Virus record (IMG/VR): IMGVR_UViG_3300032332_000934
Coordinates: 50,967 to 114,966 of that record
Source of the DNA: a virus
Lineage: Duplodnaviria > Caudoviricetes
Length of the DNA: 64,000 bases
Direction: 5' to 3' (one strand)
The position numbers and the translations under genes are program-made. Below the pieces are notes generated by a model, which saw only the letters and a list, made by a program, of their open reading frames with translations, was not told where the DNA came from and made no database searches. How positions within the stretch are numbered: the stretch's first letter is position 1; each line of letters opens with the position of its first letter. This document shows, in pieces, positions 1 through 64,000 of this stretch.

Positions 1-95
1 TTTACCTTACTAAGACTATTAAAACGCTCCAACTCTCTGTTGAAGCCAATAAAAAATGGATCCTTAAAAAGATCCATCGCAAACTGTGTTACCAT
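1..95 (-). CDS. Small heat-shock protein (Hsp20/IbpA family), N-terminal part; runs off window start
   Basis: Manual translation MVTQFAMDLFKDPFFIGFNRELERFNSLSKV..., matching the PFFIGF N-terminus typical of phage/bacterial Hsp20; SD-like AAGGGG upstream. Confidence 0.75.
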   Translation of the reverse strand, partial: MVTQFAMDLFKDPFFIGFNRELERFNSLSKV

Positions 96-97
96 AA

Positions 98-147
98 TAT
101 TCCCCTTTCAAGCGAATAGTTTAATTTAGGCCCCTTTTGGCGACCTA
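98..147 (-). promoter_or_regulatory. ROSE-like RNA thermometer in hsp20 5' UTR
   Basis: Minus strand: hairpin TAGGTCGCC-AAAA-GGGGCCTA, then TATTCGCTT-GA-AAGGGGAATA in which a UCGCU motif pairs with the SD. Confidence 0.55.
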
Positions 148-152
148 TTTTA

Positions 153-161
153 ATTATATCA
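153..161 (-). promoter_or_regulatory. Extended -10 promoter (TGATATAAT) for hsp20
   Basis: TGnTATAAT just upstream of the structured leader. Confidence 0.6.
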
Positions 162-166
162 TATTG

Positions 167-239
167 CTGGGGATATAGGGCTCGAACCTATGACCTAGAA
201 ATTAACAGTTTCCCGCTCTGCCAGCTGAGCTAATCCCCA
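167..239 (-). tRNA. tRNA-Asn(GTT)
   Basis: Cloverleaf: TGGGGAT/ATCCCCA acceptor, anticodon loop CTGTTAA, T-loop TTCGAGC; no encoded CCA. Confidence 0.92.
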
Positions 240-243
240 ATCG

Positions 244-316
244 TGTCCCCAGATGGTATCGAACCATCGACCCGCAGATTAAAAGTCTGCTGCTCTACCA
301 GCTGAGCTATAGGAAC
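244..316 (-). tRNA. tRNA-Lys(TTT)
   Basis: GTTCCTA/TGGGGAC acceptor, GCAGA-CTTTTAA-TCTGC anticodon arm, GGTTCGATACC T-arm. Confidence 0.92.
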
Positions 317-353
317 AATGCTGGCAGTTTTAATTCATACCAAGGAAATCAAT

Positions 354-866
354 CTAGGCTGACAAGATTTTAGACAACGCATTAATTGTTGCTGCAATTC
401 TTCCGATATCACGCAACTGTTCAACACTATATCCTTCTTCTTTTAATGTATCATAATGTGCTTTAACACAAAAATGACATTTGCCAACTATTGATGATGC
501 CAATGAGTATGCTTCAAACTTACCTTTTGTTGTACCTCCGTGAGATGATATAGCATTCATTCTAAGTTGTGCTGGTAATCCTTTAAGATTAGCATCGTCA
601 GCCATTTCAATAAAAGGATACCATGTATTATTTTGTGCCATTATGGCACCAGCTGTAAGGGCTGCATTTTTTTCAACTTCATCTGTTGCACTTGCAACTA
701 TAAATGCAAGCAACTTGGCGTTTCCAGTTGCAAATGCTGATGAAATTGAAATGTATGTAGCATGCTCTGGATCAATAGTAGACCTATTAATAACGGCATC
801 CAGGTTTAATTTTATATCTTTAGCATACTCTGGAAGAGATTCTTTAAGTTGGTCTACCCATGTCAT
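354..866 (-). CDS. ahpD: Alkyl hydroperoxide reductase AhpD (CMD family)
   Basis: LPEYAKDIKLNL N-terminus, MAQNNTWY, CHFCVKAH CxxC motif; coupled to ahpC. Confidence 0.92.
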   Translation of the reverse strand: MTWVDQLKESLPEYAKDIKLNLDAVINRSTIDPEHATYISISSAFATGNAKLLAFIVASATDEVEKNAALTAGAIMAQNNTWYPFIEMADDANLKGLPAQLRMNAISSHGGTTKGKFEAYSLASSIVGKCHFCVKAHYDTLKEEGYSVEQLRDIGRIAATINALSKILSA

Positions 867-1402
867 TAAAGAGTTTCTCCACCTAATGACCTATTGCATG
901 CACACAGCTCTCCTGTTTGCAATGCATCTAGTATGCGAAGTGTTTCGTCTGGGTTTCTTCCTACATCTAGATTATTTACAGTTACATGCTGAATAATATT
1001 TTCTGGATCAACAATAAATGTAGCACGATATGTAACTCCAGAAGAGTGGTGAACCCCAAGGTCGCTAGCTAGTTGATGCGCTGTATCTGCAAATGACCAT
1101 GAGTTTGTCTTCTTAAGATCATCATGTGCATTTCTCCATGCAATTTTACAAAATTCATTATCAACAGAACCAGTCATAAGAACTGTATCTCTATCATTAA
1201 AATCATTCACTAAAGCATCGTATGCAACAATTTCAGTTGGGCATACAAATGTAAAGTCCTTGGGATAAAAAGCAATAACTTTCCATTTTCCTGGAAAAGA
1301 TTCTTGCGTAATTATTTCAAAAGAGGATTCATCGTACGACAAAGCCCCTGGCTTAACTCCAGTAACAGCAAAGTTACCAATCTTATCTCCTACGGTTTTC
1401 AT
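866..1402 (-). CDS. ahpC: Peroxiredoxin AhpC
   Basis: FYPKDFTFVCPTE peroxidatic motif, VGRNPDE, GELCAC resolving motif. Confidence 0.95.
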   Translation of the reverse strand: MKTVGDKIGNFAVTGVKPGALSYDESSFEIITQESFPGKWKVIAFYPKDFTFVCPTEIVAYDALVNDFNDRDTVLMTGSVDNEFCKIAWRNAHDDLKKTNSWSFADTAHQLASDLGVHHSSGVTYRATFIVDPENIIQHVTVNNLDVGRNPDETLRILDALQTGELCACNRSLGGETL

Positions 1403-1439
1403 TTTTCTCCTTATGTATAAGTGATGATACTGTGTATCG

Positions 1440-1511
1440 CACCCCTGGCTGGATTCGAACCAGCGGCCAACAGATTAGAAGTCTGTTGCTCTTCCTCTGA
1501 GCTACAGAGGT
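1440..1511 (-). tRNA. tRNA-Arg(TCT)
   Basis: ACCTCTG/CAGGGGT acceptor, ACAGA-CTTCTAA-TCTGT anticodon arm, GGTTCGAATCC. Confidence 0.92.
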
Positions 1512-1519
1512 ATAAGAAC

Positions 1520-1548
1520 ATTATACTATTTATTCAAAATATTATCAA
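1520..1548 (-). promoter_or_regulatory. Sigma70-type promoter for tRNA-Arg/ahpC-ahpD
   Basis: TTGATA-N17-TATAAT. Confidence 0.6.
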
Positions 1549-2575
1549 TAGGTACTGTCTTTAAATATTCAGAATAACATCTCTCAGCCATATGAATATT
1601 CCAATGTATTCCCTTGTGTCCATTTTTACGACCATCAGACTCGATAGTCATGTCTGCTGCATAATCAAAAAGCGGGTGTTCTAAATACTCAACATGGCAT
1701 TCAGGATTATCTTTTACAAAATTGAAATCGTTCATTGTGCTATCAAAAAAGAATCCAGATGTATTTTCATTTAAAATATTCTCCACCCTATTGGATGCAA
1801 ACATTGTTTCCCATCCAGTCCAAATAAATTTAATACCAGCTTCTTTACAATATGTAGAAAATATATTAATAAAAGAAAATGTCTCTAAAATATGATCCTC
1901 CATTGGAATTACTTCATCATATTTATATGGAGCTTTAGAAATTTGCTTAAAATTATTTTTTACATGCATGCAATTAAATGGCCCAGCTAAATTATTTTTA
2001 GAGCTTATTATCTTTCCTGGAACTGCAAATTTTTCAGATCGATACAATGGGAAGCATGCAAAAATAGCATCTGGTTTACCAAATTGATTTATAAAGGAAA
2101 TAGCTTTCATTATTGAGCCTCTAGCGCTATCACCAGGAGCTCCTAAGTTCACAACTCTACAATTAAATATTTTTTCAAGCTGTGCTGGCCAAGTAAACTC
2201 TTCTTCTAAAGAAGTGCCGAAGGTCTGAGAGCACCCTATAGCAATAAATTTTTCTGAGCCATCAATATATTCGCCCCTGTATCCAATATTATTAAACCTA
2301 TACTGTATTTCTTTTTCTTCTTCATTAAAAATATATTTATGTTTTTTCCTATAGTCAGGATGCACATCAAAATTTTCTTTAAACATCTTCATTTGATCTA
2401 TCATATCACTATCCGATAGAGTTAAATTATAATCAGGGGATTGCATGTGTCTTGAATTAGTTGCTGCATTTATATCAGATAACACACTTCTACGAAGTGG
2501 GCTTCTGAAAGCCGACATTATCGCAAATATTATAGGGTCTGAGTCATAATCAACTTTAATAACATTTTTATTCAT
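1526..2575 (-). CDS. SGNH/GDSL-like hypothetical protein
   Basis: N-x-x-G-Y-R, IGCSQTFG, TWP, NLGAPGDS and C-terminal D..GH.G motifs. Confidence 0.55.
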   Translation of the reverse strand: MNKNVIKVDYDSDPIIFAIMSAFRSPLRRSVLSDINAATNSRHMQSPDYNLTLSDSDMIDQMKMFKENFDVHPDYRKKHKYIFNEEEKEIQYRFNNIGYRGEYIDGSEKFIAIGCSQTFGTSLEEEFTWPAQLEKIFNCRVVNLGAPGDSARGSIMKAISFINQFGKPDAIFACFPLYRSEKFAVPGKIISSKNNLAGPFNCMHVKNNFKQISKAPYKYDEVIPMEDHILETFSFINIFSTYCKEAGIKFIWTGWETMFASNRVENILNENTSGFFFDSTMNDFNFVKDNPECHVEYLEHPLFDYAADMTIESDGRKNGHKGIHWNIHMAERCYSEYLKTVPIDNILNK

Positions 2576-4003
2576 CTATTGCCCCCTAATAATTTTAAAA
2601 TTATATTCATTTTCCCATGCAACAACATCTAACTCATCATTTAATAATGGCTGGCCCTTGATATTTAGGCTAGTATTAAGGAGTACTGGTACTCCAGTTT
2701 CTAGGTAAAATTTACTTAAAACCCTATATAGTCCTCTATGCTGGTCCCTGTTTACCGTTTGTACTCTAGAAGTTCCATCTGCATGAACAACAGATGGAAT
2801 TATTTCTGGCTTTAAACACTTTACTGTGTACTGCATATAAGGACTTGCAAAATCCATATCAAACCATTGAGATGCACATTCTTCCATTATAACTGGGGCA
2901 AATGGTCTAAATAGTTCTCTCTGTTTAATTAAATTAACTTTGTCTTTAATGTTTGGATTTCTTGGATCTGCAAGTATACTTCTATTTCCCAAGGCTCTTG
3001 GACCATACTCTGCTCTACCTGATGCTACTGCTACAATTCCATCTTTTAATATACCATCGACAATTTGCTGAACAGGATACTCTCCTCCAAGGTCGTAGCC
3101 AAGATAAGGGGTATTCCAATTGATATGCTTACCGTATAGTGCTGCTGCTGCACCCAGAGAGCTACCAGCGTCTCCTGGGTTTGGCATAATCCAAACTTTA
3201 TCAAATATATTCCAAAGGAGTGTATTTGCTGATGAGTTAAGTGCACACCCTCCCATAAAAACTAAATTCTTTTTGCCAGTAATTGAATATGCCATATGCA
3301 TAAAATCATTTAGTCTTTGCTCGTATACAAATTGAACTGATGCAGCAATGTCGAACTTATCCTGTTCGGATATATCCAGGTTCCAATCATTAATGCCTTT
3401 ATGAAAATTGTATTTTTGTTTATTGTATTCTGGGAAGTAATTGTTTACTTCTTTGTAATAACGTTTCCAATCACCATAGGCAGCCATGCCCATCATTATG
3501 TACTCTTCTTGGTTTGGCATAAAACCAATTAATTTTGTAAAAGCTGAATAAAATAATCCAAAGCTAACTGGGTAGTTTTGCTTATACTTAAATCTAATCT
3601 TATCCCCTTCTCCAACCCAGATTGTAGAAGTGTTGTATTCCCCTATTGCATCCAAAACAACAATAGCGGACTCATTAAATGAACTTGTATAATATCCAGC
3701 TGCAGCATGAGAGTAATGGTGCTTAAAATAATGCACTGGAAGGTCTAATGGAAAATTTGGTCTCCAGTCACTAGAACCACCATACAGCATCATTCTAGAT
3801 TTTTTAAGCAGAGGCTTTTCATAATATGCAATTGCATTTGGTGTTCCGTAATTTAATGCATCAAGAATAATGTCATTGTTGTTATACCAATCATTTTTCT
3901 TTTTGCTATATCTTTCTGCATGACCAGCAAACAAAATCTCACCGTCTTTAATTAAAGACACTGATGCATCATGAGATGTCTCATTTATTCCAAGTATGAT
4001 CAT
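2576..4003 (-). CDS. Carbamoyltransferase (NodU/CmcH/TobZ family)
   Basis: HDASV, ERYS, HHYSHAA, DAIGE, GGCALN, GDAG, EYGPRALGNRSILADP, RPFAP, LLNTSLN. Confidence 0.93.
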   Translation of the reverse strand: MIILGINETSHDASVSLIKDGEILFAGHAERYSKKKNDWYNNNDIILDALNYGTPNAIAYYEKPLLKKSRMMLYGGSSDWRPNFPLDLPVHYFKHHYSHAAAGYYTSSFNESAIVVLDAIGEYNTSTIWVGEGDKIRFKYKQNYPVSFGLFYSAFTKLIGFMPNQEEYIMMGMAAYGDWKRYYKEVNNYFPEYNKQKYNFHKGINDWNLDISEQDKFDIAASVQFVYEQRLNDFMHMAYSITGKKNLVFMGGCALNSSANTLLWNIFDKVWIMPNPGDAGSSLGAAAALYGKHINWNTPYLGYDLGGEYPVQQIVDGILKDGIVAVASGRAEYGPRALGNRSILADPRNPNIKDKVNLIKQRELFRPFAPVIMEECASQWFDMDFASPYMQYTVKCLKPEIIPSVVHADGTSRVQTVNRDQHRGLYRVLSKFYLETGVPVLLNTSLNIKGQPLLNDELDVVAWENEYNFKIIRGQ

Positions 4004-4101
4004 TAGTAAATAAAGTCTTCGCTGTCTCTTTTAGGCTTTACTATTTTTTTTCTTACATACAAATAAATTTTATATAAGTAATACTCTATTTTAATTTTCA
4101 T
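4003..4101 (-). CDS. 32-aa basic micropeptide ending DFIY, coupled to carbamoyltransferase
   Basis: Manual translation MKIKIEYYLYKIYLYVRKKIVKPKRDSEDFIY*; TAATG overlap with next start. Confidence 0.65.
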   Translation of the reverse strand: MKIKIEYYLYKIYLYVRKKIVKPKRDSEDFIY

Positions 4102-4432
4102 ATGGGTTAAACCTTTCAATATCTTCTACTGGTATGATACCTTTAGACTCTGCAATTTTAAATCCCTCTTCGGTAAAATTAAAGGTAGCATTTAGCTCTT
4201 CATCATATTCAACTTCCATAAGGCCATTATTCATTAAATCAATAAGTTCTGAGTCCACATACTCTTCGTGAGCCTGCCAAAGATCTGGAGCTAGTAGTGA
4301 TGTAGTTTCTTCATTTAGTTCAAATATAGCTTCTCCGTCTTCGGTAAATCCAGCTATCCTTATTGCACCAATTTCTAAATAGTGCTGGATCCTAAGCATC
4401 ATCTCATCTTCATCATCATACTCATCAAACAT
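4091..4432 (-). CDS. Acidic hypothetical protein
   Basis: 113-aa ORF with GGAGG-like SD. Confidence 0.7.
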   Translation of the reverse strand: MFDEYDDEDEMMLRIQHYLEIGAIRIAGFTEDGEAIFELNEETTSLLAPDLWQAHEEYVDSELIDLMNNGLMEVEYDEELNATFNFTEEGFKIAESKGIIPVEDIERFNPYEN

Positions 4433-4443
4433 TATTCCTCCTG

Positions 4444-4517
4444 TGCAACAAGTAGGACTTGAACCTACGATTACCGAATTATGAGTTCGGGGCTTTAACC
4501 GACTAAGCTATTGTTGC
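4444..4517 (-). tRNA. tRNA with CAT anticodon (Ile2 or elongator Met)
   Basis: GCAACAA/TTGTTGC acceptor, CCGAA-CTCATAA-TTCGG anticodon arm, GGTTCAAGTCC; lacks initiator features. Confidence 0.85.
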
Positions 4518-4526
4518 CTAGCCTAA

Positions 4527-4775
4527 TTATATTATTTTATCATCATTATTGTCAATGGACTGCTCTACTACCTTTTGAACATACTCAGAAAAATGTTTTC
4601 TTATACTTCCTGGTGGCCTCTTGCCTATTTCCGTCCAAACTCTTTTATATTCATGTATGTTATCAAAAGTTGTTGGGCAAAGTAGTACCCCGTTGTATTC
4701 TTTTAATCTGGTTGGCAGGGGAACATGCTTGCTACAGCAAACACACGCCTTTGCTTTTTCTTGATATATACTCAT
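4527..4775 (-). CDS. Hypothetical protein, Cys-containing
   Basis: CxCC...LCP; overlaps terminase stop. Confidence 0.65.
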   Translation of the reverse strand: MSIYQEKAKACVCCSKHVPLPTRLKEYNGVLLCPTTFDNIHEYKRVWTEIGKRPPGSIRKHFSEYVQKVVEQSIDNNDDKII

Positions 4776-6562
4776 ACTATTTCCATTCCGCTCAGTGCAT
4801 CAGAAAGATCTCTTGGCATTGAAGATGGTGCTCTAATTAAATTAGGACTATCTACAACTAGAGATTCTCTATATTGTTTTTTAACAGATGAATAATCGTG
4901 CACCTCAATATCACCAAATGCCGCTCTAGTTAAACTAATTGCGTTATAAATAGATCCGCAGACTGCGTCAGCTAAGTCCTTAGAACCTTTTCTTGGGTGG
5001 TCAACCTTGTCTCTCATAATTCTTAACTCTAACAATTCATCAACAAGGAGTGGTATGTGGGGGCCATTCAATCTTTCTTCCAAGACAACCATAGCCATAT
5101 CATCATAATGTTTTTTAGCTACAGATAAAGTTTCTGTATTGATTCCATATTGTTTTAGCTGCTGCATCATATCGTGAGAGTTCCATCGATCAAAAGTACA
5201 TATTCTAATATTAAATCCTCTAGATCTTAATGACAATATGTAATCTCTTACCTCTCCGAAGTCGACAGACTTGTCTGATGTAGGAGTCCAATACATTACG
5301 GCATCTACTTTAACAATTGGTGCTGGCTGAGAATATGTATCAGTTACTTTTACGCTAACAAACTTTTCAATGTGAGCCATGGACACGGCGCAGTGGTCAT
5401 GCTTTTGAGCCAAGTCAACATGAATGTAGTAGTCTTTATCTTCTTCTGGGATAAACCATTCTTCAAATCTTCCAAAGCCGTCTACAGCTAAAGATAGGTC
5501 GTTAAAAGCCATTTCAATTTTTTCACGTGACTTAAAAAAAGCATCAATTGCTTCTGGTGGCATGCAAGCAAATCTTCCTAGAGCATCGGTAACATCTCTA
5601 TAAAATGCAATTTTAAAGTCTTCTATGGTTCTAGTAGGATTAACTTCCCAGGTTGGCCTTTTGATTGCATACACTTTAGGATACTTGTAAGATATTATTT
5701 CATCTTGGTCCCAGAAGATTTCAAATTCATTCCCTACAGTATTGTTAGGAAGTTCTGGATCAAGCTTGAACTTGTGAGACATGGATATGGTTTCTTTTTC
5801 AGAAATAATATCGTCATACCTCTGCTGTATGTAATCATTTTTAAATCTAGGGAAAGAAAGCAATATGACTTTACCATAGTCGGGGAAGCGTGAATCAACA
5901 GATGCCCTGTACATGTCGTAAATTCCACTGGATGTTTTTGCTTGGTCATGCCCACTTGTGTTGTCAAGCGCAAATCCAGAAATTTCATCAAGTACTGCTA
6001 CAAGAACGTTGTAGCCCTCAAACGCTTCTCTTTCTGAGTGCCCAGAATAAACTGTAACATTCTTATCAAACTTTATTTCTGAAGCTTTTTCAAAGTATCT
6101 GCCAGCAAACCAAGGTGAGTGAGTTACTCTATTTTTAAATCCTTTAAAAAATACGTTGTTAGCTTGCTGTGCGTTAATAGCAATATTAATAATATCTATT
6201 GAGTCACCAGGTGGCTTACCGTAGTACGCAGCTGGGTCTCTTAAACATAAAAGCAAATATACTATATAGGCAACAGATATTGTCGAGCAATAATCTTTAC
6301 CGCTTCCTTTTCCTAACTGAGCAACAACTTCATTGCATGTTTGCCTATATCTTAATGATCCTTCTTCTTCACCAAAAAGTTTTATAAGAGTTGATTCTTT
6401 ATATATCTGAGATGATTTTTCTATCAATGTGTACTGGTGCTTAGATAGTTCTGGCAATCCTAAATAGTTTTTATCAGTTACAAATGTTTCTAGATCGACT
6501 GGTCTTTCATCAAACTCTTCGCCATCTAGAATATCAATAATGTCATTAAAATCAATGTCCAT
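4772..6562 (-). CDS. Terminase large subunit
   Basis: Walker A GKGSGKD, Walker B VLDE, RNase H-like HVDLA, FDRW, DHP..GSKDLADA. Confidence 0.92.
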   Translation of the reverse strand: MDIDFNDIIDILDGEEFDERPVDLETFVTDKNYLGLPELSKHQYTLIEKSSQIYKESTLIKLFGEEEGSLRYRQTCNEVVAQLGKGSGKDYCSTISVAYIVYLLLCLRDPAAYYGKPPGDSIDIINIAINAQQANNVFFKGFKNRVTHSPWFAGRYFEKASEIKFDKNVTVYSGHSEREAFEGYNVLVAVLDEISGFALDNTSGHDQAKTSSGIYDMYRASVDSRFPDYGKVILLSFPRFKNDYIQQRYDDIISEKETISMSHKFKLDPELPNNTVGNEFEIFWDQDEIISYKYPKVYAIKRPTWEVNPTRTIEDFKIAFYRDVTDALGRFACMPPEAIDAFFKSREKIEMAFNDLSLAVDGFGRFEEWFIPEEDKDYYIHVDLAQKHDHCAVSMAHIEKFVSVKVTDTYSQPAPIVKVDAVMYWTPTSDKSVDFGEVRDYILSLRSRGFNIRICTFDRWNSHDMMQQLKQYGINTETLSVAKKHYDDMAMVVLEERLNGPHIPLLVDELLELRIMRDKVDHPRKGSKDLADAVCGSIYNAISLTRAAFGDIEVHDYSSVKKQYRESLVVDSPNLIRAPSSMPRDLSDALSGMEIV

Positions 6563-7139
6563 TTTTAATCTTTACATTCTTATATATATAGCCAGAAGTA
6601 GCGTATCTTTCTCCATCTAAAACTTCTTCAACGCCATGCTCACAGTAATCATCTGATCCATGAATAACAAGGTCTCCTGGGGAAGGCTTGTATTTTAATT
6701 TTTGTTTGCTATAAAAAAGCCCGCCGCCATTGATTGGCAATTGATAATATACAATCGTTCCAAAAACTGAGAGCTGCTTGTCAATAAAGTCGTCTCCTTC
6801 TTTATACTCTTTAGCTAGCTCTTCAATTTCTTCAAAGTCGTGTACGTCTGAGTGGGCTCCCCACATATTTCCTTTAACCATTCTAACAACATGTGATGAA
6901 TCTGAAGCATAGTGTTTGTCGTCTAATAAATTTTGAATTCTTTCCTTAAGGTAATCAACTGTTCTTGTGTTGTATGTACCCATTGTATTTGTAAAGTATT
7001 CACCAACATGCCAATCTTCTACATTTTTTACTTCCAAAAGAACCTTATCAATTTCATCCTGTGATATAAAATTTTTATATACATAGATTCTTTCACCAAG
7101 TATCTCGAAGTTAGTCAGATCAATTGGGCTATTACTCAT
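6552..7139 (-). CDS. 2OG-Fe(II) oxygenase (P4Hc-like) #1
   Basis: HSD...GGGLFY...PSPGDLVIH...EHGV...GERY. Confidence 0.85.
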   Translation of the reverse strand: MSNSPIDLTNFEILGERIYVYKNFISQDEIDKVLLEVKNVEDWHVGEYFTNTMGTYNTRTVDYLKERIQNLLDDKHYASDSSHVVRMVKGNMWGAHSDVHDFEEIEELAKEYKEGDDFIDKQLSVFGTIVYYQLPINGGGLFYSKQKLKYKPSPGDLVIHGSDDYCEHGVEEVLDGERYATSGYIYKNVKIKNGH

Positions 7140-7668
7140 TTGATGCCACCTCTATGATTTCTATCGGCTCTACTATTCCATTTATTTGTGATAGTCTCTT
7201 TGATACTTCAAGTTTACATTTTGGACATGTCGCAGAAACCTCTTTTAATATTTTTACAAGTATCTCTTGCTTTCTTTCTGTATCTGATATCTGTGACGCT
7301 AACTCATTATTTTCAAGCAAGCCCACATCTTGAAGCATGGTAACTTTTTTGCCTTGAATGTCCAAAGCTAATTTAATAGCTGTTGCTTGTACACTAAGCT
7401 GGCCCTGCATCTTGGCTTCTTTTGCCAGGTCGTGAGCTTCTCTTATAAGCATTGCATAGTGTTGGTCAGCTGCAGATATAGCTTCTTTTGCTTTGTCACG
7501 AGCACCAGAGTCGTTTCTTACAACTTCTTTCCATTCATCAATATGCTCTAAAACCTCTGATCTTTTAAGTCCAGTAGTTGTAGCAATTTGAGTTGGAGTG
7601 CTTCCCTTAAGAAGTTCTTCAACTACCCTATTCATGCGATCAAAATGATCAGCTAATTCAATTTCCAT
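7132..7668 (-). CDS. HTH protein, possible terminase small subunit
   Basis: N-terminal HTH (GSTPTQIATTTGLKRSEV), helical body, CPKC; lies upstream of TerL. Confidence 0.5.
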   Translation of the reverse strand: MEIELADHFDRMNRVVEELLKGSTPTQIATTTGLKRSEVLEHIDEWKEVVRNDSGARDKAKEAISAADQHYAMLIREAHDLAKEAKMQGQLSVQATAIKLALDIQGKKVTMLQDVGLLENNELASQISDTERKQEILVKILKEVSATCPKCKLEVSKRLSQINGIVEPIEIIEVASNE

Positions 7669-7676
7669 ATAGTTAT

Positions 7677-7705
7677 ATTATACTTCTAGTCGACTGAAAT
7701 AGCAA
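7677..7705 (-). promoter_or_regulatory. Promoter, near-leaderless, for HTH/terminase block
   Basis: TTGCTA-N17-TATAAT, 8 nt before ATG. Confidence 0.55.
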
Positions 7706-8027
7706 ATTCCTTAGCTACCTTTAGTAATATTAGGTATCCAATTAGATCATCAATATCATTATCTCCTGGGTATTCTTCACCCTTAATAAGTCTATTTAGT
7801 TTATCATCAATTCTAACGTATAGTTGCTCTTTTGGTCCCGCCTTTGAAAATATACGAACTGGATCTAGGGCTGAATTTCCATATGATATATTTTTTTTAA
7901 TTAGCATGTGAGCTATATCAAGGCAGGTTGTTAAAATTTCATGCCCTGCTTCAGTTCCAACTGTAAGCATGTATAGGTCATCGTATCTAAATTCTTTTGA
8001 ATCTTCAAAAACTGGATTTAGCTTCAT
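7686..8027 (-). CDS. Nucleotide-modification-associated domain protein (Nmad1/DUF1599-like)
   Basis: KKNxxYGNS...RIDDKLNRL...DDLIGYLILL. Confidence 0.7.
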   Translation of the reverse strand: MKLNPVFEDSKEFRYDDLYMLTVGTEAGHEILTTCLDIAHMLIKKNISYGNSALDPVRIFSKAGPKEQLYVRIDDKLNRLIKGEEYPGDNDIDDLIGYLILLKVAKEFAISVD

Positions 8028-8164
8028 TTAATTAAACCTTTTTCTTTTAGGGCTCTATGTATGGTCATAATGCTTACGCCACATTCTTCTGCAATCTCCG
8101 ACATTGTTTTTCTTTGGATAACATATCTTCTATGTAGCCAATCTTTATTTTTATACAATTTCAC
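8024..8164 (-). CDS. Small HTH DNA-binding protein (46 aa; not in ORF track)
   Basis: Manual translation MKLYKNKDWLHRRYVIQRKTMSEIAEECGVSIMTIHRALKEKGLIK*; GTGA/ATGA overlaps. Confidence 0.75.
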   Translation of the reverse strand: MKLYKNKDWLHRRYVIQRKTMSEIAEECGVSIMTIHRALKEKGLIK

Positions 8165-8727
8165 CTCTTTGTTAACACTTCATTAGCATAGTAAGCAATT
8201 CCAAAAGAATCTGCAACATCATAATCTTCAACATTTAAATTATATTTTTTGTTAAAATAATCTGCAGTTCTTTGCTTTCTTATATTACGCAACTTATTTT
8301 TGTACCAAGAATCTGCATAACCTGGATTTAATAATCTAATAGCAGACTTTTCATCTTTAGTTGGGTTCTTATTTCCAATGTGTGACTGCCAAGCAGATGG
8401 GCTTATTGTAATCACTTTTGCGCCAGTTGACATAAGCTCGGCAATAACAACTCCATACACATAAGATAATTTTATCACAGCATCGGGTGATCTGACAAGT
8501 ACTGCTCCTTCAACTGCAATGTAGTCTGATTTTATTTCATTTAGAATAGAGTGTGTTTTTATCTTAGCATCATGAATTTTTTCATAAATATCATTACCAA
8601 CTAAATTAATCTTACCCCATTTAACTGGCTTATTATCTTCAATTAAACAAAACGCAACAGACGCTGTGGACGCATCTATTCCTAAAACTCTAGAGGCTTT
8701 TGTTTTAGACAGTTTAGCAAGCGTCAT
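8161..8727 (-). CDS. ruvC: RuvC-like Holliday junction resolvase
   Basis: VLGIDAS, IAVEG, DVADSFGIA. Confidence 0.85.
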   Translation of the reverse strand: MTLAKLSKTKASRVLGIDASTASVAFCLIEDNKPVKWGKINLVGNDIYEKIHDAKIKTHSILNEIKSDYIAVEGAVLVRSPDAVIKLSYVYGVVIAELMSTGAKVITISPSAWQSHIGNKNPTKDEKSAIRLLNPGYADSWYKNKLRNIRKQRTADYFNKKYNLNVEDYDVADSFGIAYYANEVLTKR

Positions 8728-8998
8728 TTATCATACCAATTATCTTATCTCTATCTGAAGTAGAGTTATTCTTTTCACATTTTGCACAAATATTTAGAGT
8801 GTTATACCTACTTAAAGGTGATTTGCATGACTTGCAGTATCTTTTTTGGCCAGACCTAATTGCTTTTTTCTCATAATACTTTTCCATAATCTTTTTATTA
8901 GTTGCAATTCTGCAACACTCATCACAACAATACTTCTGATTGTGTGTTTTTGGCTCAAAATTTTTTTCATTAATACAGTCTGAATTTGCACAGATCAT
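8714..8998 (-). CDS. Zinc-finger hypothetical protein
   Basis: Multiple Cys pairs (QKYCCDECC, CKSC, CAKC). Confidence 0.7.
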   Translation of the reverse strand: MICANSDCINEKNFEPKTHNQKYCCDECCRIATNKKIMEKYYEKKAIRSGQKRYCKSCKSPLSRYNTLNICAKCEKNNSTSDRDKIIGMINDAC

Positions 8999-9786
8999 TA
9001 CAGAGCAACCTTAAATCTTTCTATCTGTACCGTTCCAGTAGGTGTATCCTTTGAATAACATTCTTTTTTAATTGGGCAGTACGTACAAGGCATCTTAGTT
9101 TTTGTTGCACCTTCTGGCTTCATTGGAAGGTCCCCATCTTTAAAGTTATCCCATACCTCCCTCATCCAAAGAAATGTGTCCTCTATAATCTTTGTGTTCT
9201 TCTCATTCATGGATACTGGAATAATTAATATTTCCTGAGTGTTTTTATTCTCATAAAGAAAAAATCCCTCTTTAGCATTCTTAAGCTTCATGTATGTTAA
9301 CAACTGTAGCAAGTGGTTCGGTGACGGGCTCATCTCTGCCTGCCTTGTATCCCATACCTCTTGTTTTGCAGTTTTTATTTCACCAATAACTGTTTCGTTG
9401 TCATATTCCATAATTAGATCGATAAACCCACGAATTGGTGGATATTCGTTAACAATCTCTTCTTCTTCTGCAATCCACTGCGGCATAGTTTTAATTAAGT
9501 TTTGGAGTCTTTCATGAGCTTGAGTTCCCTGAGCCATGTTTGCAACTGCAACTGCATCATTATTATCAATGAATACAGCACCCGAAAAGGCCATATACCA
9601 ATACCTTGGGCATGTTCCATGACCATAACCTAAAGAGCTTGGGCTAAAAGACTTCTTAGTCATTTCCCCATCTGCTCTTTTAGTATTCTTATATGACTCA
9701 TCAAGCATTGATGCAAAAAGCTCTGGATCAAAGAACTTACCCGTGTGCTTCTTAAACTTTAAATTTTTAACTATGTTTCTACCCAT
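8998..9786 (-). CDS. Cas4-like PD-(D/E)xK exonuclease
   Basis: SPSS..CPR, GTQAH, GFID, EIKT, QLLTYM, CTYCPIKKEC. Confidence 0.85.
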   Translation of the reverse strand: MGRNIVKNLKFKKHTGKFFDPELFASMLDESYKNTKRADGEMTKKSFSPSSLGYGHGTCPRYWYMAFSGAVFIDNNDAVAVANMAQGTQAHERLQNLIKTMPQWIAEEEEIVNEYPPIRGFIDLIMEYDNETVIGEIKTAKQEVWDTRQAEMSPSPNHLLQLLTYMKLKNAKEGFFLYENKNTQEILIIPVSMNEKNTKIIEDTFLWMREVWDNFKDGDLPMKPEGATKTKMPCTYCPIKKECYSKDTPTGTVQIERFKVAL

Positions 9787-10124
9787 TACAAATTATACCT
9801 AACGACATACTTAAGTGCATCTACAAGTTTGTCTATAGACTCCTTTGCTGAATAATATATATTCTTTTTATTATTATTCATGGTTCCAGCTTTATCTTTT
9901 GCTATTGTTGAATAGTAAGAAGCCATCATGGCAAACTTAGTTGACATTGCCTGCAGCTCAATAATAAGCTGTGGTGCTTTAGCGGCAGGAACATCTGGGT
10001 TCAACAAAAGCTTTACAATAACAGCCAAGGCTCTATCTAGCTGAGCATCATTCATATACTCATGCAGATCATTGAACTCAGTTATAGAACTAATTAACTC
10101 TAGAGTATTTTTATCCTCTGTCAT
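9786..10124 (-). CDS. Hypothetical helical protein (probable start MTEDK)
   Basis: ORF track 9786..10181; downstream ATG preferred because a small membrane ORF occupies the upstream region. Confidence 0.65.
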   Translation of the reverse strand: MTEDKNTLELISSITEFNDLHEYMNDAQLDRALAVIVKLLLNPDVPAAKAPQLIIELQAMSTKFAMMASYYSTIAKDKAGTMNNNKKNIYYSAKESIDKLVDALKYVVRYNL

Positions 10125-10215
10125 TTTTAATCTTCCTGTCCCATTTGTCTGCAAATAGGCCCATGCCGTAACCAAATACAATACCTACCAGCAAACCCAT
10201 TAAAAAAAATGTCAT
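10111..10215 (-). CDS. 34-aa single-TM membrane peptide
   Basis: Manual translation MTFFLMGLLVGIVFGYGMGLFADKWDRKIKNDRG*; TAATG coupling. Confidence 0.65.
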   Translation of the reverse strand: MTFFLMGLLVGIVFGYGMGLFADKWDRKIKNDRG

Positions 10216-10370
10216 TAGATAATCCTTTGAACTATTCCATACCCTAGCCATAGGCCAAAGATACCCATCAATCCAGAAAATACTGGGGGGGCAGGAATAG
10301 GTAATTTAAATAAACTAAATATCCCACCTACGCCAAGACCCACCAGTGTTGTAAGAAATATCTCTTTCAT
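10215..10370 (-). CDS. XapX/DUF1427-like small membrane protein (51 aa)
   Basis: Manual translation MKEIFLTTLVGLGVGGIFSLFKLPIPAPPVFSGLMGIFGLWLGYGIVQRII*; PIPAPP signature. Confidence 0.75.
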   Translation of the reverse strand: MKEIFLTTLVGLGVGGIFSLFKLPIPAPPVFSGLMGIFGLWLGYGIVQRII

Positions 10371-10762
10371 TAAAATGGGACCTCTGCATATGTCTTGTAA
10401 GATGGAAATTGTTCATTGCTTGGTGCTTTATCTTTAGACAGAGTGTAGGTAGTTACAGAAATAGAATCGGCATTAATTTCATAAGAACTTTTCTTAACTC
10501 CATCTTTATCCGTCCAAGTGTCTTCATAGATTTTGCCAACAATTGTAACTTCCATGCCCTTGCGAATTACCGACTTTGATTGATCAGCTAATGTGCGCCA
10601 TGCTTTTACTGTCCACCATGAAGTGTTTTTGTCTTCCCATGCACCAGTTGTATCATTTTTAACACGGTCATTTGTAGCAACTCTAAAACGAAGCCCATTT
10701 GATCCTACTGACTCTGGGTCGCTACCAACTCTTCCTACAATTGTAATTATTGGATTAGCCAT
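10370..10762 (-). CDS. ssb: Single-stranded DNA-binding protein (bacterial SSB type)
   Basis: ITIVGRVGSDPE, FRVA, VKAWR.LA, KGMEV; C-terminal EVPF tip. Confidence 0.9.
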   Translation of the reverse strand: MANPIITIVGRVGSDPESVGSNGLRFRVATNDRVKNDTTGAWEDKNTSWWTVKAWRTLADQSKSVIRKGMEVTIVGKIYEDTWTDKDGVKKSSYEINADSISVTTYTLSKDKAPSNEQFPSYKTYAEVPF

Positions 10763-10827
10763 TGTTACTCCTTATAAAGGTGAGAAATTTATTTTAAATT
10801 CCTCATTGCTAAGTATAGTAAATTTTT

Positions 10828-11904
10828 TTATTTTTGTAAAGAGTTTCCATCCATGTATATAACTTCTTCTATATAATAGTCTTCACCATTTATTTGTGAC
10901 TCTACATAAAAAGGTTCGGGCATAGACCTTTTATCAAAATCATTTTTTGCTCCAGGCATAACAACATGCTTTCTTCCTTTTCCAGAAATTGTTTCCGCAT
11001 GTATTCTTTCGTGTTCCATCTGAATCCATTCATCTATACCAAATTTTTCTGCAGATGAATTCCAATTTTTGCTACCAGGGTAAGACCAAGTTAAAAAATG
11101 TCTAACAAAGTATTTTGGAACATCTGATTTTATTGGCATGGCTGCATGCTGAAAAGGATTTGAAGATGGAAATATTACTATGTCTCCAGCCTTTGGCTTA
11201 TAAACAATAACCTTGTCTTCTCCATGTTTTAAGAATGCTATTTCTCCACCTTCGTAGTCGTCATTTAAATATATTGTTACTGATAATATTGATTTAGGAC
11301 CAGGCGCTTCATCTAAACTCTCATTTCTATCTGTGTGCCATCCTATTGCATACTCTCTATCTGTTGCAGGATCATGCTTTAGCAAGTCATAGGAGCTTGC
11401 AGACCAACCGCTAGATGGATTTCTGAAAACTGGATCTCCCGTGTCATCACATGTTACAATTTTAAGTCCAACCATGTTGTCAACGCTTTCACCTTTTTCA
11501 AGTTCATAAAAGTCTACAAAGTCTGAGTAATCTTTTTTCCTATCGACACCCTTTTCTAAATTAGAAAAATCAACATACTCTGGCCAAGATCGCTGTCCCT
11601 CATCTAAGTATTTAGATATGTAATCTTTTACACATTTGTCAATTACTGATTTAACTTTAATGTGTGCATCGGTATAAATATTGTCTAGGTCTTCAGTTAC
11701 AGAATTTATTTCTTTTCTTGGATCAATAAATTTTGTTTTTTTACCAAACGTATACCAGTCTTCCCACTCATTAATTAGGTATCCTTCTTTTATGCTTTCT
11801 GAAGATTTTACAACTTCAAGTATTTCTTTAGCATCAAAGTCTTCAACCTGATAAACAATGCACTGATTAAAAATTTTATAACTATTCAAAATCTTTTCTC
11901 CCAT
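10828..11904 (-). CDS. 2OG-Fe(II) oxygenase #2
   Basis: HTD...IYLNDDYEGGE...KPKAGD..FPS...H...KY. Confidence 0.88.
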   Translation of the reverse strand: MGEKILNSYKIFNQCIVYQVEDFDAKEILEVVKSSESIKEGYLINEWEDWYTFGKKTKFIDPRKEINSVTEDLDNIYTDAHIKVKSVIDKCVKDYISKYLDEGQRSWPEYVDFSNLEKGVDRKKDYSDFVDFYELEKGESVDNMVGLKIVTCDDTGDPVFRNPSSGWSASSYDLLKHDPATDREYAIGWHTDRNESLDEAPGPKSILSVTIYLNDDYEGGEIAFLKHGEDKVIVYKPKAGDIVIFPSSNPFQHAAMPIKSDVPKYFVRHFLTWSYPGSKNWNSSAEKFGIDEWIQMEHERIHAETISGKGRKHVVMPGAKNDFDKRSMPEPFYVESQINGEDYYIEEVIYMDGNSLQK

Positions 11905-12970
11905 CTATATATTTTAAATTTTCTGCAAAAAACGGTTGTCTATTTATACTAGATTGTTTTCTATAAATTTTTGACCAATTTTTAAATGTTTCTTGCGGAT
12001 TATCTCCTGGTAAAAGCACGTGTCTTTCATGCATTCCAGAGTTATCTTCAGCTATAATCCTGTACTGCTGCATTTTTTTCCATACATCTTCTCCATACTC
12101 CTGAAGACCATCTAAATAATCTTGTGTTCCTTCATAATAATAGCACAAAAAGTATCTAATTAAGTATTTTTTTCCACCGCTTACTGGTAGTGCGGCATGA
12201 AAAAATGGGTTGTAAGATGGGAATACAGTTATGTCACCAGCTTTTGGCTTGTATGTTATAACAGAAGAACTTCTGTCGGCAAGGAAGGAAACCTCTCCAC
12301 CCTCATAATCATCATTTAAATAAATTGTTGCAGTTAGAATTGGCTTAGGACCTGGCATGGAAACCATACTGGCCTTGTTGTCTGTATGAAATCCAATTGC
12401 ATACTCACGATTATTTCTAGTATCAGTTTCAGAGTTGTGACTCAAAACATCGTAGGAGCTTTGAAGCCAACCCGTACCTATCTTGCCAGACCTTTCTCTT
12501 ATATTCCAGTCTGGTAACCATTCTGGAAAAATTGATTGCTTATACTCCCAATCATCATTAAAATAAGATTGATCAAATGGCTTATCTACCCAATGATCTA
12601 GGTAATCCTTCATTGCAGAATAAACTGCAGAATCAATTTCAAAATAAAGCTTTTCTTGCTCATAAAAAATTTTGTCTTCTTCTTCTGACAACATGTTCAA
12701 ATGCTCAGAGTTTAATGTTATTAAATTTTTTGTTTCTGAGTGTGGGTAAAGCCTAGACTTTAATCCAAAATCATACCATCTCTCCCATTTACTCAAGTAT
12801 GGTCCAACTTTTTCAAGTGACTCTGATTTTTTTATTACTGAAAGTGCTTGCTCTGGATTTTTAATACCGCCAGAATAAACAGAGATGTAAGGGAAAAGGT
12901 CATGTCTTTTTGAAAGGTCATGGTTTTCTTCGTACCCAGGAGCAAATTCTGGTTGTCCTTCCCACATCAT
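11882..12970 (-). CDS. 2OG-Fe(II) oxygenase #3
   Basis: HTD...IYLNDDYEGGE...KPKAGD..FPS...FH...KKY. Confidence 0.88.
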   Translation of the reverse strand: MMWEGQPEFAPGYEENHDLSKRHDLFPYISVYSGGIKNPEQALSVIKKSESLEKVGPYLSKWERWYDFGLKSRLYPHSETKNLITLNSEHLNMLSEEEDKIFYEQEKLYFEIDSAVYSAMKDYLDHWVDKPFDQSYFNDDWEYKQSIFPEWLPDWNIRERSGKIGTGWLQSSYDVLSHNSETDTRNNREYAIGFHTDNKASMVSMPGPKPILTATIYLNDDYEGGEVSFLADRSSSVITYKPKAGDITVFPSYNPFFHAALPVSGGKKYLIRYFLCYYYEGTQDYLDGLQEYGEDVWKKMQQYRIIAEDNSGMHERHVLLPGDNPQETFKNWSKIYRKQSSINRQPFFAENLKYIDGRKDFE

Positions 12971-13959
12971 ACATCACCTTCTATTTTTTTATTAAAATCT
13001 ACTATGTCTTTAACAAAGAAAGGGTCGCCGTGCTGCTCTTGTGTAGATCTATCTTCATTTTTAAGAAAAACTCTTTTGGTGTAGTATCCCATTGCAGACT
13101 CAATCTTTCTTTTTTCAGTATAAAACTTTATTGTAAAATCTTCTCCGTTTGCTCTGACATCATTTTGCCATTGATCTGATCCAGTGCTCTTCCATCTTAA
13201 AAATTTTCTAGCTAAATACTTAGGTGTATCCCCACTTAATGGTAGAGCAGCATGAAAGAATGGCTTTGATGATGGGAATATAACAAGGTCGCCAGCGGAG
13301 GGCTTATAGTTTACTATAGTTCCATCAAACTCATTTAGATAAGAAACTCCACCACCTTCATAGTCATCGTTTATATAAATGGTAGCAGTAAGTACTGTTT
13401 TTGGCCCAGGTGTATCAAAGCTTCCGTCTGTGTCAATATGATATCCTATTGCAAATCTATCCACGGTATTTTCTTTGTGCTTTAAAATATCTATTCCAGA
13501 TCTTATCCAGCCAGGATTTCCAGTAGCAACCATTACTGTTTCGCAAGACTCGAAGTCTTCTTTTAGGTCTACCAAATCTGTTTTGTAGTTCCAATTTTTA
13601 ACAAACTCTGGGAATATGTTTTTCCAATGTTCTGGATTTGTTGTCTTATACGCACTAGCATTATCATCTAGAATCCAATATTTTATATACTCATCTAGAC
13701 CAGCATTAATTAAATTATTAAATTCATCAAGTACGTTTTTACCTGGGTGAAGGTCCTTATCTGATTGCATATATATATCATGTAAATTTGCTTTTATTCC
13801 AAAATTATCCCATGCGCTCCAAGAATACATGGAGTCATCGCTATTAATTTGTCCTTCAGAAGATTTAATTATTTCTAAAAAATCTTTAGGGTTTTTAATT
13901 GCGTTTTTATATAACGTAACAAAGGGCATTATCTGGTGCTTTTCATTTAAACTAAACAT
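12967..13959 (-). CDS. 2OG-Fe(II) oxygenase #4 (probable start MFSL)
   Basis: HID...IYINDDYEGGG...KPSAGD..FPS...FH...KY; GGAGG SD before ATG at 13959. Confidence 0.88.
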   Translation of the reverse strand: MFSLNEKHQIMPFVTLYKNAIKNPKDFLEIIKSSEGQINSDDSMYSWSAWDNFGIKANLHDIYMQSDKDLHPGKNVLDEFNNLINAGLDEYIKYWILDDNASAYKTTNPEHWKNIFPEFVKNWNYKTDLVDLKEDFESCETVMVATGNPGWIRSGIDILKHKENTVDRFAIGYHIDTDGSFDTPGPKTVLTATIYINDDYEGGGVSYLNEFDGTIVNYKPSAGDLVIFPSSKPFFHAALPLSGDTPKYLARKFLRWKSTGSDQWQNDVRANGEDFTIKFYTEKRKIESAMGYYTKRVFLKNEDRSTQEQHGDPFFVKDIVDFNKKIEGDV

Positions 13960-14257
13960 GTTTTTCCTCCCAGAAATCAATCAGCTCTTCCAACACTGAC
14001 CATTCTATTATACCAAGCCTTACCTTATTATCTGATCCTATTATAATTTTAAGTGCTGGGTGCATATCTCTATCAACTTTAAAAGTATCTGTACATATTT
14101 TAGCCCACACAAGTTTATTTAAATTAAATGAAGATTTAGATTCTTTATAGTCAACAAGAAACATTTTCCATTTAGCGTCACCTTTTTGATAATCACCTCG
14201 ACCACTATTTTTTTGAGCCTTAGCACCGTCTCTTTTTACTTCCGATCTTTCCGACAT
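13952..14257 (-). CDS. Putative PD-(D/E)xK resolvase-like endonuclease
   Basis: E...NSG...KGD...VDYKE pattern. Confidence 0.55.
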   Translation of the reverse strand: MSERSEVKRDGAKAQKNSGRGDYQKGDAKWKMFLVDYKESKSSFNLNKLVWAKICTDTFKVDRDMHPALKIIIGSDNKVRLGIIEWSVLEELIDFWEEKHV

Positions 14258-14448
14258 TATCCTACCCTATGGATTGTTTCATGCCCATCAGAACAAGTCC
14301 ACTTCATTATTAAATTGTCGGGATCCCACCACCCACCATCTACATCTATATCACATTTAGAGCATGGTCTAAAACCGCTAAGAATTTCAAATGCAGAATT
14401 GATATCCTTACGCTCTTGTTTATTTAAAAACTCATTAAGATCTGGCAC
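14257..14448 (-). CDS. Small Zn-ribbon hypothetical protein
   Basis: CSKC...WTCSDGH. Confidence 0.65.
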   Translation of the reverse strand: MPDLNEFLNKQERKDINSAFEILSGFRPCSKCDIDVDGGWWDPDNLIMKWTCSDGHETIHRVG

Positions 14449-15439
14449 TTATTTCCTTAATTAAATAGTCTACAACTTCTGGGTTTTCTTTTAGGTAGGC
14501 AACGGCTTTTGCTCTTCCTTGGAATCTTTCTTTATTTATAGTATACCAGGCCCCACCCTTTTCAACAATACCGCACATTTCTGCAACGTCTAAGGTCTCA
14601 CCAACATAATCTATGCCGAGAGTTTCTCCTTGGTAGTAAAAGTCGTATTGGCCAGAAAGGTTAGGGGGACCGAGTTTGTTGTAATCAACAATCCAGTTGA
14701 CGGGCCTTCCAACTCTTTGCTCAATAATCTTGTCGCCAACCTTAACACCTGCTTTAATAGCGTTAGCCTCAGCTTCTGAAGACCAGAGCTTGATAACGGT
14801 AGATGAGAAGAACTTAACAGCCATTCCTCCTGTTGGGATGTGGCTTGCATGCATAGATCCAAATTGATTTCTTTGCTGCGATATAAGAACGAGTAACGTA
14901 TTTTTGTTTGCATAGTTTAACATCTTGACTGCGTGAGTCATATCCTTTGCTTCTGCGCCGATTTGTTTGGTGTCTTGCAAATCTTTCATTTCATTTCCAT
15001 CTTTTTCAAAATAGATTGCTGGTAATAAAGCTGAGATAGAGTCTACTACAATTATGTCAACACCTGCCTCCATTAGTTTTGTTGCAACATCAACCATATC
15101 GTTTACAGTTTTTGCTGAAGAGTAGATTAATTCTTTTGAGTTTACTCCTAGTTTTTCAGCCCATGCTGGATCATAAGAATGCTCTGCGTCAATCCAGGCG
15201 CAAGTCTTTCCTTCTTTTTGAGCTAATGCAATCATCTGCAAACAGAAAGAAGACTTTCCAGCAGATTTGTTTCCCCATACAAGAATTTGTCTGCCGTAAG
15301 CAAATCCACCATTAAGGGCAAAGTTTAGACCTATACTAGAAGTGGGCTGTCTATCCACCTGTATATCAACAGCAGATTGTACTCTAGCTCTAGTCTTGGG
15401 ATCTAGCTTTGCTAAGATGTCATCTAAGTTAATATCCAT
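14435..15439 (-). CDS. recA: RecA/UvsX-like recombinase
   Basis: GNKSAGKS, WIDAEH, VVDSISAL, TGGMAVKF, GGAWY..GR. Confidence 0.93.
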   Translation of the reverse strand: MDINLDDILAKLDPKTRARVQSAVDIQVDRQPTSSIGLNFALNGGFAYGRQILVWGNKSAGKSSFCLQMIALAQKEGKTCAWIDAEHSYDPAWAEKLGVNSKELIYSSAKTVNDMVDVATKLMEAGVDIIVVDSISALLPAIYFEKDGNEMKDLQDTKQIGAEAKDMTHAVKMLNYANKNTLLVLISQQRNQFGSMHASHIPTGGMAVKFFSSTVIKLWSSEAEANAIKAGVKVGDKIIEQRVGRPVNWIVDYNKLGPPNLSGQYDFYYQGETLGIDYVGETLDVAEMCGIVEKGGAWYTINKERFQGRAKAVAYLKENPEVVDYLIKEISARS

Positions 15440-15443
15440 TTAA

Positions 15444-15668
15444 TTAATTAGATATCACTTCAAGGTTAGGATCTGTGTCCTTATCCTCAATCTTAAACTC
15501 AAAAGACAATGTCTCATTGTTATAAGTTACTGATAGCTGAGCATCCTCGCTATTTGCCGTTAAAAAATCTGCTGTTGGTATCTCAATAGATCCTATTTTG
15601 TTTAATATAGCAACTAGAACTCTAGATGAGTTCATTGTCTTAAATACATCTTCAGTACTATCTGTCAT
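15444..15668 (-). CDS. Hypothetical protein
   Basis: 74-aa ORF coupled to dnaE. Confidence 0.65.
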   Translation of the reverse strand: MTDSTEDVFKTMNSSRVLVAILNKIGSIEIPTADFLTANSEDAQLSVTYNNETLSFEFKIEDKDTDPNLEVISN

Positions 15669-18600
15669 TTTACTTCCTTAACCATAAGTGTTCCATCTTC
15701 TAAAGTTTTTAGAACTGGTTCGCATATCATTCCTTCTCGCATCTTTGCCAATGAAAGTGGGTACATGCTTGAAAATACAATTGCTCTATTTAAATTTTTA
15801 TCTTTATCTGACATAACTAAGTGCGCCATAGTTTTACCAGCTTTTGTTTTATATGGTGTATAGCTTATCACAAACCTCTGATTTTCGTCAATAGGATATG
15901 ATTGTGCATATAGGTATTTAACAAAAGCATCATCAGAATCTTTATTAATTAAATCAACCTCTACGTACCTAGATATTCTATTATCGCCAACAAGAACAAA
16001 GTACATTTTATTTGTTTCTATTTTTGTTTGCTCGACATCAAATAGACCTACAGATCCGCTCTCATCAACAATCTCAATTCTAGACCATCCAGTGCCACGT
16101 TTTATAGCCTTAGCCATTCCAAACATAACAAAAGATCCCAGCTCTTCAAACTCATCAATCGGTCTAGCTTGCGCTTTAATCTTTGGGTCTAAGTTAGAAA
16201 GGTTAAATGAAGGTATTCCTAAAAATTCGTAATAAGACTCGGCTTCTTTACCGCTTCTAGGGTTATCATCAAAAGCAGCGCCCCCAATAGAGTTAAGAGA
16301 AGCAATGGCCCTAGAATTAATGCCACTACCTTTCTTGGATGCCTTGTCAACAAAGTCTTTGTAGTTTTCATACGGTCTCTTTTCTATAATTTTATTTGCA
16401 ATGCTGTCTGAAATAAATTTAATCTCTGCCAATCCGAATCTAATTGAATCTTTTTGTAATGAAAAGTTTACATCGGATTCATTCACATGTGGAAGTTTTA
16501 CTTTTATACCAAGTCTTTTTGCTTCAATCAAATAACCTGTTCTGGCGTCTTTGTCTCCTTCGTTTTTGAGGATCGAGAATAAAAATTCCAAAGGATAATA
16601 GCACTTAAGCCAAGCGGTATAATAAGAAAGCATAGAATAAGCGACAGCGTGACTACGATTGAATGAGTATCCAGCGTGAGCTTCGAATGTTTTCCAGAGG
16701 TTGTCTGCTTCTTCTGCGCTGATATGCTTTTTAGCACCCTGAATAAATTTATCTTTGAATGGACTGAGTTCTTTTGCATCTTGCTTCTTACCAATAACCT
16801 TTCTAACTTTGTCAGCCTCTGACCAAGTCATTCCGCCCAGGTGTACGCATGCTTGCATAACCTGCTCTTGATATATAATAACTCCGTATGTGTTTTCGGT
16901 AAAGGGCTTCATGATTGGATGAATATAGTTAACTGCTTCATTACCGTGCTTGCGTTTAATATAAGATGCGCCAACTGTATTCATTGCGCCAGGTCTAACC
17001 AAAGCATTAGATGCAGCCAGGTCTTCAAATTTATCAACACGCATTTTTATAAGTAAGTTTGTATACGGTGTTGCTTCTGCTTGAAATATTCCTTTTGTGT
17101 ACCCATCGTTAAAAATCTTATAAACATTTTCATCATCTAAGGCAATGTCATAAAGATTAATATCTTTGCCAGTTCTATTCTTAATTGATTTTAAAGTGTC
17201 AGAGATCACAGATAAAGTCTTAAGACCTAGGGCATCTAGCTTAATAAGACCTATATCTGCAACCGTGTCCATATCGTATGCCACGACTGGAATTCTTCCA
17301 GAGACTTCGTCATTTGCATCAGCTCTGGACTCTATTGGTGCATACTTTCTTAAATCATCTTTTGCAACAACCACACCTGCAGCATGCACTCCAACACTTC
17401 GAATCTTTCCACGAAGTTTTTCTGCAAGCCAAGTTACTTCTGGGTACTTTGCTCTAAACTCTTTTGTATTTGGTGAATCAATAAAATCTTCAAATGTGTC
17501 AATTGATTTCATTGCACGGTTAACATCTGACAATGGAACCATAAATACTCTAGCAGCATCTCTAATTACACCCTTGTCTTTAAAATAAGTAAATGTAGAA
17601 ATAGATGCAACATGCTTGAACTTCTTCTTTAAATAATCTTTAACTTCTTTTCTTCGGCGGTCTTCAAAGTCTGTATCAATATCTGGAAAGTCATTACGTT
17701 CTGGATTAATAAATCTAAAGAAAAGCAAATCATATTTAATTGGGTCTACATCTGTAATCCCAAGGGCATAGCAAACTAATGAGCCAGCTGCAGAGCCGCG
17801 TCCTGGACCAACCATAATATTATTTGACTTAGCCCATGTAATCATATCTGCTACAACTAGGAAATATGAGGCAAATGCCTTATCTTTAATTATAGATAAC
17901 TCTTCTGCAATTCTATCTAAGTAGACCTGCTCTTTGTCTAGAGATAGTCTTTTAAGGCCTTCCAAGGCCATATCAGACAGTTTCTTGTCGGCATTGGTCT
18001 TTGGGATAGGTAGCAGATCTAATCCACTATAGAAGTCATACTCTTGAATCTTATCAGCAATTTCCATTGTATTATCATATATATCTGTACGAGTAATGCC
18101 TGATTTATTAAAGTCCGCCTCAATTTCAGACCTTGATTGGATAAATAGATTATAATCCTGGAATGATATTCTTCGGTCTGGATACAGGTAATTAAATCTA
18201 TCCATCATATCTGGCATTTGTCTGGACATTTCGAAGTCTGCATCTTTGTCTGACTTAGGAGATGTTGATAAAATAAGCATTGCTTCTTCTAATACACGGT
18301 CTTCTTCTTTAGCAAAATGAGCATCACCTGTTGCCACCGCTTTAATTTTAAGCTTGTCTGCTAATTCTAAAAGGGCAGAGTTGATCTCCACAGGGTTATG
18401 TGATTGCACTTCCACGTAAAAATCTTGTCCGAAAGTTTGTTTAAAGCCTTCGAGAAGAAGTTCTGCTTCCTCCATGTTACCTTTATCGATAGCCTTACTA
18501 ATGAGTCCATTAAGACATCCGCTGAGAACGATAATACCTTCGCTATAATCATTTAAAACCTCTCTGTCAATTCTTGGCTTGTGATAAAATCCTTCTGTCC

Positions 18601-18934
18601 AAGCAAGCTCTTGGAGAGTATTAATATTTTCTAATCCCTTTTTGTTTTTAGCAAGCAGGATAATATGGTTGTAGGCTTGGATTGATTTATCAGTCTTAGA
18701 AGATCTATCAAATCTATCTGTTGGTGATATGTATGCTTCCACACCTAGTATAGGCTTTATTCCTTGTTCTTTGCATGCAATTTGCATATCACGATGTGAA
18801 GACAATGTTCCATGGTCAGTAATTGCTAAAGAAGTTTGTCCAGCATCTTTAGCAGCCTTAACAAGTTCGGCAGGAGAATTAAGCCCATCCATTAATGAAT
18901 AGAAAGAATGCACATGTAGATGTGTGAAGTTCAA
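15665..18934 (-). CDS. dnaE: DNA polymerase III alpha subunit
   Basis: PHP HLHVHS/AITDHG, GPGRGSAAGS, PDIDTDF, HAAGVV, YSFNRSH; TTG start; no intein. Confidence 0.96.
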   Translation of the reverse strand: MNFTHLHVHSFYSLMDGLNSPAELVKAAKDAGQTSLAITDHGTLSSHRDMQIACKEQGIKPILGVEAYISPTDRFDRSSKTDKSIQAYNHIILLAKNKKGLENINTLQELAWTEGFYHKPRIDREVLNDYSEGIIVLSGCLNGLISKAIDKGNMEEAELLLEGFKQTFGQDFYVEVQSHNPVEINSALLELADKLKIKAVATGDAHFAKEEDRVLEEAMLILSTSPKSDKDADFEMSRQMPDMMDRFNYLYPDRRISFQDYNLFIQSRSEIEADFNKSGITRTDIYDNTMEIADKIQEYDFYSGLDLLPIPKTNADKKLSDMALEGLKRLSLDKEQVYLDRIAEELSIIKDKAFASYFLVVADMITWAKSNNIMVGPGRGSAAGSLVCYALGITDVDPIKYDLLFFRFINPERNDFPDIDTDFEDRRRKEVKDYLKKKFKHVASISTFTYFKDKGVIRDAARVFMVPLSDVNRAMKSIDTFEDFIDSPNTKEFRAKYPEVTWLAEKLRGKIRSVGVHAAGVVVAKDDLRKYAPIESRADANDEVSGRIPVVAYDMDTVADIGLIKLDALGLKTLSVISDTLKSIKNRTGKDINLYDIALDDENVYKIFNDGYTKGIFQAEATPYTNLLIKMRVDKFEDLAASNALVRPGAMNTVGASYIKRKHGNEAVNYIHPIMKPFTENTYGVIIYQEQVMQACVHLGGMTWSEADKVRKVIGKKQDAKELSPFKDKFIQGAKKHISAEEADNLWKTFEAHAGYSFNRSHAVAYSMLSYYTAWLKCYYPLEFLFSILKNEGDKDARTGYLIEAKRLGIKVKLPHVNESDVNFSLQKDSIRFGLAEIKFISDSIANKIIEKRPYENYKDFVDKASKKGSGINSRAIASLNSIGGAAFDDNPRSGKEAESYYEFLGIPSFNLSNLDPKIKAQARPIDEFEELGSFVMFGMAKAIKRGTGWSRIEIVDESGSVGLFDVEQTKIETNKMYFVLVGDNRISRYVEVDLINKDSDDAFVKYLYAQSYPIDENQRFVISYTPYKTKAGKTMAHLVMSDKDKNLNRAIVFSSMYPLSLAKMREGMICEPVLKTLEDGTLMVKEVK

Positions 18935-18958
18935 CTTAATTCCCCGACCTTTAACCTA

Positions 18959-19633
18959 TTACCAGTCTACGCTGCTGCTGGTTGATGATGACTCTCGTTC
19001 TTCTGAAACTGAGTTTCCAGTGTAAAAAGATTCTTGTTCTGAATAAGGAACAGTTCGTGTTGCTGTCTTATCAAGATCAAAAGTTTCAAACTTAGATAAA
19101 TCAAATGGCGTTTCATCTTTAGGTAAGGCAATAATTGTGTAGCTAGTATCCGTCTTTGTTCCAGATCTTTTTATTTGCCATGTTGTATTTGTAATGCTTC
19201 CCATAAGCTCAGCGTATTCAGCTAGTGTTGGTGTTATTGTCTTTCCACTAATTCCCTGCGAAAGGATTGCAACGTACGGCTCATTCTTTCCATCGTTTAC
19301 TAATACATTAATATAAAGACGCTTTTTTGCATTCCACCCAGACTTTGGGTTTAGTCTGTTTTGTTCACATCCGTAGCATCGGCTCTCATCTTCAAATGAG
19401 CACAGTGCCTTTCGTCTGTAATCTTTTGGGCTTGTATGCTCTACACCAAAAAATCCACAGCCTACCTTATCATTATATTGTGGTGAATTTGGATCTAATT
19501 CCTGGAGAAATCTTACAATTACTTTTTCTCCATCTTCGATCTTCAACCACTTAGCTTTACTATCTTCTCCATCTGAATATGAATTTTTTTCCATTGCTTT
19601 TGACATTCCTGCTAGTCCTACGATTTTAGACAT
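18959..19633 (-). CDS. Phage ssDNA-binding protein (gp32-like)
   Basis: WLKIEDGE..VRFL, H..C..C..C Zn site, KRSG.KTDTSY, acidic tail ending VDW; AAGGAG SD before MSKI. Confidence 0.7.
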   Translation of the reverse strand: MSKIVGLAGMSKAMEKNSYSDGEDSKAKWLKIEDGEKVIVRFLQELDPNSPQYNDKVGCGFFGVEHTSPKDYRRKALCSFEDESRCYGCEQNRLNPKSGWNAKKRLYINVLVNDGKNEPYVAILSQGISGKTITPTLAEYAELMGSITNTTWQIKRSGTKTDTSYTIIALPKDETPFDLSKFETFDLDKTATRTVPYSEQESFYTGNSVSEERESSSTSSSVDW

Positions 19634-19692
19634 TTTATTCTCCTTATGTATGTAACGGTATATATCCGTTTGTGACCACAAATTTTGTGAGG

Positions 19693-20682
19693 TTATGTTT
19701 TGTATTCGAAATTAGATATGGCATTTGTTATACAAGCTTTAATATCTTCATCAGACATATCACCTGCATCTTTTACACCTTCTGGATATATTCTACCATA
19801 AGAATGCGATGCCCACAAGATGTTCTTACTGCTTAGTTTATATGCAATTGTTGAGCCTAGATCTCTTCCCGCCTTATCTGCATCAGTCATAATAATAACT
19901 GTATTAAAGTATCTATTTAATAGGCTAAGGTTTTGTCCAGATATGTGTCCACCCAATGTAGCCACAACATTTGGAAATCCAGCTTGGTGAACACGAATTG
20001 CATCAAAGCTAGACTCGACGACAATAACCCTATCTCCAATTTTTTTAGCGCGGTGTATGTTAAACATAGTTTTACTTCTTGGAAGGTCTTTGCTATTCTT
20101 AAATCGTTTGTCAGAAATGGATCTTCCAACAACTCCAACTGGGATTCCATCTGGACTATGAACTGGTACTGTTATCATATCCATGTTATCCGAATAACCT
20201 AATGAAAAATGTTTAATTGAATCTAAGTTGATACCACGAGATTTTAAATATTCTTTTCCTTTATCGCTATTCATTAAGCCTTTGTGTAAATTAACTAATG
20301 TCTCTTCTGGGAACTCAACAAAGTCTGGCTTGTCTTCTAGCATCTCCTTAAGAGATTCGTCAAAGTTTTCTAAGGCCTCAGACTGCTTTGATTCAATATA
20401 CCTTAAAGATTGAAACTCATTTTTATTTAAAATCTTTTTTACTAGATCGCTTAGAGTACCTGCTTCTCCACAAGACGGATTAAAGCAAAGGTAGGCCCCT
20501 TTTGTTTTACTTACGCTAAAGCTTGATGTATGTCTATTGGAATGAAATGGGCAGTATGCTAGGTAATCGTTAGATGTCTCGCCCACCATATCTATTCCAA
20601 GGCTCTGGATTATTGATTTGATATGGACAGGGCTGTACTCCGAGCTATCAACTTGCCTTGAGTTATACCCTCTAATTGCCAT
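19693..20682 (-). CDS. dnaG: DNA primase (CHC2 Zn finger + TOPRIM)
   Basis: CPFH...CFNPSC, VVESSFD, TDADKAG, KDAGD. Confidence 0.9.
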   Translation of the reverse strand: MAIRGYNSRQVDSSEYSPVHIKSIIQSLGIDMVGETSNDYLAYCPFHSNRHTSSFSVSKTKGAYLCFNPSCGEAGTLSDLVKKILNKNEFQSLRYIESKQSEALENFDESLKEMLEDKPDFVEFPEETLVNLHKGLMNSDKGKEYLKSRGINLDSIKHFSLGYSDNMDMITVPVHSPDGIPVGVVGRSISDKRFKNSKDLPRSKTMFNIHRAKKIGDRVIVVESSFDAIRVHQAGFPNVVATLGGHISGQNLSLLNRYFNTVIIMTDADKAGRDLGSTIAYKLSSKNILWASHSYGRIYPEGVKDAGDMSDEDIKACITNAISNFEYKT

Positions 20683-20909
20683 GCCTTCTTCTTTCCTACG
20701 TATACCCCATGAAGAGTCATTAAGAATCTCCATGTTTCTCCAGTAAACTCTATTGAGAAAGCTGGATCAATATCTAATACCCTAACATATCCCTTACCAC
20801 GCATATCTTGAGATAACAAGTTTTCGTATTGTGGTCTTAAACTTATTAATTGTGCGTTGTCATAAAAGTTAACTTCTATTTGAAACCTTTTAATATTTTT
20901 ATGGGTCAC
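20610..20909 (-). CDS. Hypothetical protein
   Basis: 99-aa ORF between helicase and primase. Confidence 0.65.
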   Translation of the reverse strand: MTHKNIKRFQIEVNFYDNAQLISLRPQYENLLSQDMRGKGYVRVLDIDPAFSIEFTGETWRFLMTLHGVYVGKKKAWQLEGITQGKLIARSTALSISNQ

Positions 20910-22141
20910 TTGCTCAACTCGGGTAAGTCTTCATAGATTGGAGTAATAACTCCTCTATTGATATCCCAATCAAGAAAGAATCTGAAGTCGTGCCCATGCC
21001 TATTTTTTCTAGATACAATTTCAATAAGGTCTGTGTTTGCATGCTTATGAACTGCAATAGCCATATCAGCATCGTACTCAATAGCCTTTGACCATGCTAC
21101 CTGGCTCATCATTGGCGGTTCTTTTTGATCTGAAATATCATCTGCTGTAGCAGCTGTGATATCAATAATTGGAATTCCGTTAGTTACTGCTAGTAACTTA
21201 AAGTCTCTTGAAATATTTCTATTTCTTTCTACTTCAGAATTGCTTCGCTTGTTATCATTAAACAGCTGGTGGTAATCTAAAATAACTAGATCTGGCTTAT
21301 GCTGGTCAATCTTTCCCTGAATAGTTGCAGGTGTTACTTCTCCAGCTCCCTCATTTGAAACTAGGATAAAACTATTCTTACCTTCTGTCTTCTTTTTTCC
21401 CCATGTTTTAAAATCATCAATGTTAATGTCACCCTTTGACAAATCGCTTGCTCTAAATAAACCAGAACCAAGCATAGTATAAATTCTATCTCTCATATTT
21501 TCTGGAGCCATCTCAAGAGAAACAATCATTGGCTTAAACCCTTGCTCCCAGGCTTTGCATGCTAGATAAGATGTAAACCAAGTCTTACCACGCCCTGGCC
21601 AACCAATAGCAACGATAAGGTGGCCTGGTGCCATTCCAGTTGGATAAGCTTTATCAATTGCATCGAAGCCTGTTAAAATTCCTGGGCTTCCTCCCATTGC
21701 TAGCGATCTAGTTCTTACTGACTCGTAGTGTCTTTCAGCCGAGTCTAAATCTGTAATGTCTAAATCTTTAACATTGTTTGTGTAGCGACTTAGTGTTGCG
21801 AGTTGTGACTGCATTGTGCCTAGAACTCTTGAAGGTGCGTCTTCTTTTAGAGATGAGCCTGCTTGCATGAGGATAGTCTTTAACTTATTTCCTACAAATT
21901 CATTCTTTAATTTATCCAGATAGTAACCAGTCTCACCTTTTGTTTCAACTGGCTCAAAGTCTTTAAACTTATCCTGTAGAATTGTAGCTTCTGGCACTGC
22001 CCTAAATTTGTAATAGTATGACTTAAGACCTTCCCAAATATCTTTATGCGAAACAAATAGTTCGTCTGAATTGTCGGCAAGGATTGTGCTTATATCTTTA
22101 TTTTTACAAACCGCTGAAATCAGTTCTGCTTCTGTATTCAT
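20906..22141 (-). CDS. dnaB: Replicative helicase, DnaB-like
   Basis: GWPGRGKT, SLEM, ILDYHQL, IEYDAD, KNRHG. Confidence 0.92.
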   Translation of the reverse strand: MNTEAELISAVCKNKDISTILADNSDELFVSHKDIWEGLKSYYYKFRAVPEATILQDKFKDFEPVETKGETGYYLDKLKNEFVGNKLKTILMQAGSSLKEDAPSRVLGTMQSQLATLSRYTNNVKDLDITDLDSAERHYESVRTRSLAMGGSPGILTGFDAIDKAYPTGMAPGHLIVAIGWPGRGKTWFTSYLACKAWEQGFKPMIVSLEMAPENMRDRIYTMLGSGLFRASDLSKGDINIDDFKTWGKKKTEGKNSFILVSNEGAGEVTPATIQGKIDQHKPDLVILDYHQLFNDNKRSNSEVERNRNISRDFKLLAVTNGIPIIDITAATADDISDQKEPPMMSQVAWSKAIEYDADMAIAVHKHANTDLIEIVSRKNRHGHDFRFFLDWDINRGVITPIYEDLPELSK

Positions 22142-22455
22142 TAATTATCCTCAACCATTCTTTTAGTCTCTTGCAACAGACGTCTTCTGTTAATCTTATC
22201 TTCTTTAATCTGAATCATCATTCCCTCTATTCGATCAAAGTTATTATAAAAGAAATTAAGTGGATGCCTATTCTTTCCAGTTTTAAAGTAATACTCTAGC
22301 ACCTCTTTAGATCTATCAAACCCTATGCTATCTATAACATCTTGCATAGCCCATTTTTCTTTATATCTATTAATAGTGGGCTTTGATTTATAAGCCTCCT
22401 CATATAAAATAGAGTACAGAGAAAGAAGAATGTAGGGTTCTTTATTTACTGCCAC
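22141..22455 (-). CDS. Hypothetical protein
   Basis: ORF coupled to helicase. Confidence 0.65.
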   Translation of the reverse strand: MAVNKEPYILLSLYSILYEEAYKSKPTINRYKEKWAMQDVIDSIGFDRSKEVLEYYFKTGKNRHPLNFFYNNFDRIEGMMIQIKEDKINRRRLLQETKRMVEDN

Positions 22456-22651
22456 GCAATTCCTCTTCTACTTCTTGTGTCTTTTGGATTAGCTTATCTT
22501 CAACAAACTTATATACTCGATCTGCTGCGGCATCTACTGTCTCTCCGTCTCGCACAAAATCATCTACTCCAATACCAATCTTGATACTTTCAAAGTTACC
22601 AAGGTTGCGTGTGAAAGATAAGTCTACTCTAACTTGAGTTCTTTTTTCCAT
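22442..22651 (-). CDS. Hypothetical phage protein
   Basis: TRNLGNFESIKI motif common in phages. Confidence 0.7.
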   Translation of the reverse strand: MEKRTQVRVDLSFTRNLGNFESIKIGIGVDDFVRDGETVDAAADRVYKFVEDKLIQKTQEVEEELRGSK

Positions 22652-22755
22652 TAGTGCTCAGCCTTTCTATGTCTACTTAAACTGTCATGAGCAAAAATGC
22701 CCCAACGTAATTCTATTTCTTTCTTACATATATCGCAGACTACTACCCTAGACAT
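22651..22755 (-). CDS. 34-aa C2H2-type zinc-finger micro-protein (not in ORF track)
   Basis: MSRVVVCDICKKEIELRWGIFAHDSLSRHRKAEH*; TAATG overlaps at both ends. Confidence 0.7.
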   Translation of the reverse strand: MSRVVVCDICKKEIELRWGIFAHDSLSRHRKAEH

Positions 22756-23237
22756 TACTCTGCTTTCCATACTGGTACAAATTTTCCTTCAGTGGTCTTA
22801 GTATACAATATAGTGTTGTGTTTGAGAAGAGCTTTCATTTCATTTCTTGAAGGCATATTACTAGAGTACCCTGATTCTAATATAAACTCATGAATGTCCA
22901 TAATGTCCGATTCACTGTACATAAACTTATACCATGTGCTATCTGGATTACCTATAGGATATACTTTTTGAGGATATTTTATCTTCCCGTCCAAAATATA
23001 ATCTTCAATAGTTACCTTATGTTTTCCCAGCATTTGAGCTACCTGTTTAGTTGAATATGCATTCTCCATAGTTTTTAAAACTTGTGAATAGGAGTAAAGC
23101 AATCTTTTTTTATCTGGGTAGCACCAGGCAACCATTTGGTCTTTAGATCTTGAAGAACTTAATACTTTATGTATCTTGTTATTTAAGAAGAAATACCGAA
23201 TGCTTTTAGCTGACTGTTTTCTCTTTTTTCTATCCAT
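22755..23237 (-). CDS. HTH (MerR/excisionase-like) DNA-binding protein
   Basis: YSTKQVAQMLGKHKVTIEDYI...YSESDI. Confidence 0.7.
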   Translation of the reverse strand: MDRKKRKQSAKSIRYFFLNNKIHKVLSSSRSKDQMVAWCYPDKKRLLYSYSQVLKTMENAYSTKQVAQMLGKHKVTIEDYILDGKIKYPQKVYPIGNPDSTWYKFMYSESDIMDIHEFILESGYSSNMPSRNEMKALLKHNTILYTKTTEGKFVPVWKAE

Positions 23238-23371
23238 TTACCTAGTGCACTCGTATCCTTATTAATCATCCATCTTTTACCGCACATCATGCAGAAAAGC
23301 TCTACGTGTAATTTTTGCGAAAATACTCTATCAACAAAAACTCTCCCCTGACACTTGTTACATTTCATCAT
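23183..23371 (-). CDS. Zn-ribbon hypothetical protein
   Basis: CNKCQG...CMMCG. Confidence 0.7.
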   Translation of the reverse strand: MMKCNKCQGRVFVDRVFSQKLHVELFCMMCGKRWMINKDTSALGKWIEKRENSQLKAFGISS

Positions 23372-24168
23372 AGCGTAAATAGCTTCCCATCAACAACACA
23401 TGAGTAATCTGGTGCCACATGAATCATTTGAATATGTGGATAATCATTTACAATATGTGCAATCGCAAAACCTTTTTGCCAATCGTGATGTTGCATATAC
23501 TTCATTCCTGGGCCCTTTTCATCACACATGTGGCCAAGCTCGTACCCACGAAGAGTTTCTCCTTCTCCGCCGTTTCTTAGTTCGTATGTGACAAGGTGAG
23601 AGGCAATTCTATGAGAGTGGCCTCTAATTAAAGATACCTGCAGATCTTCCATGTCTTTACGCACAGAACCAGTTGAAGCAATTGAAAGTCCATGATGTAC
23701 GTGTATGTCTCCGAATCTGCGCTTTGGAAGTTCATTGTAATGAATATACTCATAGCCTAGCGAGTCTAATCCCCATAGTGCTTCTGGAGTAACTTCATTA
23801 ATATAGTCTGGAAGCTTTGCATCTACATAGTTAAAAATTCTAACATCATGGTTTCCTAGAGCTGAAAAAAGCTGAGCTTCTGGAAGCATCTCTCTTGTTT
23901 TTGTATAAAAATCTCTTGCGCCTTTTGCTTCATGACGCATCATAGGGACAATTAGATCTCTACTGTCTGTCTTATGAAGATTCAAAAACTCTGCTGAACG
24001 GCCTTCTGTATATTTGCTGTAGCAAGCTTGATCATCTGTATCGCCAAGGTAATCTACCACATCTGGCTTAAACCACTTCATGACCTTGAACCAAAGTGCG
24101 ATCATCTTATCATCCTGATATGGGAATTGCTGGTCGGATGAAATCATCCACTTTAAATCGTTGCTCAT
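23368..24168 (-). CDS. Calcineurin-like metallophosphoesterase
   Basis: SDxQ, GDxxD, GNHD, HG, GHSH. Confidence 0.85.
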   Translation of the reverse strand: MSNDLKWMISSDQQFPYQDDKMIALWFKVMKWFKPDVVDYLGDTDDQACYSKYTEGRSAEFLNLHKTDSRDLIVPMMRHEAKGARDFYTKTREMLPEAQLFSALGNHDVRIFNYVDAKLPDYINEVTPEALWGLDSLGYEYIHYNELPKRRFGDIHVHHGLSIASTGSVRKDMEDLQVSLIRGHSHRIASHLVTYELRNGGEGETLRGYELGHMCDEKGPGMKYMQHHDWQKGFAIAHIVNDYPHIQMIHVAPDYSCVVDGKLFTL

Positions 24169-24189
24169 AAAAACCCTTAATATATATAA

Positions 24190-24209
24190 AAGCCACGATG
24201 TCGTGGCTT
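24190..24209 (-). terminator. Stem-loop followed by U-rich tract (terminator/attenuator or 5' stabiliser)
   Basis: AAGCCACG-ACAT-CGTGGCTT then TTAT on minus strand. Confidence 0.45.
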
Positions 24210-24221
24210 ATTGTTATAGTA

Positions 24222-24251
24222 ATTGTAACATATTGACACTGGGTGTCAATA
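24222..24251 (-). promoter_or_regulatory. Promoter of replication block with overlapping palindromic operator
   Basis: TTGACA-N16-TACAAT with TG extension; perfect inverted repeat TATTGACAC-N3-GTGTCAATA. Confidence 0.6.
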
Positions 24252-24260
24252 ACAACCCTA

Positions 24261-24680
24261 TTAAGAAGTTACTATCTTTTTGCCTGCACTGATCCAATGA
24301 AAATTAATTGCACCAGTTACGTTCTTTTCAGCATAAACATTTAATTTAGTAGATGCAGCATTCCCAGATAAAGACCATCTAATGTTGTTTGTTTTTGGAT
24401 CTTGCAGTCTTGGAGTTGCAGTGACATAAGCTGTTTCATAGTCTGCGCCCCAGCCTAGATCTATCTCAATAGTATTGACCTTGCCACCTGTAAGTCCATT
24501 TTCAAATGTTACAACACCAGCCTTCAAATGCATTACTGAAAGCTGGCTGACGCTATTTGCTGTAGTTGTACTTAAATTATATGATTCGTTTGTTTTGAGG
24601 GTAATGGCATCAATTTGTGTCTGCAAGTCCTGTAGTTTTTTTGGATCTACTGGCTCACCGTCTTGAAATACAACAGTCAT
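24261..24680 (-). CDS. Hypothetical virion-associated protein
   Basis: Coiled N-terminus, beta-rich C-terminus ending HWISAG. Confidence 0.55.
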   Translation of the reverse strand: MTVVFQDGEPVDPKKLQDLQTQIDAITLKTNESYNLSTTTANSVSQLSVMHLKAGVVTFENGLTGGKVNTIEIDLGWGADYETAYVTATPRLQDPKTNNIRWSLSGNAASTKLNVYAEKNVTGAINFHWISAGKKIVTS

Positions 24681-24868
24681 TATTCCTCCGTAATTTTACT
24701 TTCTATAGCATTAGCGTACTCTTCAATTGCTTTTTCTTTTTGTTTTTGAGACTCAGACATTATTGTTAGGTCTGCTCTTAAAACTGAGATCATCAATTCA
24801 TATTCCGCAACAAGCTCTGCAATTCTTTGCTGCATCGCCGTGATAATTAATTCTTCTTTAGAAGACAT
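24680..24868 (-). CDS. Hypothetical coiled-coil protein
   Basis: 62-aa ORF with SD. Confidence 0.65.
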   Translation of the reverse strand: MSSKEELIITAMQQRIAELVAEYELMISVLRADLTIMSESQKQKEKAIEEYANAIESKITEE

Positions 24869-24879
24869 TGTTTCCTAAC

Positions 24880-25104
24880 TTATTCTGATAGAGAAGCTAG
24901 TTCTTCGACAAGAGCTGCTATTTTTTTATTAACTGAAGCTATCTGTGCGTTGACAGCTGCAATTGCATCTGCTGCTGGAGCAGTTGCTGACTCTTCTTCC
25001 ATTAGGTTTACCTCAAGATTGTACTTAGAGTATCCAAGCGTTCTCAGGTGAGACTCAACTATAGAGCTTTTTTCTTCATTTGATAGTGTGTATTCTGACA
25101 TCAT
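24880..25104 (-). CDS. Hypothetical coiled-coil protein
   Basis: AGGAGG SD and TGGTATAAT promoter (25119-25127). Confidence 0.7.
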   Translation of the reverse strand: MMSEYTLSNEEKSSIVESHLRTLGYSKYNLEVNLMEEESATAPAADAIAAVNAQIASVNKKIAALVEELASLSE

Positions 25105-25127
25105 TACCTCCTATTTATATTATACCA

Positions 25128-25364
25128 TTACCATTTACCTACAGGGCAAGTGGCTCCTTTAAGCTTTGTCTTTGCTGGCATAAAACATCCGCATTCCTGG
25201 CATGTCTTGACGCCGTTATTAAATTTTGGGCAGGCTTGGCATAATGAATATCTTGAGATTGCATCTTCTTCTGAGACATATTCTGTATTTGGATTTAAAA
25301 AATCCCACGGTTTTACATCATCGGAATTTACAAGTTTTTTAACCTGCTCCCACTTACTCACCAT
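25128..25364 (-). CDS. Small Cys-rich metal-binding protein
   Basis: CxxC...CxxCxC...CPxGKW. Confidence 0.7.
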   Translation of the reverse strand: MVSKWEQVKKLVNSDDVKPWDFLNPNTEYVSEEDAISRYSLCQACPKFNNGVKTCQECGCFMPAKTKLKGATCPVGKW

Positions 25365-25590
25365 CTGTTTGCCTCAATTCAAAAGACACGCCATTCCAAA
25401 AATAATTTGCCCCTGCTTTTGGGAAATCTGGTATATCAATATCAACATCTTCCAGATCTACCAATATTGGTGTGCTTGAAAGCCCAGCCCTTAAAAGATC
25501 AGTCCCAGGCCCAGCAATATTAAACCATCCTGCGTATTCGCCATTCACAAGAACCATATATGTGCTTCCTTGCATATCTGATTTATTCAT
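25354..25590 (-). CDS. Small fibre-associated protein with W[DN]GxxF motif
   Basis: VNGE...WNGVSF; own promoter TAGACA-N17-TAGAAT at 25613-25641. Confidence 0.55.
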   Translation of the reverse strand: MNKSDMQGSTYMVLVNGEYAGWFNIAGPGTDLLRAGLSSTPILVDLEDVDIDIPDFPKAGANYFWNGVSFELRQTDGE

Positions 25591-25652
25591 AATCTCTCCA
25601 TAACATTACAGTATTCTATCATTTCTATAAAATTTTGTCTAGCAACTTATTA

Positions 25653-26231
25653 CTATTTGCCAAAAGATATCACAGAATATTTTGTTCCCTCTAGTACAGG
25701 AAGTACTCTATGAATATACTCTATAGATGAAGGGAAAATAATAAGACTATCCTTAGATGGTTTGATTGGCATAGTATAGGCTTTATTCTTAAATTGAATC
25801 TCTCCACCCTCATAATCATCATTTATATAGTACACAAAAGATATCTTAGACGGGTGAGGAATTCCGTCATCTGAATGCCATGTAACGCTTTGTCCTTTTT
25901 CATACCTAAGAAGCTCCCACGGCTCTCTTTCTTTAATCTTTATTCCGCTTTTTTTTACAAAGTCTACTAGGCAATCTGAAACTGCTGTATCTATTTTTTT
26001 ATTCAATATCTTTTTTGCATTATTATAATTAATCCCATCCTGCTCATTTGCGTATAAAGAAAAAACAGTGCATGATCTTAGGGATAAGTCATAATCCCTA
26101 TTATTCATTGTTGATTGGCTAAAATCTTTTTTGTACAGATTAAATATACTATATACTTCTTTAAGGATATCTAAATCTGAGCCAATCACATCTTTATAAA
26201 TCAATATGTTGTTTCCTAAGTCTTGTATCAT
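25653..26231 (-). CDS. 2OG-Fe(II) oxygenase #5
   Basis: HSD...YINDDYEGGE...FPS...H.V.PV..GTKY; TAATG-coupled to the upstream Hint protein. Confidence 0.88.
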   Translation of the reverse strand: MIQDLGNNILIYKDVIGSDLDILKEVYSIFNLYKKDFSQSTMNNRDYDLSLRSCTVFSLYANEQDGINYNNAKKILNKKIDTAVSDCLVDFVKKSGIKIKEREPWELLRYEKGQSVTWHSDDGIPHPSKISFVYYINDDYEGGEIQFKNKAYTMPIKPSKDSLIIFPSSIEYIHRVLPVLEGTKYSVISFGK

Positions 26232-29200
26232 TAGTCTGGTATCTGCTTATCTGAATAATTGTGAGCCATTATACCTTCGGCAAAGTATATGTCCTTACTT
26301 TCAATATTAATAGAAACTGTGTCCACTTCCTCATTAATTAAAATTTTTGAATAGATTTCCACTATTTGGAGATCTTCGTTCATTATCTTGTTACCTAACT
26401 CAAGATCCCTGATGGATACAAATTTCCAAACCCCGTCTTTTTGTGCTGGAACCATATGCTCATAAGTTATTTTAATTGTATCATTAATAATATAGTATTG
26501 TCCATAAGATCTTATAACAACATTTGTAACTACAGCAGTAGTTTTTGTTGTTTCAGATATGTCATCCGATGACCATAGGTGCATATTAGTTATATCAAAC
26601 TCGTTATCCTGAAGTCCTGGGATTTCAGCAGCCATGACCTCATCTCCAATATAAAGATCTTCTATGTTTTTCCAGGTTCCGTCTGACATTTGAATTTGTG
26701 TTCCTACTACGTGGCAGCCTCCGCCTCCGCCAGTATTGACCGTATTTACAGTGTTAACAGTGTTAACATTATTGACAGTATTTACAGTATTGACGGTATT
26801 CACATTGTTTACAGTATTTACGTTGTTTACAGTATTGACTGTATTTACAGTATTAACTGTGTTAATAGTATTAATTGTATTAATAGTATTAATTGTATTG
26901 ATAGTATTAATTGTATTAATTGAATTACATGCTCGATATTCAAATTCATAACCATTTACTTCTCTAGTAGATAGTGTTGCACAGCTTGAATTTATACATG
27001 TTTCAATTGCTGTATAGGAACGTGATCTTGCTTCTTCTCCCTGATAGCATGAACCCCAAGCTGTCCAGGCTCCATATGATTTTGTTCCTACAGTACAGCC
27101 TGCGGTGCAGCAAGCAATGTACTCATATTCTGTTCCATTGACTTCTGTTGTAGTGCTGTTACAACTAGTATCAATATTAGTTTGTATTGCAGTCCAACTT
27201 CTTGATCTAGCACGTTCACCTTGGATACAGGATCCGTAGGCTGTCCATGCACCATAAGTTTTAGTGCCAGTTGTACTACTTGCCGTGCAGCAGCCAGTGT
27301 ACTCAAAATCTGTACCGCTAACTGTTTCAGTTGTATTAGTACAACTTGTTGTAAAGCATGATTGTGTAGCAGTCCAACTCCTCGATCTAGCACGTTCGCC
27401 CTGAATACAGCTACCAAATGCAGTCCATGCGCCATAGGTTTTTGCTCCAGTTGTACAGGACTGAACACAGCATGCTGTATATTCATATTCAGTTCCACTA
27501 ACTTCACTTGCAGAAACTAAATTGCAACTAGTGTCTATACATGTATTTATTGCCGTCCAAGATCTTGATCTTGCACGTTCTCCCTGAATACAGGATCCAT
27601 AGCCTGTCCAGGCTCCGTATGATTTTGCACCTAGCGTACAACCTGCAGTGCAACATGAGGTATATTCATACTCTGTGCCATTTACCTCTTTAGTTGTTGT
27701 TGTGCAGTTAATTGTATTGCTTGTTTCAATAGCAGTCCATGAGCGTGATCTAGCACGTTCACCTTGGATACAAGAACCAAATGCTGTCCAAGCTCCGTAA
27801 GTTTTGATTCCAATTGATGTACTTGCAGAGCAACAATTTTTATACTCAGTATCGTAACCAGTTGTTGTAACATATATAGTTGTGCAGTCCCTTGTTGTTT
27901 GTGTATCAGTTGCTGTCCATGGAATAGTTCTTCCAATTTGTCCAGTATTTAAATTACATGTCCCCCAAGCATTTGGAGTTCCATAAGTTTTAGGTCCAAG
28001 TGAGGAGGTGGGGACACAACAATTTACTTGCTCTGTTTCGCTTCCAGATAACTCAACAGTAGTTATTACACAATTTTTAGAAGTTGTTTTTTGATTTTGA
28101 GTCCATGTTCTTGTTCTATTTCTTTGTGGGTCTGCTGGATATGCTGTACACAGTCCGTATGTCCAATCTGAATAAACTTTAGGTTCTAAAACAACTAATG
28201 GGCAACATAGATTATCAATTTGAGAACATTCTATTGCATAATAAGATCCATTTATAGTTTTATCATATGTTTCTGTAGATTTGGAGCAAAGGCCACCAGT
28301 AACTGTTGATAAACAATACCAAGTTCCTCCAATAATTATACATACTGCACTTGATGTTACATAATCATATGAAACTGCAGTTAAATTTATATTATCTATT
28401 TTAGAAGTTATTGCCGTTAAGCATGAATTAGCTCCAGCAGTTACTCCTGTTACGGTTATCACATCTAAAGACCGAGTTGCCGTTCCGCTTGTTGCAGAAA
28501 CTGTTATATCAAACGTGCTTACTGTACTCCAATTGGTTATATTAACTTTATAACCAGATGAAGTTATATCATATGGCGCTCCTAAAGTTGCAGCAATTCC
28601 ATTTGAAAGTGTTCTAAAGCTCTTGGATATCTTATCGCTTTTATACTTATCATCTTGTCCAGCCAGCGCCGTTACTGAGACAGTATATAATCTATTTTCG
28701 CTTAAACCATAGGGACTAGATGAAGTAGTTGATGTTGAATTTAGCGGGTAACCTCCCAAAGAGTTTGCTGTAATAGAATCAATTAACTCAACCTTATACC
28801 TTTCAGCATTTGTTGAATACCAAGATATATCTGCGGAGCTTTTTGTTCTATTTGATATGGTTATTGTTGGATTTTCTATTTTTCTTGGCGGGGTAAATAC
28901 ATAAGATGCAACTCTTTGAGTTTCAGACATATCCAATAAATGTCCATCCAGCGATAACCCGCTATTATAATAATAATCATTTGCAATGGCATAAACATTA
29001 ATAATATAATCTTCTCCAGAATCAAGCATTGCTTGTGTATAAGTAATTGATGCTGAATATTGATGTGTTGTTGATAAAGATATACTTTGCAGATCCCCAA
29101 TTCTGGTTCCATAAAAATCAGTAAGTTCAACTATTTGCTTTCCAATAAATTCATTTGTCCGAGAAGATGGGAAATATTGACCAGTTGGATAAGTTGATAA

Positions 29201-29911
29201 TGCAGATGTAAGATATTGCCATTTAAGTCCAAATATTTTATTATCTTTATTACTTAATGTTTCATCTTCAACTATTTGATCGCCTGTGCTATATGTATAA
29301 AATTCAAAGTTAAGTTTTGGAAATATACCTGTAGCACTTGGGTACCATGTTGTTGCCAACAAGTAATCTGCCTCAGTTGGGTTTGCATCTATAGCTGCTT
29401 GAACCTGTGCCCTAAATCCTCTTTTGCTTTTAATGTCATCGAGTGTTATTACTGGTCTATTTGCAGGTAGCTTAGGAACCTCATCTAAATAATCTGAATC
29501 CTGATAGGTTGTATACTGGAGCTCTTCACTAATTAATGTTGTTGGAGCATCCCAATTTGTAATTATAGACTTTTGTATTTTAATTAAAAATGATAGCGGA
29601 TCTTCATACCACTTACCTCTTGTAACATACATTTTATCTTGCTGACTACATTCATATTTTGATTCGATTGAGCTTGTAGATACAAAAATTAATTGTGGAT
29701 TTATTTTTGGATAAGGAAAAGCTGCGCCAAAAATTCTTTCCCATATTCCGCTTGGGTTAAGTCGCCACATGCTTTTAATTTTAATCCAGCCGCCAACTGC
29801 GCCGCTAGTTTGTGTTGGTGAAGCTTTTCTCCAGATGCTTTTCATTTTAATCCAGCCGCCAACATTATGAGCGCCAGTATCTCCTGGTGAAGCTTTTCTC
29901 CAAACAGACAT
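26231..29911 (-). CDS. Large virion fibre/adhesin-like protein: Fn3 + 7 TSP1-like Cys repeats + ([IV]N[TN])21 + C-terminal Hint domain
   Basis: Fn3 (SADISW...Y.V...LSENRLYTVSVTA), YGAWTAFGSC..GERARSRSW repeats, GGGGG-CHVVGT...IEDL.IGDEV...AHN. Confidence 0.8.
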   Translation of the reverse strand: MSVWRKASPGDTGAHNVGGWIKMKSIWRKASPTQTSGAVGGWIKIKSMWRLNPSGIWERIFGAAFPYPKINPQLIFVSTSSIESKYECSQQDKMYVTRGKWYEDPLSFLIKIQKSIITNWDAPTTLISEELQYTTYQDSDYLDEVPKLPANRPVITLDDIKSKRGFRAQVQAAIDANPTEADYLLATTWYPSATGIFPKLNFEFYTYSTGDQIVEDETLSNKDNKIFGLKWQYLTSALSTYPTGQYFPSSRTNEFIGKQIVELTDFYGTRIGDLQSISLSTTHQYSASITYTQAMLDSGEDYIINVYAIANDYYYNSGLSLDGHLLDMSETQRVASYVFTPPRKIENPTITISNRTKSSADISWYSTNAERYKVELIDSITANSLGGYPLNSTSTTSSSPYGLSENRLYTVSVTALAGQDDKYKSDKISKSFRTLSNGIAATLGAPYDITSSGYKVNITNWSTVSTFDITVSATSGTATRSLDVITVTGVTAGANSCLTAITSKIDNINLTAVSYDYVTSSAVCIIIGGTWYCLSTVTGGLCSKSTETYDKTINGSYYAIECSQIDNLCCPLVVLEPKVYSDWTYGLCTAYPADPQRNRTRTWTQNQKTTSKNCVITTVELSGSETEQVNCCVPTSSLGPKTYGTPNAWGTCNLNTGQIGRTIPWTATDTQTTRDCTTIYVTTTGYDTEYKNCCSASTSIGIKTYGAWTAFGSCIQGERARSRSWTAIETSNTINCTTTTKEVNGTEYEYTSCCTAGCTLGAKSYGAWTGYGSCIQGERARSRSWTAINTCIDTSCNLVSASEVSGTEYEYTACCVQSCTTGAKTYGAWTAFGSCIQGERARSRSWTATQSCFTTSCTNTTETVSGTDFEYTGCCTASSTTGTKTYGAWTAYGSCIQGERARSRSWTAIQTNIDTSCNSTTTEVNGTEYEYIACCTAGCTVGTKSYGAWTAWGSCYQGEEARSRSYTAIETCINSSCATLSTREVNGYEFEYRACNSINTINTINTINTINTINTINTVNTVNTVNTVNNVNTVNNVNTVNTVNTVNNVNTVNTVNTVNTGGGGGCHVVGTQIQMSDGTWKNIEDLYIGDEVMAAEIPGLQDNEFDITNMHLWSSDDISETTKTTAVVTNVVIRSYGQYYIINDTIKITYEHMVPAQKDGVWKFVSIRDLELGNKIMNEDLQIVEIYSKILINEEVDTVSINIESKDIYFAEGIMAHNYSDKQIPD
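26258..26716 (-). other. Hint (bacterial intein-like) autoprocessing domain
   Basis: C1 in CHVVGT, block B ITYEH, terminal HN followed by Tyr. Confidence 0.85.
26732..26920 (-). repeat. Tripeptide repeat (INT)7 then (VN[T/N])14
   Basis: 21 degenerate 9-bp units with varied synonymous codons. Confidence 0.95.
26927..28210 (-). repeat. Seven ~60-aa (~180 bp) TSP1-like Cys-rich repeats
   Basis: K[TS]YGAWT..GSC.QGE.ARSRSWTA...GTEYEY..CC repeated; first two copies diverged. Confidence 0.9.
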
Positions 29912-32406
29912 TATGCTTTCCTACTTAAATAAATATCTCCGCCTAAAGCATAGGAATCTAAAAAATCAAGTTGCGATGCAAGTCTGTCTTGTGGGTGATA
30001 ATTTCCACCATAATAAAAAACTCTTCCACCATTTAAATATCCAGTGGATCTTGAAACAGTCACAGTCTGATCTCCCCAAACGCTATCTCCATCGGTTGGT
30101 AGTCTACTACCAGGGGATACCAATTGCAAGCCACCAGTTACTGCATTTGCACCAATAAGGTTAATATTAAATGTTGATCCGTCAAATGTAAGTTTGCCAT
30201 CTGCAAGGCTAAAGCTTCCATATGGCTTTGTTGTATTGCCAATTGTTGTGCTTTTACCTAACAAGTAATCATTTGAAAAGCTTTTGCCTGATCCTAAAAA
30301 TACATTGGATGCAATTAAATCTGTTTTAACTTTAAAATCAGTTCCATCGTATGTTAAATCTCCATTAGCTAGCCTGAAGTTTCCAGATGAAGATATATAA
30401 TCAACATTACCTGGATTTCCGCTTCCTTCTCCAGGATAGGCTGTTGTCCAATCAGATGGGCTCATAAAATAATGATTTGAGCCAACAATGTTTCCGCCTA
30501 TTATTGAGCCTTGTAAGCCATCTAGTGTGACTTGTGATGTTAAATTTGTAGATACTATTTTTGCAGAATCAATTGTCCATCCATCTGAAACCTTATATCC
30601 AGTTGCAGTAGTTGCATCTGATACAAGTATTCCAAAGCCACCTTCTCCAGCTTGAACCATTCCTTTAAGAACGGCGTCCTTGGCAATCATCTTTCCTGCG
30701 TATGTAACTGAGAAATTAGGACTTACTGTTCTAGATCCTCCAGCCCAAATTGCAACATCTGAGGGAGTTGTTGTGGCAAAGAAACCTACGTTGCCAGCCT
30801 TGTTAATTGATGTATCGTCAATTGTCCATCCCGCTATTGTTCCTTTATTAGCAATAATTCCATTTACTGTATCTAACTGAAATAGTTTTCCAACTGAGTC
30901 CGTACCCTGGATTCCAACACCAATTTTTGCTCCAGCAGTATTAGTTAGTTTTCCTATTTCAAATTTTCCAGAAGATGTTGTGACTCTGAGTTGTCCGTCT
31001 ACTAGTGCTGTTCCTATGTCAACAGATCCAGTAAATGCTCCAGCGTTAGCATTTATTTTTCCAGTTATTTCTAAATTAGTTCCATTCCAATAAAGCCAAT
31101 CGCTAACTCCGCCAACTTTAAATCTAGCTGCAGAAGAAACGCTTGTGTTTCCAGTAACATACCAATAATTTTCTGGCGCTATATACAGACCTTTATTTGA
31201 GTTGTCTCCACCAATTCCATATCCAAGCTTCATGTCTCCTGCAGATATTGCAACATCTGTCTTTAATGATGTGTTGGATGGAATTACTATGTTTGGATAT
31301 TGTTTATATACAGAGTTATCGTTCCCATAAACATCATATGTTGTTACGGCTATTTGATAAGTTTGACCAGCTTTTAATCCATACAAATATGTTGATACTG
31401 TAGCTCTTCCTGGAACAGACATGTATGTGTAATTAGAATCAGAAGCAGTCTTGTATCTTATTCTGTACCCAGAGGTTGAAGTATCTGTATTTTGCGTCCA
31501 GGTAAATAAAATCTTTTTGTCAAAGTTAAAGAGTCCGTTAGAGTCATCTTCAACGGTTGTAGATCCTAAATCAAAATTATTTTCTGGTGGTAGATCGTCA
31601 AAAACAATAGGGTCATAAGCTTTACCCTCTTTAATGTCTGAGTTTAGAGATTCGCATTCAGAATAGGATAGGTGATTAAGCTTTACATAAACCGTAGCTA
31701 ATGTATCTAATATTATTGACGCTGGGCCAATTCCTGTATATCTAAGCTCCCAATTATAAGGACTAGGTGTTTCTGAAACATATACCCTGGTTTCTCTATA
31801 AGTTCCGTATCCAGTTGCGCTATCCTGCCAAGAAACAAGTATGCCGTTGCTTTGGCTAACAACATTCCATGAGGCTGCTAGTGTTGTATGAGAACATACT
31901 GGGTCTACATATTCTGCAACTGTTACTGGACATTCATCTGAGCTTCCATCTCCATAAACGCTTTGGATAGAAAAAGATGTAAATGATTTTCTAAACACTC
32001 CTCCAAATTGAAATATGTTGTTTTCTCTTGTTAATACCCACGAGTAGTTTAAAGAAGATCCAGAAGCTGAAACAAGGTGGGACCTTCTGTACCCACCAGC
32101 TGTAAGAGTAATTACATAATTTTTTACACGATTATCATTTTTTTGCCAGCTTACATTTAATCCAGCTTTTGCATCCCATGAAGCAACAACATTTATTGGG
32201 CATACTCTTGATGGGCCAACCGTTCTGAAATTAAATCTATCTGAGAATTCGCTAGAACCTAATGACTTGTCACTGTATATCCAAGCAACCTGAAGTGCGT
32301 AATCAGTATCACAGTCTAAATCTGGGATTACGACATCCCAGTAATCACCATCTTGTTTTTGTGTGATACCTAGATCTGGATACTGTTCAGACATGCTACT
32401 CGCCAA
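29911..32406 (-). CDS. Tail protein with Fn3 domains and beta-helical repeats
   Basis: Fn3 (FTW...GYRIRYK...GLKAGQTYQIAV), GTIAGWTI repeats, ends GDIYL. Confidence 0.7.
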   Translation of the reverse strand: MASSMSEQYPDLGITQKQDGDYWDVVIPDLDCDTDYALQVAWIYSDKSLGSSEFSDRFNFRTVGPSRVCPINVVASWDAKAGLNVSWQKNDNRVKNYVITLTAGGYRRSHLVSASGSSLNYSWVLTRENNIFQFGGVFRKSFTSFSIQSVYGDGSSDECPVTVAEYVDPVCSHTTLAASWNVVSQSNGILVSWQDSATGYGTYRETRVYVSETPSPYNWELRYTGIGPASIILDTLATVYVKLNHLSYSECESLNSDIKEGKAYDPIVFDDLPPENNFDLGSTTVEDDSNGLFNFDKKILFTWTQNTDTSTSGYRIRYKTASDSNYTYMSVPGRATVSTYLYGLKAGQTYQIAVTTYDVYGNDNSVYKQYPNIVIPSNTSLKTDVAISAGDMKLGYGIGGDNSNKGLYIAPENYWYVTGNTSVSSAARFKVGGVSDWLYWNGTNLEITGKINANAGAFTGSVDIGTALVDGQLRVTTSSGKFEIGKLTNTAGAKIGVGIQGTDSVGKLFQLDTVNGIIANKGTIAGWTIDDTSINKAGNVGFFATTTPSDVAIWAGGSRTVSPNFSVTYAGKMIAKDAVLKGMVQAGEGGFGILVSDATTATGYKVSDGWTIDSAKIVSTNLTSQVTLDGLQGSIIGGNIVGSNHYFMSPSDWTTAYPGEGSGNPGNVDYISSSGNFRLANGDLTYDGTDFKVKTDLIASNVFLGSGKSFSNDYLLGKSTTIGNTTKPYGSFSLADGKLTFDGSTFNINLIGANAVTGGLQLVSPGSRLPTDGDSVWGDQTVTVSRSTGYLNGGRVFYYGGNYHPQDRLASQLDFLDSYALGGDIYLSRKA

Positions 32407-33256
32407 ACGATAGGTCTAGTTTAAATTCTATTGCTGATTCTCTTCCAATTACTTTGACCATTGTTGAGTCTAGTAAAGACCTAGCTATTAAACCGTACTC
32501 TGGATCAAATGTGTCTTCATCATTAATTCTCAATCCATCCATAGATACAGATGTTTGAGAAGATGTGGGTGTGACAACAATACCTAGCTTTGTAACGCTT
32601 TGAGCGTTAAATGTTCCTGTTGAAACTCCAGCAGACATTGGCAAGGACTTTACATTATATCCTACAGCATGTCCAGTAAATGTAAATTGTAGATAATCAG
32701 AATCAGAACTATATAATCTAACTTTTAATGATGCTAAATTTGCATCATTTGCTTTGTATGAAAAACATATTGTGTCTGAAGGATTGTAACCAGATATATC
32801 TAGATTTCCTAATTGGTATGTGTATTCTTTTAAGGATGCTCCGTTTGATGTGAATATTAAAGAGCTATCTCCAACTCTATAGTTAGCTTGATCTAATGTT
32901 GGTTCTGGACTCCATTCATATGGAAGCTCAAAATTAGATATGAACTTACTCTGGTACAAGTTTCTTGAATAAGATTCTCCAGAGTATATTCCAATTTCAT
33001 TAATCTTTCCAGCTATGTTTGTTGGTAATGTAGCTGAGAATATAACTGTATATGTTGTAGGTGAAGATGTAGCATCTATATCTATCCCGCCCTGCCTAAT
33101 TGGAACTCTATAAAACTCAAATCCCAATCTTGAATTAGTATTTGCTAAAGCGTACTCTGTGCCTGTTGCAATTCCCAAAGCCATCTCTTTTGAAGAGAAT
33201 GAGGAGTTGCCTGCAATAAAATTAGCTAGGAATCTTTTTCCAAACTTAGTTATCAT
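32396..33256 (-). CDS. Minor tail/baseplate protein
   Basis: MITKFGKRF, LGFEFYR, INEIGIY motifs; position in tail block. Confidence 0.6.
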   Translation of the reverse strand: MITKFGKRFLANFIAGNSSFSSKEMALGIATGTEYALANTNSRLGFEFYRVPIRQGGIDIDATSSPTTYTVIFSATLPTNIAGKINEIGIYSGESYSRNLYQSKFISNFELPYEWSPEPTLDQANYRVGDSSLIFTSNGASLKEYTYQLGNLDISGYNPSDTICFSYKANDANLASLKVRLYSSDSDYLQFTFTGHAVGYNVKSLPMSAGVSTGTFNAQSVTKLGIVVTPTSSQTSVSMDGLRINDEDTFDPEYGLIARSLLDSTMVKVIGRESAIEFKLDLSFGE

Positions 33257-33591
33257 GCTCTTCCCCCTTGTGAATCAGATATTGTTACTGCATATAAGAA
33301 CCCATCAATTTGCTCTTCGCTTGAGTTATAGATTCTAAACTTTGCTTTTGCTCTTTGCATTCCAGAAGCATCTTCATAAAGCTCAAACCCTTTTAATACA
33401 ATATCGCTAAGCTGTGGTCTTTTGCCTTTCTTATCGTCACCGTCATCTCCACCACCACCATTATTTGTTGTTGATGTAAAAGGAAAAGATCCAGCAATAG
33501 TTTTTGTGGCTCCAGTTTCACCCTTCCATACTGCGGCAAGGCGTGGGTCATCGTCAAGTATTACGGCTACTTTTCCTGCTTCAATTCCCAT
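33253..33591 (-). CDS. Hypothetical tail-region protein
   Basis: Leaderless TGGTATAAT promoter (33598-33606) 6 nt upstream. Confidence 0.65.
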   Translation of the reverse strand: MGIEAGKVAVILDDDPRLAAVWKGETGATKTIAGSFPFTSTTNNGGGGDDGDDKKGKRPQLSDIVLKGFELYEDASGMQRAKAKFRIYNSSEEQIDGFLYAVTISDSQGGRA

Positions 33592-33614
33592 TTATTTATT
33601 ATACCATTACGTTA

Positions 33615-36600
33615 TTAGATAGCTCTACACGAAATTTCGGTACGTACCCCTTCCGCATAGTCAAGGGTGCACCTTGTGACTATATATTTATTTGAGCTTT
33701 CTGTTAATCCCAATATTGGGTAGTTTATCTTAACAATGTCCCCAGCTGATATTAAAGGGTTTCCAAAGACAGACATACTTATAGACTTTCCCTTATTAAG
33801 AATATTGGACTTTATCCATTCAGCTAAAAGTTTAGCATCCTCTTCTGACTGTATCCATGAAGATTCAAATATGACAGATTCTTTATTTTCTGAATCTGTT
33901 GATTGATCTGTATCGTAATCTATTACACCAGATCTTTGGATTGAATTTCCTAATACATAAAAGCTTGTATTATTGCTATCATCTAAAATAATAGTTGTAG
34001 AAGTATTATTTAAAACATAGCTTTCTGCTCCAAATGGTTGGAGTCTTTGATCTAATATTGTTGCATATTTATTTAATGATGTTCTAAATTGAATAGGTAT
34101 GGCTGGCCTATCATCATATTGAATTTTTGTTTTTCTAATTTCTCTTGCAGTGGTTCCAAACTCAAATAGGGCTCCACTTTGATCTGCTGTGGTTCCTCCA
34201 TCATTATAAATTAAATCTCCATAAAGCATAGATAGGGTATCATCTGCATATACTCCACTATGCTGATAAGATTGAGTTAAATTATTTGTATTGTATACTG
34301 CTTCATTAATGCTTTTTGCATATAAATACTCAAAATATGCTATTCCCTGCCCGCAATGCAATCCTACATTTTTTGTTATTGCAGTTGGTGGAATATATGT
34401 ATTTGTGGAATCATCACCTGCATCAACTGCAGTTATTTTAAATCCATTAATAAAAACAGTGATTGTATTTTTAAATATATTTCCAGATAACGATTCTCTT
34501 TTTACAAGCACATCTACATTATATGAGCTTCCAGCATAAATTCCAGATAATGTTTTTGTAGAAGTTTGCTGGCTGTCTTTTAATACCTTAAGCTTATTGT
34601 CTTTAACTTTTATAACCATTATATCTTTTTGAAGTCCAGAAAATGCTGTTGTTCTTATTAGAACATAGTATCCATTTTTACCAGTTGAATCTAAGCAAAA
34701 TCCAATTCCTCCAACTTGTTCTGGACTATTAACTTGACTATCAAAAAACATTCTAGTTCCATAGGCTACATAGGGGTTATCTATTTCAATAGAATTAAAT
34801 GATTTTAAAGCAATATCAAATGTTTTTTTGTCAGTATCTAAATTTGAAACAGCTAAATAACTTTTTGATATTGTTTCTCCTGTTGCGCTTGCTGGGGTAC
34901 TTAATTTTCCAACTCCAGGTTTTAATTTAGCAGTATCTGGTGTTGCAAGAATAATGTTGTACAAATTAAATTTATTTGAATCAGATTCTCCAGATTGATT
35001 AACATAAGAATCTAAAGTTTTTTTATGATCTGTTTTAGATGTACTTAGGGCACCCCTAGTTTTAATATTATATTCTCCAGTTGGATAAAAATTTTTATAG
35101 CCAGTCTTTGCTAAGGCTGAGTATTTCCATATATCTGATTGATTTTTAATAAGGACTCTAGTTGGAACACCAGTTGAAGATGGAACATATTGGTACCATA
35201 ATCCCTCATACTCAATAATTTCACCATTGACTAAAACATATCCGCTAAATTCACCTAAAACTTTATCAGTTCTTGCAGAGTTTATTGTATTTGGATTTAG
35301 CTGAAATATTGTGCTTGAATCCGATATGTCAGTTGCAAGCGATCCAGCCCCTAAAAATGATTCGCTTGATTTCCATAATGGAGAAGAAGACTGTTGATTT
35401 GTTGATACAAAAGCTGTCGAATATCTTACTCTTACTTGATTTGCAGAAAATAACTCTTCTGCATCTAAACTTATAATATTTGGAGAATATGATATTACTG
35501 ATCCAGTTTTTATTTCTTCACTAGTAAATGTCCATGCAGCATCAATAGTATTATCATAAATGTAATTTCTAGTATAAAAATTTAATACATTATATTCATC
35601 TACAAAAGCATTCATTTGAATATCTCTGCATAACTCCTGAAGAACATCCCAAACTGTTTTATCTCCATCAGACCACCAATAAGTAAGTGAAGGTATAGAG
35701 TTATCATCTACTATCCCATTAGTCTTTTTAACATTAATTCGATAATTAGAAAATCCAATTGAGTCTAATATTCTTTTAATAGTTGCAGTTACTGGTGAAT
35801 CTTGTATTAATAATTGTGGGCATAGGGTATCCTGCAAAATTTTTGCTGCGTCTGTTGCCTCAATATTAGCTTCTCCAAATTCAGACAAAGTCCAGGAATT
35901 TACATAGAATGTTCCCTGTATTGCTTTTTCTGAAGTTATTCCATCTCCAATATTTATATATGGTTTAACCATAACATTTTTAAACAGATATATCTTTGTA
36001 TTATCAATAACGGATTTGCGGTCATACTCAATAATAGATTTGGAAGTTGTATGTGGTTTCATAATAGACATACTTAAATAGTTTGCTGTAATTATTCCTA
36101 CTGGAACAATAGATGTGCTATCAGAAGTAGTTTCTTTATTAACACGAAAACTTATTATATCTGAATCAATTGGAAGAACCCATCTTGGGCTAAATTCAAT
36201 AACTCCAATTAGCTTTCCTGTATTTGAATTAACTGCCTGCAAGGATACCTTTTTAAAGTATTGAGTTGTTGTGTATGTACTAGGTTCTGTTGTTGACCAT
36301 GTAGTACCATTATAATGTATTATTGCTTCCCCACTTGAATTGAGCGTAGTGCCAGATGCAGATACAGTAGTGTTGTCTTCTTTGACTGCAGTGATAGTCC
36401 ATGAAGTTGGTGTGTCGTGGCTAGTCTCAAATCTTGCTAATATTTTATTTGCTGGGATTAACTTGTTTATAGTCTTAGCCTCATCAGAAAAATACTCTAG
36501 AGAAATGTCAATATTGGTATTTTTTGGAGCGAGCCAATATTTATAAACCATATCTGGGCCAGGATAATAAAGTCTTGGTTTTGTTCCAGGATCAATATCC

Positions 36601-36878
36601 TTTGGTCTTGCAAAAGAGTCTGTAGGTGTATCAGTATTGCCAGTTGTATAAACCATATATTTAATTCCTGGAGATAGAGGTCTAAATGGTTTATATATTG
36701 CATCTATTGGAAATAGCTTCTTAAAAGCTTTCTCATATGTATTTGTTAGGGCTGAAGATTCCGCTTTGATATATTCAACCATTGAGTTTAGGTTATATTC
36801 TAGGGTACCGCCTGCTGAAGTTGAAATTGCAGAACTTTTTTTAAGAAGATCTTTTGTAATATTTGAAACAGCTATCAT
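33615..36878 (-). CDS. Large minor tail (hub/tip) protein
   Basis: Follows Dit-like gene; C-terminal GNPLISAGDIV motif. Confidence 0.7.
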   Translation of the reverse strand: MIAVSNITKDLLKKSSAISTSAGGTLEYNLNSMVEYIKAESSALTNTYEKAFKKLFPIDAIYKPFRPLSPGIKYMVYTTGNTDTPTDSFARPKDIDPGTKPRLYYPGPDMVYKYWLAPKNTNIDISLEYFSDEAKTINKLIPANKILARFETSHDTPTSWTITAVKEDNTTVSASGTTLNSSGEAIIHYNGTTWSTTEPSTYTTTQYFKKVSLQAVNSNTGKLIGVIEFSPRWVLPIDSDIISFRVNKETTSDSTSIVPVGIITANYLSMSIMKPHTTSKSIIEYDRKSVIDNTKIYLFKNVMVKPYINIGDGITSEKAIQGTFYVNSWTLSEFGEANIEATDAAKILQDTLCPQLLIQDSPVTATIKRILDSIGFSNYRINVKKTNGIVDDNSIPSLTYWWSDGDKTVWDVLQELCRDIQMNAFVDEYNVLNFYTRNYIYDNTIDAAWTFTSEEIKTGSVISYSPNIISLDAEELFSANQVRVRYSTAFVSTNQQSSSPLWKSSESFLGAGSLATDISDSSTIFQLNPNTINSARTDKVLGEFSGYVLVNGEIIEYEGLWYQYVPSSTGVPTRVLIKNQSDIWKYSALAKTGYKNFYPTGEYNIKTRGALSTSKTDHKKTLDSYVNQSGESDSNKFNLYNIILATPDTAKLKPGVGKLSTPASATGETISKSYLAVSNLDTDKKTFDIALKSFNSIEIDNPYVAYGTRMFFDSQVNSPEQVGGIGFCLDSTGKNGYYVLIRTTAFSGLQKDIMVIKVKDNKLKVLKDSQQTSTKTLSGIYAGSSYNVDVLVKRESLSGNIFKNTITVFINGFKITAVDAGDDSTNTYIPPTAITKNVGLHCGQGIAYFEYLYAKSINEAVYNTNNLTQSYQHSGVYADDTLSMLYGDLIYNDGGTTADQSGALFEFGTTAREIRKTKIQYDDRPAIPIQFRTSLNKYATILDQRLQPFGAESYVLNNTSTTIILDDSNNTSFYVLGNSIQRSGVIDYDTDQSTDSENKESVIFESSWIQSEEDAKLLAEWIKSNILNKGKSISMSVFGNPLISAGDIVKINYPILGLTESSNKYIVTRCTLDYAEGVRTEISCRAI

Positions 36879-37465
36879 ACCTGCTCCAGGGATAAGTTAA
36901 CACTCCAAAATGGTTGTAGTCCTCTTTTTATAATTGTAAAATCGCATGAGCTGAACATCATTGTATAAGTATAATCATCTGCTAATGCTCCGTCAGACTG
37001 TTCAACTAAATCTATAGAAAAAACTGTTGGATTCAATTTGATTCTAAATGGAAGACGCCCTGCAGTGCTTTCATAAAAATTCTTTAAATCTTCTGCTCCC
37101 CAGGCACCGTCTACCGTTTCGTTTCTAAAAGATGGCAACATTTCCCAGGATACATTTACTGATAACTTATCTGCAATAAAATATTTCCTCATTATTCCAT
37201 TTGCCATTCTCTGTCCAGTTTCAATTCTATTAATATTAAGAGATAATGGTGATCGATTATGCTCAGTAACTCTTCTAAATTTTAATTGATTTTTAGAACT
37301 AAGAGATAAATTATTTACAGTTGCAGTTGCAGAATTATATGTAGATCCTGGAGCGGTAACTGTAGCACCCTTATAATCAAATGAATTTGTTGCTGGATCA
37401 ATTGCAAATGGATCAATTGCCTCAATATAAAGTATTGAGCCTTTGCTTAAATTTTGAAAACTCAT
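36875..37465 (-). CDS. Distal tail-like protein
   Basis: Directly after tape measure; RMANG.MR, VSWEMLPS, ends LEQV. Confidence 0.65.
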   Translation of the reverse strand: MSFQNLSKGSILYIEAIDPFAIDPATNSFDYKGATVTAPGSTYNSATATVNNLSLSSKNQLKFRRVTEHNRSPLSLNINRIETGQRMANGIMRKYFIADKLSVNVSWEMLPSFRNETVDGAWGAEDLKNFYESTAGRLPFRIKLNPTVFSIDLVEQSDGALADDYTYTMMFSSCDFTIIKRGLQPFWSVNLSLEQV

Positions 37466-40400
37466 TATGGACCAACCCTTCTATTTACTCCAGCAGCCAT
37501 TTCTCTAATTCTCATTTCTTTATGTATTGAAGCGGCAACTTCATCTGCTGTAAGATTAGTTCCATTTAACTCGACATTAATATTATACAATGAGTTTGAA
37601 GAGGAAGCAAGGCCGCCGTCTGCATATCTTACACGGCCACCACTTGACATCTTAGGAACATTATAACTAACCATTCCTCCAGATGCCATTCTATTAATAC
37701 TATCTAGCATTGGAACTCCAGCTGCTTGAACAGCTTTTGCATTTATTACATATTCACCATTTGAAAGCATTGCTGGAATAGAATCAGATGTTGGTGTTCC
37801 TGCTCCAGATATATATCCACCAGTAGCGGCTTTGATTCTAGATCCCTTGGTTTTTGTTTTATCATCCCAAGCGTAAACTTCTGTTCCGCTTTCATTGCTT
37901 ACATAGTCTTTACCGTTCCAACTAAATCTATACCATACAGTATCATTAATAGAAACCATTTTTGATGATCCTGCAGATCTAGCTTTTTTAGCTGCTTCCA
38001 AAGCTGTTTTCCCAGAACCAGATTGAATTTTATCTGGCCCAAATTCTACAGTTCCTTTTGGTGCTGGTCCCTTATATCCACCAAGAGCTCTTACAACTTC
38101 ATCCTTTAACTCTTTAAGAGTTGTTCCGCCAGTAATTGCTAATGCTAATTTTTCAACAGCTGCTAAGTCTTTATTAAATTGATTTAATACACTTGAATTT
38201 GTTGTTATATTTGATGAAAGTATTGGTTTACCATTTTTATCAAATCCAGTAGGTGATCCAGTTGTTGTTGTAGTTGGTGATTTAGGACTTCCATCTGCAT
38301 TAAAATATGCTGCAAAAGCATCTCTTGTTGTTTTAGCAGATGCGCTTGACCCAGTGCCAGATTTTTGAATTTCTTTAATTAATGCAATAAGCTCTGATGT
38401 TACTTTTGCTTCTGCGTCAGCTTTTTCTTTTGCTGGAAGAAGCTTTGCATCAATTGCTCTTGTAGTAAGGTCACTATATCTTGTTTGAAAGCCAGTTAGC
38501 TTTGTAACAATTTCAGCAGCAGATGCTGAATTATCTTGAGCATTTTGAAATGCTACTGTTGTTTTATCAGATGCATTTTGAATTCCCTCTGCTTGTTTTT
38601 CTAATGGAGCTTTAGCTTTTATTGCAGCATCTTCAATTGCTTTAGATGCTAACTCACTTTGTCTATTTGATGTAAGTTGATCAATATCTAGCTGTGCTCT
38701 TGTAGCAGTAGCCATATCTCCACGAGAAACTGCATCTGCATATTCTATTTGAAGTTTTTGTAATTCTATTGCATAATTTGATGCATCTTGAGTTGCTTTT
38801 AAAGCTTCTAATTTTTTATTTTTCTCATCTTCAATAAGCTTAATTTTTTTAGCAATTAACTTAAGTTCTTCTTGTGCACTTCTTTGTGCAGCTGCTGCAG
38901 ATCTTTGAGATGCAGCTGATGTTAACTTTATGCTATTTTGTAATTTTGTTAATGCTGCGCCGAGGGTACCAAACGTTGTTTCTGATCCAGCTGCTTTTGT
39001 TAAATCAGAGATTCCTGTTCCAATAGCTGATGTAAATCCAGCTAGTTTAATTGCTAATGTAGAATCAATTTTGCTTAAATCAATATTAATATTAGCTGTA
39101 AACAATTTCCATTTTGCTAATATTCCCTTTATGCTATCTGCCTCATTTGCAATTGATGCCAGCAGAGGTTGGGTTTTTTGAAGATTTGAATAAACATCTG
39201 ACCCAATTGCATTATTAATTCCTGGATTATTTTTTTCTGCATTAGACATAATTATTTGATAGGCTTTATACTCGTCAATAACATTTCCTAATTCATCTTT
39301 AGTTCCCACCAAGGAGGTTGTGGCATTTGTAAATACATTTATTAATCCCTCAAAACCATTTCCAACTTCTTTATACCAATCAGCTGTACCAGATCCTTTG
39401 TTCAAAGTATTTACTAGGTTACCAACTGAAAATTCTGCAGCTGAAGCTTTATCAATAATAGCTCCAAATTCTGTATCCGCAAGAACTTTATATGACTGAG
39501 ATGCTTTATTACTATTAGACAAAGCTCCCCAAATTTTTCTATTTGCCTCTTCAACACTTAAGCCAGCAGCAATCATTTGAGCTTTTTGATTTGATACTAG
39601 TCTATTTGTTTCTGATGAGCTTGAAGACCTATTAATAGATTCAATTAAATCTTTTAACCCTTTGCCTTCTTCTTTAGCTTTTTTCATATCTTCTATTGAT
39701 TGTGGCAATCCTGGCATTCCAATTCCACTATAAGAAGAACCTTTTGCTGCTGCAGTTACTGTTTTTTGCTTATCAATATACATTTGCATTGTTTCTTGAA
39801 GATTAAAATATTTTATTCCTGCTTGCTCGGCAGCTTTTGCAGTCATGGAAAGACCCATACGGGCATCTTGCCAATCATCTTGAACTCTTTTATAAATTTT
39901 AAATCCTTCAAATACTGCAGTTATTGCAAGTCCTACTGGGCCAAAGCCTTTTAAAACATTTAATGCTTTAGATGAAATTTCAGTAAGCGAAAGTGCTCCG
40001 CCTCTTAAAGATGTTAGTGCACCACTAACTGAAGCAATTCCAGCCTTTGCTTTATCTGCCATGGCAACCCATGGAATCATTGGAAGAATGCTTGAGCCAA
40101 TCATCAATCCCATACCAGCTTGCATTCCAGTTAGTCCGCCAACTTTTTCTTGCTGCATCATTGCCATTCCAGCCATTGATCCAGCCATACCAATTCCCAT
40201 TTGAGCTCCCATACCCATTCCGTTTGATCTTGGAATTGCATGTCCTGCTGCTGCAGCTTGTTTTGCACTCATTGCTTGGCCATTAACCATGTATTCAGTT
40301 TTTCTAAAACCTAAGCTTCCAACTTTTCTTTTTTCAATTCCTTCTTGGCCAGTTGGTTTCCATGAACCAATAATTCCTGGGCCAGTCATCATACCAACCT

Positions 40401-43400
40401 GCTTGCCAGTTGAAAGATTTATTGGCATTCCAGTTACTGGATGAAGTCCATATGCTCCAGGATATGCTTGTCCAAGTCTTCCAGCATTTTCTGCACGAAC
40501 TCCAGAAGCAAAAATACTTCCAGTTGCTTGCATCATTGTTGCTTTCATTCTCATTGTTGCAAGTGCTGATCTACCTGAGTTAACCATATTTTTTGTAAAC
40601 TCTTGATAAGCCTGCTTAACGTGAGTTCCAGATGTCATCAATCCATATCTTAATGTAACTGCACCCTTAGTAGCTGAGTTTGCAAGCAATGTAAATCCTG
40701 CTTCTAAATATCTTGCCTTCATAATTGCAGAGTTTCTAAATGGATCAACTATATTGTTAACCATTACTTGGCCAGGATTATAAAAACTTGTTGTTCCAGT
40801 TCTAACCGCTTCTCTTCCAAGTCCAGATGTTAGAGCTTGCTGTCCAGACATCTGATGAGAGGCTGCTCTAGAGGCTGCGGCTCTTGCATCTCTTTCTCTT
40901 TGTGCACGTTGCTCAGATTCCCATGCAGCTCTAGCAGCTGGGTTTCCAGGTCTTCCGTAAGCATGTCGGCCTCTTTGGATTGATCCTCCTATTGGGCCTC
41001 CGCTATTTCTTTTTGCCTGAACATGAACTGCGTGTAATGGTGTAAAGTCTGTCTCCATTCCAGCTTCAAATCTTTGTAGTAATTTAATGTATGGGGCTCT
41101 ATCTGCTTTTGGCATACTAGCAATAAACTTAACAAGCTTTGGATGCATTTTTTTCATAGCAGATTTCATTTTTCTGTCATACTGCTTTGCTGTCATTCCA
41201 CCAGCAATTGGTGCTGTGTTTACTGCAAAATCTTTTCTTGCCCCTCCTTTAACTCCAAGGAGATTTATCATTGCCTGCTCTCTCATTGAAGGAAGTGACT
41301 TTGCAAACTCTGTGTTACCAGATGCTTTTGGAAAAACTCCAGCTGCTCCGACATCAGCTAAAACATTTCCAAATACGTTTGATGGGGAAAGGTCTTTGTT
41401 ATTCATTACTAAAGAAGCAATTGTTTGTCTAATCATTTCATCTTCTGTGAATTGAGTTCCACCGCCAGCAAATCTTTTATCAAATGGTGATTCTAAACCT
41501 AGCAACTTTGATTTTCCAGATGGGTCAAGCGGGTTCAATATTGTTTTAATTGTTTGTTCTGGTGCATCTAAGCCAAAAACTTCCCTAGCCATTCTAGTTC
41601 CATATATTTCTGCTTTTGCAGATATTTCATTTGGAACACCCTTAAAGAATTTAAGATTTCCATTAGTGTCTTTATATAAACCAGAAACTCCAGGAACTGG
41701 ATAACTCATACCAGAACTTGGCTGGATCATATGACCATATTCGGTTGGGGCCATGCTTCCATAAGGACCATCAGCTGTTTGCTTTGACATAGCTCGTGCT
41801 GACTCTAAAATCTTAAGCTGTTTTCCTGGTGATAGCAAACTTAATAATGAAGATGTGGTAGTCACTTTATTTCTATTAGCTACTGCTTCTTTAATCCAAG
41901 GATACTTTATCATATCCGCCTCGCGCTTTTTAGCATTTGCTTCTTGCTGAGCTAGCCTTAAAGCTTCTAGTCTTGGAGATAGCGGAGGAATTCCATACGA
42001 AGATCGATTTGCAGATATTGATCCGCCTGGAATAATTCCACCCTTATTAAGCAGAACTGGAATAGGAGGCCTTCCTCTAAATACCCATTTCTTTCTAGAT
42101 GCAGCGGCTTCTAGCAACATACTTAATGAACTTCTTTGGTTCTTGGTTGATCTTACTACATTTCCAGATTGAATTTGAGCTTTGCTCTTAAATAATCCAT
42201 CATCTTGTAGTGCTGTAAATATATCATTTGGCGTAGCAATTCTTGAAAGCCCAACATTTTTTAATGCTAACTCAAGATTTTTTCTTGCATCTAAACCAGT
42301 TAAACTTAAAACATCTGGAGATATTCCTATTTTTTGAAGTGTAGCCATTACACTATTTATATCATGAGGAAGAACTGCAGCAACACCCATATGACCTCTA
42401 GTTGCATATCCAACCTGCCCATGTCTTAGCAGATGACCTCTTACATTTCTATCCAATAATGGTGAGCCGTTCGGATTAATTTTTGTTGGAGTTACATTTT
42501 CAACTAAATCCCATACATTTTCAAATGCTTTGCTATTTAACATAGCATCTCTTACTTTATTTAAATTATTATTTAAACCCTTACTAGCAGTAGTTCGTGT
42601 TGCAGCAGAATTTGGATGCTTTAATGCTGGGTATCTTCTTTCAAGGCCCTTGACCTGCTTAATTCTTTGTTCAATAAATTTTTCTAGAGATCCACCAGAA
42701 GATGCTTTTGCTAAATCAAAATTGCTTGAAGCAGCTCTAATAGCTCTTTCTGGAGACATTTTAGCATACTCAACTAGTTCAGATGCATCAAGCATAATCA
42801 TTCTTAGTCTAACATCATCTTCATATCTTGGATTATTAATAAATCTTAAATATTCCTTCATCTGTTTTTTAAATTCAGTTTTATTAATGCCATTTGGAGT
42901 ATTGACTGTTTCTCTTCCATAACCAGATACACCACTCATTATTTGCCCGCCAAAATTATATCCATTATTTGCTGCATCAATTGCAGCATAAAGCTCTGGC
43001 ATTTTTTGAATCTTTGGACCAAACACAGTTTCCCGTGGAGTAAGTGCTGCTGTTATTTCTCCGCCATTTTCATAAGTAGCTGATGCCATTGCAATAAGTG
43101 GTGCGTTTGCTGGATCCATTGAAGCACCTTGGTTTAACACATATCCACCTATTGGTACACTGCCAAGTCGATCATCATAATTTATTGATGATGGGCCAGA
43201 TACTGTTGTTCTATTAGGACCAAATGATTCTACATCTCCACCAGTATTAAATTTTGGAAGTCTTGTTGTTTGAATACTATATGGTGCTCCAAAGGTTCTA
43301 ACCCCACGTAATCTTCCAAACTCTTCCATTACAGAAGCATTTGCTTTTTTCTTATATAAATCTCTTAATGTAAATTGTCCATTAGTATCAACAACAGGTT

Positions 43401-45945
43401 GATTCATCATTGGAGCTTTTGTTGGATCTAATACTCTTCCTCTAGAAATAGCAAGCATCTGTATTTCACCTGACATTTGAGATTCAATGCTGGCATTAAG
43501 GGCTAATATTTTAGCTTTTGCTTCTTCTACTGTAATTTCAGCATTTCTCATTTGTTGTACAATCAATGCTGATTGATCTGCTGCAGAGATTGCAAATTTT
43601 TGAGTTATTGGCAATATGTCATCAAATGTATTTAATAATTCTGCACTAACAGTTCCGCCCATTGCAATTGTTTTCTTTAGTGCGGCAACCTCTTGCTCTG
43701 TTTGCATACCAAGCGTAGCCATAAGAGCATGGAATTTTGCAGCTTCTGCTGGTACAATTCCAGTTGAAATTCCTTTTACACTAGTAAGACCTTCAATATT
43801 TGGAAGCCTTTCATGCATATACATTTGAGGAGTTCTTGATATCCCTCTGTTAACTGGAACTGCTCCTGGAACTCCACCAAATATAGTTGCAGGATTATTA
43901 GCATCTCTAGGATTAATATGAGACATAGATCTAGTATTAGGATCTCCAACATAAGGATCATTAGGATCAACTACTCTTCTGCCTGCTGCCATAACTGGAT
44001 TGCCAGCAACTGTACTAATTGCTCCATTGACTGGCACAGCATTTTTCATTGATGCTGATTGAAGATTTTGATAATCTAAAACAAGCTTTTGTAATGCATT
44101 GTGTAAAACTTGAGCTGCTGCAGCATCTGAATAAAATGCATTTTCAACCATAAGTGCTGCTTTTTCAGCGGCAATAATTTCTGGAGTAAGCATTTTCCAT
44201 CCATGAGCTTTTTGAAAAAATGCTCTAAGTTGCACAACGCCTTTAGTTATATAACCAAAGAAGTTTGCAAGTACACCAGTTAACATAATAAGTGGTCCAA
44301 CTAAAGCAGTAAATCCTGCCATAAAAGTAAGAGCTTTTTTAATTGGCGTTGGAAGCCCAGTAAAGAAATCTAGAATTTTTGAAGCTGCATTAATAAATTT
44401 AGTAGCCACACCAAGAAATTCTTCACCTACAGATGCAAGCTCTGCTCTTAATCCTTCCATTGCTCTTTTATATTTACCTGATGCAGACTCTGTAACCATT
44501 CCTAATTCTCGACTAGCAACTGCTGCTAGATCTGATGTACTGGCTTTCATTAATTCCATAACCTGAACTGTTTGACTACCCTGTTTGCCTAAATTATTAA
44601 GTAAAGCACTCATTCTTGCAAACTGAAATTTGCCAAACATTTGTTCTAACGCTCTGGCTTTACTTAATGGGTCAAGCTTATCTAATGCTGATTGAAGATC
44701 AAGCAATAAACCTGTTGTATTACCAGTATTTTTTGCAACCATTCCCATAACATCAATACCAAACCCCGCCATCATTCCTGTTGTTTGTTTTGTTGGATTT
44801 ATTAGAGAAGCTAAACCAGACTTTAGTGCATTTGCGCCTTCAGCAGCACTAATTCCACCTTCACGCATAGCAGTTAAATAAAGAGCTAAATCTTTTACGC
44901 TACCTCCTAATTGATTAATAACTGGACCAGCTTTTGGAATTGCTTCTACCAGATCGTTAAGAGTTGTTGAAGTTTGGTTTTCTACTGCGTTTAAAAAGTT
45001 AATTGATTCCGTAAGCTCTTTTGTGTTTTGTTTAAAAGCTGTTTGAATTGATAGTGTAGCTTTCATTGCATCTTGTCTATCAACTTCACCCAGGATAGAT
45101 AGTCTAGTTGTTTCTGTTATTGATCCTAAAAGATCATTTCCAGTTTTTCCAGTTGCGGCAATATCAGCACCTAATGAAATAGTATCTTTAAATGAGGCAC
45201 CCATAGTTTGAGATAATGTTTTTGCAGTTTGTACAACTTCATCTCTGATGGCTTTTAAGTCTGTTGCGGAAGTAGCAGCTAGCCCTCCATAAACTTTTGT
45301 TAATCTTACTAGCTCTGCATCAGCTTCTCTAAATGCTTTTCCTGCTGCTGCGCCAAACATTGTTAAAGGAACTGTAAGCCCAACTGTTAATTGACGACCT
45401 GCCCACTGAGTATTTTTACCCCAATTAATTAATGATGTTGCTCCTTCAGATAATGCACGATTCATAATTTGCATTTCCATACGAGCTAATTGAGCACTAT
45501 TTCTTACAGCATCCAATCCTCTAGGAATCATTACATTATATTGCATTAAACCCTGAGCATTTCTTCCCAGTGGCTGCATCACGGCATTTTGAAGCATTAC
45601 CTGTTCTTTAGCAAGCTCCCTAATCATTCCTTTTTGGGAAGTGGCATGCTCTCTAAAAGTTTGGAAATAGTTCTTAAGCTTTAATCTTCCTGCATCTAAA
45701 TTTTTACCAAACTTATCTACATCAGAATTAAGATTTACAAAGTGACTAGAGAATTGTCCGCTTCCAGTTAACGTATCTCTAAATAAATTATTTGCTAATT
45801 TTGTTGAAGAAGAAATTGCTTTATTTGAAGCAAGCAGTTCTCTTTGTAATTGCTGGAGACTCGAACTAGCCCTGTGTACTTCAGACACAAGGCTAGATAA
45901 GTCGGCTTTGGCGACTATCGAGGTTACAATTTGTTCGTCAGCCAC
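37465..45945 (-). CDS. Tape measure protein (2826 aa) with embedded extra domains
   Basis: Helical TMP core, GGYISGAGTPTSDSIPAMLSNGEYV motif, follows tail chaperones. Confidence 0.92.
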   Translation of the reverse strand: MADEQIVTSIVAKADLSSLVSEVHRASSSLQQLQRELLASNKAISSSTKLANNLFRDTLTGSGQFSSHFVNLNSDVDKFGKNLDAGRLKLKNYFQTFREHATSQKGMIRELAKEQVMLQNAVMQPLGRNAQGLMQYNVMIPRGLDAVRNSAQLARMEMQIMNRALSEGATSLINWGKNTQWAGRQLTVGLTVPLTMFGAAAGKAFREADAELVRLTKVYGGLAATSATDLKAIRDEVVQTAKTLSQTMGASFKDTISLGADIAATGKTGNDLLGSITETTRLSILGEVDRQDAMKATLSIQTAFKQNTKELTESINFLNAVENQTSTTLNDLVEAIPKAGPVINQLGGSVKDLALYLTAMREGGISAAEGANALKSGLASLINPTKQTTGMMAGFGIDVMGMVAKNTGNTTGLLLDLQSALDKLDPLSKARALEQMFGKFQFARMSALLNNLGKQGSQTVQVMELMKASTSDLAAVASRELGMVTESASGKYKRAMEGLRAELASVGEEFLGVATKFINAASKILDFFTGLPTPIKKALTFMAGFTALVGPLIMLTGVLANFFGYITKGVVQLRAFFQKAHGWKMLTPEIIAAEKAALMVENAFYSDAAAAQVLHNALQKLVLDYQNLQSASMKNAVPVNGAISTVAGNPVMAAGRRVVDPNDPYVGDPNTRSMSHINPRDANNPATIFGGVPGAVPVNRGISRTPQMYMHERLPNIEGLTSVKGISTGIVPAEAAKFHALMATLGMQTEQEVAALKKTIAMGGTVSAELLNTFDDILPITQKFAISAADQSALIVQQMRNAEITVEEAKAKILALNASIESQMSGEIQMLAISRGRVLDPTKAPMMNQPVVDTNGQFTLRDLYKKKANASVMEEFGRLRGVRTFGAPYSIQTTRLPKFNTGGDVESFGPNRTTVSGPSSINYDDRLGSVPIGGYVLNQGASMDPANAPLIAMASATYENGGEITAALTPRETVFGPKIQKMPELYAAIDAANNGYNFGGQIMSGVSGYGRETVNTPNGINKTEFKKQMKEYLRFINNPRYEDDVRLRMIMLDASELVEYAKMSPERAIRAASSNFDLAKASSGGSLEKFIEQRIKQVKGLERRYPALKHPNSAATRTTASKGLNNNLNKVRDAMLNSKAFENVWDLVENVTPTKINPNGSPLLDRNVRGHLLRHGQVGYATRGHMGVAAVLPHDINSVMATLQKIGISPDVLSLTGLDARKNLELALKNVGLSRIATPNDIFTALQDDGLFKSKAQIQSGNVVRSTKNQRSSLSMLLEAAASRKKWVFRGRPPIPVLLNKGGIIPGGSISANRSSYGIPPLSPRLEALRLAQQEANAKKREADMIKYPWIKEAVANRNKVTTTSSLLSLLSPGKQLKILESARAMSKQTADGPYGSMAPTEYGHMIQPSSGMSYPVPGVSGLYKDTNGNLKFFKGVPNEISAKAEIYGTRMAREVFGLDAPEQTIKTILNPLDPSGKSKLLGLESPFDKRFAGGGTQFTEDEMIRQTIASLVMNNKDLSPSNVFGNVLADVGAAGVFPKASGNTEFAKSLPSMREQAMINLLGVKGGARKDFAVNTAPIAGGMTAKQYDRKMKSAMKKMHPKLVKFIASMPKADRAPYIKLLQRFEAGMETDFTPLHAVHVQAKRNSGGPIGGSIQRGRHAYGRPGNPAARAAWESEQRAQRERDARAAASRAASHQMSGQQALTSGLGREAVRTGTTSFYNPGQVMVNNIVDPFRNSAIMKARYLEAGFTLLANSATKGAVTLRYGLMTSGTHVKQAYQEFTKNMVNSGRSALATMRMKATMMQATGSIFASGVRAENAGRLGQAYPGAYGLHPVTGMPINLSTGKQVGMMTGPGIIGSWKPTGQEGIEKRKVGSLGFRKTEYMVNGQAMSAKQAAAAGHAIPRSNGMGMGAQMGIGMAGSMAGMAMMQQEKVGGLTGMQAGMGLMIGSSILPMIPWVAMADKAKAGIASVSGALTSLRGGALSLTEISSKALNVLKGFGPVGLAITAVFEGFKIYKRVQDDWQDARMGLSMTAKAAEQAGIKYFNLQETMQMYIDKQKTVTAAAKGSSYSGIGMPGLPQSIEDMKKAKEEGKGLKDLIESINRSSSSSETNRLVSNQKAQMIAAGLSVEEANRKIWGALSNSNKASQSYKVLADTEFGAIIDKASAAEFSVGNLVNTLNKGSGTADWYKEVGNGFEGLINVFTNATTSLVGTKDELGNVIDEYKAYQIIMSNAEKNNPGINNAIGSDVYSNLQKTQPLLASIANEADSIKGILAKWKLFTANINIDLSKIDSTLAIKLAGFTSAIGTGISDLTKAAGSETTFGTLGAALTKLQNSIKLTSAASQRSAAAAQRSAQEELKLIAKKIKLIEDEKNKKLEALKATQDASNYAIELQKLQIEYADAVSRGDMATATRAQLDIDQLTSNRQSELASKAIEDAAIKAKAPLEKQAEGIQNASDKTTVAFQNAQDNSASAAEIVTKLTGFQTRYSDLTTRAIDAKLLPAKEKADAEAKVTSELIALIKEIQKSGTGSSASAKTTRDAFAAYFNADGSPKSPTTTTTGSPTGFDKNGKPILSSNITTNSSVLNQFNKDLAAVEKLALAITGGTTLKELKDEVVRALGGYKGPAPKGTVEFGPDKIQSGSGKTALEAAKKARSAGSSKMVSINDTVWYRFSWNGKDYVSNESGTEVYAWDDKTKTKGSRIKAATGGYISGAGTPTSDSIPAMLSNGEYVINAKAVQAAGVPMLDSINRMASGGMVSYNVPKMSSGGRVRYADGGLASSSNSLYNINVELNGTNLTADEVAASIHKEMRIREMAAGVNRRVGP

Positions 45946-46615
45946 TAATTACTCCTAGAGTATCCTAGCCCTGCGCCAATTCCAAATCCAGCTTGCGCTG
46001 CTAGAGGTCCTTGTAATCCAACAACATCATCTGATGATGCTGTAATTCCAAGAGCTCTTCTTTGGATATCTTCAAAGGTAGAACCTTTTTGTTTTTCTTC
46101 TTCTGCATCATCATCTAATTGAATTCCTTTTAGTGATGCTGCAAACTTTCTCTGGTTATGTTCTTTTTGATTCATTGCTGTTATGGTCTGAATCAATTCT
46201 GGCATTGATAAATTCTCTTCTAACTCCTCGTAATTCTTCCAATGTCCTAAAAGAAAAACTTGTCCCTCTAAAGCGGCTAAATCTAGTTCTGACCAGCCAG
46301 TACCGCTGCCGCTATTAGGTTTGGGTCGTCCATCTTAATTCCTCCACAAACTTCAAGGATTCTGTTAATAGTTGGAACATCCAATGCATCTTCAAGCTTA
46401 TCAAGATCAGCAACTAGATCTGGCAGTTGAGTTTCCAATGCCACTCCACATGCTTCAACTAAAATGCCGAGTGTTGCAGTCTCGTCTTCTGCATCTTGTA
46501 CTTTTTTAATTACTTCCATGAACTTTCGTAGTTGCTTGATTGATAGTGGCTTGAGCTTTACTTTAGCTCCGCTTTGTAGTTCAATCTCTTCTACATCATA
46601 TACAGTTGTTGCCAA
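45945..46615 (-). CDS. Tail assembly chaperone pair (G/GT); short form 46283-46615, long form via -1 frameshift
   Basis: -1 frame open from slippery site through GWSELDLAALEGQVFLLGHWKNYEELEE into ORF 45945..46205. Confidence 0.82.
46319..46325 (-). other. -1 ribosomal slippery heptamer C CCA AAC
   Basis: XXXYYYZ in frame (Asp-Pro-Asn) shortly before the stop of the short chaperone. Confidence 0.75.
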
Positions 46616-46643
46616 TTTATCCTCCTTAAGGATCGTCTAAATT

Positions 46644-46672
46644 ATTATAGCATAACCGTTATACGGATACAA
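46644..46672 (-). promoter_or_regulatory. Promoter for chaperone/tape measure
   Basis: TTGTAT-N17-TATAAT with TG extension. Confidence 0.55.
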
Positions 46673-46674
46673 CA

Positions 46675-46702
46675 CAAAAGCCTCCATTGCTGGAGGCCTT
46701 TG
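46675..46702 (-). terminator. Intrinsic terminator after major tail gene
   Basis: GCCTCCA-GCAA-TGGAGGC then TTTTG. Confidence 0.75.
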
Positions 46703-46720
46703 AGTTAATTATTTATATAA

Positions 46721-47482
46721 TTAAACTGATAGAACACGGTCAATAATCTTTCCATATTCTGAACCAACGTGAGCTGAGTCACCTGATGGTAGAAGACGGA
46801 ATGTTACTGGGAATGTTGTTGCTGCTGTACGAGCCAAAGAGAACTGTGACTGCTCAACAGACAAAACACGACGTGCATAATATACACGCTCAGTTGCTGA
46901 TGCTTGTGAAGTCGGAGCCTGTCCAACTGCAATTAGCTGACGCTCTGTTGGAGCTGCACCAAGTGCACCTGCTTCCAAACCTAATGTGTCGACTGCTGTT
47001 GCGCCTGTTCCTGTTGATGTAAGTGTTGATCCCTTTTGACCAAATACTGCAAGAACGTTCTCTAGAGTACCTTCTGCCATTTCTGTAGAAATTTGAACCT
47101 GCATAGCAGACTTAAATAGCTTAGCTGTGTCAAGTAGCTGATCTACTGTTACTGAGTCGTATGTTGGCTGATAGCTGATCTGAAGACCATTATTTGTATA
47201 ACCAACGTTACGATATGCTCCACCGATTGCTGGTGTTGCCTCTGTAGGTGATGCTGTTTGAGTAGCACCTGTTGTTGTTAAAACTTTGTTTAGTGTTGTA
47301 GTATAAGACTCTCCTGATGAGAATGCTGGTACATAACGATTCTTTGATGCAACGAAAGCATTTGATGCGCCTGCGTCCATGCTTGAATCATAACCAGAAA
47401 CTGTTGAATCTTCTACTGACAAAAATAGTGGTGATGCGCCAACAAGAATATTCTTAGCGTCACCTGTATTTTGATATGCCAT
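46721..47482 (-). CDS. Major tail tube protein
   Basis: NILVGA, VGYTNNGL, VDQLLD, EGTLEN, PVTFRLLP; AGGAGG SD before MAYQ. Confidence 0.85.
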   Translation of the reverse strand: MAYQNTGDAKNILVGASPLFLSVEDSTVSGYDSSMDAGASNAFVASKNRYVPAFSSGESYTTTLNKVLTTTGATQTASPTEATPAIGGAYRNVGYTNNGLQISYQPTYDSVTVDQLLDTAKLFKSAMQVQISTEMAEGTLENVLAVFGQKGSTLTSTGTGATAVDTLGLEAGALGAAPTERQLIAVGQAPTSQASATERVYYARRVLSVEQSQFSLARTAATTFPVTFRLLPSGDSAHVGSEYGKIIDRVLSV

Positions 47483-47555
47483 AATTGTATTGCCTCCTGA
47501 TTTCATGAAATTGATATATATATATTTGGCTGGCTAGGCCCTTTCCTCTGTTCTA

Positions 47556-47584
47556 ATTTTACTCTACTAAGGTATAAAAGGCAA
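47556..47584 (-). promoter_or_regulatory. Promoter for major tail gene
   Basis: TTGCCT-N17-TAAAAT. Confidence 0.55.
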
Positions 47585-47585
47585 A

Positions 47586-48095
47586 TTAAGCAAATCTGCC
47601 TTGACCATTGGTTATTCTTGAATATTTTACTTCTAATATTACATCTGCTGCATAGAAGCCTTGTATCTCTTCTGATGGGGCAGTAGATGATATGTCTGCT
47701 ATATGTATGCTATGAAACTTGAATTTATCTGATAGCCCCGCCCATTTATTGACATCCTTTGCAGACTCATCCATTCTTCTAAACTCATCAGTTAAGAAGT
47801 TTCTTATCTCAACAATATCAAGAAGGTCTGGTGAATATAGGGTTAATAGGATTTGTTCGCAGCATATCATCCAGTTGTTCTCATAAGACATTCCTATCTT
47901 ATCGTAGACTATGTGCTTCTTGCCGCTCAAAAATTGATTCATTTCTGGCTGTTGCTGAACTGGGACAATTGGAACAAGCGTCTCATTTAGATTATCTGAG
48001 TAATAGTCTTCTTCATCAAATATATTAAGGGATGTAAGTCTACTCCATAAAAATTTTCTTATTTCAAACATTGCATCTAATTTATAATTAGCCAT
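47586..48095 (-). CDS. Tail terminator-like protein
   Basis: Position before tail tube, size 169 aa. Confidence 0.55.
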   Translation of the reverse strand: MANYKLDAMFEIRKFLWSRLTSLNIFDEEDYYSDNLNETLVPIVPVQQQPEMNQFLSGKKHIVYDKIGMSYENNWMICCEQILLTLYSPDLLDIVEIRNFLTDEFRRMDESAKDVNKWAGLSDKFKFHSIHIADISSTAPSEEIQGFYAADVILEVKYSRITNGQGRFA

Positions 48096-48879
48096 TTACT
48101 AACCTCATAAATGCTGCTGATGTTGCAACATCTGCCTCATTTGCTAATTCATTAGCAGAAAATTTATATTTAACTGATTTAACTTGTGCTGGAACTCCTA
48201 ATGCTTTAGATAATGAAGAGTTAAAAAGCTTTTGGAATCCCGATTTTTTAATAGACATATTTACTAGCTGTCCAGTAAAAAAATATCTGTATGCAGCAAA
48301 GAAAGAGTTTTTAGTTGCTACCCCTCCTGGCTTTCTGACAGTAACAGATTCACCTTTTGGCATAAATACAGTATATCCATCTACTTCAAATACCAATCTT
48401 TCTGAAAATCTTGGAGCAATAACTACTGTTTTGCCCTGCTCCATTATCTCAGCTTTTTTAACAAAGACATGCTTATTGTTAGAGTTTTCATATGGTACAA
48501 AAGATTTAGAATCTATTAATTCATAATTAACTTTTAGTGATAGCCCATCTGCTGGAAGTTTTTTTAATTTAAATAATCTTGCTTGATCATCCCCAATTCT
48601 GCTCCATTCATAAACATGGTGAAAAGATTTTGGGGATGTTCTTGCTTTTGCATCAATATAGTCTGCAAAATCAACTTCAATCTGATCAAATATTACATTT
48701 CTAAATGCTGTTTGAAATTGAGAATTAGATGCGAGCTTTGCCATAACATTTGTCTTGTAGAATAAAGCTGCGGATATCTGAGCAACAGTACTGTCTTTTA
48801 TTGCGCCACTCATTGGCTTATTAGACATTAAGTTAACTAATCCGCTTGCTGCTCTAATTGCTAAAATTTCAGATGCCAA
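48088..48879 (-). CDS. Head-tail/tail completion region protein
   Basis: HHVYEW motif; position. Confidence 0.5.
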   Translation of the reverse strand: MASEILAIRAASGLVNLMSNKPMSGAIKDSTVAQISAALFYKTNVMAKLASNSQFQTAFRNVIFDQIEVDFADYIDAKARTSPKSFHHVYEWSRIGDDQARLFKLKKLPADGLSLKVNYELIDSKSFVPYENSNNKHVFVKKAEIMEQGKTVVIAPRFSERLVFEVDGYTVFMPKGESVTVRKPGGVATKNSFFAAYRYFFTGQLVNMSIKKSGFQKLFNSSLSKALGVPAQVKSVKYKFSANELANEADVATSAAFMRLVNG

Positions 48880-49294
48880 TTTGTTGATTCTCCGCTCTTA
48901 TTAATGAAGAGTTATATCCAACTACATTTCCAAATGGTTCCGTTATTGGAGTTGTTCCAATTACATCAAATACTGTATCTGTGTCGTTTGGATAATTTAA
49001 TTCGTACCAGATTGGATTCCCATTAACATCTCTTATATTTTTAATTTTGTCTCTTGCAGTTAATCTTTCAGAAGTTCTAGCTTCAATAAATTGAATATTA
49101 GAATATTTACTTGAAAATTTTTGAGTATCATTTGATCTATTTTTGCTATTTGTTATTACACCTCTAGCATAACAATTTATTGTTTTAATATAAGAAAACT
49201 CTCTAATCATTGCACCAGTATTTAAATCTTGCCGTTCTGATTGACGATAGATATCCATTTTCATGGTCATTAAACCATCAACTAAATCAAACAT
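48869..49294 (-). CDS. Head closure (stopper)-like protein
   Basis: Position and size. Confidence 0.55.
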   Translation of the reverse strand: MFDLVDGLMTMKMDIYRQSERQDLNTGAMIREFSYIKTINCYARGVITNSKNRSNDTQKFSSKYSNIQFIEARTSERLTARDKIKNIRDVNGNPIWYELNYPNDTDTVFDVIGTTPITEPFGNVVGYNSSLIRAENQQIGI

Positions 49295-50277
49295 TACACT
49301 AATACCATTTGGGTTATAACATAATCTGTTAAAAGTTTATCTGCATAAGAAGATCCTGTTCCGCTAAAAGCTTCAGAAGAGTATTCAAAATCCCAATCTG
49401 TTGTAGATATTTTTTTAACATATCTATCTCTCCACACGCGATCTTTTGTAAAATACATTTTCATTAGCTCTACAGCTGCATCACGAACTTCATTTGGAAT
49501 ATAATCCCATCCAAATCGTGCATATACCTTATAACCCTTAGATCTTCTAAAAATATTTGAATCAACATCATTAATTGAAGGAGGCACCATTCCATTTGCA
49601 ATATATACATCATTATTAATTCCATAAAGTTGATTTATTTTTATTCCAAATCCACTTACTGTTTTTTCAACAAGCAGTCCTAAATTATTAATATTGTTAA
49701 TATTGTCTATCAATAACTCATCATTAGAATACAATGTGTGCAAAAGGTTGACTTTTTTTGTTAAAGGTAACGTATTTGAATCATTTCCTATTGTAAAAAA
49801 AGTATCGTCATGCAAATAAAACTTTTGGCCAGTATGTCTTTCAATTAAATTTCTAGCATATCTTTCAGCTAACTTTAATTCTTGATAAGTTTTATAATTG
49901 GGATCATTTGAATCTGACCCAAGTCCCATTTCTTGTGCTGCTTCCTGCAAGTCAACATAAGGAGTAACAATATCAAGATAAGTAGTGTTTGAATAAGATG
50001 CTGAATTATATTGCCAATCCCAAACCAACTTAAACTTTCTGTTTCTTGTTGTATATTGTATTGGAAGGTATACAAGAAATGATCCTTGATCTACTTCGCT
50101 TGCCTCTGCTGTAACAGTAACAATAATTGATGATGGACTAATCTGTGGAGAGATAGTTGGATCTCCAGTTATGTCATAAAATTTTACAACTACTGAGGAG
50201 CTAGGCGTTATAGCTTCACCTTTTACGTAAAGCTTTGTTGTTGCCGCCGTGCTTGTGTTCTGATATATCTCTGCCAT
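49294..50277 (-). CDS. Head-tail adaptor
   Basis: IERHTGQKF, FGWDYIPNEVRDAA, TG..YAD.LL. Confidence 0.7.
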   Translation of the reverse strand: MAEIYQNTSTAATTKLYVKGEAITPSSSVVVKFYDITGDPTISPQISPSSIIVTVTAEASEVDQGSFLVYLPIQYTTRNRKFKLVWDWQYNSASYSNTTYLDIVTPYVDLQEAAQEMGLGSDSNDPNYKTYQELKLAERYARNLIERHTGQKFYLHDDTFFTIGNDSNTLPLTKKVNLLHTLYSNDELLIDNINNINNLGLLVEKTVSGFGIKINQLYGINNDVYIANGMVPPSINDVDSNIFRRSKGYKVYARFGWDYIPNEVRDAAVELMKMYFTKDRVWRDRYVKKISTTDWDFEYSSEAFSGTGSSYADKLLTDYVITQMVLV

Positions 50278-50286
50278 GTGTTAGGC

Positions 50287-50685
50287 TTAGTTGTAGTACT
50301 CCTGTACTTCTCTAGGTGTAGCCAATCTAAACCCTTCCTCCTTATCAAAAATTTCTTGAGCCACATCGGGCTTCATTGCTACAAATGGATGGTCTCTTGT
50401 GAATGTAAAACCTAGTGCATCATATCTAGCATTTGGTCTATCCATCTTTACAAGAACCATATCTTCATCTAACTTTTGAGTTGGATCTAGTCTAGGAAGA
50501 ATTTCATCTGCATCTTCTTTTGCATTCTCAATATTTTTAAGTGTTCCCTGGTAAACTGACCAGGTAACTCCTTCTTCTGAAAGTGATGCAATAATATCTG
50601 CTTTATTTTTTAGGCCGTCCACATCAACTGCGAAATCCGCTGCTAATGCTTTTAAATCTTTGACCTTAAGTGTGTCAAATGACAT
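50287..50685 (-). CDS. Hypothetical head-associated protein with HeH/Rho-N-like N-terminus
   Basis: LKVKDLKALA...KADII; FTRDHPF; TGCTATAAT promoter at 50711-50719. Confidence 0.6.
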   Translation of the reverse strand: MSFDTLKVKDLKALAADFAVDVDGLKNKADIIASLSEEGVTWSVYQGTLKNIENAKEDADEILPRLDPTQKLDEDMVLVKMDRPNARYDALGFTFTRDHPFVAMKPDVAQEIFDKEEGFRLATPREVQEYYN

Positions 50686-50734
50686 ATATACTCCTTTGGT
50701 ATGTATACAAATTATAGCACTATAAAATTAAAAT

Positions 50735-50766
50735 GAAAAGCCCCTAAAATTAATTAGGGGCCTTTC
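50735..50766 (-). terminator. Intrinsic terminator after major capsid gene
   Basis: GCCCCTAA-loop-TTAGGGGC then TTTTC. Confidence 0.75.
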
Positions 50767-50785
50767 CAGCAAGTTATTTCTTAAA

Positions 50786-51841
50786 TTAAGAAGCAACCTT
50801 AACGTCTTTAACGACAACCCATGCGTCTGCCTGCTCAATTTGAGTACCAACACGAGTATACATTGTATATTCGATTGAGTCTTTCTTTGGCCAGAAGAAG
50901 CGATAAACAGTTACATCACGCTTGATACCAATAACAACGTTATTAGGGAATGTCAAGTGGACGTCTCCGTGCTCTCCTGTTGGGCTTGCATATGAACCAG
51001 TCTGAGTTTCTTTTAGTAGCGGAACTTCAACAATTGGAATACCAAATGCAAATGGAGCTACGAAACCTGCTGGACCACCGAGTCCTGATTCGTTTCCACG
51101 AATAATGCTTGAAGCAATATCCTGTGGGTTTGCAGAACCATAGTTACCTAGCTGTGAAGCTGAATACAAATAGTCCTGAATTAAGTTTGAGCCTGCAAGG
51201 AAGCGTAGGTCTGGACGACGTTGCTTGTACTTACGTGGCATAGCCTTAAGAGCCTTGTTAAATATTTCACGAGACACTGCTGCGCCCGCTCCAGCTACTA
51301 CGTGGCCGTTTGCCTTTGCAATCTTGACAATACCGTCGAATGCCTTATAAAGGTTATCTCCAGTTAGAGCTGTGTTACCGTTAAGGACTACATCCTCTAG
51401 GTCGTTACCAGCCTGTGTTGCCATAAGTCTTGCAATGTGATCTTCTAGGTCAGCACCTTCAATATTGTCTTCTAGAGACTCAGTTGAAAGTTCCCAATCT
51501 AGGCGAAGTTTCTTTGTTGTGAGAGAAATCTTTGAGAACTGCACTGCTGCATTTGAGCCAGTATTCTCGGCTTCGGTTGCAAGCTTCATAAGCTTCTCAC
51601 CAACGCCAACGCGATCAATCTCTGTAGTGTCAGCTCTCATTCGAACTGTACGTGCTACCTTACCGATTACTGTTGCATCGAACATGTAATCTAGGAATCT
51701 TGCGGATTGCTCAGGATTGAGCAAGCCTCCCTTACCCTCGGAACCTACGTGAATTCCGTCGGTTGGGTTTGCAGAACCTACCATGCTACCTGTTAAAGTA
51801 GAATTTGCTTCTGCTGCTTTTGCTAATAGTTCATTACTCAT
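50786..51841 (-). CDS. Major capsid protein (HK97 fold)
   Basis: GGLLNPEQSARF, ESLEDNIEG, GNDLED, GIPIVEVP. Confidence 0.92.
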   Translation of the reverse strand: MSNELLAKAAEANSTLTGSMVGSANPTDGIHVGSEGKGGLLNPEQSARFLDYMFDATVIGKVARTVRMRADTTEIDRVGVGEKLMKLATEAENTGSNAAVQFSKISLTTKKLRLDWELSTESLEDNIEGADLEDHIARLMATQAGNDLEDVVLNGNTALTGDNLYKAFDGIVKIAKANGHVVAGAGAAVSREIFNKALKAMPRKYKQRRPDLRFLAGSNLIQDYLYSASQLGNYGSANPQDIASSIIRGNESGLGGPAGFVAPFAFGIPIVEVPLLKETQTGSYASPTGEHGDVHLTFPNNVVIGIKRDVTVYRFFWPKKDSIEYTMYTRVGTQIEQADAWVVVKDVKVAS

Positions 51842-51858
51842 TAGTTTTCACCATACCC

Positions 51859-53172
51859 TTATTTTGTTAATTCGCTAACGGAACCGAGGAAAGTGCCGTT
51901 CCATTTTGATTTTTTGATTGTTACTCCTGTTGACCCGCCAAGGTCAGAGGACTTCTTGATTGCAGTGTCTGATTCTACTGCGTCTACTCTTTTTTCAACT
52001 GTGTCCATAATAGACTTAATTGAATCAACTGCTGTTGAGAGTTCTGTGTGCTTTTCTGCTAATTCTGAAATTCTCAAATCGACATTCTTGCTAAAAGCTT
52101 CGACTGTCTCCTTGATTGTTGAAACCTGAGCAGCGTTTGCCTCAGAGGCCTTTTCCAAAGTCTCTGAGAAGAAACCCTTAAGGTCGCCTAGCATTTTAAC
52201 AAAGTCAGGTGATTCCTGTTCTGTTAGTTCTGCTGATTTTTCCAGAACTTCGGCAGAAGTTACTTCAGCTACAATTTCAGCAGAATCTTGTTCTACTGGG
52301 GCAACTTCTTCAATAATTTCTGCAGTTGTTTCTACTACTGCTTCTTCTAATACTGGAGTTGCTTCTGTTACATTAAGCTTTTCCACTTCATTTCCTCCTT
52401 CTGCAATTGCCGTATTTATATTTTGTGTTTCAGGCAATGTTTGCAATCTTGATCTACGTGAATCAAGAATCTTTTCTATTTCTTTTCCTTTGTTTACGTC
52501 GTTTGATTCTACCCACCCAATAAGCTCTGTCTTTTTGCCAGTAACTGGAGATAGGTATTCTGATTCTGTTGACATAAAAACAGAATCACTGTCTGCACAA
52601 TAAAAAATATTTTCCATTTTAACATCTGCTGCGATGCCTTTAAAAATCATTTGTCCGTTTACTTTTTCAATAGAAAAAATGTTACATAGTTCGTTTGCTG
52701 GTGAATCAACGATTGATAGTTCAACTAGTGCGTAATCTTTAATAAATCTTACTGATGCTCCTGTTGATTTGTTTACTTCGTTATCTGATTCAAGAATCTT
52801 TCCGCCGATTGAGAAACCAGTTAGAGTTCCGTCTAGAACTTTTTCCCATGTATCTTGAGCGCCTTTTGAAATGTATGCATCAACGTAAACTCCGTTGTAA
52901 AATTCTTTTGTTATTGGGTCGTAAAAAGTCTCTGGTCTAAATGAAGCAACCTTACCAACTGCAAGTGGCTGATGCATTTCTCTTAGGTTTCCTCTAAAAC
53001 CTTCGAACGCTTTCATGCTTGCTTCTTGTGTAACGACGTCACCAGTCTGATCCAGGTTGTCTAATGTTGCAAACCCTGAGACTGTTCTTTTTTCTCTGTT
53101 GACCTTTGTGAACGGAACAGCTAAATTAATAGCATTTCCATTAGAAGACCAATGTGACTTTTCGATAATCAT
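51859..53172 (-). CDS. Prohead protease fused to scaffold
   Basis: VSGFAT, REMH, GFSIGG, ELSIVDSPAN; acidic coiled C-terminus. Confidence 0.9.
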   Translation of the reverse strand: MIIEKSHWSSNGNAINLAVPFTKVNREKRTVSGFATLDNLDQTGDVVTQEASMKAFEGFRGNLREMHQPLAVGKVASFRPETFYDPITKEFYNGVYVDAYISKGAQDTWEKVLDGTLTGFSIGGKILESDNEVNKSTGASVRFIKDYALVELSIVDSPANELCNIFSIEKVNGQMIFKGIAADVKMENIFYCADSDSVFMSTESEYLSPVTGKKTELIGWVESNDVNKGKEIEKILDSRRSRLQTLPETQNINTAIAEGGNEVEKLNVTEATPVLEEAVVETTAEIIEEVAPVEQDSAEIVAEVTSAEVLEKSAELTEQESPDFVKMLGDLKGFFSETLEKASEANAAQVSTIKETVEAFSKNVDLRISELAEKHTELSTAVDSIKSIMDTVEKRVDAVESDTAIKKSSDLGGSTGVTIKKSKWNGTFLGSVSELTK

Positions 53173-53181
53173 ATGTTATAT

Positions 53182-53210
53182 ATTATAGAGATTGTTACAT
53201 AAAAAGGCAA
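53182..53210 (-). promoter_or_regulatory. Promoter for protease-capsid operon
   Basis: TTGCCT-N17-TATAAT, 9 nt before ATG, no SD. Confidence 0.6.
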
Positions 53211-53228
53211 ATAACTAGTTGAGCAGGA

Positions 53229-54809
53229 CTAGTTGACTTGTCTTCCATCTCCCTTTGTATTTCTGCCCTCCCCAGATTTATCTGGAGAATTGGCTGACCT
53301 TTCTTGATCACGAGTTCTGCTTTGTGTAGCTTGGGCTTTAATTTCGGCTGCTTGGGCTGCAAGATCTACTGGGACATCCCCACCGTCTCTTGGAACCATG
53401 CCCATTCTAACTCTAATTTCATTTGGAGTTATTACCTGGAATCTAAGATATCTTTCATCAATTTTAGATTGAGTATCAGCATCAGTAAGACTTAATTCAT
53501 TAAATTTAAGCTCTAAAGCATCAGTCATTTCCTGTACTATTTTATTTAATTTTTTCTCTAAAATATCTTGAGCTGGGGCACAAACTTGCTCTTTAAATGT
53601 TTTATCTGCGTCTCTAGCATTTGCCAAAGATACGCCAGTTGCAGTTCCAATTTTATTAATTGGAACTCTGTGGGCCATCAATATTTCATCCCTATTAGAT
53701 TGACGATAAATATTAAATGAAGACTCTTGAGATCCCGCTTCAATTGGCTCCATTTTAAATTCAGTTTTTGAATCTGGGGAATCTGGAGGAAGCGGAATAT
53801 ATAGAGATCTATGATTCTTGCCTCTTAATCCTACTTGGAAAAACTCAAGCAATTTTCTTTCTGATTCCGCAGAAAGCTTTGCTCCCTTTACTGTAATAAT
53901 ATATCTTGGTACCGCTTTATTCTCAAAGTAGTCTAAGTTATACTTACCAGCAAATTCATTACCAGCCATAGCATTTTGTGCTGCAATAATATCTGGGATA
54001 CCATAATAGTTATTTTTTGGAGTATACTTTTTTAAATGAATAATTTCATTTGGTCTATCTTCTTGGCCAGCTATTGGATTTACAGTTTTTGTGTCTCCAA
54101 AATTTCTAAAAAATACAGCCTTGCCATAAAGTAATTGAATAAAACCGTCTCTAAAGCGTCTTACACGCATTGTTTTTGAAGGTACATGCCCAATGTACCC
54201 AATCTTTCCAGTAGTGGTTCTACCGACCTCCAGATACCCATTACCAGTAGCTTCTACGTCTGTGTAAAACTTGATAAGCGTTTCTTTAAAAGTTTCATCA
54301 TCATTACAATCCTCAAGCCACGTATGAAGGTCTTGCTTAATTCTATTTAGCTTTTTGCGAGCACGGTCTAATTGCTTTTCATCTTCAATGCCGTCAAGGG
54401 CATCTGTAGTTTTTTTTGATTCAATAAAATCAAAGCCTAGGCCAACAATGTTAGAAACTTTTGCATTAATTGCAGCATAGTTATATGGAGAAATTTCATA
54501 AATAGTTGAAAGATAATCTAGATTATATTCTGGCTGTATTAGATCAAACATAGCATATCCGCTTACTGCCTGCTGAACTTGAAGTTGCTGGCTTACTGCG
54601 CCATCTTTACCTACAAATGCTTTTTGAAATTCTCTCGAAACTTTTCTTCTAAAAGATGGCCCAAGCCCAGAAAGCTTTAATATTTCTTCAGCATCCATTT
54701 CAAATGTATCGTCTGATTTTTGTGTTGTTGGATTATTAAATCTCATCCAGTCTGCGACATTAGATATTTCTACGCTATCTGCAACTGCATCTTCATCGTA
54801 TTCAATCAT
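53229..54809 (-). CDS. Portal protein (PBSX/HK97 family)
   Basis: TGNGYLE, NEIIHLK, YYGIP, YFENKAVP, ITPNEIR. Confidence 0.92.
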   Translation of the reverse strand: MIEYDEDAVADSVEISNVADWMRFNNPTTQKSDDTFEMDAEEILKLSGLGPSFRRKVSREFQKAFVGKDGAVSQQLQVQQAVSGYAMFDLIQPEYNLDYLSTIYEISPYNYAAINAKVSNIVGLGFDFIESKKTTDALDGIEDEKQLDRARKKLNRIKQDLHTWLEDCNDDETFKETLIKFYTDVEATGNGYLEVGRTTTGKIGYIGHVPSKTMRVRRFRDGFIQLLYGKAVFFRNFGDTKTVNPIAGQEDRPNEIIHLKKYTPKNNYYGIPDIIAAQNAMAGNEFAGKYNLDYFENKAVPRYIITVKGAKLSAESERKLLEFFQVGLRGKNHRSLYIPLPPDSPDSKTEFKMEPIEAGSQESSFNIYRQSNRDEILMAHRVPINKIGTATGVSLANARDADKTFKEQVCAPAQDILEKKLNKIVQEMTDALELKFNELSLTDADTQSKIDERYLRFQVITPNEIRVRMGMVPRDGGDVPVDLAAQAAEIKAQATQSRTRDQERSANSPDKSGEGRNTKGDGRQVN

Positions 54810-55150
54810 TATTTGGGACCTTTCAGTTTAGCCATTTCTTCCTTATGTACACCAATATCAAGCGGATCTGGAGTTAGACCCCATCTCAATCTTTGCTTTT
54901 GATACTCAAATTCTTCTTCATCAATTTGTCGGCTTCCTTCAATAAATTTAGGCTGACCAACATCAATTCCATAATGTGCAACTGCAGAAGCAAGTAGTGC
55001 TATTCTTTCTTTATTACCTAGCATAGATGCTATTGACAGAAAATTATTATCTTCATCTCCTACCCATCTACCGTCTGGCATTTCCCAAACATAGACTCCT
55101 AGCCTGGTCTCGCCAGATTTCATTTGAGCATTGATTTTTTTTATGTCCAT
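54809..55150 (-). CDS. Conserved hypothetical protein upstream of portal
   Basis: GVYVWEMPDG...GLTPDPLD; TGGTAAAAT promoter 8 nt upstream. Confidence 0.7.
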   Translation of the reverse strand: MDIKKINAQMKSGETRLGVYVWEMPDGRWVGDEDNNFLSIASMLGNKERIALLASAVAHYGIDVGQPKFIEGSRQIDEEEFEYQKQRLRWGLTPDPLDIGVHKEEMAKLKGPK

Positions 55151-55213
55151 AGTTAATTATTTTACCATTCTTATATACATAAGTCCAGCTTTTTGTCACT
55201 TAACCTGACAAAA

Positions 55214-56977
55214 TTATAGGATTTGTAACACGACTCTGTCTCTAGAGTATGTTCTTACTGACTCTTCTGTCAAGGTTACTGACGATCCTTGGGCAATTGA
55301 GGCTGGCTTGCCAATATACAGGTCGTAATGCTCTTGATGACTAATAGCATCATTAGCATATAGCGCTATATTTTGATATAAATTGTCATCTAATACACCT
55401 GATCTTACACCCAATAATTGCTTTCCATTAAACCATATTTGACCAGTTATTGCAGCAGTTGTCTTTATTAGTATATAGTTTGGCTCTCCTATATAAAGGT
55501 ATGAAGATATGTTTGTAGCAGATGAGGCATCTTGGCCATTGATATAGATATTGCTAATATTAGACTTTGTTATTGCTCCGCCTGCCGCCCATGATAGTGC
55601 CGTTTCTACAGAGCCAGTTTTGTTAAACAAGATATGACCGTTAGACAATGTTTTTGGAGTAAAGACCATCTCAATGTTTCTATTTTGTGCAACAGAATCA
55701 ATAAAGAAAGCTGAAGATTTTGGTCGTATCCCATCTTTATAATTTCTTGATCTTGCTGGATAGTTTTCATTTGAAATATCAAAATCCCACAGTGTTCCTG
55801 TTGTTGGCTGTGATGTAGACAATGTGCTTCCACCATTATGAGCAAACATTCTTTTTTGTGAGTAGAAATAAACCTTTAAAGAATAAAGTTCTGGCAAGTA
55901 CACATCTGAATTTGTAGAATTAAATACAAATTTAAAATATAATACTTTTGTTGAAGAAAAACTAGATCCTTGAGAAAATCCTGGAATGGATGACCCATTT
56001 ACACAAGCAGTCCATGGGCCAGATGCTGAAGTTTCTGAAACATACACTGAAACTCCACTAGAAGATACCCAGTCAATCTTTGAAGACACATAGCTTTTTG
56101 TCATGTTTAAAACCATATCCTCTACAAACTCACCAGATGTAAATCCTGAATTTAAATAAATGCTGTTATTGTTTTTGCTATAAGATAGCGCTTGGTTATC
56201 ATAAATTAAAGTATCCCAGGAAACTTGTGCTGGATAAACATATTTAGTTTCCACATCTTGGTATCTTTCTGACGCCCTAAACAGCTCACCTAAATCTGGC
56301 ACTGAAACCTGCTCATCATTATTTAAAAATAAATTATTATAGTGTGAAAGTATGGATCTGTGAGATAGTGAATATCTATATGCAGCTGGACAATCAATTA
56401 TAAAATATTCTCCAGATAAAGCGGGTCCTGAAGAAAGAACAAGGCTAGTGTTTGTAAACTTAACAGATATGTATTTAGATGCTACCAATACACCATCAAC
56501 ATAAAGACTCATATGAGAAACTGAATATACACCAACAATATGAATTACTCTATTTGGATTAGGAACAGAGTAATCAATTCTTTCCCCTTCTAATTTAAAT
56601 ACAGCATTCCCATTATCCCAATATAACCCGATGCCACTTGAGTCAGCAAGTACGGGTGTTAGGGATGTTATTGTTTTTGGATGTATCCATGCTTCTAATG
56701 TAAAATCATTATCATACGTTGAATTTGTTGCAAACCCTCCCGTACCAACTGTTCCAGAAAAATCTTTTGATATAGTAAATTGCAAATAGTTTGCGCTATC
56801 TATTTTATTAGAATGTACTCCACCAGATACAATTGGCATACCCGATTTAGATATTTGTCCCAAATAGGATCCATTATTTCCGCACCCAGAAGTGTCATAG
56901 GCTATTGATCCAGATGATTCATCTAGCTTCCATAAACCTATAGGTGAGTCTTTAATTGATGCTAAGTAGTAGGACAT
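55214..56977 (-). CDS. LamG/concanavalin A-like domain virion protein
   Basis: PIGLWKLDE...DTSG.GN, FTLEAWI, HIVGVY...LYVDG; leaderless TGATATAAT promoter (56984-56992). Confidence 0.8.
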   Translation of the reverse strand: MSYYLASIKDSPIGLWKLDESSGSIAYDTSGCGNNGSYLGQISKSGMPIVSGGVHSNKIDSANYLQFTISKDFSGTVGTGGFATNSTYDNDFTLEAWIHPKTITSLTPVLADSSGIGLYWDNGNAVFKLEGERIDYSVPNPNRVIHIVGVYSVSHMSLYVDGVLVASKYISVKFTNTSLVLSSGPALSGEYFIIDCPAAYRYSLSHRSILSHYNNLFLNNDEQVSVPDLGELFRASERYQDVETKYVYPAQVSWDTLIYDNQALSYSKNNNSIYLNSGFTSGEFVEDMVLNMTKSYVSSKIDWVSSSGVSVYVSETSASGPWTACVNGSSIPGFSQGSSFSSTKVLYFKFVFNSTNSDVYLPELYSLKVYFYSQKRMFAHNGGSTLSTSQPTTGTLWDFDISNENYPARSRNYKDGIRPKSSAFFIDSVAQNRNIEMVFTPKTLSNGHILFNKTGSVETALSWAAGGAITKSNISNIYINGQDASSATNISSYLYIGEPNYILIKTTAAITGQIWFNGKQLLGVRSGVLDDNLYQNIALYANDAISHQEHYDLYIGKPASIAQGSSVTLTEESVRTYSRDRVVLQIL

Positions 56978-57016
56978 CTTTATATTATATCAGATACCCG
57001 TCCTATTGGATATTGA

Positions 57017-57712
57017 TTAAACCATCCAGTGTGTAGTAAACATTATCTTGTTACCCTTTGTAACAGGAAGAGATTCATGTAGGTATGGGTGAACTGAAGG
57101 GAAAAGAACCAGGCTTCCCGCCTTTGGTTTAATTTTTATATCTTGATTTTTAAAGTAAATCTCTCCACCCTCATAGTCATCATTAAGATAGCATACCAAG
57201 GAATACTTTAAATTTTCTCCAGTACCAGATGGATCTTCTGCGTCACAGTGTGGTCCCATTCCTTTTCCAGTATCATACTTTGCAACCTTAATATAATCAA
57301 GCCCCATTTTAATTTGTTCTGGAGTACTGTCTACCTTTTGAATATTAGAGACATCTCTACGCATTATTTCAGCGTATCTTTTTGCACACATTTCTGGAGC
57401 CATAATTAAACTATTTACAACATATAAAACTTGCTTATTTAGCATATCATCATCTGAGTTTAATTGTTTTTTAGAAGTGTCTATAAACTTCTGAATACCG
57501 TACCCAAAATTATCATCGTTGCTTGCTCCCCAACTGCTCCATTTTGGTATTCCGCTATATGATTTTGGATTAGCATCTAAATCTTCCATTAAAGATAGAA
57601 GCTTTTCTGGATAGCTAATAACGTTTTCAAAGTACACTATGCCTCTATCGTGATAAACAATATCAAACATTGTGTACATTTGTCTTGGTTGAACTTCTTT
57701 AATTTCCATCAA
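57017..57712 (-). CDS. 2OG-Fe(II) oxygenase #6
   Basis: HCD...YLNDDYEGGE...KPKAGS..FPS...H...GNK. Confidence 0.88.
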   Translation of the reverse strand: MMEIKEVQPRQMYTMFDIVYHDRGIVYFENVISYPEKLLSLMEDLDANPKSYSGIPKWSSWGASNDDNFGYGIQKFIDTSKKQLNSDDDMLNKQVLYVVNSLIMAPEMCAKRYAEIMRRDVSNIQKVDSTPEQIKMGLDYIKVAKYDTGKGMGPHCDAEDPSGTGENLKYSLVCYLNDDYEGGEIYFKNQDIKIKPKAGSLVLFPSVHPYLHESLPVTKGNKIMFTTHWMV

Positions 57713-58478
57713 CTTCTCCGATTTCTGCTAATGCAGCATCATACTCTCTACCGTCTGGAGTTCTTCTTTTGCCGCTATCTCTTATTTCTTTCCACTCCTG
57801 CTGTTCTACTTTTTGCTGTTTTCTTGTCTCATCAATTTCTTCGGCCCATCTAGCTTTTGTTTCTTCGGGATATTCTTCTTCAGGTCTATCATCCCAAAAA
57901 GAACCAACAGTGTATCTATCGCTTTTAAACACTGGAAGAACCTCATGAGTATTCTCATGGCCGCCATCAAAAATAGCAAGCATTCCAGTTTTAGGTTTAA
58001 CTGTCAAATCAAAATTTTTAAAGTTAAGCTCTCCACCATCAAAATCATCATTTAAATAAAGGAAACCTGCGTATCTACTTCTTTCAAAAGCACTGGGTTT
58101 TCCATCGTAACTATTGTCTGAGTGGAAAGCTGCATAAGCGCCAGGAATCCATTTTTGGCTATGGAAGCTTATCTTGTAAGCTTCTCCCCCAATTATTTCT
58201 CTTGCTGCATTTTTAAACTTTTCTTCTAGGTCATCGAGAAAATTGTCTGGAAGCCCAGCATCTTCATACCATTTAGCTAATTTATTTTTGTCATCAGTTA
58301 ACTGATTTGGCATATTATAAGCATAGGATTCATAAAAAGAAATTGGATGCCATTCAAAGTCTCCACTTTCAATTAAATTATTAAACATCTTAATTATTCC
58401 AGCAGATTCTTCTTTAGTTAAAAAGTCTTCATAAAGATAAACTGGATGCTCATTATCTCTAGCTTTAATTAACTTCAA
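57699..58478 (-). CDS. 2OG-Fe(II) oxygenase #7
   Basis: HSD...YLNDDFDGGE...HEV...DRYT. Confidence 0.88.
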   Translation of the reverse strand: MKLIKARDNEHPVYLYEDFLTKEESAGIIKMFNNLIESGDFEWHPISFYESYAYNMPNQLTDDKNKLAKWYEDAGLPDNFLDDLEEKFKNAAREIIGGEAYKISFHSQKWIPGAYAAFHSDNSYDGKPSAFERSRYAGFLYLNDDFDGGELNFKNFDLTVKPKTGMLAIFDGGHENTHEVLPVFKSDRYTVGSFWDDRPEEEYPEETKARWAEEIDETRKQQKVEQQEWKEIRDSGKRRTPDGREYDAALAEIGEVDGN

Positions 58479-59320
58479 TTGTATATGCCTCCGTCAATTT
58501 TTATATCCATTATATCTTCATAGGATATAACCTTCTTATCTCTTATATAAATCATATTCCTTGGATCGTCATTTGCAATTCTTTCAATTTCTTGCTTTGA
58601 CCACTTATAAGCACCATATCTCTTTTGATTAGCCAGCCATTCTTTAGAGCCATCATAATCAAACATAACAAAGTTTCTGATAAAGAACTTATTGCCGTCT
58701 GGTATTGTTTTTACTCCATGATAAAATGGCTCACCTGATGGAAACACTAGTAGGTCTCCTGCTACGGGTTTATGATTTACAAACTTGCCACCAACATAAA
58801 ATTCAATATCTCCACCATTATAGTTATCATTTATATAAAATGTACATGTTGTATGGAATTTTTCTCCAGGCATATCTTTTTGAGAAATAATAAAATCTGT
58901 GTGATATTGCATTGTCATTTGATTTTTTAAAGTATCAATTAGATTAAAATATTTACACCAGGATTGTCCGCTATATCTTGCACCTTGTGGAATTTCAATT
59001 CCAGTGTGATTAAAATAATGTGATATTGCTTTGTCGTAAGAGTTTGCAATTTCTTCAAATAGAGCTTTTTCTTCATTAAAAATTTCATTTTTTTCAGCTA
59101 TATCAAGTAACGGCTGCTCTTTGGCTTGTGTATATGTTCCATATTGAGCCCATGGAGTCCACTGTTGGAAAAAGTTACTCTGGTCTGAAGACTCTGAACG
59201 CATCATTATCTTGTATGCTAAGTCTGGATCCTTTAACATTCCTCTATACAAAATTACGCCTGGAAGTAATTCTGTCCAGTTTAAAGAGTCTATGTCATTT
59301 ACTATATTTAAATTATGCAT
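58475..59320 (-). CDS. 2OG-Fe(II) oxygenase #8
   Basis: HTD...YINDNYNGGD...KPVAGD..FPS...YHGV...NKFF. Confidence 0.88.
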   Translation of the reverse strand: MHNLNIVNDIDSLNWTELLPGVILYRGMLKDPDLAYKIMMRSESSDQSNFFQQWTPWAQYGTYTQAKEQPLLDIAEKNEIFNEEKALFEEIANSYDKAISHYFNHTGIEIPQGARYSGQSWCKYFNLIDTLKNQMTMQYHTDFIISQKDMPGEKFHTTCTFYINDNYNGGDIEFYVGGKFVNHKPVAGDLLVFPSGEPFYHGVKTIPDGNKFFIRNFVMFDYDGSKEWLANQKRYGAYKWSKQEIERIANDDPRNMIYIRDKKVISYEDIMDIKIDGGIYN

Positions 59321-59323
59321 TTA

Positions 59324-60070
59324 TTAGCCCCTATCTCCATAAAGCTTTTGCCAAGATGGCGATTTAAATTGATCTGAATAGTTTTGTGGAGGCTGAGTCT
59401 CTCCAGTGTGTTTTAAAATTGTCCAAAAAAATGGAGCTGTAAATCTATTTCCAGATTTTACTGGACGGACTCCATGAGTATAGTATTTATCTCCTGGGAA
59501 AAAATATGCTGCTCTTGGTTTTGGTTTAAATTCAATTCCGTGTGTTGGAAAATAAAGTTCTCCGCCTTCATACTTATCATCAAAATAAAATAGACCAGCA
59601 ATATCGTAATAAGGAAAATCATTTGGTCTTCCTTCTTCTTCGCCCGTATGGAACTCTTTATCCGCATGAGGCTCTTGTCTTGCTCCAACTGGCCATCTTA
59701 CTATTGCTGGGCCAGTGGCTTGCACATCGACATCAAAAAATTTATCTACTTCTATCTTAAGTCTATTAATCATATCCCAAAGAAGATCAATTATTGCTGG
59801 ATCTGATTTCTTTAGTGAGCCAGCAGTGCATACTCTATCTTCCCATATATTTGCATCATATAGAACTAATCCATCTTCATCAATGTGAGTTTCTGTTTTA
59901 TCCCAAATTTTATTTGTTAGGGCAAAATTAATAAGACGCTGTTGCTCTTCTTCTGTTATAAAGTTTTGTAGTTCTACAATATTATCTATTGAATCACCAA
60001 AAAATCCAGATGGTGTTATTGATATTGGGGCTTTTCCGCCTCCCATAATTCCTTGATTAACTATTTCCAT
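59324..60070 (-). CDS. 2OG-Fe(II) oxygenase #9
   Basis: HAD...YEGGELYF...HGVRPV..GNRFT; leaderless TGGTATATT promoter (60077-60085). Confidence 0.88.
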   Translation of the reverse strand: MEIVNQGIMGGGKAPISITPSGFFGDSIDNIVELQNFITEEEQQRLINFALTNKIWDKTETHIDEDGLVLYDANIWEDRVCTAGSLKKSDPAIIDLLWDMINRLKIEVDKFFDVDVQATGPAIVRWPVGARQEPHADKEFHTGEEEGRPNDFPYYDIAGLFYFDDKYEGGELYFPTHGIEFKPKPRAAYFFPGDKYYTHGVRPVKSGNRFTAPFFWTILKHTGETQPPQNYSDQFKSPSWQKLYGDRG

Positions 60071-60094
60071 AAATACAATATACCATATTCTATA

Positions 60095-60811
60095 TTAAAT
60101 ATCACTAGGGCTATCCTGTATAACCTTTAGCTTTAAAGCTTTTATTTCATGATCTCCAAGTTTATTGCCCTTATGGTCAAAACCATTTCTATAAAAATCA
60201 GACCAACTAAGTTTTTTGTTTATTTCATGAATTGCCATAGAGTATTCATATAATTCTTTTTGTGAGACTTCTTGATCTTTTGGTTCAACTTCTACATGAA
60301 TCTCTGAATTATTTAAATCTGTCAATTTTATCGGTATTATAGAGCATATTGGGTGGCCAGCTGGAATTGTAATTTTTTTGTTTGGTGAAGTAATCATCCA
60401 GGCTACTGGAAGATCTGCTCTAAAAAAAGATGTACTTATTAGTGTTGTAAAAGGATATGCTCCGTCAATAAAAAAATTAGGCGCTGGCATAGTTAATAAA
60501 GTTGTATCTTTTTCAGTTTTAAATTTAATTCCAGTATTAAAACTTATTGTTCCGTTTGCTCTTCCTGGGTAAGCATACTTTTCACCTGATAAAATTTTAA
60601 CATGAGATGGATCAAAATTTGAAATACCATCCCAAATAAAAGTTATATCTTCTGGGAAACTTAAATACCATCCTAATGTATTTGTTAAAGTTACTGGAAA
60701 ACAATGATAGGCATGCTTTTGCCAAGTGCTATCCATCCAATCTCTTTTAACTGGAAGAGTATTTATTTCTGCAAAACCTTCTTTGGTTTTATAAGCTTTT
60801 ATTATTTCCAC
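60095..60811 (-). CDS. DUF6065-like protein
   Basis: RDWMD...HAYHCFP...N..GW...WDG...PN motifs. Confidence 0.7.
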   Translation of the reverse strand: MEIIKAYKTKEGFAEINTLPVKRDWMDSTWQKHAYHCFPVTLTNTLGWYLSFPEDITFIWDGISNFDPSHVKILSGEKYAYPGRANGTISFNTGIKFKTEKDTTLLTMPAPNFFIDGAYPFTTLISTSFFRADLPVAWMITSPNKKITIPAGHPICSIIPIKLTDLNNSEIHVEVEPKDQEVSQKELYEYSMAIHEINKKLSWSDFYRNGFDHKGNKLGDHEIKALKLKVIQDSPSDI

Positions 60812-61484
60812 TCAATGCACTTTCTCTTGCAGCGGCAGAGTTGGTCCTTTTCATTCTAAGAAGATCAAACTCCTGATTATGAGTATTGTCATTGTAATCA
60901 AGCATTGTAACTATTGAATACTTAATTCCTGATTTGACTGGCATTGCTCTGTGTGAAAACAAATAAGTTGAAGGAAAAATAACTATGTCTCCAGCTTCTG
61001 GAGTTATGGTTAAGTTAAGTTTAGGGAAATATAATTCCCCTCCTTCATAGTCATCGTTTGGATACGAAACCAATGAAACTGTTGCTATATAAGAAAATCC
61101 ATGATCTGAATGCTCTTGGAAATGTTGACCTTCTCCATATTTAATGAAGTTCATTGCTTCCCAAAATTGCATATCAATATTATAAAGCTTACAGTAATCT
61201 TTAACTGCATCTATTTGCATATCGTATGCGTTTTGCCAGATTTTATTTAAATGTTTTCTGCTTTCTGGCATGTTAGGCATTTCCTGTTTTTGAATTTTAA
61301 AATCTACACAGTCTCTATATGAAGGTACTTTTACATCATAACCTACTGTTGCTTCTCGCCATTCAAATTCATCATCATACTTAGACAATAGATTTTCTAC
61401 GTCATTGATAATATTTTTATCTATTTGATTTTTATAAACCCATAGACCAGGAGATATCTCATTTTTTAAAATATCCTTACTCAA
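60789..61484 (-). CDS. 2OG-Fe(II) oxygenase #10
   Basis: HSD...NDDYEGGELYF...AGD..FPS...H..MPV..GIKY. Confidence 0.88.
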   Translation of the reverse strand: MSKDILKNEISPGLWVYKNQIDKNIINDVENLLSKYDDEFEWREATVGYDVKVPSYRDCVDFKIQKQEMPNMPESRKHLNKIWQNAYDMQIDAVKDYCKLYNIDMQFWEAMNFIKYGEGQHFQEHSDHGFSYIATVSLVSYPNDDYEGGELYFPKLNLTITPEAGDIVIFPSTYLFSHRAMPVKSGIKYSIVTMLDYNDNTHNQEFDLLRMKRTNSAAARESALSGNNKSL

Positions 61485-61496
61485 TTTTAAAGCTCC

Positions 61497-61901
61497 CTAC
61501 TCTGTGAAAGAAGTACCATCCCAGGACATGCCAGTTTTTATTGCTGTGCTATCCATTTCAGTTACATCAATTGCAGAAATCCCATTGACTTCTGCATCCT
61601 TGTAGAGAGTATATCTTTTTTGAGTATAAACTCTTACAACTGCTTTTATTGTATTATCAGATACAAGTGCTACTGAATATGGTGAAGCTTCTTTTCTTTC
61701 TTCATCAAACTCAGAGAACACGTTGCCATCCCAAGTAGAATTTAATTTAACCTTTTTAGTTTCGGTTATATCTTTACATAAAAAATTAGAATTAAATAGC
61801 TCTGTAAATCTCTCTAATCTATTTGCATCTTCTTCTACATTTTCTACTTCAATCTTATCAATAACTTTATTTAATGATAGGAGTACGTAATTTTTTATCA
61901 T
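61497..61901 (-). CDS. Fibre-associated protein with two WDGxxF motifs
   Basis: STWDGNVF and MSWDGTSF; internal duplication. Confidence 0.6.
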   Translation of the reverse strand: MIKNYVLLSLNKVIDKIEVENVEEDANRLERFTELFNSNFLCKDITETKKVKLNSTWDGNVFSEFDEERKEASPYSVALVSDNTIKAVVRVYTQKRYTLYKDAEVNGISAIDVTEMDSTAIKTGMSWDGTSFTE

Positions 61902-61931
61902 AGTGATACCTCATTTATATTTTTTTTCATA

Positions 61932-62855
61932 TTAGTACGCTCTTAAGCTAAAGTATCCGCCAAATGCTGGTGGGCTGAAGAAGCCAGGTGGGAAGAACGG
62001 TGGGCTAAAGAAGCCAGGTGGGAAGAACGGTGGGCTAAAGAAGCCAGGTGGGAAGAACGGTGGACTAAAGAACACTGGCGGAAAGAAAGGTGGGGAAAAG
62101 AAGCCAGGTGGGAAGAACGGTGGGCTAAAGAAGCCAGGTGGGAAGAACGGTGGGCTAAAGAAGCCAGGTGGGAAGAACGGTGGGCTAAAGAAGCCAGGTG
62201 GGAAGAACGGTGGGCTAAAGAATGAAGGGGGCAAAGTTGTAACAGTACTAGAGAAAGCTGAAAATGAACTAGAGCCATTTACATTTCTTGCCCGTACTTT
62301 GTAAGCTTGTGAAGTATTTGCTTCATTTGCAATAGTTGTGCTTCCATTTGATGCGGTTGTAACTGTTTTATTTTTTGGAGTCGTTTCGTTTGATTCAATA
62401 TATATGTCAAGTATTGTCTGTCCACCATTAGCATTAAGTACCCAGCTAATTGTATCTAGGTCAACGCCAGCTGTTGCTGTTGGGGTATTTGGTGCTTGTG
62501 GAACAGTAGTTGCTGTTGCTGCTGGTGCAGCAACTGCATTTGAAGAATTATCTAAATAGGAGTCGTAAGACGAAACTGCATATGTATGTGAAGTATTTGA
62601 CAACAAGCCAGTTATTAAAGCTGTATTTGTGCCATAAGCAACAGTTGCCTTTAGAACTCCAGACTCATAAACTTTATATCCAGTAGGTGTATTTCCTGCT
62701 ACTGGCGCTGACCATGAAACTGTAATTGCTCCGTCATTAAATGGTCTACCGTTGTTTGATCCGTTTAGATAATCTGTTGCGGTTACTCCAGTTACTGGAT
62801 TTGGTCCAATAAAGTTATCTTGAGCAGATGACTTTCTACCTATATGTTTTGACAT
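61932..62855 (-). CDS. Two-Fn3-domain protein with C-terminal Pro/Phe decamer repeats
   Basis: VSWSAP...GYKV...TGL..NT..TYAV, YKVRARN; tail (PPFFPP[G/V]FFS)8. Confidence 0.85.
   Translation of the reverse strand: MSKHIGRKSSAQDNFIGPNPVTGVTATDYLNGSNNGRPFNDGAITVSWSAPVAGNTPTGYKVYESGVLKATVAYGTNTALITGLLSNTSHTYAVSSYDSYLDNSSNAVAAPAATATTVPQAPNTPTATAGVDLDTISWVLNANGGQTILDIYIESNETTPKNKTVTTASNGSTTIANEANTSQAYKVRARNVNGSSSFSAFSSTVTTLPPSFFSPPFFPPGFFSPPFFPPGFFSPPFFPPGFFSPPFFPPGFFSPPFFPPVFFSPPFFPPGFFSPPFFPPGFFSPPFFPPGFFSPPAFGGYFSLRAY
61981..62220 (-). repeat. Eight tandem 30-bp units (+ strand AAGCCAGGTGGGAAGAACGGTGGGCTAAAG)
   Basis: Six identical copies, one with one substitution, one with several synonymous changes plus G>V. 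Confidence 0.97.
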
Positions 62856-62881
62856 TTATATCTCCTATTTCTTTATATTAA

Positions 62882-64000
62882 TTAAGCTTTTAGATCTCCA
62901 GCAAGCAACCAAGTATCTGTTGCAACCTTTGTTAGTGTTGCAGAAGATGCTGTAGATCTTAGTGTCTGTCCTGGTGTAGCAAGTGGTGTTACACCTGAGG
63001 CAAATACAAAGTTTGCTCCAGTTCCAGATGCTTGGTAGAAGCTTATTGAAGTTCCAATTGGATATGCTGTTGTTGCATTCAATGGAACTGTAATTGTTTG
63101 TGTGCCTGAAATTGGTATTAACTGATCTCTTAGAGCAAGTCCGCCTGTTGATAGGTTGTATGCTGCAGAAATTGTAGTTCCAATTGTAGTTCGTGATGGA
63201 ACTCCTTCTTTTGTTTGTGTACCATCTGAAAACTGCACACCATTTGCTGACATATTTGATGTTCCAGATACTGTAATATTTGCTACAGTATTTGTACCTG
63301 TAAATGTTGGTGAAGCAAGTGGTGCATAAGTTGATGCAGCTGTTGCTGAAGCGAGCTTAAGATCAAGTGCTGTTTGTGTAGCAGTTGATATTGGCTTTGC
63401 TGTATCTGCTGTGTTGTCAACTGAACCTAGACCAACCATTGACTTTGTTATACCAGACACTGTTCCTGTAAATGTTGGTGAGGCAAGTGGAGCTTTTAAT
63501 GCAATTGAGTTTGTTATTGTTGTTGAGAATGATGCGTCATTTCCAAGAGCAGTTGCTAACTCATTAAGAGTATCTAATGCTGCTGGTGCTGATGCCACGA
63601 GGTTTGAAACAGCTGTTCCTACAAATGCTGTAGTTGCAACTTGAGTTGTATTTGTTCCCGCTGCTGCTGTTGGTGCAGTCGGTGTACCAGTAAGTGCTGG
63701 TGAGGCTAATGGAGCTTTTAAAGCTACATTAGAAATTGTTTCATAAGTTGTTGCAGCTGTTGCTGAAGCGAGCTTAAGATCAAGCGCTGTTTGTGTAGCG
63801 GTTGAGACTGGCTTAGCTGTATCTGCTGTGTTGTCAACTGAACCTAGACCAACCATTGACTTTGTTATACCAGACACAGTACCTGTGAATGTTGGTGAAG
63901 CAAGGTCTGCTTTTAATCCTAAGCTTGTTGAAAGGCCTGAGATCTTAGACTGAGCAATACCTGCTGATGCGTTAACGTCTGCATCAACAATTGTTCCATC
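62882..64000 (-). CDS. Tail fibre-like repeat protein (5' end beyond window)
   Basis: Frame open to window end; PLASPTFTG, VGLGSVDNT.D..KPVSTA, APAALDTLNELA repeats; C-terminal WLLAGDL domain. Confidence 0.85.
   Translation of the reverse strand, partial: DGTIVDADVNASAGIAQSKISGLSTSLGLKADLASPTFTGTVSGITKSMVGLGSVDNTADTAKPVSTATQTALDLKLASATAATTYETISNVALKAPLASPALTGTPTAPTAAAGTNTTQVATTAFVGTAVSNLVASAPAALDTLNELATALGNDASFSTTITNSIALKAPLASPTFTGTVSGITKSMVGLGSVDNTADTAKPISTATQTALDLKLASATAASTYAPLASPTFTGTNTVANITVSGTSNMSANGVQFSDGTQTKEGVPSRTTIGTTISAAYNLSTGGLALRDQLIPISGTQTITVPLNATTAYPIGTSISFYQASGTGANFVFASGVTPLATPGQTLRSTASSATLTKVATDTWLLAGDLKA
63336..63904 (-). repeat. ~150-bp intragenic direct repeat (63336-63487 and 63753-63904)
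   Basis: Near-identical copies encoding ASPTFTGTVSGITKSMVGLGSVDNTADTAKP.STATQTALDLKLASATAA. Confidence 0.9.

Follow-up and report, generated by a model that had tools for sequence, protein, structure and literature searches.

A C-terminal Hint domain in a phage fibre-like protein and a coupled oxygenase with a candidate repeat substrate

The main feature of the 1226-aa fibre-like protein in this window, the 64,000-nucleotide stretch of uncultured phage DNA that was analysed, is a run of five glycines followed by a Hint/bacterial-intein-like (BIL) domain, which was absent from the earlier note and alters the identity of the protein. Because related phages keep a low-complexity repeat, the Hint domain and a 2OG-Fe(II) oxygenase together, the repeat can be put forward as a testable candidate substrate of phage oxygenases. 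Judging from sequences and models, our best reading is that the oxygenase is dedicated to hydroxylating the repeat stalk of a fibre that processes itself, and we give this an even chance of being right. The features of the locus are as follows.

29911..32406, minus strand: 831-aa Fn3-bearing fibre-like protein (PF00041 E 8.7e-7, above the cut-off)
26231..29911, minus strand: ORF of the 1226-aa fibre-like precursor, last gene of the tail module
28628..28864, minus strand: Fn3-like domain, residues 350-428 (PF00041 E 0.0011)
26927..28210, minus strand: Cys/Trp/Arg-rich repeats of about 60 aa each, five clear units at residues 693-995
26732..26920, minus strand: low-complexity stalk, (I/V)N(T/N) x 21, residues 998-1060
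26717..26731, minus strand: Gly5 run directly ahead of the Hint nucleophile
26258..26716, minus strand: Hint/BIL autoprocessing domain, 153 residues, assigned from catalytic residues and an AlphaFold model
26234..26257, minus strand: 8-residue tail after His-Asn, YSDKQIPD, with a non-nucleophilic +1 residue
25653..26231, minus strand: OXY5, 192-aa 2OG-Fe(II) oxygenase of P4H/PHD type (PF13640 E 1.5e-14, above the cut-off)
25613..25641, minus strand: promoter-like site TAGACA-N17-(TG)TAGAAT before WNG78, conserved in relatives
25354..25590, minus strand: WNG78, 78 aa, with an invariant W..G..F near the C-terminus and no assigned family
25128..25364, minus strand: Cys78, 78-aa Cys-rich protein (phrog_13558; DUF6171 below its cut-off)

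Upstream of the precursor gene lie a 2826-aa ORF, a minor tail protein (phrog_10359), a tail-collar-fibre-like protein and the 831-aa protein; the last is the upstream neighbour kept in relatives, and its gene is TAATG-coupled to that of the precursor (CATAATGTCT). From gene position only, we infer that the 1226-aa protein belongs to the tail. From the N- to the C-terminus, it consists of a Trp-rich motif, Fn3, Cys/Trp/Arg repeats, the (I/V)NT stalk, Gly5, the Hint domain and a Lys-bearing tail. An Fn3 match had been claimed for this protein and is present, but it is weak, its 19.5 bits falling below the PF00041 cut-off of 25 bits; in precomputed annotation, PF00041 is assigned to orthologues. 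The Cys/Trp/Arg-rich repeats share the core motif YGAWTxxGSCIQGERARSRSWTA, with degenerate units starting at about residue 568. A Pfam search of these repeats to E 5 returned no family, TSP_1 included, and their relatives are confined to this phage group. The stalk contains exactly the 21 units that had been proposed, and because 14 distinct 9-nt words encode them, it is conserved as a peptide and not as a plain DNA microsatellite. Its copy number differs among near-identical relatives.

The catalytic residues of the Hint domain are Cys1066, Thr1149-x-x-His1152 and His1217-Asn1218. In an alignment of relatives that are 44-77% identical, the Cys, TxxH and HN are invariant, as is one proline (P38 of alignment A1), and the GGGC at the junction is invariant in nine aligned relatives. 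The best PDB matches of the AlphaFold model (pLDDT 81) are BIL2 of Tetrahymena BUBL1 (6y75/6tmm, E 7.5e-9) and the C. thermocellum BIL (2lwy), with inteins and Hedgehog ranking after the BIL entries. Sequence and fold show that the residues for an N-S acyl shift at Gly1065|Cys1066 and for cyclisation of Asn1218 are all present in the domain, and that a +1 nucleophile and a true C-extein are lacking. A Lys is found in the post-Hint tail of 23/23 non-redundant relatives.

The phage domain shares with A-type BIL domains its fold, the N-terminal Cys, the TxxH, the C-terminal His-Asn and the lack of both an endonuclease insert and a +1 nucleophile. BIL domains have been described in variable, non-conserved surface proteins (PMC7765530), and the phage domain likewise sits in such a protein. 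The Gly ahead of its Cys recalls the ubiquitin-like GG of BUBL, and the ever-present Lys of the phage tails may be compared with BIL2, in which the thioester is resolved onto a Lys epsilon-amine (PMC8616854). Unlike known BIL domains, the predicted phage domain forms the extreme C-terminal end of a tail-module protein, with no more than 1 to 10 residues of C-extein. A tandem low-complexity stalk comes before it, the gene of a coupled oxygenase comes after it, and its matches to the Pfam Hint families stay below their cut-offs. Phage tail fibres and tailspikes can carry C-terminal intramolecular chaperones that cleave themselves off by a Ser-Lys peptidase mechanism, examples being the endosialidase S74 peptidase domain and T5 pb1. 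The Hint domain would resemble them in the autocatalytic loss of the C-terminal domain of a fibre precursor at maturation, whereas its fold and its chemistry of thioester formation and Asn cyclisation are unrelated, and its route would leave the C-terminus activated and open to ligation. By analogy only, the order of parts is that of sortase-anchored Gram-positive surface proteins, in which a binding domain and a Pro/Thr-rich stalk precede a C-terminal signal processed via an amine-resolved thioester; the phage fibre, however, has neither a sortase nor an LPXTG motif, and its Hint domain would make the thioester in cis.

The start codon of OXY5 overlaps the stop codon of the fibre gene in a TAATG (GACTAATGATA), in agreement with the coupling originally proposed. 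H119-x-D121, H174 and K184 are conserved in the alignment, and the folds closest to the OXY5 model (pLDDT 93.7) are peptide-bound PHD2 and an algal P4H with a (Ser-Pro)5 peptide; profile matches include PKHD hydroxylases, collagen lysyl hydroxylases and the B. anthracis P4H. OXY5 is a predicted 2OG oxygenase of the protein-hydroxylase type with a PHD2/P4H fold. The chlorovirus PBCV-1 has a viral prolyl 4-hydroxylase alongside viral Pro-rich repeat proteins, and in both viruses a P4H-type 2OG oxygenase occurs with low-complexity repeat proteins encoded by the virus itself. Algal and plant P4Hs act on extensin-like repeats (3gze, 2jig), and the OXY5 fold matches the algal enzyme. Unlike in PBCV-1 and algae, the repeat beside OXY5 contains no proline, the enzyme is translationally coupled to its candidate substrate, several oxygenase clades are paired with several repeat chemistries, and the candidate substrate also has a Hint domain.

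The association of repeat, Hint domain and enzyme was followed across viral and metagenome contigs in a non-redundant set of 23 C-terminal Hint proteins. With repeats called by eye, an oxygenase is the next ORF in 16/16 proteins with a tandem low-complexity linker and in 0/7 without one; an automatic call gave 14/14 versus 2/9 (Fisher p 1.5e-4), the two exceptions also carrying repeats as judged by eye, and neither set of counts represents independent events because the loci are those of related phages. The gap between the repeat-Hint tail and the oxygenase gene that follows ranges from -28 to +68 bp, and in many cases the stop codon of the first overlaps the start codon of the second. The synteny bears out the suggestion that fibre gene and oxygenase travel together, even on unrelated fibre bodies of 300 to 1532 aa with PASTA, Fn3 or Flg_new domains. 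In the tree, two distant oxygenase clades occupy the post-Hint position, each with its own repeat chemistry. At two loci, L091 and L092, the (INT)n-Hint-OXY5 block is exactly swapped for a Pro-Phe repeat, (PFFP)n, while the flanks and the WNG and Cys genes are kept; the repeats there have no adjacent oxygenase, and OXY10-type enzymes are encoded elsewhere in the genome of the L091 phage. A further locus (L123) has repeats and a Hint-like domain, also with no adjacent oxygenase.

A second cassette about 33 kb away comprises three features.

61932..62855, minus strand: 307-aa Fn3 protein with a C-terminal (FFSPPFFPPG)n and without a Hint domain
61497..61901, minus strand: WDG134, 134 aa, with two WDGxxF motifs
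60789..61484, minus strand: OXY10, the closest paralogue of OXY5 by BLAST, alignment and tree

The earlier note had described the same layout recurring here. A repeat protein, an oxygenase and a W[DN]GxxF gene do recur, but the gene order differs: repeat protein, oxygenase, WNG and Cys at the first locus; repeat protein, WDG and oxygenase at the second. The two enzymes are indeed one subfamily, as each is the other's best full-length BLAST hit (31.6% over 190 aa, E 2e-24) and both have the motifs R.C, Y..GQ...HSD.G and FPS...HR..PV..G.KYS (alignment A2), and their clades unite in a starred branch (96/95) that leaves the other ten oxygenases of the genome outside, which makes them sister paralogues. 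The count of ten PF13640-type oxygenases in the window was also correct; the 115-kb genome has 12.

According to our preferred reading, the 1226-aa product would be the precursor of a surface-binding tail appendage, in which a binding body of Fn3 and Cys/Trp/Arg repeats is followed by the (I/V)NT stalk, a Gly5 hinge and the C-terminal Hint/BIL domain. The Hint domain would remove itself during maturation, and the stalk with its Gly run would become the end of the mature fibre, whether left free or attached to an amine. OXY5 would hydroxylate the low-complexity stalk of the neighbouring precursor, as its co-inheritance suggests; its clade would serve Thr/Asn/Asp-type period-3 repeats, the OXY10 clade Pro-Phe repeats and a third clade YNPPPY-type repeats. 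Thr is the sole residue common to every linker type of the OXY5 clade. As a point against the stalk as substrate, the OXY5 fold is prolyl-hydroxylase-like, yet the (I/V)NT, (IAT) and (IDT) linkers contain neither Pro nor Lys.

A linkage without chemistry is unlikely but still deserves serious consideration. The repeat-Hint tail and the oxygenase would then be co-inherited merely as neighbours at a recombination-prone operon end, and the oxygenases, as auxiliary or takeover genes, would target host proteins, nucleic acids or small molecules. Because these phage genomes have 10-12 oxygenases each, some in arrays distant from repeat genes (OXY1-4), such enzymes may simply accumulate at plastic operon ends. 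The 12 of this genome include arrays of three and five, mostly with no adjoining repeat gene, and up to nine occur in tandem at related loci; simple repeats are natural cross-over points around which fibre bodies are swapped, and the stalk offers a prolyl- or lysyl-hydroxylase-type enzyme neither of its residues. Against this stand the immediate succession of repeat and oxygenase in all 16 repeat-bearing lineages and in none of the seven repeat-less proteins, the filling of the same position by two unrelated oxygenase clades, and the loss of OXY5 along with its repeat type at L091 and L092.

It is quite improbable that the oxygenase serves the Hint reaction and not the stalk, by hydroxylating the Hint domain or by making or modifying the acceptor that resolves the thioester. 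The joint loss of Hint and OXY5 at L091 and L092, their joint gain on unrelated bodies and the invariant Hint proline would fit such a role, but the seven repeat-less proteins do without an adjacent oxygenase, one of them (L141) despite a Gly5-Cys junction; in Erwinia jumbo phages and phage NCTB, no oxygenase is annotated near the tail-cluster proteins that bear a Hint domain, and the sister cassette combines repeats with an oxygenase in the absence of any Hint domain.

The original proposal pictured four genes as one cassette, with an FIH/AspH-like enzyme performing beta-hydroxylation of Asn in (VNT)n and the W[DN]GxxF protein acting as a chaperone reserved for the fibre. It is very improbable: the middle repeat position is Asn, or Asp in (IDT) units, at most OXY5-clade loci, but no FIH or AspH entry appeared in the PDB profile search or among the top fold matches listed for OXY5, and Asn hydroxylation is weakened because the enzyme is retained in relatives whose linkers are (IAT)n or (IDT)n, among them L014, with (IAT)n and one final INT, and L018, whose displayed (IAT)/(IDT) portion lacks Asn. 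A WNGxxF protein and a Cys-rich protein do follow the oxygenase as described, and W..G..F (WNGVSF in WNG78) is invariant among orthologues of WNG78 and of WDG134 alike; WNG78 found no Pfam or PHROG family, and a weak Atlas lead (score 0.80) points to tail-fibre-assembly N-terminal domains. The chaperone partnership is not supported, however, as WNG78 and WDG134 have only the six-residue motif in common, with no demonstrable homology (BLAST E 0.17, hhalign probability 17%), and WNG78 has its own promoter-like site, which is kept even in relatives without OXY5, outlasts the oxygenase at L091 and L092, and is missing from most distant loci with Hint and oxygenase. WNG78 and Cys78 would belong to the next transcription unit and are candidate members of the module at most. 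Cys78 recurs at most about 3 kb downstream of Hint proteins at many loci, and at two of them (L121 and L122) it directly follows the Hint gene.

The unit that closes the tail operon of this phage is a repeat stalk followed by a Gly run, a predicted Hint domain and a coupled oxygenase of predicted P4H/PHD type. Its components are of known kinds (the BIL domain; viral P4H enzymes with repeat proteins); in the papers searched, the repeat-Gly-Hint-oxygenase combination was not found described. The earlier note had proposed that each fibre gene travels with its own FIH/AspH-like Asn hydroxylase and a W[DN]GxxF chaperone. From that proposal, the sister relationship of two oxygenases and the linkage between fibre and oxygenase survive our analysis; neither a chaperone partner nor Asn chemistry of the FIH/AspH type is upheld.

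The record is 114,966 bp long and bounded by direct terminal repeats, and all the genes treated here (structural module and cassettes) lie on its minus strand. Read in the direction of transcription, the structural module starts with a tail-fibre-like protein, followed by a Pro-Phe repeat cassette with five oxygenases and then by portal and head proteins; its later part runs from a 2826-aa open reading frame through a minor tail protein (phrog_10359), a tail-collar-fibre-like protein and an 831-aa Fn3 protein to the following gene and its oxygenase.

26231..29911, minus strand: open reading frame of the 1226-aa protein, the putative fibre precursor

We regard the product as a putative fibre-like tail protein because the structural genes of the tail module end with the gene that encodes it. 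The stop codon of this gene overlaps the start of the PF13640 oxygenase OXY5 (GACTAATGATA), and the 831-aa gene upstream is coupled to the 1226-aa gene in the same manner. Downstream of OXY5 lie a 78-aa WNGVSF protein (WNG78) and then a 78-aa Cys-rich protein (Cys78). All the sequence features listed in the earlier note were recovered (the open reading frame, an Fn3 match, which is weak, 21 repeat units, the overlap, and the WNGVSF and Cys-rich proteins). The two cassettes, which had been described as having the same layout, do share their parts but not their order, as the sister cassette (a 307-aa Pro-Phe repeat protein, WDG134 and the oxygenase OXY10) has its WDG protein between the repeat protein and the oxygenase. 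Within the five-oxygenase array there is also a DUF6065 protein (PF19541, E 3.6e-31; window 60095..60811), which is kept there in loci L127-L129. No close relative turned up when the phage collection was searched with nucleotide sequence, and a protein search gave matches only to the Hint domain, in Erwinia/Dickeya jumbo phages and phage NCTB, where no oxygenase is annotated close by.

The Fn3 match in the 1226-aa protein (residues 350-428, E 0.0011) scores 19.5 bits against a cut-off of 25, and PF00041 appears in the precomputed annotation of three orthologues. The stalk consists of exactly 21 (I/V)N(T/N) units at residues 998-1060. These units are encoded by 14 different 9-nt words with many synonymous codons; therefore, it is the peptide that is conserved, and the repeat is not a DNA microsatellite. 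Two otherwise near-identical relatives (L006:3904-7980 and L008:3832-7980) differ by 24 residues in the length of the (INT)/(IDT) stalk, indicating that its copy number changes fast. Upstream of the stalk, window 26927..28210 encodes five to eight 60-aa copies of a Cys/Trp/Arg repeat (CC...YGAWTxxGSCIQGERARSRSWTA...EYEY), which is confined to this phage group and whose Trp/Arg pattern resembles thrombospondin type 1 repeats. Sequence profiles found no Pfam family, TSP_1 included, at E up to 5 in residues 568-997, where these repeats lie, and a protein search with the Cys/Trp repeat returned only 6 close phage relatives, none annotated with TSP_1. The first 60 residues (window 29732..29911) hold two to three copies of a Trp/Lys-rich motif, WRKASP...GGWIKxKSxWR, and a similar motif is found at the start of an unrelated 909-aa Hint protein in L111.

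The earlier description of the end of the repeat protein was incomplete, as it overlooked a Gly5 run and a Hint domain after the repeat. The stalk is followed by GGGGG, by a 153-residue domain that starts at Cys1066 and ends at His1217-Asn1218, and by eight further residues. Alignment A1, of nine relatives sharing 44-77% identity, shows no variation in GGGC, in Thr-x-x-His of block B or in the terminal His-Asn (alignment positions C6, T89, H92, H157 and N158, corresponding to Cys1066, Thr1149, His1152, His1217 and Asn1218). The +1 residue after His-Asn varies and is no nucleophile, being Tyr in the 1226-aa protein and Y, I, N, F, L or A in relatives, with S in one. By sequence, the domain is divergent within the Hint superfamily: six Pfam Hint-type families reach it, each under its cut-off, including Hom_end_hint (24.2 bits, cut-off 32.1), Hint (17.8, 29.7), PT-HINT (15.8, 27.7), Hint_2 (15.8, 28.4) and Vint (13.9, 27). 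Its AlphaFold model (pLDDT 81, pTM 0.77) was closest in Foldseek to the BIL2 structure 6y75 from the Tetrahymena BUBL1 locus (E 7.5e-9, TM 0.70-0.77), followed by the Clostridium thermocellum BIL 2lwy and then by inteins and Hedgehog 1at0.

By the sequence and fold features checked, this is a Hint domain like the A-type BIL, with putative autocleavage or ligation activity; like A-type BILs, the phage domain has no endonuclease insert, is 153 residues long and sits on variable, unrelated bodies. In contrast, a canonical intein sits in a conserved host protein and has a C-extein beginning with Cys, Ser or Thr. We rejected a canonical intein because only 8 residues lie past His-Asn, the +1 residue is Tyr and no C-extein is available for splicing. 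A pretoxin HINT was rejected as well, since no toxin domain is C-terminal to it, every relative has a tail of just 1 to 10 residues and PF07591 matches at E 0.018 only. The PHROG names of oxygenase-like families include 'DNA endonuclease', but a homing-type mobile element is dismissed because there is no endonuclease insert and OXY5 has a plain oxygenase fold. A word-based protein search with the Hint region gave 2 matches only, and our literature search for Hint or BIL domains in phage tail fibres yielded nothing beyond general reviews and inteins of terminase or replication proteins. In phage NCTB (L130) and Erwinia phage pEa_SNUABM_32 (L131), jumbo phages that were cultured or assembled, tail-cluster proteins beside tail fibre genes end in a Hint domain and are annotated as 'large intein domain protein' and 'virion structural protein'.

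The linkage of fibre and oxygenase was surveyed at about 200 loci, collected by searching viral contigs for OXY5, for WNG78 and for the Hint domain and by a single scan of metagenome contigs, and it was upheld across relatives, even on unrelated bodies. In close relatives, the order is intact from the 831-aa gene to the downstream small genes. Distant loci are more informative: they have unrelated bodies of 300 to 1532 aa with PASTA, Fn3 or Listeria-Bacteroides repeat domains and retain the C-terminal repeat, the Gly run and the Hint domain, and the offset between the stop codon and the start of the oxygenase is -28 to +68 bp. The linkers are of many types, namely (INT)n, (VNT)n, (IDT)n, (IAT)n, (IATQNT)n, (GGSTNS/GGSTCSS)n, (PPVVVNTD)n, (QNTQVASPPAPV)n, (YNPYSNPPPYDNT)n, (NPPVYS)n and (FFAPPG)n. 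Among 23 non-redundant C-terminal Hint proteins (<80% identical, with room for a downstream gene), an oxygenase is the next open reading frame in 14/14 with repeats and 2/9 without repeats by automatic call (Fisher p 1.5e-4, which overstates independence because the loci belong to related phages); by eye, the two repeat-less exceptions hold imperfect repeats, giving 16/16 versus 0/7. Some small relatives (L114:5557-6504, L116:4454-5455 and L105:4933-6486) are built solely from PASTA domains (one to three of them), a repeat of Pro/Tyr/Asn type, a Gly run and Hint. These PASTA domains are over the Pfam cut-off and of the peptidoglycan-binding type, which points to a putative Gram-positive cell-wall binding function.

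The oxygenase tracks the repeats more closely than the Hint domain. Where a Hint protein has no tandem repeats, no oxygenase lies beside it, even in one case with a Gly5-Cys junction, and a tie to the Hint domain itself was rejected on this ground. As judged from annotation, oxygenases are also absent near the tail-cluster proteins that end in a Hint domain in Erwinia jumbo phages and in phage NCTB. The sister cassette in the window has repeats and oxygenase and no Hint domain, and its 307-aa protein may have lost one. In other loci, Pro-Phe repeats ((PFFPYFPYF)n in L129:1486-2844, (FFAPPG)n in L019:5067-6581 and (FGFSPFxV)n in L123:5191-6444) are followed by a divergent Hint-like domain, which in L129 and L019 is followed by OXY10-clade oxygenases. 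After Hint proteins with YNPPPY-type linkers, the next oxygenase comes from the other half of the oxygenase tree; therefore, at least two separate events have filled this position, and which clade of enzyme is present tracks the repeat chemistry. L091 and L092 retain the 1226-aa body (70% and 59% identity) but have a (PFFP)n end and lack both the Hint domain and OXY5; WNG78, Cys78 and a promoter-like site are still in place. OXY10-type enzymes occur elsewhere on the contig of the L091 phage, a pattern that fits a Pro-Phe tail served by a Pro-Phe-type enzyme. The pairing of clade and repeat chemistry across loci suggests a modular tool-kit and not a single oddity.

OXY5 matches PF13640 (55.2 bits, cut-off 27, E 1.5e-14) and phrog_61 (E 4.5e-24). 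In an alignment of 13 sequences, H119-x-D121 and H174 are invariant, and K184 is conserved in at least 90%, with Arg in one. The model (pLDDT 93.7) is a double-stranded beta-helix nearest to protein prolyl hydroxylases. Among the fold matches listed, the top one is PHD2 with HIF peptides (E 9e-11), and other top matches are the (Ser-Pro)5-bound algal P4H 3gze/2jig and the Pseudomonas P4H with EF-Tu; almost all are PHD or P4H, and no FIH/AspH entry is present. PF13640 was the only Pfam family found, with no JmjC-type or AspH-type catalytic domain, and a profile search of PDB sequences gave PKHD-type enzymes, collagen lysyl hydroxylases and the Bacillus anthracis P4H. The proposed FIH/AspH-like enzyme is therefore not supported by family, fold or matches; OXY5 is predicted to be a protein-hydroxylase-type enzyme of the P4H/PHD group. 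The kinship proposed for OXY5 and OXY10 was confirmed, as they are reciprocal best full-length BLAST matches (31.6% over 190 aa, E 2e-24), and other paralogues align with them in the catalytic core only. In a maximum-likelihood tree of 48 sequences, a starred branch (96/95) unites the clade of OXY5 (12 rows, support 100/99) with that of OXY10 (7 rows, 100/99) and leaves the ten other oxygenases of the genome outside.

The middle position is Asn or Asp in most linkers associated with the OXY5 clade. Asn had been suggested as the hydroxylation target; against this, OXY5-clade enzymes are kept beside the L014 linker, which is (IAT)n with a lone terminal INT, and beside the L018 linker, whose displayed part is (IAT)/(IDT) and holds no Asn. 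Thr is the sole residue common to every OXY5-clade linker type. Although the fold of OXY5 indicates prolyl or lysyl hydroxylases, Pro and Lys are both absent from most OXY5-clade linkers, and Pro is absent from the (I/V)NT stalk beside OXY5. Hence, either the specificity of OXY5 is new or the stalk is not its substrate, and this is the main weakness of the explanation that we favour at about even odds, in which OXY5 hydroxylates the low-complexity stalk of the neighbouring self-processing precursor. To our knowledge, phages, above all aquatic ones, carry many 2OG-Fe(II) oxygenase genes without a known substrate, and this locus offers a concrete candidate, the C-terminal part of the protein whose gene the oxygenase overlaps. 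If OXY5 modifies the proline-free (I/V)NT repeat, this would be a new residue specificity for an enzyme with the PHD/P4H fold, and hydroxylated structural repeats would then be known from phage fibres as well as from collagen and extensins.

The tail past His-Asn (window 26234..26257 in the 1226-aa protein) is 1 to 10 residues long across loci L001-L211 and contains Lys in 23/23 non-redundant proteins; in three lineages it is a single Lys, HNK followed by the stop codon. The tail Lys is also present in distant relatives without a downstream oxygenase. A purine-rich ribosome-binding site serving the coupled oxygenase could produce such a Lys as a side effect, but this was rejected because oxygenase-less distant Hint proteins have the Lys, some as single-Lys tails. 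BIL2 of BUBL, the closest solved structure, links the Gly at the end of its N-extein to the epsilon-amine of a Lys (PMC8616854), and the phage tails likewise hold a Lys. By analogy, the Hint domain might be a ligase that joins the adhesin-like Gly-run C-terminus to a Lys epsilon-amine, and not a disposable chaperone, although we consider this rather unlikely. As acceptor, either the conserved Lys of the tail would serve in cis or a Lys on a virion protein in trans, and the PASTA, Fn3 or Cys-Trp modules would be covalently tethered to the particle by a hydroxylated low-complexity spacer. The anchoring logic would be similar to that of sortase, inside a phage protein and without ATP or a separate enzyme. 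The small PASTA-repeat-Gly run-Hint relatives, 300-334 aa in all, fit a ligase because they have no other domain for virion attachment after removal of the Hint domain. A self-processing, possibly self-ligating end of a receptor-binding protein would be a new route of fibre maturation or anchoring, and the Hint domain would also supply compact C-terminal cleavage or ligation tags.

The W[DN]GxxF proteins had been proposed as fibre chaperones, for which neither a match to a known chaperone family nor homology between WNG78 and WDG134 was found. They have only W[DN]GxxF in common (BLAST E 0.17 over 6 residues; hhalign probability 17% over 16 columns), and W[DN]GxxF in other open reading frames of the genome gave one probable chance match only. 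Neither protein has a PHROG match, or a Pfam match at E up to 5; for WNG78, a similarity to Caudo_TAP_N clusters in the Atlas (score 0.80) gives no more than a lead. A promoter-like sequence, TAGACA-N17-(TG)TAGAAT (window 25613..25641, minus strand), lies between OXY5 and WNG78 and is conserved in relatives, so WNG78 starts the next transcription unit. As the site is also kept in relatives without OXY5, an operon border falls inside the cassette that the earlier note had drawn. WNG78 is missing from the majority of the distant loci with Hint domain and oxygenase. Cys78 (phrog_13558) is the steadier neighbour, lying directly after the oxygenase-less Hint gene in L121 and L122.

Follow-up and report, generated by a model that had tools for sequence, protein, structure and literature searches.

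Tape measure proteins (TMPs) are known carriers of wall-degrading enzymes that act outside the cell. Examples reportedly include the Rpf/M23 motifs embedded in the TMP of mycobacteriophage TM4 and the peptidase of T5 Pb2. The T7 gp0.7 kinase is said to be expressed after entry and not carried in the virion. It shares with the polyvalent-protein kinases the idea that a kinase of the phage targets host proteins soon after infection begins. Polyvalent-protein kinases belong to elements of Verrucomicrobia, Chlamydia and Bacteroidetes and are defined by the loss of C-terminal subdomains; their delivery in protein form is predicted (Iyer et al. 2017, PMC5512222). TMPs are unmentioned for these kinases in that paper, whereas the module described here sits in a TMP. 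BFVD models also place kinase folds in large proteins of the ART/MuF/portal-fusion type, in Mycobacterium phage Onyinye, in the Gordonia phages GodonK and Sixama, and in haloviruses.

Kinases that serve here for comparison include CotH, an atypical protein kinase found in the spore coat of Bacillus (PDB 5JD9/5JDA), and CtkA, a secreted Ser/Thr kinase of Helicobacter pylori (PDB 3AKJ-3AKL). HipA and HipT are toxin kinases, and PI4KII alpha/beta and the Legionella lipid-kinase effectors MavQ and LepB are PF00454-like. Searches of the literature turned up no report of a kinase carried by a tape measure protein.

The window, the 64,000-nucleotide stretch of DNA analysed here, comes from an uncultured lake phage with a complete genome of 115 kb. 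WhiB is among its gene products, and its genome shows synteny with Streptomyces phages that have no kinase cassette in their TMP. Its host is probably an actinobacterium. A scan of GTDB genomes produced one match, an 85-kb contig binned as Bifidobacterium, which alone is insufficient for assigning a host. Translation of a single ORF (window 37465-45945, minus strand, 2826 aa) contains all six kinase-like motifs at the places given in the initial annotation. The gene, its parts and its upstream neighbours are as follows.

46721-47506, minus strand: tail tube protein with Ig-like domain (PF25681 E 6e-5, phrog_2175 E 4e-27)
45945-46615, minus strand: two small ORFs in tail-assembly-chaperone position (86 and 110 aa; phrog_10474, phrog_10504)
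37465-45945, minus strand: TMP gene, 2826 aa; its GTG start overlaps the stop codon of the chaperone-position ORF that precedes it
44632-45231, minus strand: TP901-type TMP core domain (aa 239-438), best PF10145 stretch
44245-44337, minus strand: hydrophobic, membrane-helix-like segment (aa 537-567; Kyte-Doolittle 19-residue window >1.5)
42916-42957, minus strand: linker 1, NFGG-QIMSGVSGYG (aa 997-1010), regex match
42049-42915, minus strand: cassette A (aa 1011-1299), between linkers 1 and 2
41992-42048, minus strand: linker 2, NKGGIIPGG-SISANRSSYG (aa 1300-1318)
41008-41991, minus strand: kinase cassette between linkers (aa 1319-1646)
40954-41007, minus strand: linker 3, NSGGPIGG-SIQRGRHAYG (aa 1647-1664)
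39910-40113, minus strand: two hydrophobic, membrane-helix-like segments (aa 1945-2012) in a Gly/Met/Ala-rich stretch
37588-37830, minus strand: C-terminal TMP motif region (aa 2706-2786), containing SDSIPAMLSNGEYVI (phrog_23013 E 7e-11)

The 2826-aa ORF encodes a tape measure protein of the TP901 type, which bears out the earlier identification of the protein that hosts the motifs. It matched PF10145 in Pfam (aa 239-438, E 1e-25, 91 bits with a cut-off of 33), TIGR01760 in NCBIfam (E 8e-27, 94 bits with a cut-off of 29), and 13 TMP families in PHROGs (best E 2e-115). The position of the gene, past the tube and chaperone genes and ahead of the distal tail genes, fits this class as well. Over its first 650 aa the protein shares 33% identity with the TMP of Streptomyces phage Genie2 (E 5e-78). 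Genie2 has the same gene order of tail tube, two small chaperone-position genes and TMP, and its genes at the matching position carry the annotation of tail assembly chaperones.

Two copies of a GGxIxxxRxxYG linker frame the kinase module (aa 1319-1646, ~330 residues). The span originally proposed for a kinase-like domain, 41010-41990, equals aa 1319-1646, exactly the stretch between these linkers. The linker-1 motif class borders cassettes in relatives too, and the C-terminal TMP motif class (aa 2706-2786 region) also borders the kinase in a distant clade of relatives. The kinase cassette is optional and swappable in the TMP, and 3/120 of the closest TMPs hold other modules in the kinase slot. 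Cassette A, which generated zero matches in Pfam, PHROG, NCBIfam and ESM-Atlas, was found in 10/11 kinase-bearing relatives tested and was missing from 3/3 kinase-less ones. An assembly chimera was ruled out because hundreds of independent contigs have the identical architecture. A foreign origin of the cassette, judged by composition, was also rejected; its GC3 of 0.19-0.24 is inside the gene-wide range.

Within the cassette, the motifs and the residues of the predicted kinase are arranged as follows.

41011-41796, minus strand: conserved kinase core (aa 1384-1645), the stretch that distant homologues match
41485-41739, minus strand: N-lobe, strands b1-b5 plus helix C (aa 1403-1487), from model secondary structure and invariance
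aa 1412-1424, minus strand: Gly-rich loop GxSxPxxGxxGxY, in the N-lobe
41671-41691, minus strand: GVSGLYK (aa 1419-1425), ORF translation
41641-41652, minus strand: KFFK (aa 1432-1435), ORF translation
41641-41643, minus strand: K1435, N-lobe
41557-41619, minus strand: AKAEIYGTRMAREVFGLDAPE (aa 1443-1463), ORF translation
41608-41610, minus strand: E1446, N-lobe
41482-41505, minus strand: LLGLESPF (aa 1481-1488), ORF translation
41374-41418, minus strand: ASLVMNNKDLSPSNV (aa 1510-1524), ORF translation
41377-41397, minus strand: catalytic loop K-D-L-S-P-S-N (aa 1517-1523) with D1518 and N1523, after helix aa 1501-1513 in the model
41347-41361, minus strand: LADVG (aa 1529-1533), ORF translation
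41347-41355, minus strand: putative metal-binding D-V-G (aa 1531-1533), DFG equivalent (D 239/239, G 236/239)

Conservation was counted in an alignment of 239 homologous sequences, down to ~30% identity. K1435, E1446, N1523, D1531, G1412 and G1422 are invariant (239/239), and D1518 is kept in 238/239. The Lys/Glu/Asp/Asn/Asp set, on which the initial annotation had hung its kinase proposal, is thus conserved in 238-239/239 homologues, and because these catalytic residues are kept the six motifs, judged by the alignment, are not chance occurrences. The kinase core is a local conservation peak (0.65-0.73) compared with its flanks (0.38-0.47). The replacement of the catalytic-loop His by Ser, also pointed out earlier, is seen at position 1520, which is S in 169/239, Q in 25/239 and G in 20/239; no His is among these three commonest residues, which together make up 214/239.

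The absence of the catalytic-loop His of related families would suit a pseudokinase or nucleotide-binding module that does not carry out phosphotransfer, for example an ATP sensor of arrival in the cytoplasm or a binding scaffold. Many atypical kinase folds are pseudoenzymes, and kinase activity of this module is a prediction. However, a pseudokinase has typically lost one or more of Lys/Glu/Asp/Asn/Asp, and all five are retained at the frequencies given above, so we consider a pseudokinase improbable. Kinase folds are also known to have been recruited for AMPylation (as SelO) or glutamylation (as SidJ), and phosphotransfer is predicted here. With the canonical set complete and invariant, and no SelO- or SidJ-type entry among the best 50 fold matches, such chemistry is very improbable.

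A single-sequence AlphaFold model had a pLDDT of 42, and the alignment-based model alone was informative. The latter has pLDDT values mostly >90 over the kinase core (aa 1384-1645) and shows the features of the protein-kinase-like (PKL) fold. It is bilobal: five strands and helix C make up the N-lobe, and the C-lobe is helical. K1435 is placed on strand 3 and E1446 on helix C, and the D-x4-N catalytic loop is followed by the downstream Asp in D-V-G. We infer the K-E pair and the pocket geometry from secondary-structure position only. In the model, five C-lobe helices lie past the DVG motif (aa 1554-1642), so the module does not show the subdomain loss that defines the polyvalent-protein kinases.

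Foldseek against the PDB generated weak E-values (best 3.6e-3). The two best fold neighbours were CotH and CtkA, both protein kinases, and sequence identity to solved kinases was 7-16%. The best matches in any library were BFVD models of the ART/MuF/portal-fusion proteins of phages and haloviruses named above (E 3e-6 to 6e-4, probability 1.0). As modelled, the fold is that of an atypical kinase of the PKL superfamily, and the kinase-fold match anticipated in the initial annotation is found both in the bilobal alignment-based model and among the Foldseek neighbours. The Onyinye, GodonK and Sixama proteins, which come from actinophages, resemble the window TMP in being large and multi-domain. 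Their relation to the module is one of fold only. With tblastn, the module had no counterpart in 50,697 records of cultured phages, even when E-values up to 10 were allowed.

The module was compared with the kinase families named above. HipA families (PF07804/PF07805/PF13657) had no Pfam or NCBIfam match in the module or in 62 family members, and hhalign of the family profile with E. coli HipA gave a probability of 0.1%. An assignment to HipA was therefore rejected. Set against CtkA and the HipA/HipT toxin kinases, the module has no HipA Pfam domains, no HipA N-terminal domain and no His after the catalytic Asp. The CotH profile PF08757 did not match, and identity to CotH is 7-8%; CotH is a cellular protein in its own right, whereas the module is embedded in a virion protein. 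The PI3K/PI4K profile PF00454 matched 1/62 members (E 0.008, below the Pfam threshold) and not the window's own sequence. The His of the PI3K/PI4K D-R-H-x-x-N motif is absent, the loop of the module being K-D-L-[S/Q/G]-x-x-N.

These results bear on the substrate. The module could be a lipid kinase that works, where the phage enters, on the cytoplasmic membrane of the host, for example on phosphatidylinositol, whose phosphorylation would alter local charge or curvature and aid pore formation or DNA passage. Actinobacteria make phosphatidylinositol, unlike most bacteria; its presence in the host of this phage is an assumption from general knowledge. However, both best fold neighbours are protein kinases. 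In contrast to PI4KII alpha/beta, MavQ and LepB the module lacks a DRH motif and any known membrane anchor, and no membrane-binding element was identified in it. We regard this variant, which fixes the substrate of the reading preferred below, as possible but rather unlikely.

No significant profile match to the module was found in Pfam, PHROG or NCBIfam, and nothing significant was found among PDB sequences using phmmer and a profile. A search of the 79-776 aa size range for cellular homologues or stand-alone forms generated only short-contig fragments or split pieces. The matches of an exhaustive HMMER search were TMP-like giants and fragments only. By these searches the kinase domain appears restricted to giant TMPs of uncultured phages, whose hosts are probably actinobacteria. 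Lower bounds on the size of the family are 362 clusters at 90% identity, 157 clusters at 50% identity and 241 IMG/VR stretches, and its known range points to restriction to abundant, uncultured freshwater phages. The domain would represent a new family of atypical kinases, undetected by current profile libraries.

We consider it probable (roughly 0.6) that aa ~1384-1645 fold into an atypical kinase, compact and catalytically competent, which is a passenger cassette of the TMP, refolds in the host and phosphorylates a host target. The phage may then bring a ready-made kinase into the host along with its DNA. We infer that the module is active, that its substrate is a protein or a lipid, and that it is brought into the host. 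An enzyme passenger inside a TMP has parallels in TM4, in T5 and in the relatives of the window TMP, which bear CHAP, LysM and OmpA domains. The kinase is central in the TMP, whereas the wall-degrading domains lie at the C-terminal end. They work on peptidoglycan, outside the membrane, and use no ATP, whereas a kinase would need cytoplasmic ATP, and there is no ATP beyond the cytoplasmic membrane. An ATP-dependent enzyme in a TMP therefore implies either that part of the TMP enters the cytoplasm and refolds, or that the TMP is a polyprotein. The cassette provides a handle on both ideas, which concern siphovirus genome delivery.

The ~4-nm tail lumen should be too narrow for three copies of a 30-kDa domain in folded form, and so storage and refolding are assumed. 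The cassette would be kept unfolded or extended inside the tail tube. The C-terminal part of the TMP would breach the wall, the hydrophobic segments (aa 1945-2012) would then enter the membrane, and the central part would arrive at the cytoplasmic side and refold. We know of no phage for which cytoplasmic exposure of this part of the TMP has been demonstrated. The refolded kinase would draw on host ATP and phosphorylate its target at the start of infection, before phage gene expression. The target might be a protein, as for CotH, CtkA and HipA, or a membrane lipid, as for PI4KII, MavQ and LepB, and the conserved linkers could be processing sites that free the module. If active and delivered, the kinase would be a protein-borne, pre-transcriptional tool of host takeover or anti-defence.

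The size of the folded domain relative to the tube could also point to work in the producing cell, either on the TMP, chaperones and tail parts or, after excision at the linkers, as a late cytoplasmic enzyme. ATP is plentiful there, the domain could fold ahead of tube polymerisation, and the conserved linkers that bound the cassette are potential cleavage sites. Few TMP copies are made per virion, however, which is an odd supply route for a cytoplasmic enzyme. The slot takes unrelated cassettes as well, the wall-degrading domains of relatives make sense only on entry, and close TMP relatives and the Genie2 TMP manage without the kinase. We therefore think a role in the producing cell quite unlikely.

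More speculatively, and with considerable doubt, the TMPs of these lake actinophages may be polymorphic effector-delivery polyproteins, from which a kinase freed after ejection by cutting at the linkers would act on the cytoplasmic face, before phage gene expression, on a host membrane lipid (e.g. phosphatidylinositol) or on a defence or translation protein. An active kinase that is delivered on entry would show that TMPs can serve as effector carriers, akin to polymorphic toxin systems. When the TMP is read as a polyprotein, the conserved GGxIxxxRxxYG and NxGG linkers would mark slots in which the kinase, cassette A and other, unrelated modules are exchanged.

The whole virus record is complete at 114,966 bp with direct terminal repeats, and the window is its right-hand 64 kb, with nearly all genes on the minus strand. 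At the record's right end (window 62001-64000) G+C reaches up to 0.42 and GC skew is positive (+0.20), unlike the remaining window. The initial annotation had placed a kinase-like domain inside a tape measure protein (TMP). Its span, window 41010-41990, corresponds to TMP aa 1319-1646 (the kinase cassette), and the six motifs it quoted were each found at their positions in the translation of the following gene.

37465-45945, minus strand: TMP ORF, 2826 aa; a single ORF containing the kinase segment

The ORF is classified by sequence as a tape measure protein. Pfam matched PF10145 to aa 239-438 (E 1e-25), TIGR01760 matched at E 8e-27, and 13 TMP families of PHROG matched, the best at 2e-115. 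Its upstream neighbours are a gene for the tail tube and, at the chaperone position, two short ORFs; downstream are genes for 196 aa and 1087 aa. The structural-module gene order matches that of Streptomyces phages in the Stanwilliamsviridae, such as Genie2 (131 kb): portal, protease, capsid, major tail, two chaperones, TMP and minor tail. The present genome nevertheless has only ∼36% G+C.

The portal (window 53229-54809, minus strand) shares 60% identity with its counterparts in Streptomyces phages of the Stanwilliamsviridae. At its N-terminus the TMP shares 33% identity with the Genie2 TMP (E 5e-78), and the kinase profile had no match in Genie2. A WhiB-family gene (PF02467, E 1.5e-13) lies outside the window at G000:C1:43768-43941 (minus strand; locus L083) and speaks for an actinobacterium as host; WhiB has been termed an actinoviral hallmark (10.1101/655167). 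An ENA metagenome scaffold of 115,315 bp carries an identical TMP. Relatives occur in MAG bins labelled 'bacterium' or Nitrososphaeria, probably through mis-binning of phage contigs. An actinobacterium from a lake-type community is the most likely host.

A single-sequence model of the module reached a pLDDT of only 42, so a model based on A2, a 62-row alignment of homologues drawn from 81 IMG/VR loci, was used instead. For aa 1364-1660 it gave a pLDDT of 89.4 and a pTM of 0.86. The predicted secondary structure maps exactly onto that of a kinase.

Secondary structure of the kinase module in the model (TMP aa)
1403-09: strand 1
1422-26: strand 2
1431-36: strand 3, with K1435 at its end
1440-55: helix C, bearing E1446
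1465-70: strand 4
1480-87: strand 5
1501-13: helix preceding the catalytic loop
1517-23: catalytic loop K-D-L-S-P-S-N
up to 1531-33: two short strands, then D-V-G
to 1642: five more helices

Structural neighbours of the module, two scores each
CotH: 11.5 (216 residues, 4.2 A); 11.7
CtkA: 9.1; 10.8
PI4KII (alpha/beta): 9.9; 9.9
MavQ: 9.8; 9.8
LepB N-domain: -; 9.4
Fam20 / Golgi casein kinase: 8.8; 9.2
HipA / HipT: 8.6; 8.8
actin-fragmin kinase: 8.3; 8.4
PI3K / PIKK: 7-8.4; VPS34 8.6

Foldseek against the PDB gave weak E-values (best 3.6e-3) but a probability of 0.99-1.0 for CtkA. The nearest named clusters in an ESM-Atlas feature search, PI3_PI4_kinase, HipA_2 and LepB_N at 0.86, serve as leads only. 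No significant profile matched the module in Pfam, NCBIfam or PHROG, 1/62 members touched PF00454 (E 0.008), and sequence searches of the PDB gave no match. HipA membership was rejected after hhalign against E. coli HipA gave a probability of 0.1%. Judged by sequence, the module is outside the HipA, PI3/4K and CotH families. The fold together with the absent profile matches places the module, as a kinase of the protein-kinase-like (PKL) superfamily fold, in a new sequence family. A rival explanation is a kinase fold with non-kinase chemistry.

Conservation was counted in 239 aligned segments of the domain, with identities reaching as low as about 30%. The Lys/Glu/Asp/Asn/Asp set picked out initially is complete and held throughout, with K1435, E1446, N1523 and D1531 in 239/239 and D1518 in 238/239. 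G1412, G1422, P1462, Q1507 and F1573 were likewise found in 239/239, and S1414, S1486, A1541 and Y1619 in 238/239. Among many others, Y1424, R1454, K1517, L1519, G1533, G1536, S1542, N1561, G1567 and H1641 were >90% conserved. By these counts the Gly-rich loop, Lys, Glu, D-x4-N and D-x-G are the family's most conserved positions. Placed by secondary-structure position, the invariant residues would sit around a nucleotide pocket. The replacement of the catalytic-loop His noted initially was borne out, the position of the PI3/4K and HipA His being S, Q or G in the family. A rival reading, that the cassette is a pseudokinase, has this replacement in its favour and the conserved catalytic set against it.

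A word-indexed search with aa 1300-1660 yielded 362 proteins, all of 1.5-4.9 kaa and almost all with PF10145. When 1.8 billion cluster representatives were searched exhaustively with HMMER, 157 matched (126 at E<=1e-30); these share a conserved stretch at aa ∼1384-1645. The TMP N-terminal domain was present in 218/265 kinase-bearing proteins; the other 47/265 were mostly N-terminally truncated or short fragments, with a few long ones lacking a detectable N-domain. A profile search for a stand-alone form, run on proteins of 79-776 aa, yielded nothing but split pieces or pieces from contigs <6 kb. The 50,697 cultured phage records contained no kinase match even at E<=10, while the virus's own genome, also the positive control, contained one copy. 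A single match (40% identity) was obtained from 185,579 species genomes, on an 85-kb contig (L085, CAZCDW010000001.1) of a MAG binned as Bifidobacterium, which may be a phage contig or prophage and a possible host lead. Across the proteins searched, the kinase is restricted to TMPs.

A 12-residue motif, GG-x-[IV]-x6-YG, occurs three times in the TMP (aa 999, 1307 and 1653), each time after N-x-GG. These motif copies bound two modules, the kinase cassette and cassette A.

42916-42957, 41992-42048 and 40954-41007, minus strand: linkers N-x-GG ... GG-x-I-x6-YG, conserved in the close clade and flanking exchangeable modules
42049-42915, minus strand: cassette A (TMP aa 1011-1299), linker-bounded, directly upstream of the kinase

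In the close clade (identity >=46%) GG...YG linkers lie beside the core in 125/225 upstream and 116/225 downstream. In the distant clade the kinase is at aa ∼750-1020, flanked by copies of ...PAML-x-PGEAVIP..., a motif also present at the end of the window's TMP, in place of these linkers. Cassette A, without a match in Pfam, PHROG, NCBIfam or ESM-Atlas, was present in 10/11 further kinase-bearing relatives tested and 0/3 kinase-less relatives; the distant clade has no slot for it.

Of the 120 TMPs most similar over the N-terminal 700 residues, 117 carried the kinase. The remaining 3/120 (P0326, P0328 and P0329), 75-79% identical to the window's TMP over those residues, have between the same linkers blocks of 345-560 aa that are dissimilar to the kinase and of unknown family. 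This makes the kinase an optional, exchangeable passenger outside the ruler proper. Longer relatives have additional CHAP, LysM or OmpA domains close to the C-terminus. Conservation over the full length of the TMP peaks locally at the kinase core (0.65-0.73; flanks 0.38-0.47). Identity in the same set is ∼90% over the first 1000 residues and 30-70% in the central region, which indicates mosaic evolution of the centre, and the sharp boundary near aa 1000 suggests recombination inside the TMP gene.

Siphovirus TMPs are extended helical chains that fill the tail lumen. The C-terminus is at the tip and exits first, and the protein is expelled into the envelope ahead of the DNA. Membrane-helix-like hydrophobic stretches of the present TMP are at aa 537-567 and 1945-2012. 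From the storage and ejection order we infer a delivery sequence. The cassette would be stored unfolded in the tail, leave after the wall-degrading and membrane-inserting parts, get to the cytoplasmic side and refold. It would then spend host ATP on a host target ahead of any phage gene expression. Alternatively, the cassette could act in the producing cell or be excised at the linkers, which may be processing sites. The structural neighbours are divided between protein kinases (CotH, CtkA, HipA, Fam20) and lipid kinases (PI4KII, MavQ, LepB, VPS34), and thus single out neither substrate class. A lipid kinase would be an attractive candidate because phosphatidylinositol occurs in actinobacteria.

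Full-text literature searches found no description of a kinase within a tape measure protein. The closest published idea dates from 2017: the polyvalent-protein kinases, whose defining trait is a lost C-terminal subdomain (PMC5512222), whereas the TMP kinase model keeps a helical C-lobe. TMP passenger enzymes and phage-delivered kinases are kinds already known; the kinase sequence family is new. Predicted viral structures gave best matches of E 3e-6 to 6e-4, stronger than any PDB match, all to large multi-domain phage proteins.

Matches among predicted viral structures
ADP-ribosyltransferase-annotated proteins (Mycobacterium phage Onyinye, uncultured Caudovirales)
fusions of portal and head-morphogenesis proteins
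proteins bearing a 'PI3K/PI4K catalytic domain'
proteins of Gordonia phages GodonK and Sixama, and of haloviruses

These matches, linked by fold only, suggest that kinase folds occur more widely among proteins accompanying phage DNA.

Follow-up and report, generated by a model that had tools for sequence, protein, structure and literature searches.

The substrates of the prolyl 4-hydroxylases (P4Hs) of algae and of the chlorovirus PBCV-1 are Pro-rich repeats, the target triplet of collagen P4H is X-Pro-Gly, and in the eukaryotic Skp1 and extensin pathways a P4H is followed by a hydroxyproline glycosyltransferase. The phage locus described here resembles PBCV-1, whose P4H (5c5t) occurs together with Pro-rich repeats of the same virus, in that P4H-type 2OG-Fe(II) enzymes and Pro-rich repeats are likewise encoded in one viral genome. 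The P4Hs of PBCV-1, algae (2jig) and B. anthracis (3itq) have the HxD...H motif in common with the phage enzymes, and the Lys ten residues past the distal His is also present. In contrast to PBCV-1, the locus belongs to a bacteriophage and not to a eukaryotic virus, five diverged paralogues and a DUF6065 gene are arranged operon-like in place of one enzyme, the candidate substrate is encoded directly upstream and is Pro/Phe-rich (PPxFF) rather than PAPK- or SPPPP-like, and in relatives a Hint domain is added. The solved P4Hs share little sequence identity with the phage enzymes, whose hydroxylase activity is predicted from sequence. The Hint domain behind the repeat of the relatives resembles the bacterial intein-like (BIL/Hint) domains, e.g. 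2lwy, and the self-cleaving C-terminal chaperones of phage tailspikes. In the relatives it would be expected to cleave, whereas the Pro/Phe protein of the window (the whole stretch of 64,000 nucleotides analysed here, from an uncultured phage of Actinobacteria) lacks it.

A tandem dioxygenase array is known from the Synechococcus phage Syn9, where the region gp41-gp54 includes 10 dioxygenases just after the tail-fibre genes, together with halogenases and a protein of dUTPase fold in which a Cys is conserved (Iyer, Abhiman, de Souza, Aravind 2010; PMC2938197). In 2010 this array was read as a secondary-metabolite cluster, without a substrate (PMC2938197). Our module shares with it the tandem distinct dioxygenases and a dUTPase-fold protein with an invariant Cys (C36), and for homology between DUF6065 and Syn9 gp43 the support from hhalign is weak (E 0.004, probability 9%). 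The tryptophan halogenases and the JmjC (MINA-like) member are features of Syn9, whereas no Pfam match to a tryptophan halogenase or JmjC protein was found among the genes at 57017-62855, and no Pro-rich repeat protein is found beside the Syn9 array. The 2010 paper also predicts operons in bacteria that combine hydroxylases and sulfotransferases with genes for collagen-like or tail-collar proteins (PMC2938197). The logic would be the same as in these operons and in the Skp1 and extensin pathways, namely a co-encoded repeat protein that is hydroxylated and then decorated, although the repeat here is of neither the collagen (Gly-X-Y) nor the extensin (SPPPP) type. The initial annotation knew of no description of such a system in bacteriophages. 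For tandem arrays this must be qualified because of Syn9 (PMC2938197), but a linked candidate protein substrate for phage dioxygenase arrays was not found in the searched literature.

The repeat protein and its gene neighbourhood

The genes of the module overlap or are separated by 4-39 bp, and all are encoded on the same strand, in the interval from the fibre to the portal genes. The features of the region are the following:

62882..64000, minus strand: 3' part of a fibre-like gene, no Pfam match for the part within the window
61932..62855, minus strand: Fn3-Fn3 protein of 307 aa, candidate substrate (ORF list, profile search, repeat finder)
61969..62222, strand. : 30-bp tandem repeat encoding the Pro/Phe decamers (Tandem Repeats Finder)
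61497..61901, minus strand: WDGxxF protein of 134 aa with two WDGxxF motifs (ORF list)
60789..61484, minus strand: Oxy1, P4H-like 2OG-Fe(II) oxygenase (PF13640, 7e-13; H124, D126, H177 and K187 invariant)
60095..60811, minus strand: DUF6065, dUTPase-like fold (PF19541, E 3.6e-31, 108.9 bits, cut-off 26.6)
59324..60070, minus strand: Oxy2, with the highest conservation among the five oxygenases (PF13640; H134, D136, H198 and R208 invariant)
58475..59320, minus strand: Oxy3, with a helical C-terminal extension (PF13640; H139, D141, H200 and K210 invariant)
57699..58478, minus strand: Oxy4 (PF13640; H118, D120, H177 and R187 invariant)
57017..57712, minus strand: Oxy5 (PF13640; H154, D156 and H211 invariant; K221)
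55214..56977, minus strand: LamG-domain protein of 587 aa, downstream border of the module (profile match, synteny)
53229..55150, minus strand: conserved 113-aa gene and portal gene (homology)

The upstream fibre-like gene encodes 827 aa, runs over the end of the record (113-bp terminal repeat) and has an Mtd_N-like start after rotation. Downstream of Oxy5 follow the genes for the LamG protein, which occupies the syntenic position of gp47 in Streptomyces phage Genie2, the 113-aa protein, the portal (60% identity with those of Stanwilliamsviridae phages of Streptomyces), the protease and the major capsid protein. No terminator-like site was found on the minus strand from 62855 to 55214. These flanks agree with the location between fibre and head genes given in the initial annotation, and the ORFs together with the PF13640 and PF19541 matches reproduce its gene order of a WDGxxF protein, an oxygenase, a DUF6065-like gene and four more oxygenases on the same strand. 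The 134-aa WDGxxF protein occurs only in the closest relatives, and even with an E-value limit of 10 it gave no hit in Pfam or PHROG; its sole lead is a protein-language-model similarity to tail fibre assembly (Caudo_TAP, 0.75-0.76).

Residues 214-293 of the 307-aa protein consist of exactly eight decamers SPPFFPP[G/V]FF with a composition of P 0.40, F 0.40, S 0.10 and G 0.09, just as eight decamers of 40% Pro and 40% Phe had been noted at the outset. At the DNA level the tract comprises 8.5 copies of the 30-bp unit with 91% matches and no indels, and in the relatives the repeat is conserved as protein while the DNA diverges. The ORF at 61943..62278, in an alternative frame, arises from the repeat as a side product. 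The Fn3 profile PF00041 matches the protein weakly (E 5e-4, 20.6 bits, below the cut-off of 25), but is clear in homologues of 40-60% identity (E 1e-8 to 1e-13), in some of them in two stretches. The commonest repeat unit among the Pro/Phe-tailed proteins contains Pro-Pro-Gly.

Studying the end of these proteins reveals two arrangements. Among 80 non-redundant proteins with a Pro/Phe tail, 45 have a Cys or Ser and a Hint domain immediately after the repeat, and the Hint profile of these relatives matches 2lwy (2e-6) and the Pho RadA intein (5e-5). The 307-aa protein itself has no Hint domain after its last decamer; it ends 14 residues further on with the C-terminal motif ...PPAFGGYFSLRAY, and the place of the Hint domain is taken by a short terminal motif that is conserved, G..[IL]R[AFSI]Y.

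The oxygenases and the DUF6065 protein

All five oxygenases score above the PF13640 cut-off of 27 (29.5-56.2 bits), and in alignments of 20-24 orthologues per enzyme the HxD...H motif is invariant in each of them. At the 2OG-binding position ten residues past the distal His, which is K or R throughout these alignments, the window proteins have Lys in Oxy1, Oxy3 and Oxy5, in agreement with the count of three of five given in the initial annotation, and Arg in Oxy2 and Oxy4; residue 221 of Oxy5 is Arg in most of the relatives. In profile searches against solved structures the nearest matches of all five are protein prolyl/lysyl hydroxylases, across the array the P4Hs of B. anthracis (3itq) and PBCV-1 (5c5t), P3H1 (8k0e), LH3 and PiuC-type enzymes. 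Oxy5 matches 5c5t best (1e-9) and 3itq at 2e-8, and Oxy1 matches 3itq also at 2e-8. The model of Oxy3 (pLDDT 90) has PHD2, P3H1, a Dictyostelium PHD and a Pseudomonas P4H as top Foldseek matches, and its predicted fold is nearest to PHD2 and P3H1. No AlkB, TET or JBP match above noise was obtained for any of the five in Pfam and structure-profile searches, nor for Oxy3 with Foldseek. The assignment to P4Hc-type enzymes instead of AlkB/TET nucleic-acid oxygenases is thus supported, for Oxy3 by profile and predicted fold and for Oxy1, Oxy2, Oxy4 and Oxy5 by sequence profile, and the array is predicted to be of the protein prolyl/lysyl hydroxylase kind.

Oxy1 to Oxy5 are old paralogues with a pairwise identity of at most 44% over short cores. 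In about 65 related phage loci each of them forms its own ortholog group, in the same gene order and with 40-77% identity. That a separate group is kept for each of the five paralogues argues for non-redundant roles.

The DUF6065 model (pLDDT 91) has a dUTPase/dCTP deaminase fold (Foldseek probability 1.00), and when matches are ordered by VIA-align Z (best value 10.1), positions 1-14 and 16-22 all go to dUTPases, dCTP deaminases or proteins derived from dUTPases in herpesviruses. Trimeric dUTPases require the strictly conserved Asp of motif III. An alignment of 26 DUF6065 sequences shows R22, W24, Y34, C36, P38, N43, R83, N111, H220 and others as conserved, Cys36 being invariant, and contains no invariant or nearly invariant Asp. 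Therefore we do not file DUF6065 as a dUTPase. It is fused to PF13640 oxygenases in eight cases, and also to a JmjC hydroxylase and a sulfotransferase. In six of the eight PF13640 fusions the oxygenase half is nearest to Oxy2, which is the gene after DUF6065 in our locus, and DUF6065 is likely a partner of Oxy2. Distant DUF6065 genes adjoin PF11397 (Skp1 hydroxyproline GlcNAc-transferase family) twice and also PF23452 (hydroxyproline arabinosyltransferase family), and another distant context holds a PqqD/ABC/sulfotransferase set. The oxygenase fusions together with the hydroxyproline glycosyltransferase-family neighbours point to protein modification. A hydroxyproline glycosyltransferase was not found in this genome, where control searches were likewise silent.

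Linkage of repeat and array in related phages

Repeat and enzymes are linked across about a hundred related phage fragments. Of the Fn3-seeded loci, 65 combine repeat and array, while the seven loci with a TPFGF-type tail (no PP) are all without the canonical array, and two apparent exceptions are one truncated locus and one regex miss. Starting from DUF6065, a PPxFF-repeat ORF lies upstream on the same strand in 40 out of 40 loci with at least 3 kb of upstream DNA; this close co-occurrence is drawn wholly from one phage lineage, in which synteny alone explains much of the pattern. Arrays independent of repeat proteins, which would speak against the link drawn in the initial annotation, were not seen in either search direction where testable. 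An isolate carrying the module was not found.

In a tree of the Fn3 domains repeat type and canonical array need at least two joint changes on well-supported branches, the tree being short and quick and the independent switches numbering about two or three. Enzyme genes are nevertheless present at the loci with the TPFGF tail, where one or two PF13640 members occur along with weakly DUF6065-like genes and a further paralogous family. Because of all these genes the contrast is one of a different cassette, not of no cassette. In a distant DUF6065 cluster (L172) an oxygenase array stands right after a protein that ends in ~25 FPPF/FPPY units. As repeat and enzymes are linked across relatives, the repeat is a testable candidate substrate.

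Possible targets of the enzymes

We interpret the module as a phage-encoded system that modifies an appendage protein of the phage itself, with the tail of the Fn3 protein as substrate, and give this reading a probability of roughly 0.55. The Fn3-Fn3 protein, with its C-terminal low-complexity tail ([AS]PP[GSV-]FF)n, here eight SPPFFPPGFF decamers, would be produced late, along with the fibre and head genes, and it is from gene position that we infer its location in the virion. Some or all of the five downstream oxygenases would hydroxylate prolines of the tail, and DUF6065 would act with Oxy2, either as accessory subunit or in the following step. In most relatives the Cys- or Ser-initiated Hint domain would remove itself by cleavage, so that the mature protein ends in the repeat. 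The probable function of the modified tail would be attachment or adhesion, as part of a fibre or decoration protein. A far-reaching version, which we judge clearly unlikely, is a heavily and diversely hydroxylated Pro/Phe polymer on the appendage C-terminus, in which different oxygenases would produce 4-Hyp, 3-Hyp or dihydroxyproline and perhaps beta-hydroxy-Phe. Such an adhesive or extensible tail might be compared to the decapeptides of mussel foot proteins and to plant extensins, and in the relatives the Hint thioester would free the tail or ligate it covalently to a partner.

Eleven PF13640 genes are present in the genome, five in the array and six elsewhere, away from the repeat gene. 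One of the latter belongs to a second cassette:

25128..29911, minus strand: parallel cassette of a 1226-aa protein, OxyA and two 78-aa proteins

The 1226-aa Fn3/Cys-rich protein ends in a (V/I)N(T/N) tract of 21 units, GGGGG and a Hint domain, and is followed by OxyA and two proteins of 78 aa, one with FWNGVSF and one DUF6171-like. Oxy1 and OxyA are reciprocal best paralogues. Since OxyA follows a (V/I)N(T/N)-tailed and not a Pro-rich protein, the Oxy1/OxyA subfamily need not be Pro-specific, and since both adjoin W[DN]GxxF proteins it may have another target. The initial annotation's cluster of substrate and tailoring enzymes is partly supported, by the hydroxylase family, the co-occurrence and the joint switches of repeat type and array; the six oxygenases elsewhere and OxyA behind its different tail speak against its full form. 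The Syn9 array, comparable but with no Pro-rich protein next to it, is a further point against the tail as substrate.

The same observations fit an explanation that we regard as unlikely, yet worth serious attention: the oxygenases could modify other proteins, the Pro/Phe tail being merely structural or a docking element and incidentally syntenic. Possible targets would be host EF-Tu or ribosomal proteins, on which bacterial and eukaryotic PHD-type enzymes act, or the upstream fibres, the LamG protein and the W[DN]GxxF proteins. The Pseudomonas P4H among the fold matches of Oxy3 hydroxylates EF-Tu, the eleven oxygenases are scattered over the genome, and the closest paralogues Oxy1 and OxyA have different tails upstream and the W[DN]GxxF neighbour in common, a pairing of WxDGxxF protein and oxygenase that recurs at a distant locus (L170). 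One end motif is common to two Pro/Phe-tailed proteins of one genome, which fits docking. However, repeat type and array switch jointly, the array is always directly downstream of the PPxFF gene, the distant array also follows an FPPF/FPPY-tailed protein, and for just one host target, five conserved enzymes without redundancy would be a large number.

Quite improbable, in our opinion, is a small-molecule or peptide secondary-metabolite pathway to which DUF6065 contributes one enzyme and the repeat protein is unrelated. This is how Iyer et al. read the Syn9 cluster (PMC2938197), Oxy3 also resembles PolD of polyoxin biosynthesis, and the PqqD/ABC-transporter set in one DUF6065 context is of the peptide type. 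The module, however, is without a halogenase, NRPS, ATP-grasp or precursor-peptide gene, is located within the structural gene block and is strictly linked to the repeat gene, and the neighbours of DUF6065 include hydroxyproline glycosyltransferase families acting on proteins. Base hypermodification of nucleotides or DNA by the dUTPase-fold protein and the oxygenases is very improbable: the fold of DUF6065 (Z about 10) and the PHROG label 'DNA endonuclease' on some Oxy2/Oxy3 relatives, which we regard as an inherited mis-annotation, would favour it, but the 26 sequences show no invariant Asp, no oxygenase resembles AlkB, TET or JBP above noise, and the families that DUF6065 is fused to or adjoins are ones that modify proteins or peptides.

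If the far-reaching version, with its diversely hydroxylated Pro/Phe polymer, is true, the module would represent a new class of post-translational modification of phage virions. The repeat would then be the first substrate assigned to any of the many orphan 2OG oxygenases of phages, and DUF6065 would be a new accessory component.

Gene order and enzymes of the array

The virus record comprises 114,966 bp, of which the window covers the final 64 kb, and has a 113-bp terminal repeat, therefore we regard it as a closed assembly. Its GC content is about 35%, and the minus strand holds nearly all genes. Because the genome harbours a WhiB gene and a portal (53229-54809, minus strand) with 60% identity to the portals of 131-kb Streptomyces phages of the BE cluster (Stanwilliamsviridae), it can be assigned to a phage of Actinobacteria. 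This portal similarity exists despite the 35% GC found here, and a low-GC aquatic branch of the Stanwilliamsviridae is suggested. Among the sequencing runs listed for this DNA none is an RNA run, and lake or freshwater labels come from small shares only. The genes around the oxygenases follow each other in transcription order:

First: fibre-like gene block, whose last member (827 aa) continues across the end of the record
61932-62855, minus strand: Fn3 protein with the Pro/Phe tail, next after the fibre-like block
61497-61901, minus strand: 134-aa protein with two WDGxxF motifs
Following, minus strand: Oxy1, DUF6065, Oxy2, Oxy3, Oxy4 and Oxy5, in this order
After Oxy5: LamG protein (587 aa), gene for a 113-aa protein, portal, protease and major capsid protein, in this order

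The Streptomyces phage Genie2 shares the succession of LamG-like gene, small gene and portal, but lacks oxygenases in front of the LamG-like gene. Promoter and terminator scans gave chance level only. Elsewhere in the window an ORF resembling a tape-measure gene reaches the exceptional length of 2826 aa (37465-45945, minus strand); in it the sequence-only reading had flagged embedded domains.

The initial annotation had described an Fn3 protein ending in eight Pro/Phe decamers, and this is exact to the residue: residues 214-293 consist of eight SPPFFPP[G/V]FF units, in which Pro and Phe each make up 40%, and at the DNA level a 30-bp unit is repeated 8.5 times. An alternative-frame ORF of 111 aa with HRSSHLASLA repeats (61943-62278, minus strand) is a frame artefact and not a gene, as it lies entirely within the 30-bp repeat and the relatives keep the Pro/Phe frame. 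The five oxygenases and the DUF6065-like gene proposed downstream were confirmed as well, all five scoring above the PF13640 cut-off and DUF6065 matching its profile with an E-value of 3.6e-31.

In ortholog alignments of 20-26 sequences per gene, every array oxygenase shows an invariant HxD...H motif together with a Lys or Arg ten residues past the distal His. When profiles were searched against all solved structures, protein prolyl or lysyl hydroxylases came out closest to each of the five, with matches to the B. anthracis P4H, the chlorovirus PBCV-1 P4H (1e-9 for Oxy5), human P3H1, LH3 and PiuC-type hydroxylases. Oxy3 had the weakest sequence matches and was therefore modelled (pLDDT 90); the best structural matches include PHD2, P3H1, the Skp1-type PHD of Dictyostelium and the EF-Tu P4H of Pseudomonas. 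The five are old paralogues and share no more than 44% identity, over short cores. Six further PF13640 oxygenases are encoded outside the array (window 10828-13980 and 6552-7139, genome 36199-36879, all minus strand), three of them tandem paralogues of 337-362 aa whose nearest array relative is Oxy3.

The reading we favour, with a probability of roughly 55%, is self-modification by the phage: some or all of the array oxygenases would hydroxylate prolines in the Pro/Phe tail of its Fn3 protein, and DUF6065 would work together with Oxy2.

Co-occurrence and ends of the Pro/Phe tails

A search seeded with the Fn3 protein yielded 79 viral loci. About 65 of these keep the order Fn3 with PPxFF repeat, Oxy1, DUF6065 (one to three copies), Oxy2 to Oxy5, LamG, small gene and portal at 40-77% identity, and each oxygenase pairs with its own orthologue. 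The expected co-occurrence of repeat gene and oxygenase array was found throughout, the repeat being present in all of these array loci; of two seeming exceptions, one locus ends 500 bp past the gene and the other carries a short repeat missed by the search pattern. When DUF6065 was used as seed, 80 loci were obtained, and in each of the 40 whose sequence reaches 3 kb or more upstream of the array, a PPxFF-repeat ORF precedes the array on the same strand, although both sets of loci represent one phage lineage and are thus not independent samples.

In seven loci the Fn3 homologue has a TPFGF/FTPFGAFG tail without Pro-Pro, and the canonical array is absent. These loci are not empty: besides one or two PF13640 genes and weak DUF6065-like genes, a GNAT-like gene is present along with two to three paralogues of a family of about 210 aa. 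Cassettes of this type include:

L071, 6081-12511
L041, 3064-5059
L050, 10302-17439

Tail type and cassette type therefore switch together, rather than a cassette being simply present or missing. On a quick tree of the Fn3 domains, which was short and not run to completion, placing the TPFGF group takes three changes, and well-supported branches force at least two of these. The 210-aa family shows an invariant WH[DE]H...GHPH...R.T.AYD pattern, possibly a metal site; we do not call it an oxygenase, because it had no PDB or profile match and hhalign against Oxy1 was negative.

In a more distant locus (L172), whose DUF6065 belongs to another 50% cluster, about 25 FPPF/FPPY units form the C-terminus of a 217-aa protein; three oxygenases come directly after it, then DUF6065 and a further five oxygenases. 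Among GenBank phages no match was obtained, neither with the 5.8-kb module as DNA query nor with the Fn3-repeat protein or DUF6065 as protein queries.

Across 80 non-redundant proteins the repeat unit is [AS]PP[G/S/V/none]FF, present in 3-20 units (median 9), and the Pro/Phe tail was seen only on Fn3 proteins of phage-sized contigs. Contigs from sequencing runs end within the repeat and are therefore uninformative on copy-number variation. In 45 of the 80 tails the repeat is directly joined to a Cys or Ser and a domain of about 160 residues (in one relative ...APPRFG is followed by CINEDTLIL), the profile of which matches the bacterial intein-like domain 2lwy (2e-6) and inteins. Because the repeat runs directly into this Hint domain, self-cleavage would leave the repeat as the mature C-terminus in these relatives. 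A further 28 tails, including that of the window, carry the short end motif G..[IL]R[AFSI]Y in place of Hint.

Genomes with two Pro/Phe-tailed proteins have the identical end motif on both, which suggests concerted evolution or a shared partner. In six loci (L036, L038, L039, L042, L058, L059) the second protein, Cys-rich and 785-801 aa long, is encoded about 8 kb upstream and has the same APPVFF repeat and the exact end motif of its own genome's Fn3 protein, for example GSRFIRSY or GGGFIRIY.

The second cassette and other possible targets

A second cassette built on the same plan lies 33 kb away in this genome:

25128-29911, minus strand: gene for a 1226-aa Fn3/Cys-rich-repeat protein with a C-terminal tract of 21 (V/I)N(T/N) units, GGGGG and a Hint domain; then OxyA (192 aa, PF13640 1.5e-14) and two 78-aa proteins, one with FWNGVSF and the other Cys-rich and DUF6171-like

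Oxy1 and OxyA, the oxygenase of this cassette, are reciprocal best paralogues. The two cassettes are thus parallel, yet this is a warning too: the subfamily, first in line behind the repeat gene, either serves tails of differing composition or has some other target that both cassettes share. That the oxygenases target other proteins is the alternative which survives best; weighed against the joint change of tail and cassette, we consider it unlikely.

Small W[DN]GxxF proteins are encoded in both cassettes (61497-61901 and 25354-25590, minus strand) and also in L170, a distant locus. Their motif is reminiscent of proteins for tail-fibre assembly, with no profile match in support; for the 134-aa protein no Pfam or PHROG match was obtained even at E 10, and ESM Atlas leads were weak. 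In two distant cassettes (L170, 702-4339; L174, 5858-8756) a small WxDGxxF protein is encoded along with DUF6171, a PF13640 oxygenase, DUF6065 and a glycosyltransferase of PF11397. L174 shares the backbone of LamG, small gene and portal and encodes an Ig-like protein with a PPPPPPPTTPPPTPPPTTPPP tract.

2OG-Fe(II) oxygenases are numerous in aquatic phages, cyanophages above all, and are usually filed as auxiliary metabolic genes. The only detailed reading of phage oxygenases we found concerns the array of Syn9, for which secondary-metabolite synthesis was proposed in 2010 and which is also located after fibre genes (PMC2938197). PolD from polyoxin biosynthesis is likewise among the best structural matches of the Oxy3 model. 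However, the Syn9 array differs from the window in having halogenases and no Pro-rich neighbour, and a small-molecule pathway seems rather improbable here. DUF6065 matched Syn9 gp43 weakly, with an E-value of 0.004 and 9% probability, and gp46 not at all; it is probably the 'dUTPase-fold Cys protein' of the 2010 Syn9 paper.

DUF6065 and proposed protein hydroxylation in phages

The model of DUF6065 (pLDDT 91) is a dUTPase/dCTP-deaminase-like barrel (Foldseek probability 1.00), and dUTPases, dCTP deaminases and herpesvirus dUTPase-derived proteins occupy VIA-align Z ranks 1-14 and 16-22 (best Z 10.1). Because the alignment has no invariant Asp and keeps a set of Cys, His, Arg and Trp instead, we treat DUF6065 as a dUTPase-fold protein and not as a dUTPase. 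Searching 1.8 billion representative proteins revealed 1408 relatives. Ten long forms are fusions (P0175, P0186, P0230, P0237, P0242, P0246, P0260, P0268, P0267, P0229): eight with PF13640 oxygenases, one with a JmjC/Cupin_8 hydroxylase and one with a Stf0 sulfotransferase. In six of the eight the oxygenase half is closest to Oxy2, the gene after DUF6065 in the window. Such natural fusions suggest a general role for DUF6065 as a partner of protein hydroxylases.

Gene contexts were sampled for nine distant members, two of them uninformative fusions and one on a contig too short, so that six unfused genes gave contexts. PF11397 (Skp1 hydroxyproline GlcNAc-transferase family) adjoins two of them and PF23452 (plant hydroxyproline arabinosyltransferase family) one; another lies within a PqqD/ABC/sulfotransferase/methyltransferase set, another in a phage array of ten oxygenases, and a ribonucleotide reductase fragment adjoins one. 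A search of the phage's own genome found neither PF11397 nor PF23452, which carries little weight since control genomes were equally silent. Taken together, the fold without Asp, the fusions and the contexts point to protein or peptide side-chain modification rather than nucleotide metabolism. Nucleotide modification by the array, despite the dUTPase-like fold of DUF6065, is very improbable, AlkB, TET and JBP being absent from the matches of the five oxygenases in the profile searches against solved structures.

The nearest characterised enzyme-substrate logic to hydroxylation of the phage's own tail is that of the PBCV-1 prolyl 4-hydroxylase and the Pro-rich repeats of this virus. Bacterial collagen-like and tail-collar proteins have been predicted to be hydroxylated and then sulfated by co-encoded enzymes (PMC2938197). 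Literature searches on DUF6065, on Hint domains of phage fibres, on prolyl hydroxylation in phages and on oxygenases of freshwater actinophages yielded no description of the module. Its novel aspects are that the pairing with one specific candidate substrate is conserved, that this substrate occurs in a Hint-capped form, and that evidence connects DUF6065 with hydroxylases.

As the module places a concrete candidate substrate, available as APPGFF or SPPFFPPGFF peptides that are easy to synthesise, next to DUF6065 and an ordered, conserved set of five enzymes, the proposed hydroxylation is directly testable. If true, bacteriophages would perform collagen- or extensin-style hydroxylation of structural proteins, DUF6065 would gain a function, and Hint self-cleavage would be linked to the maturation of low-complexity fibre tails.
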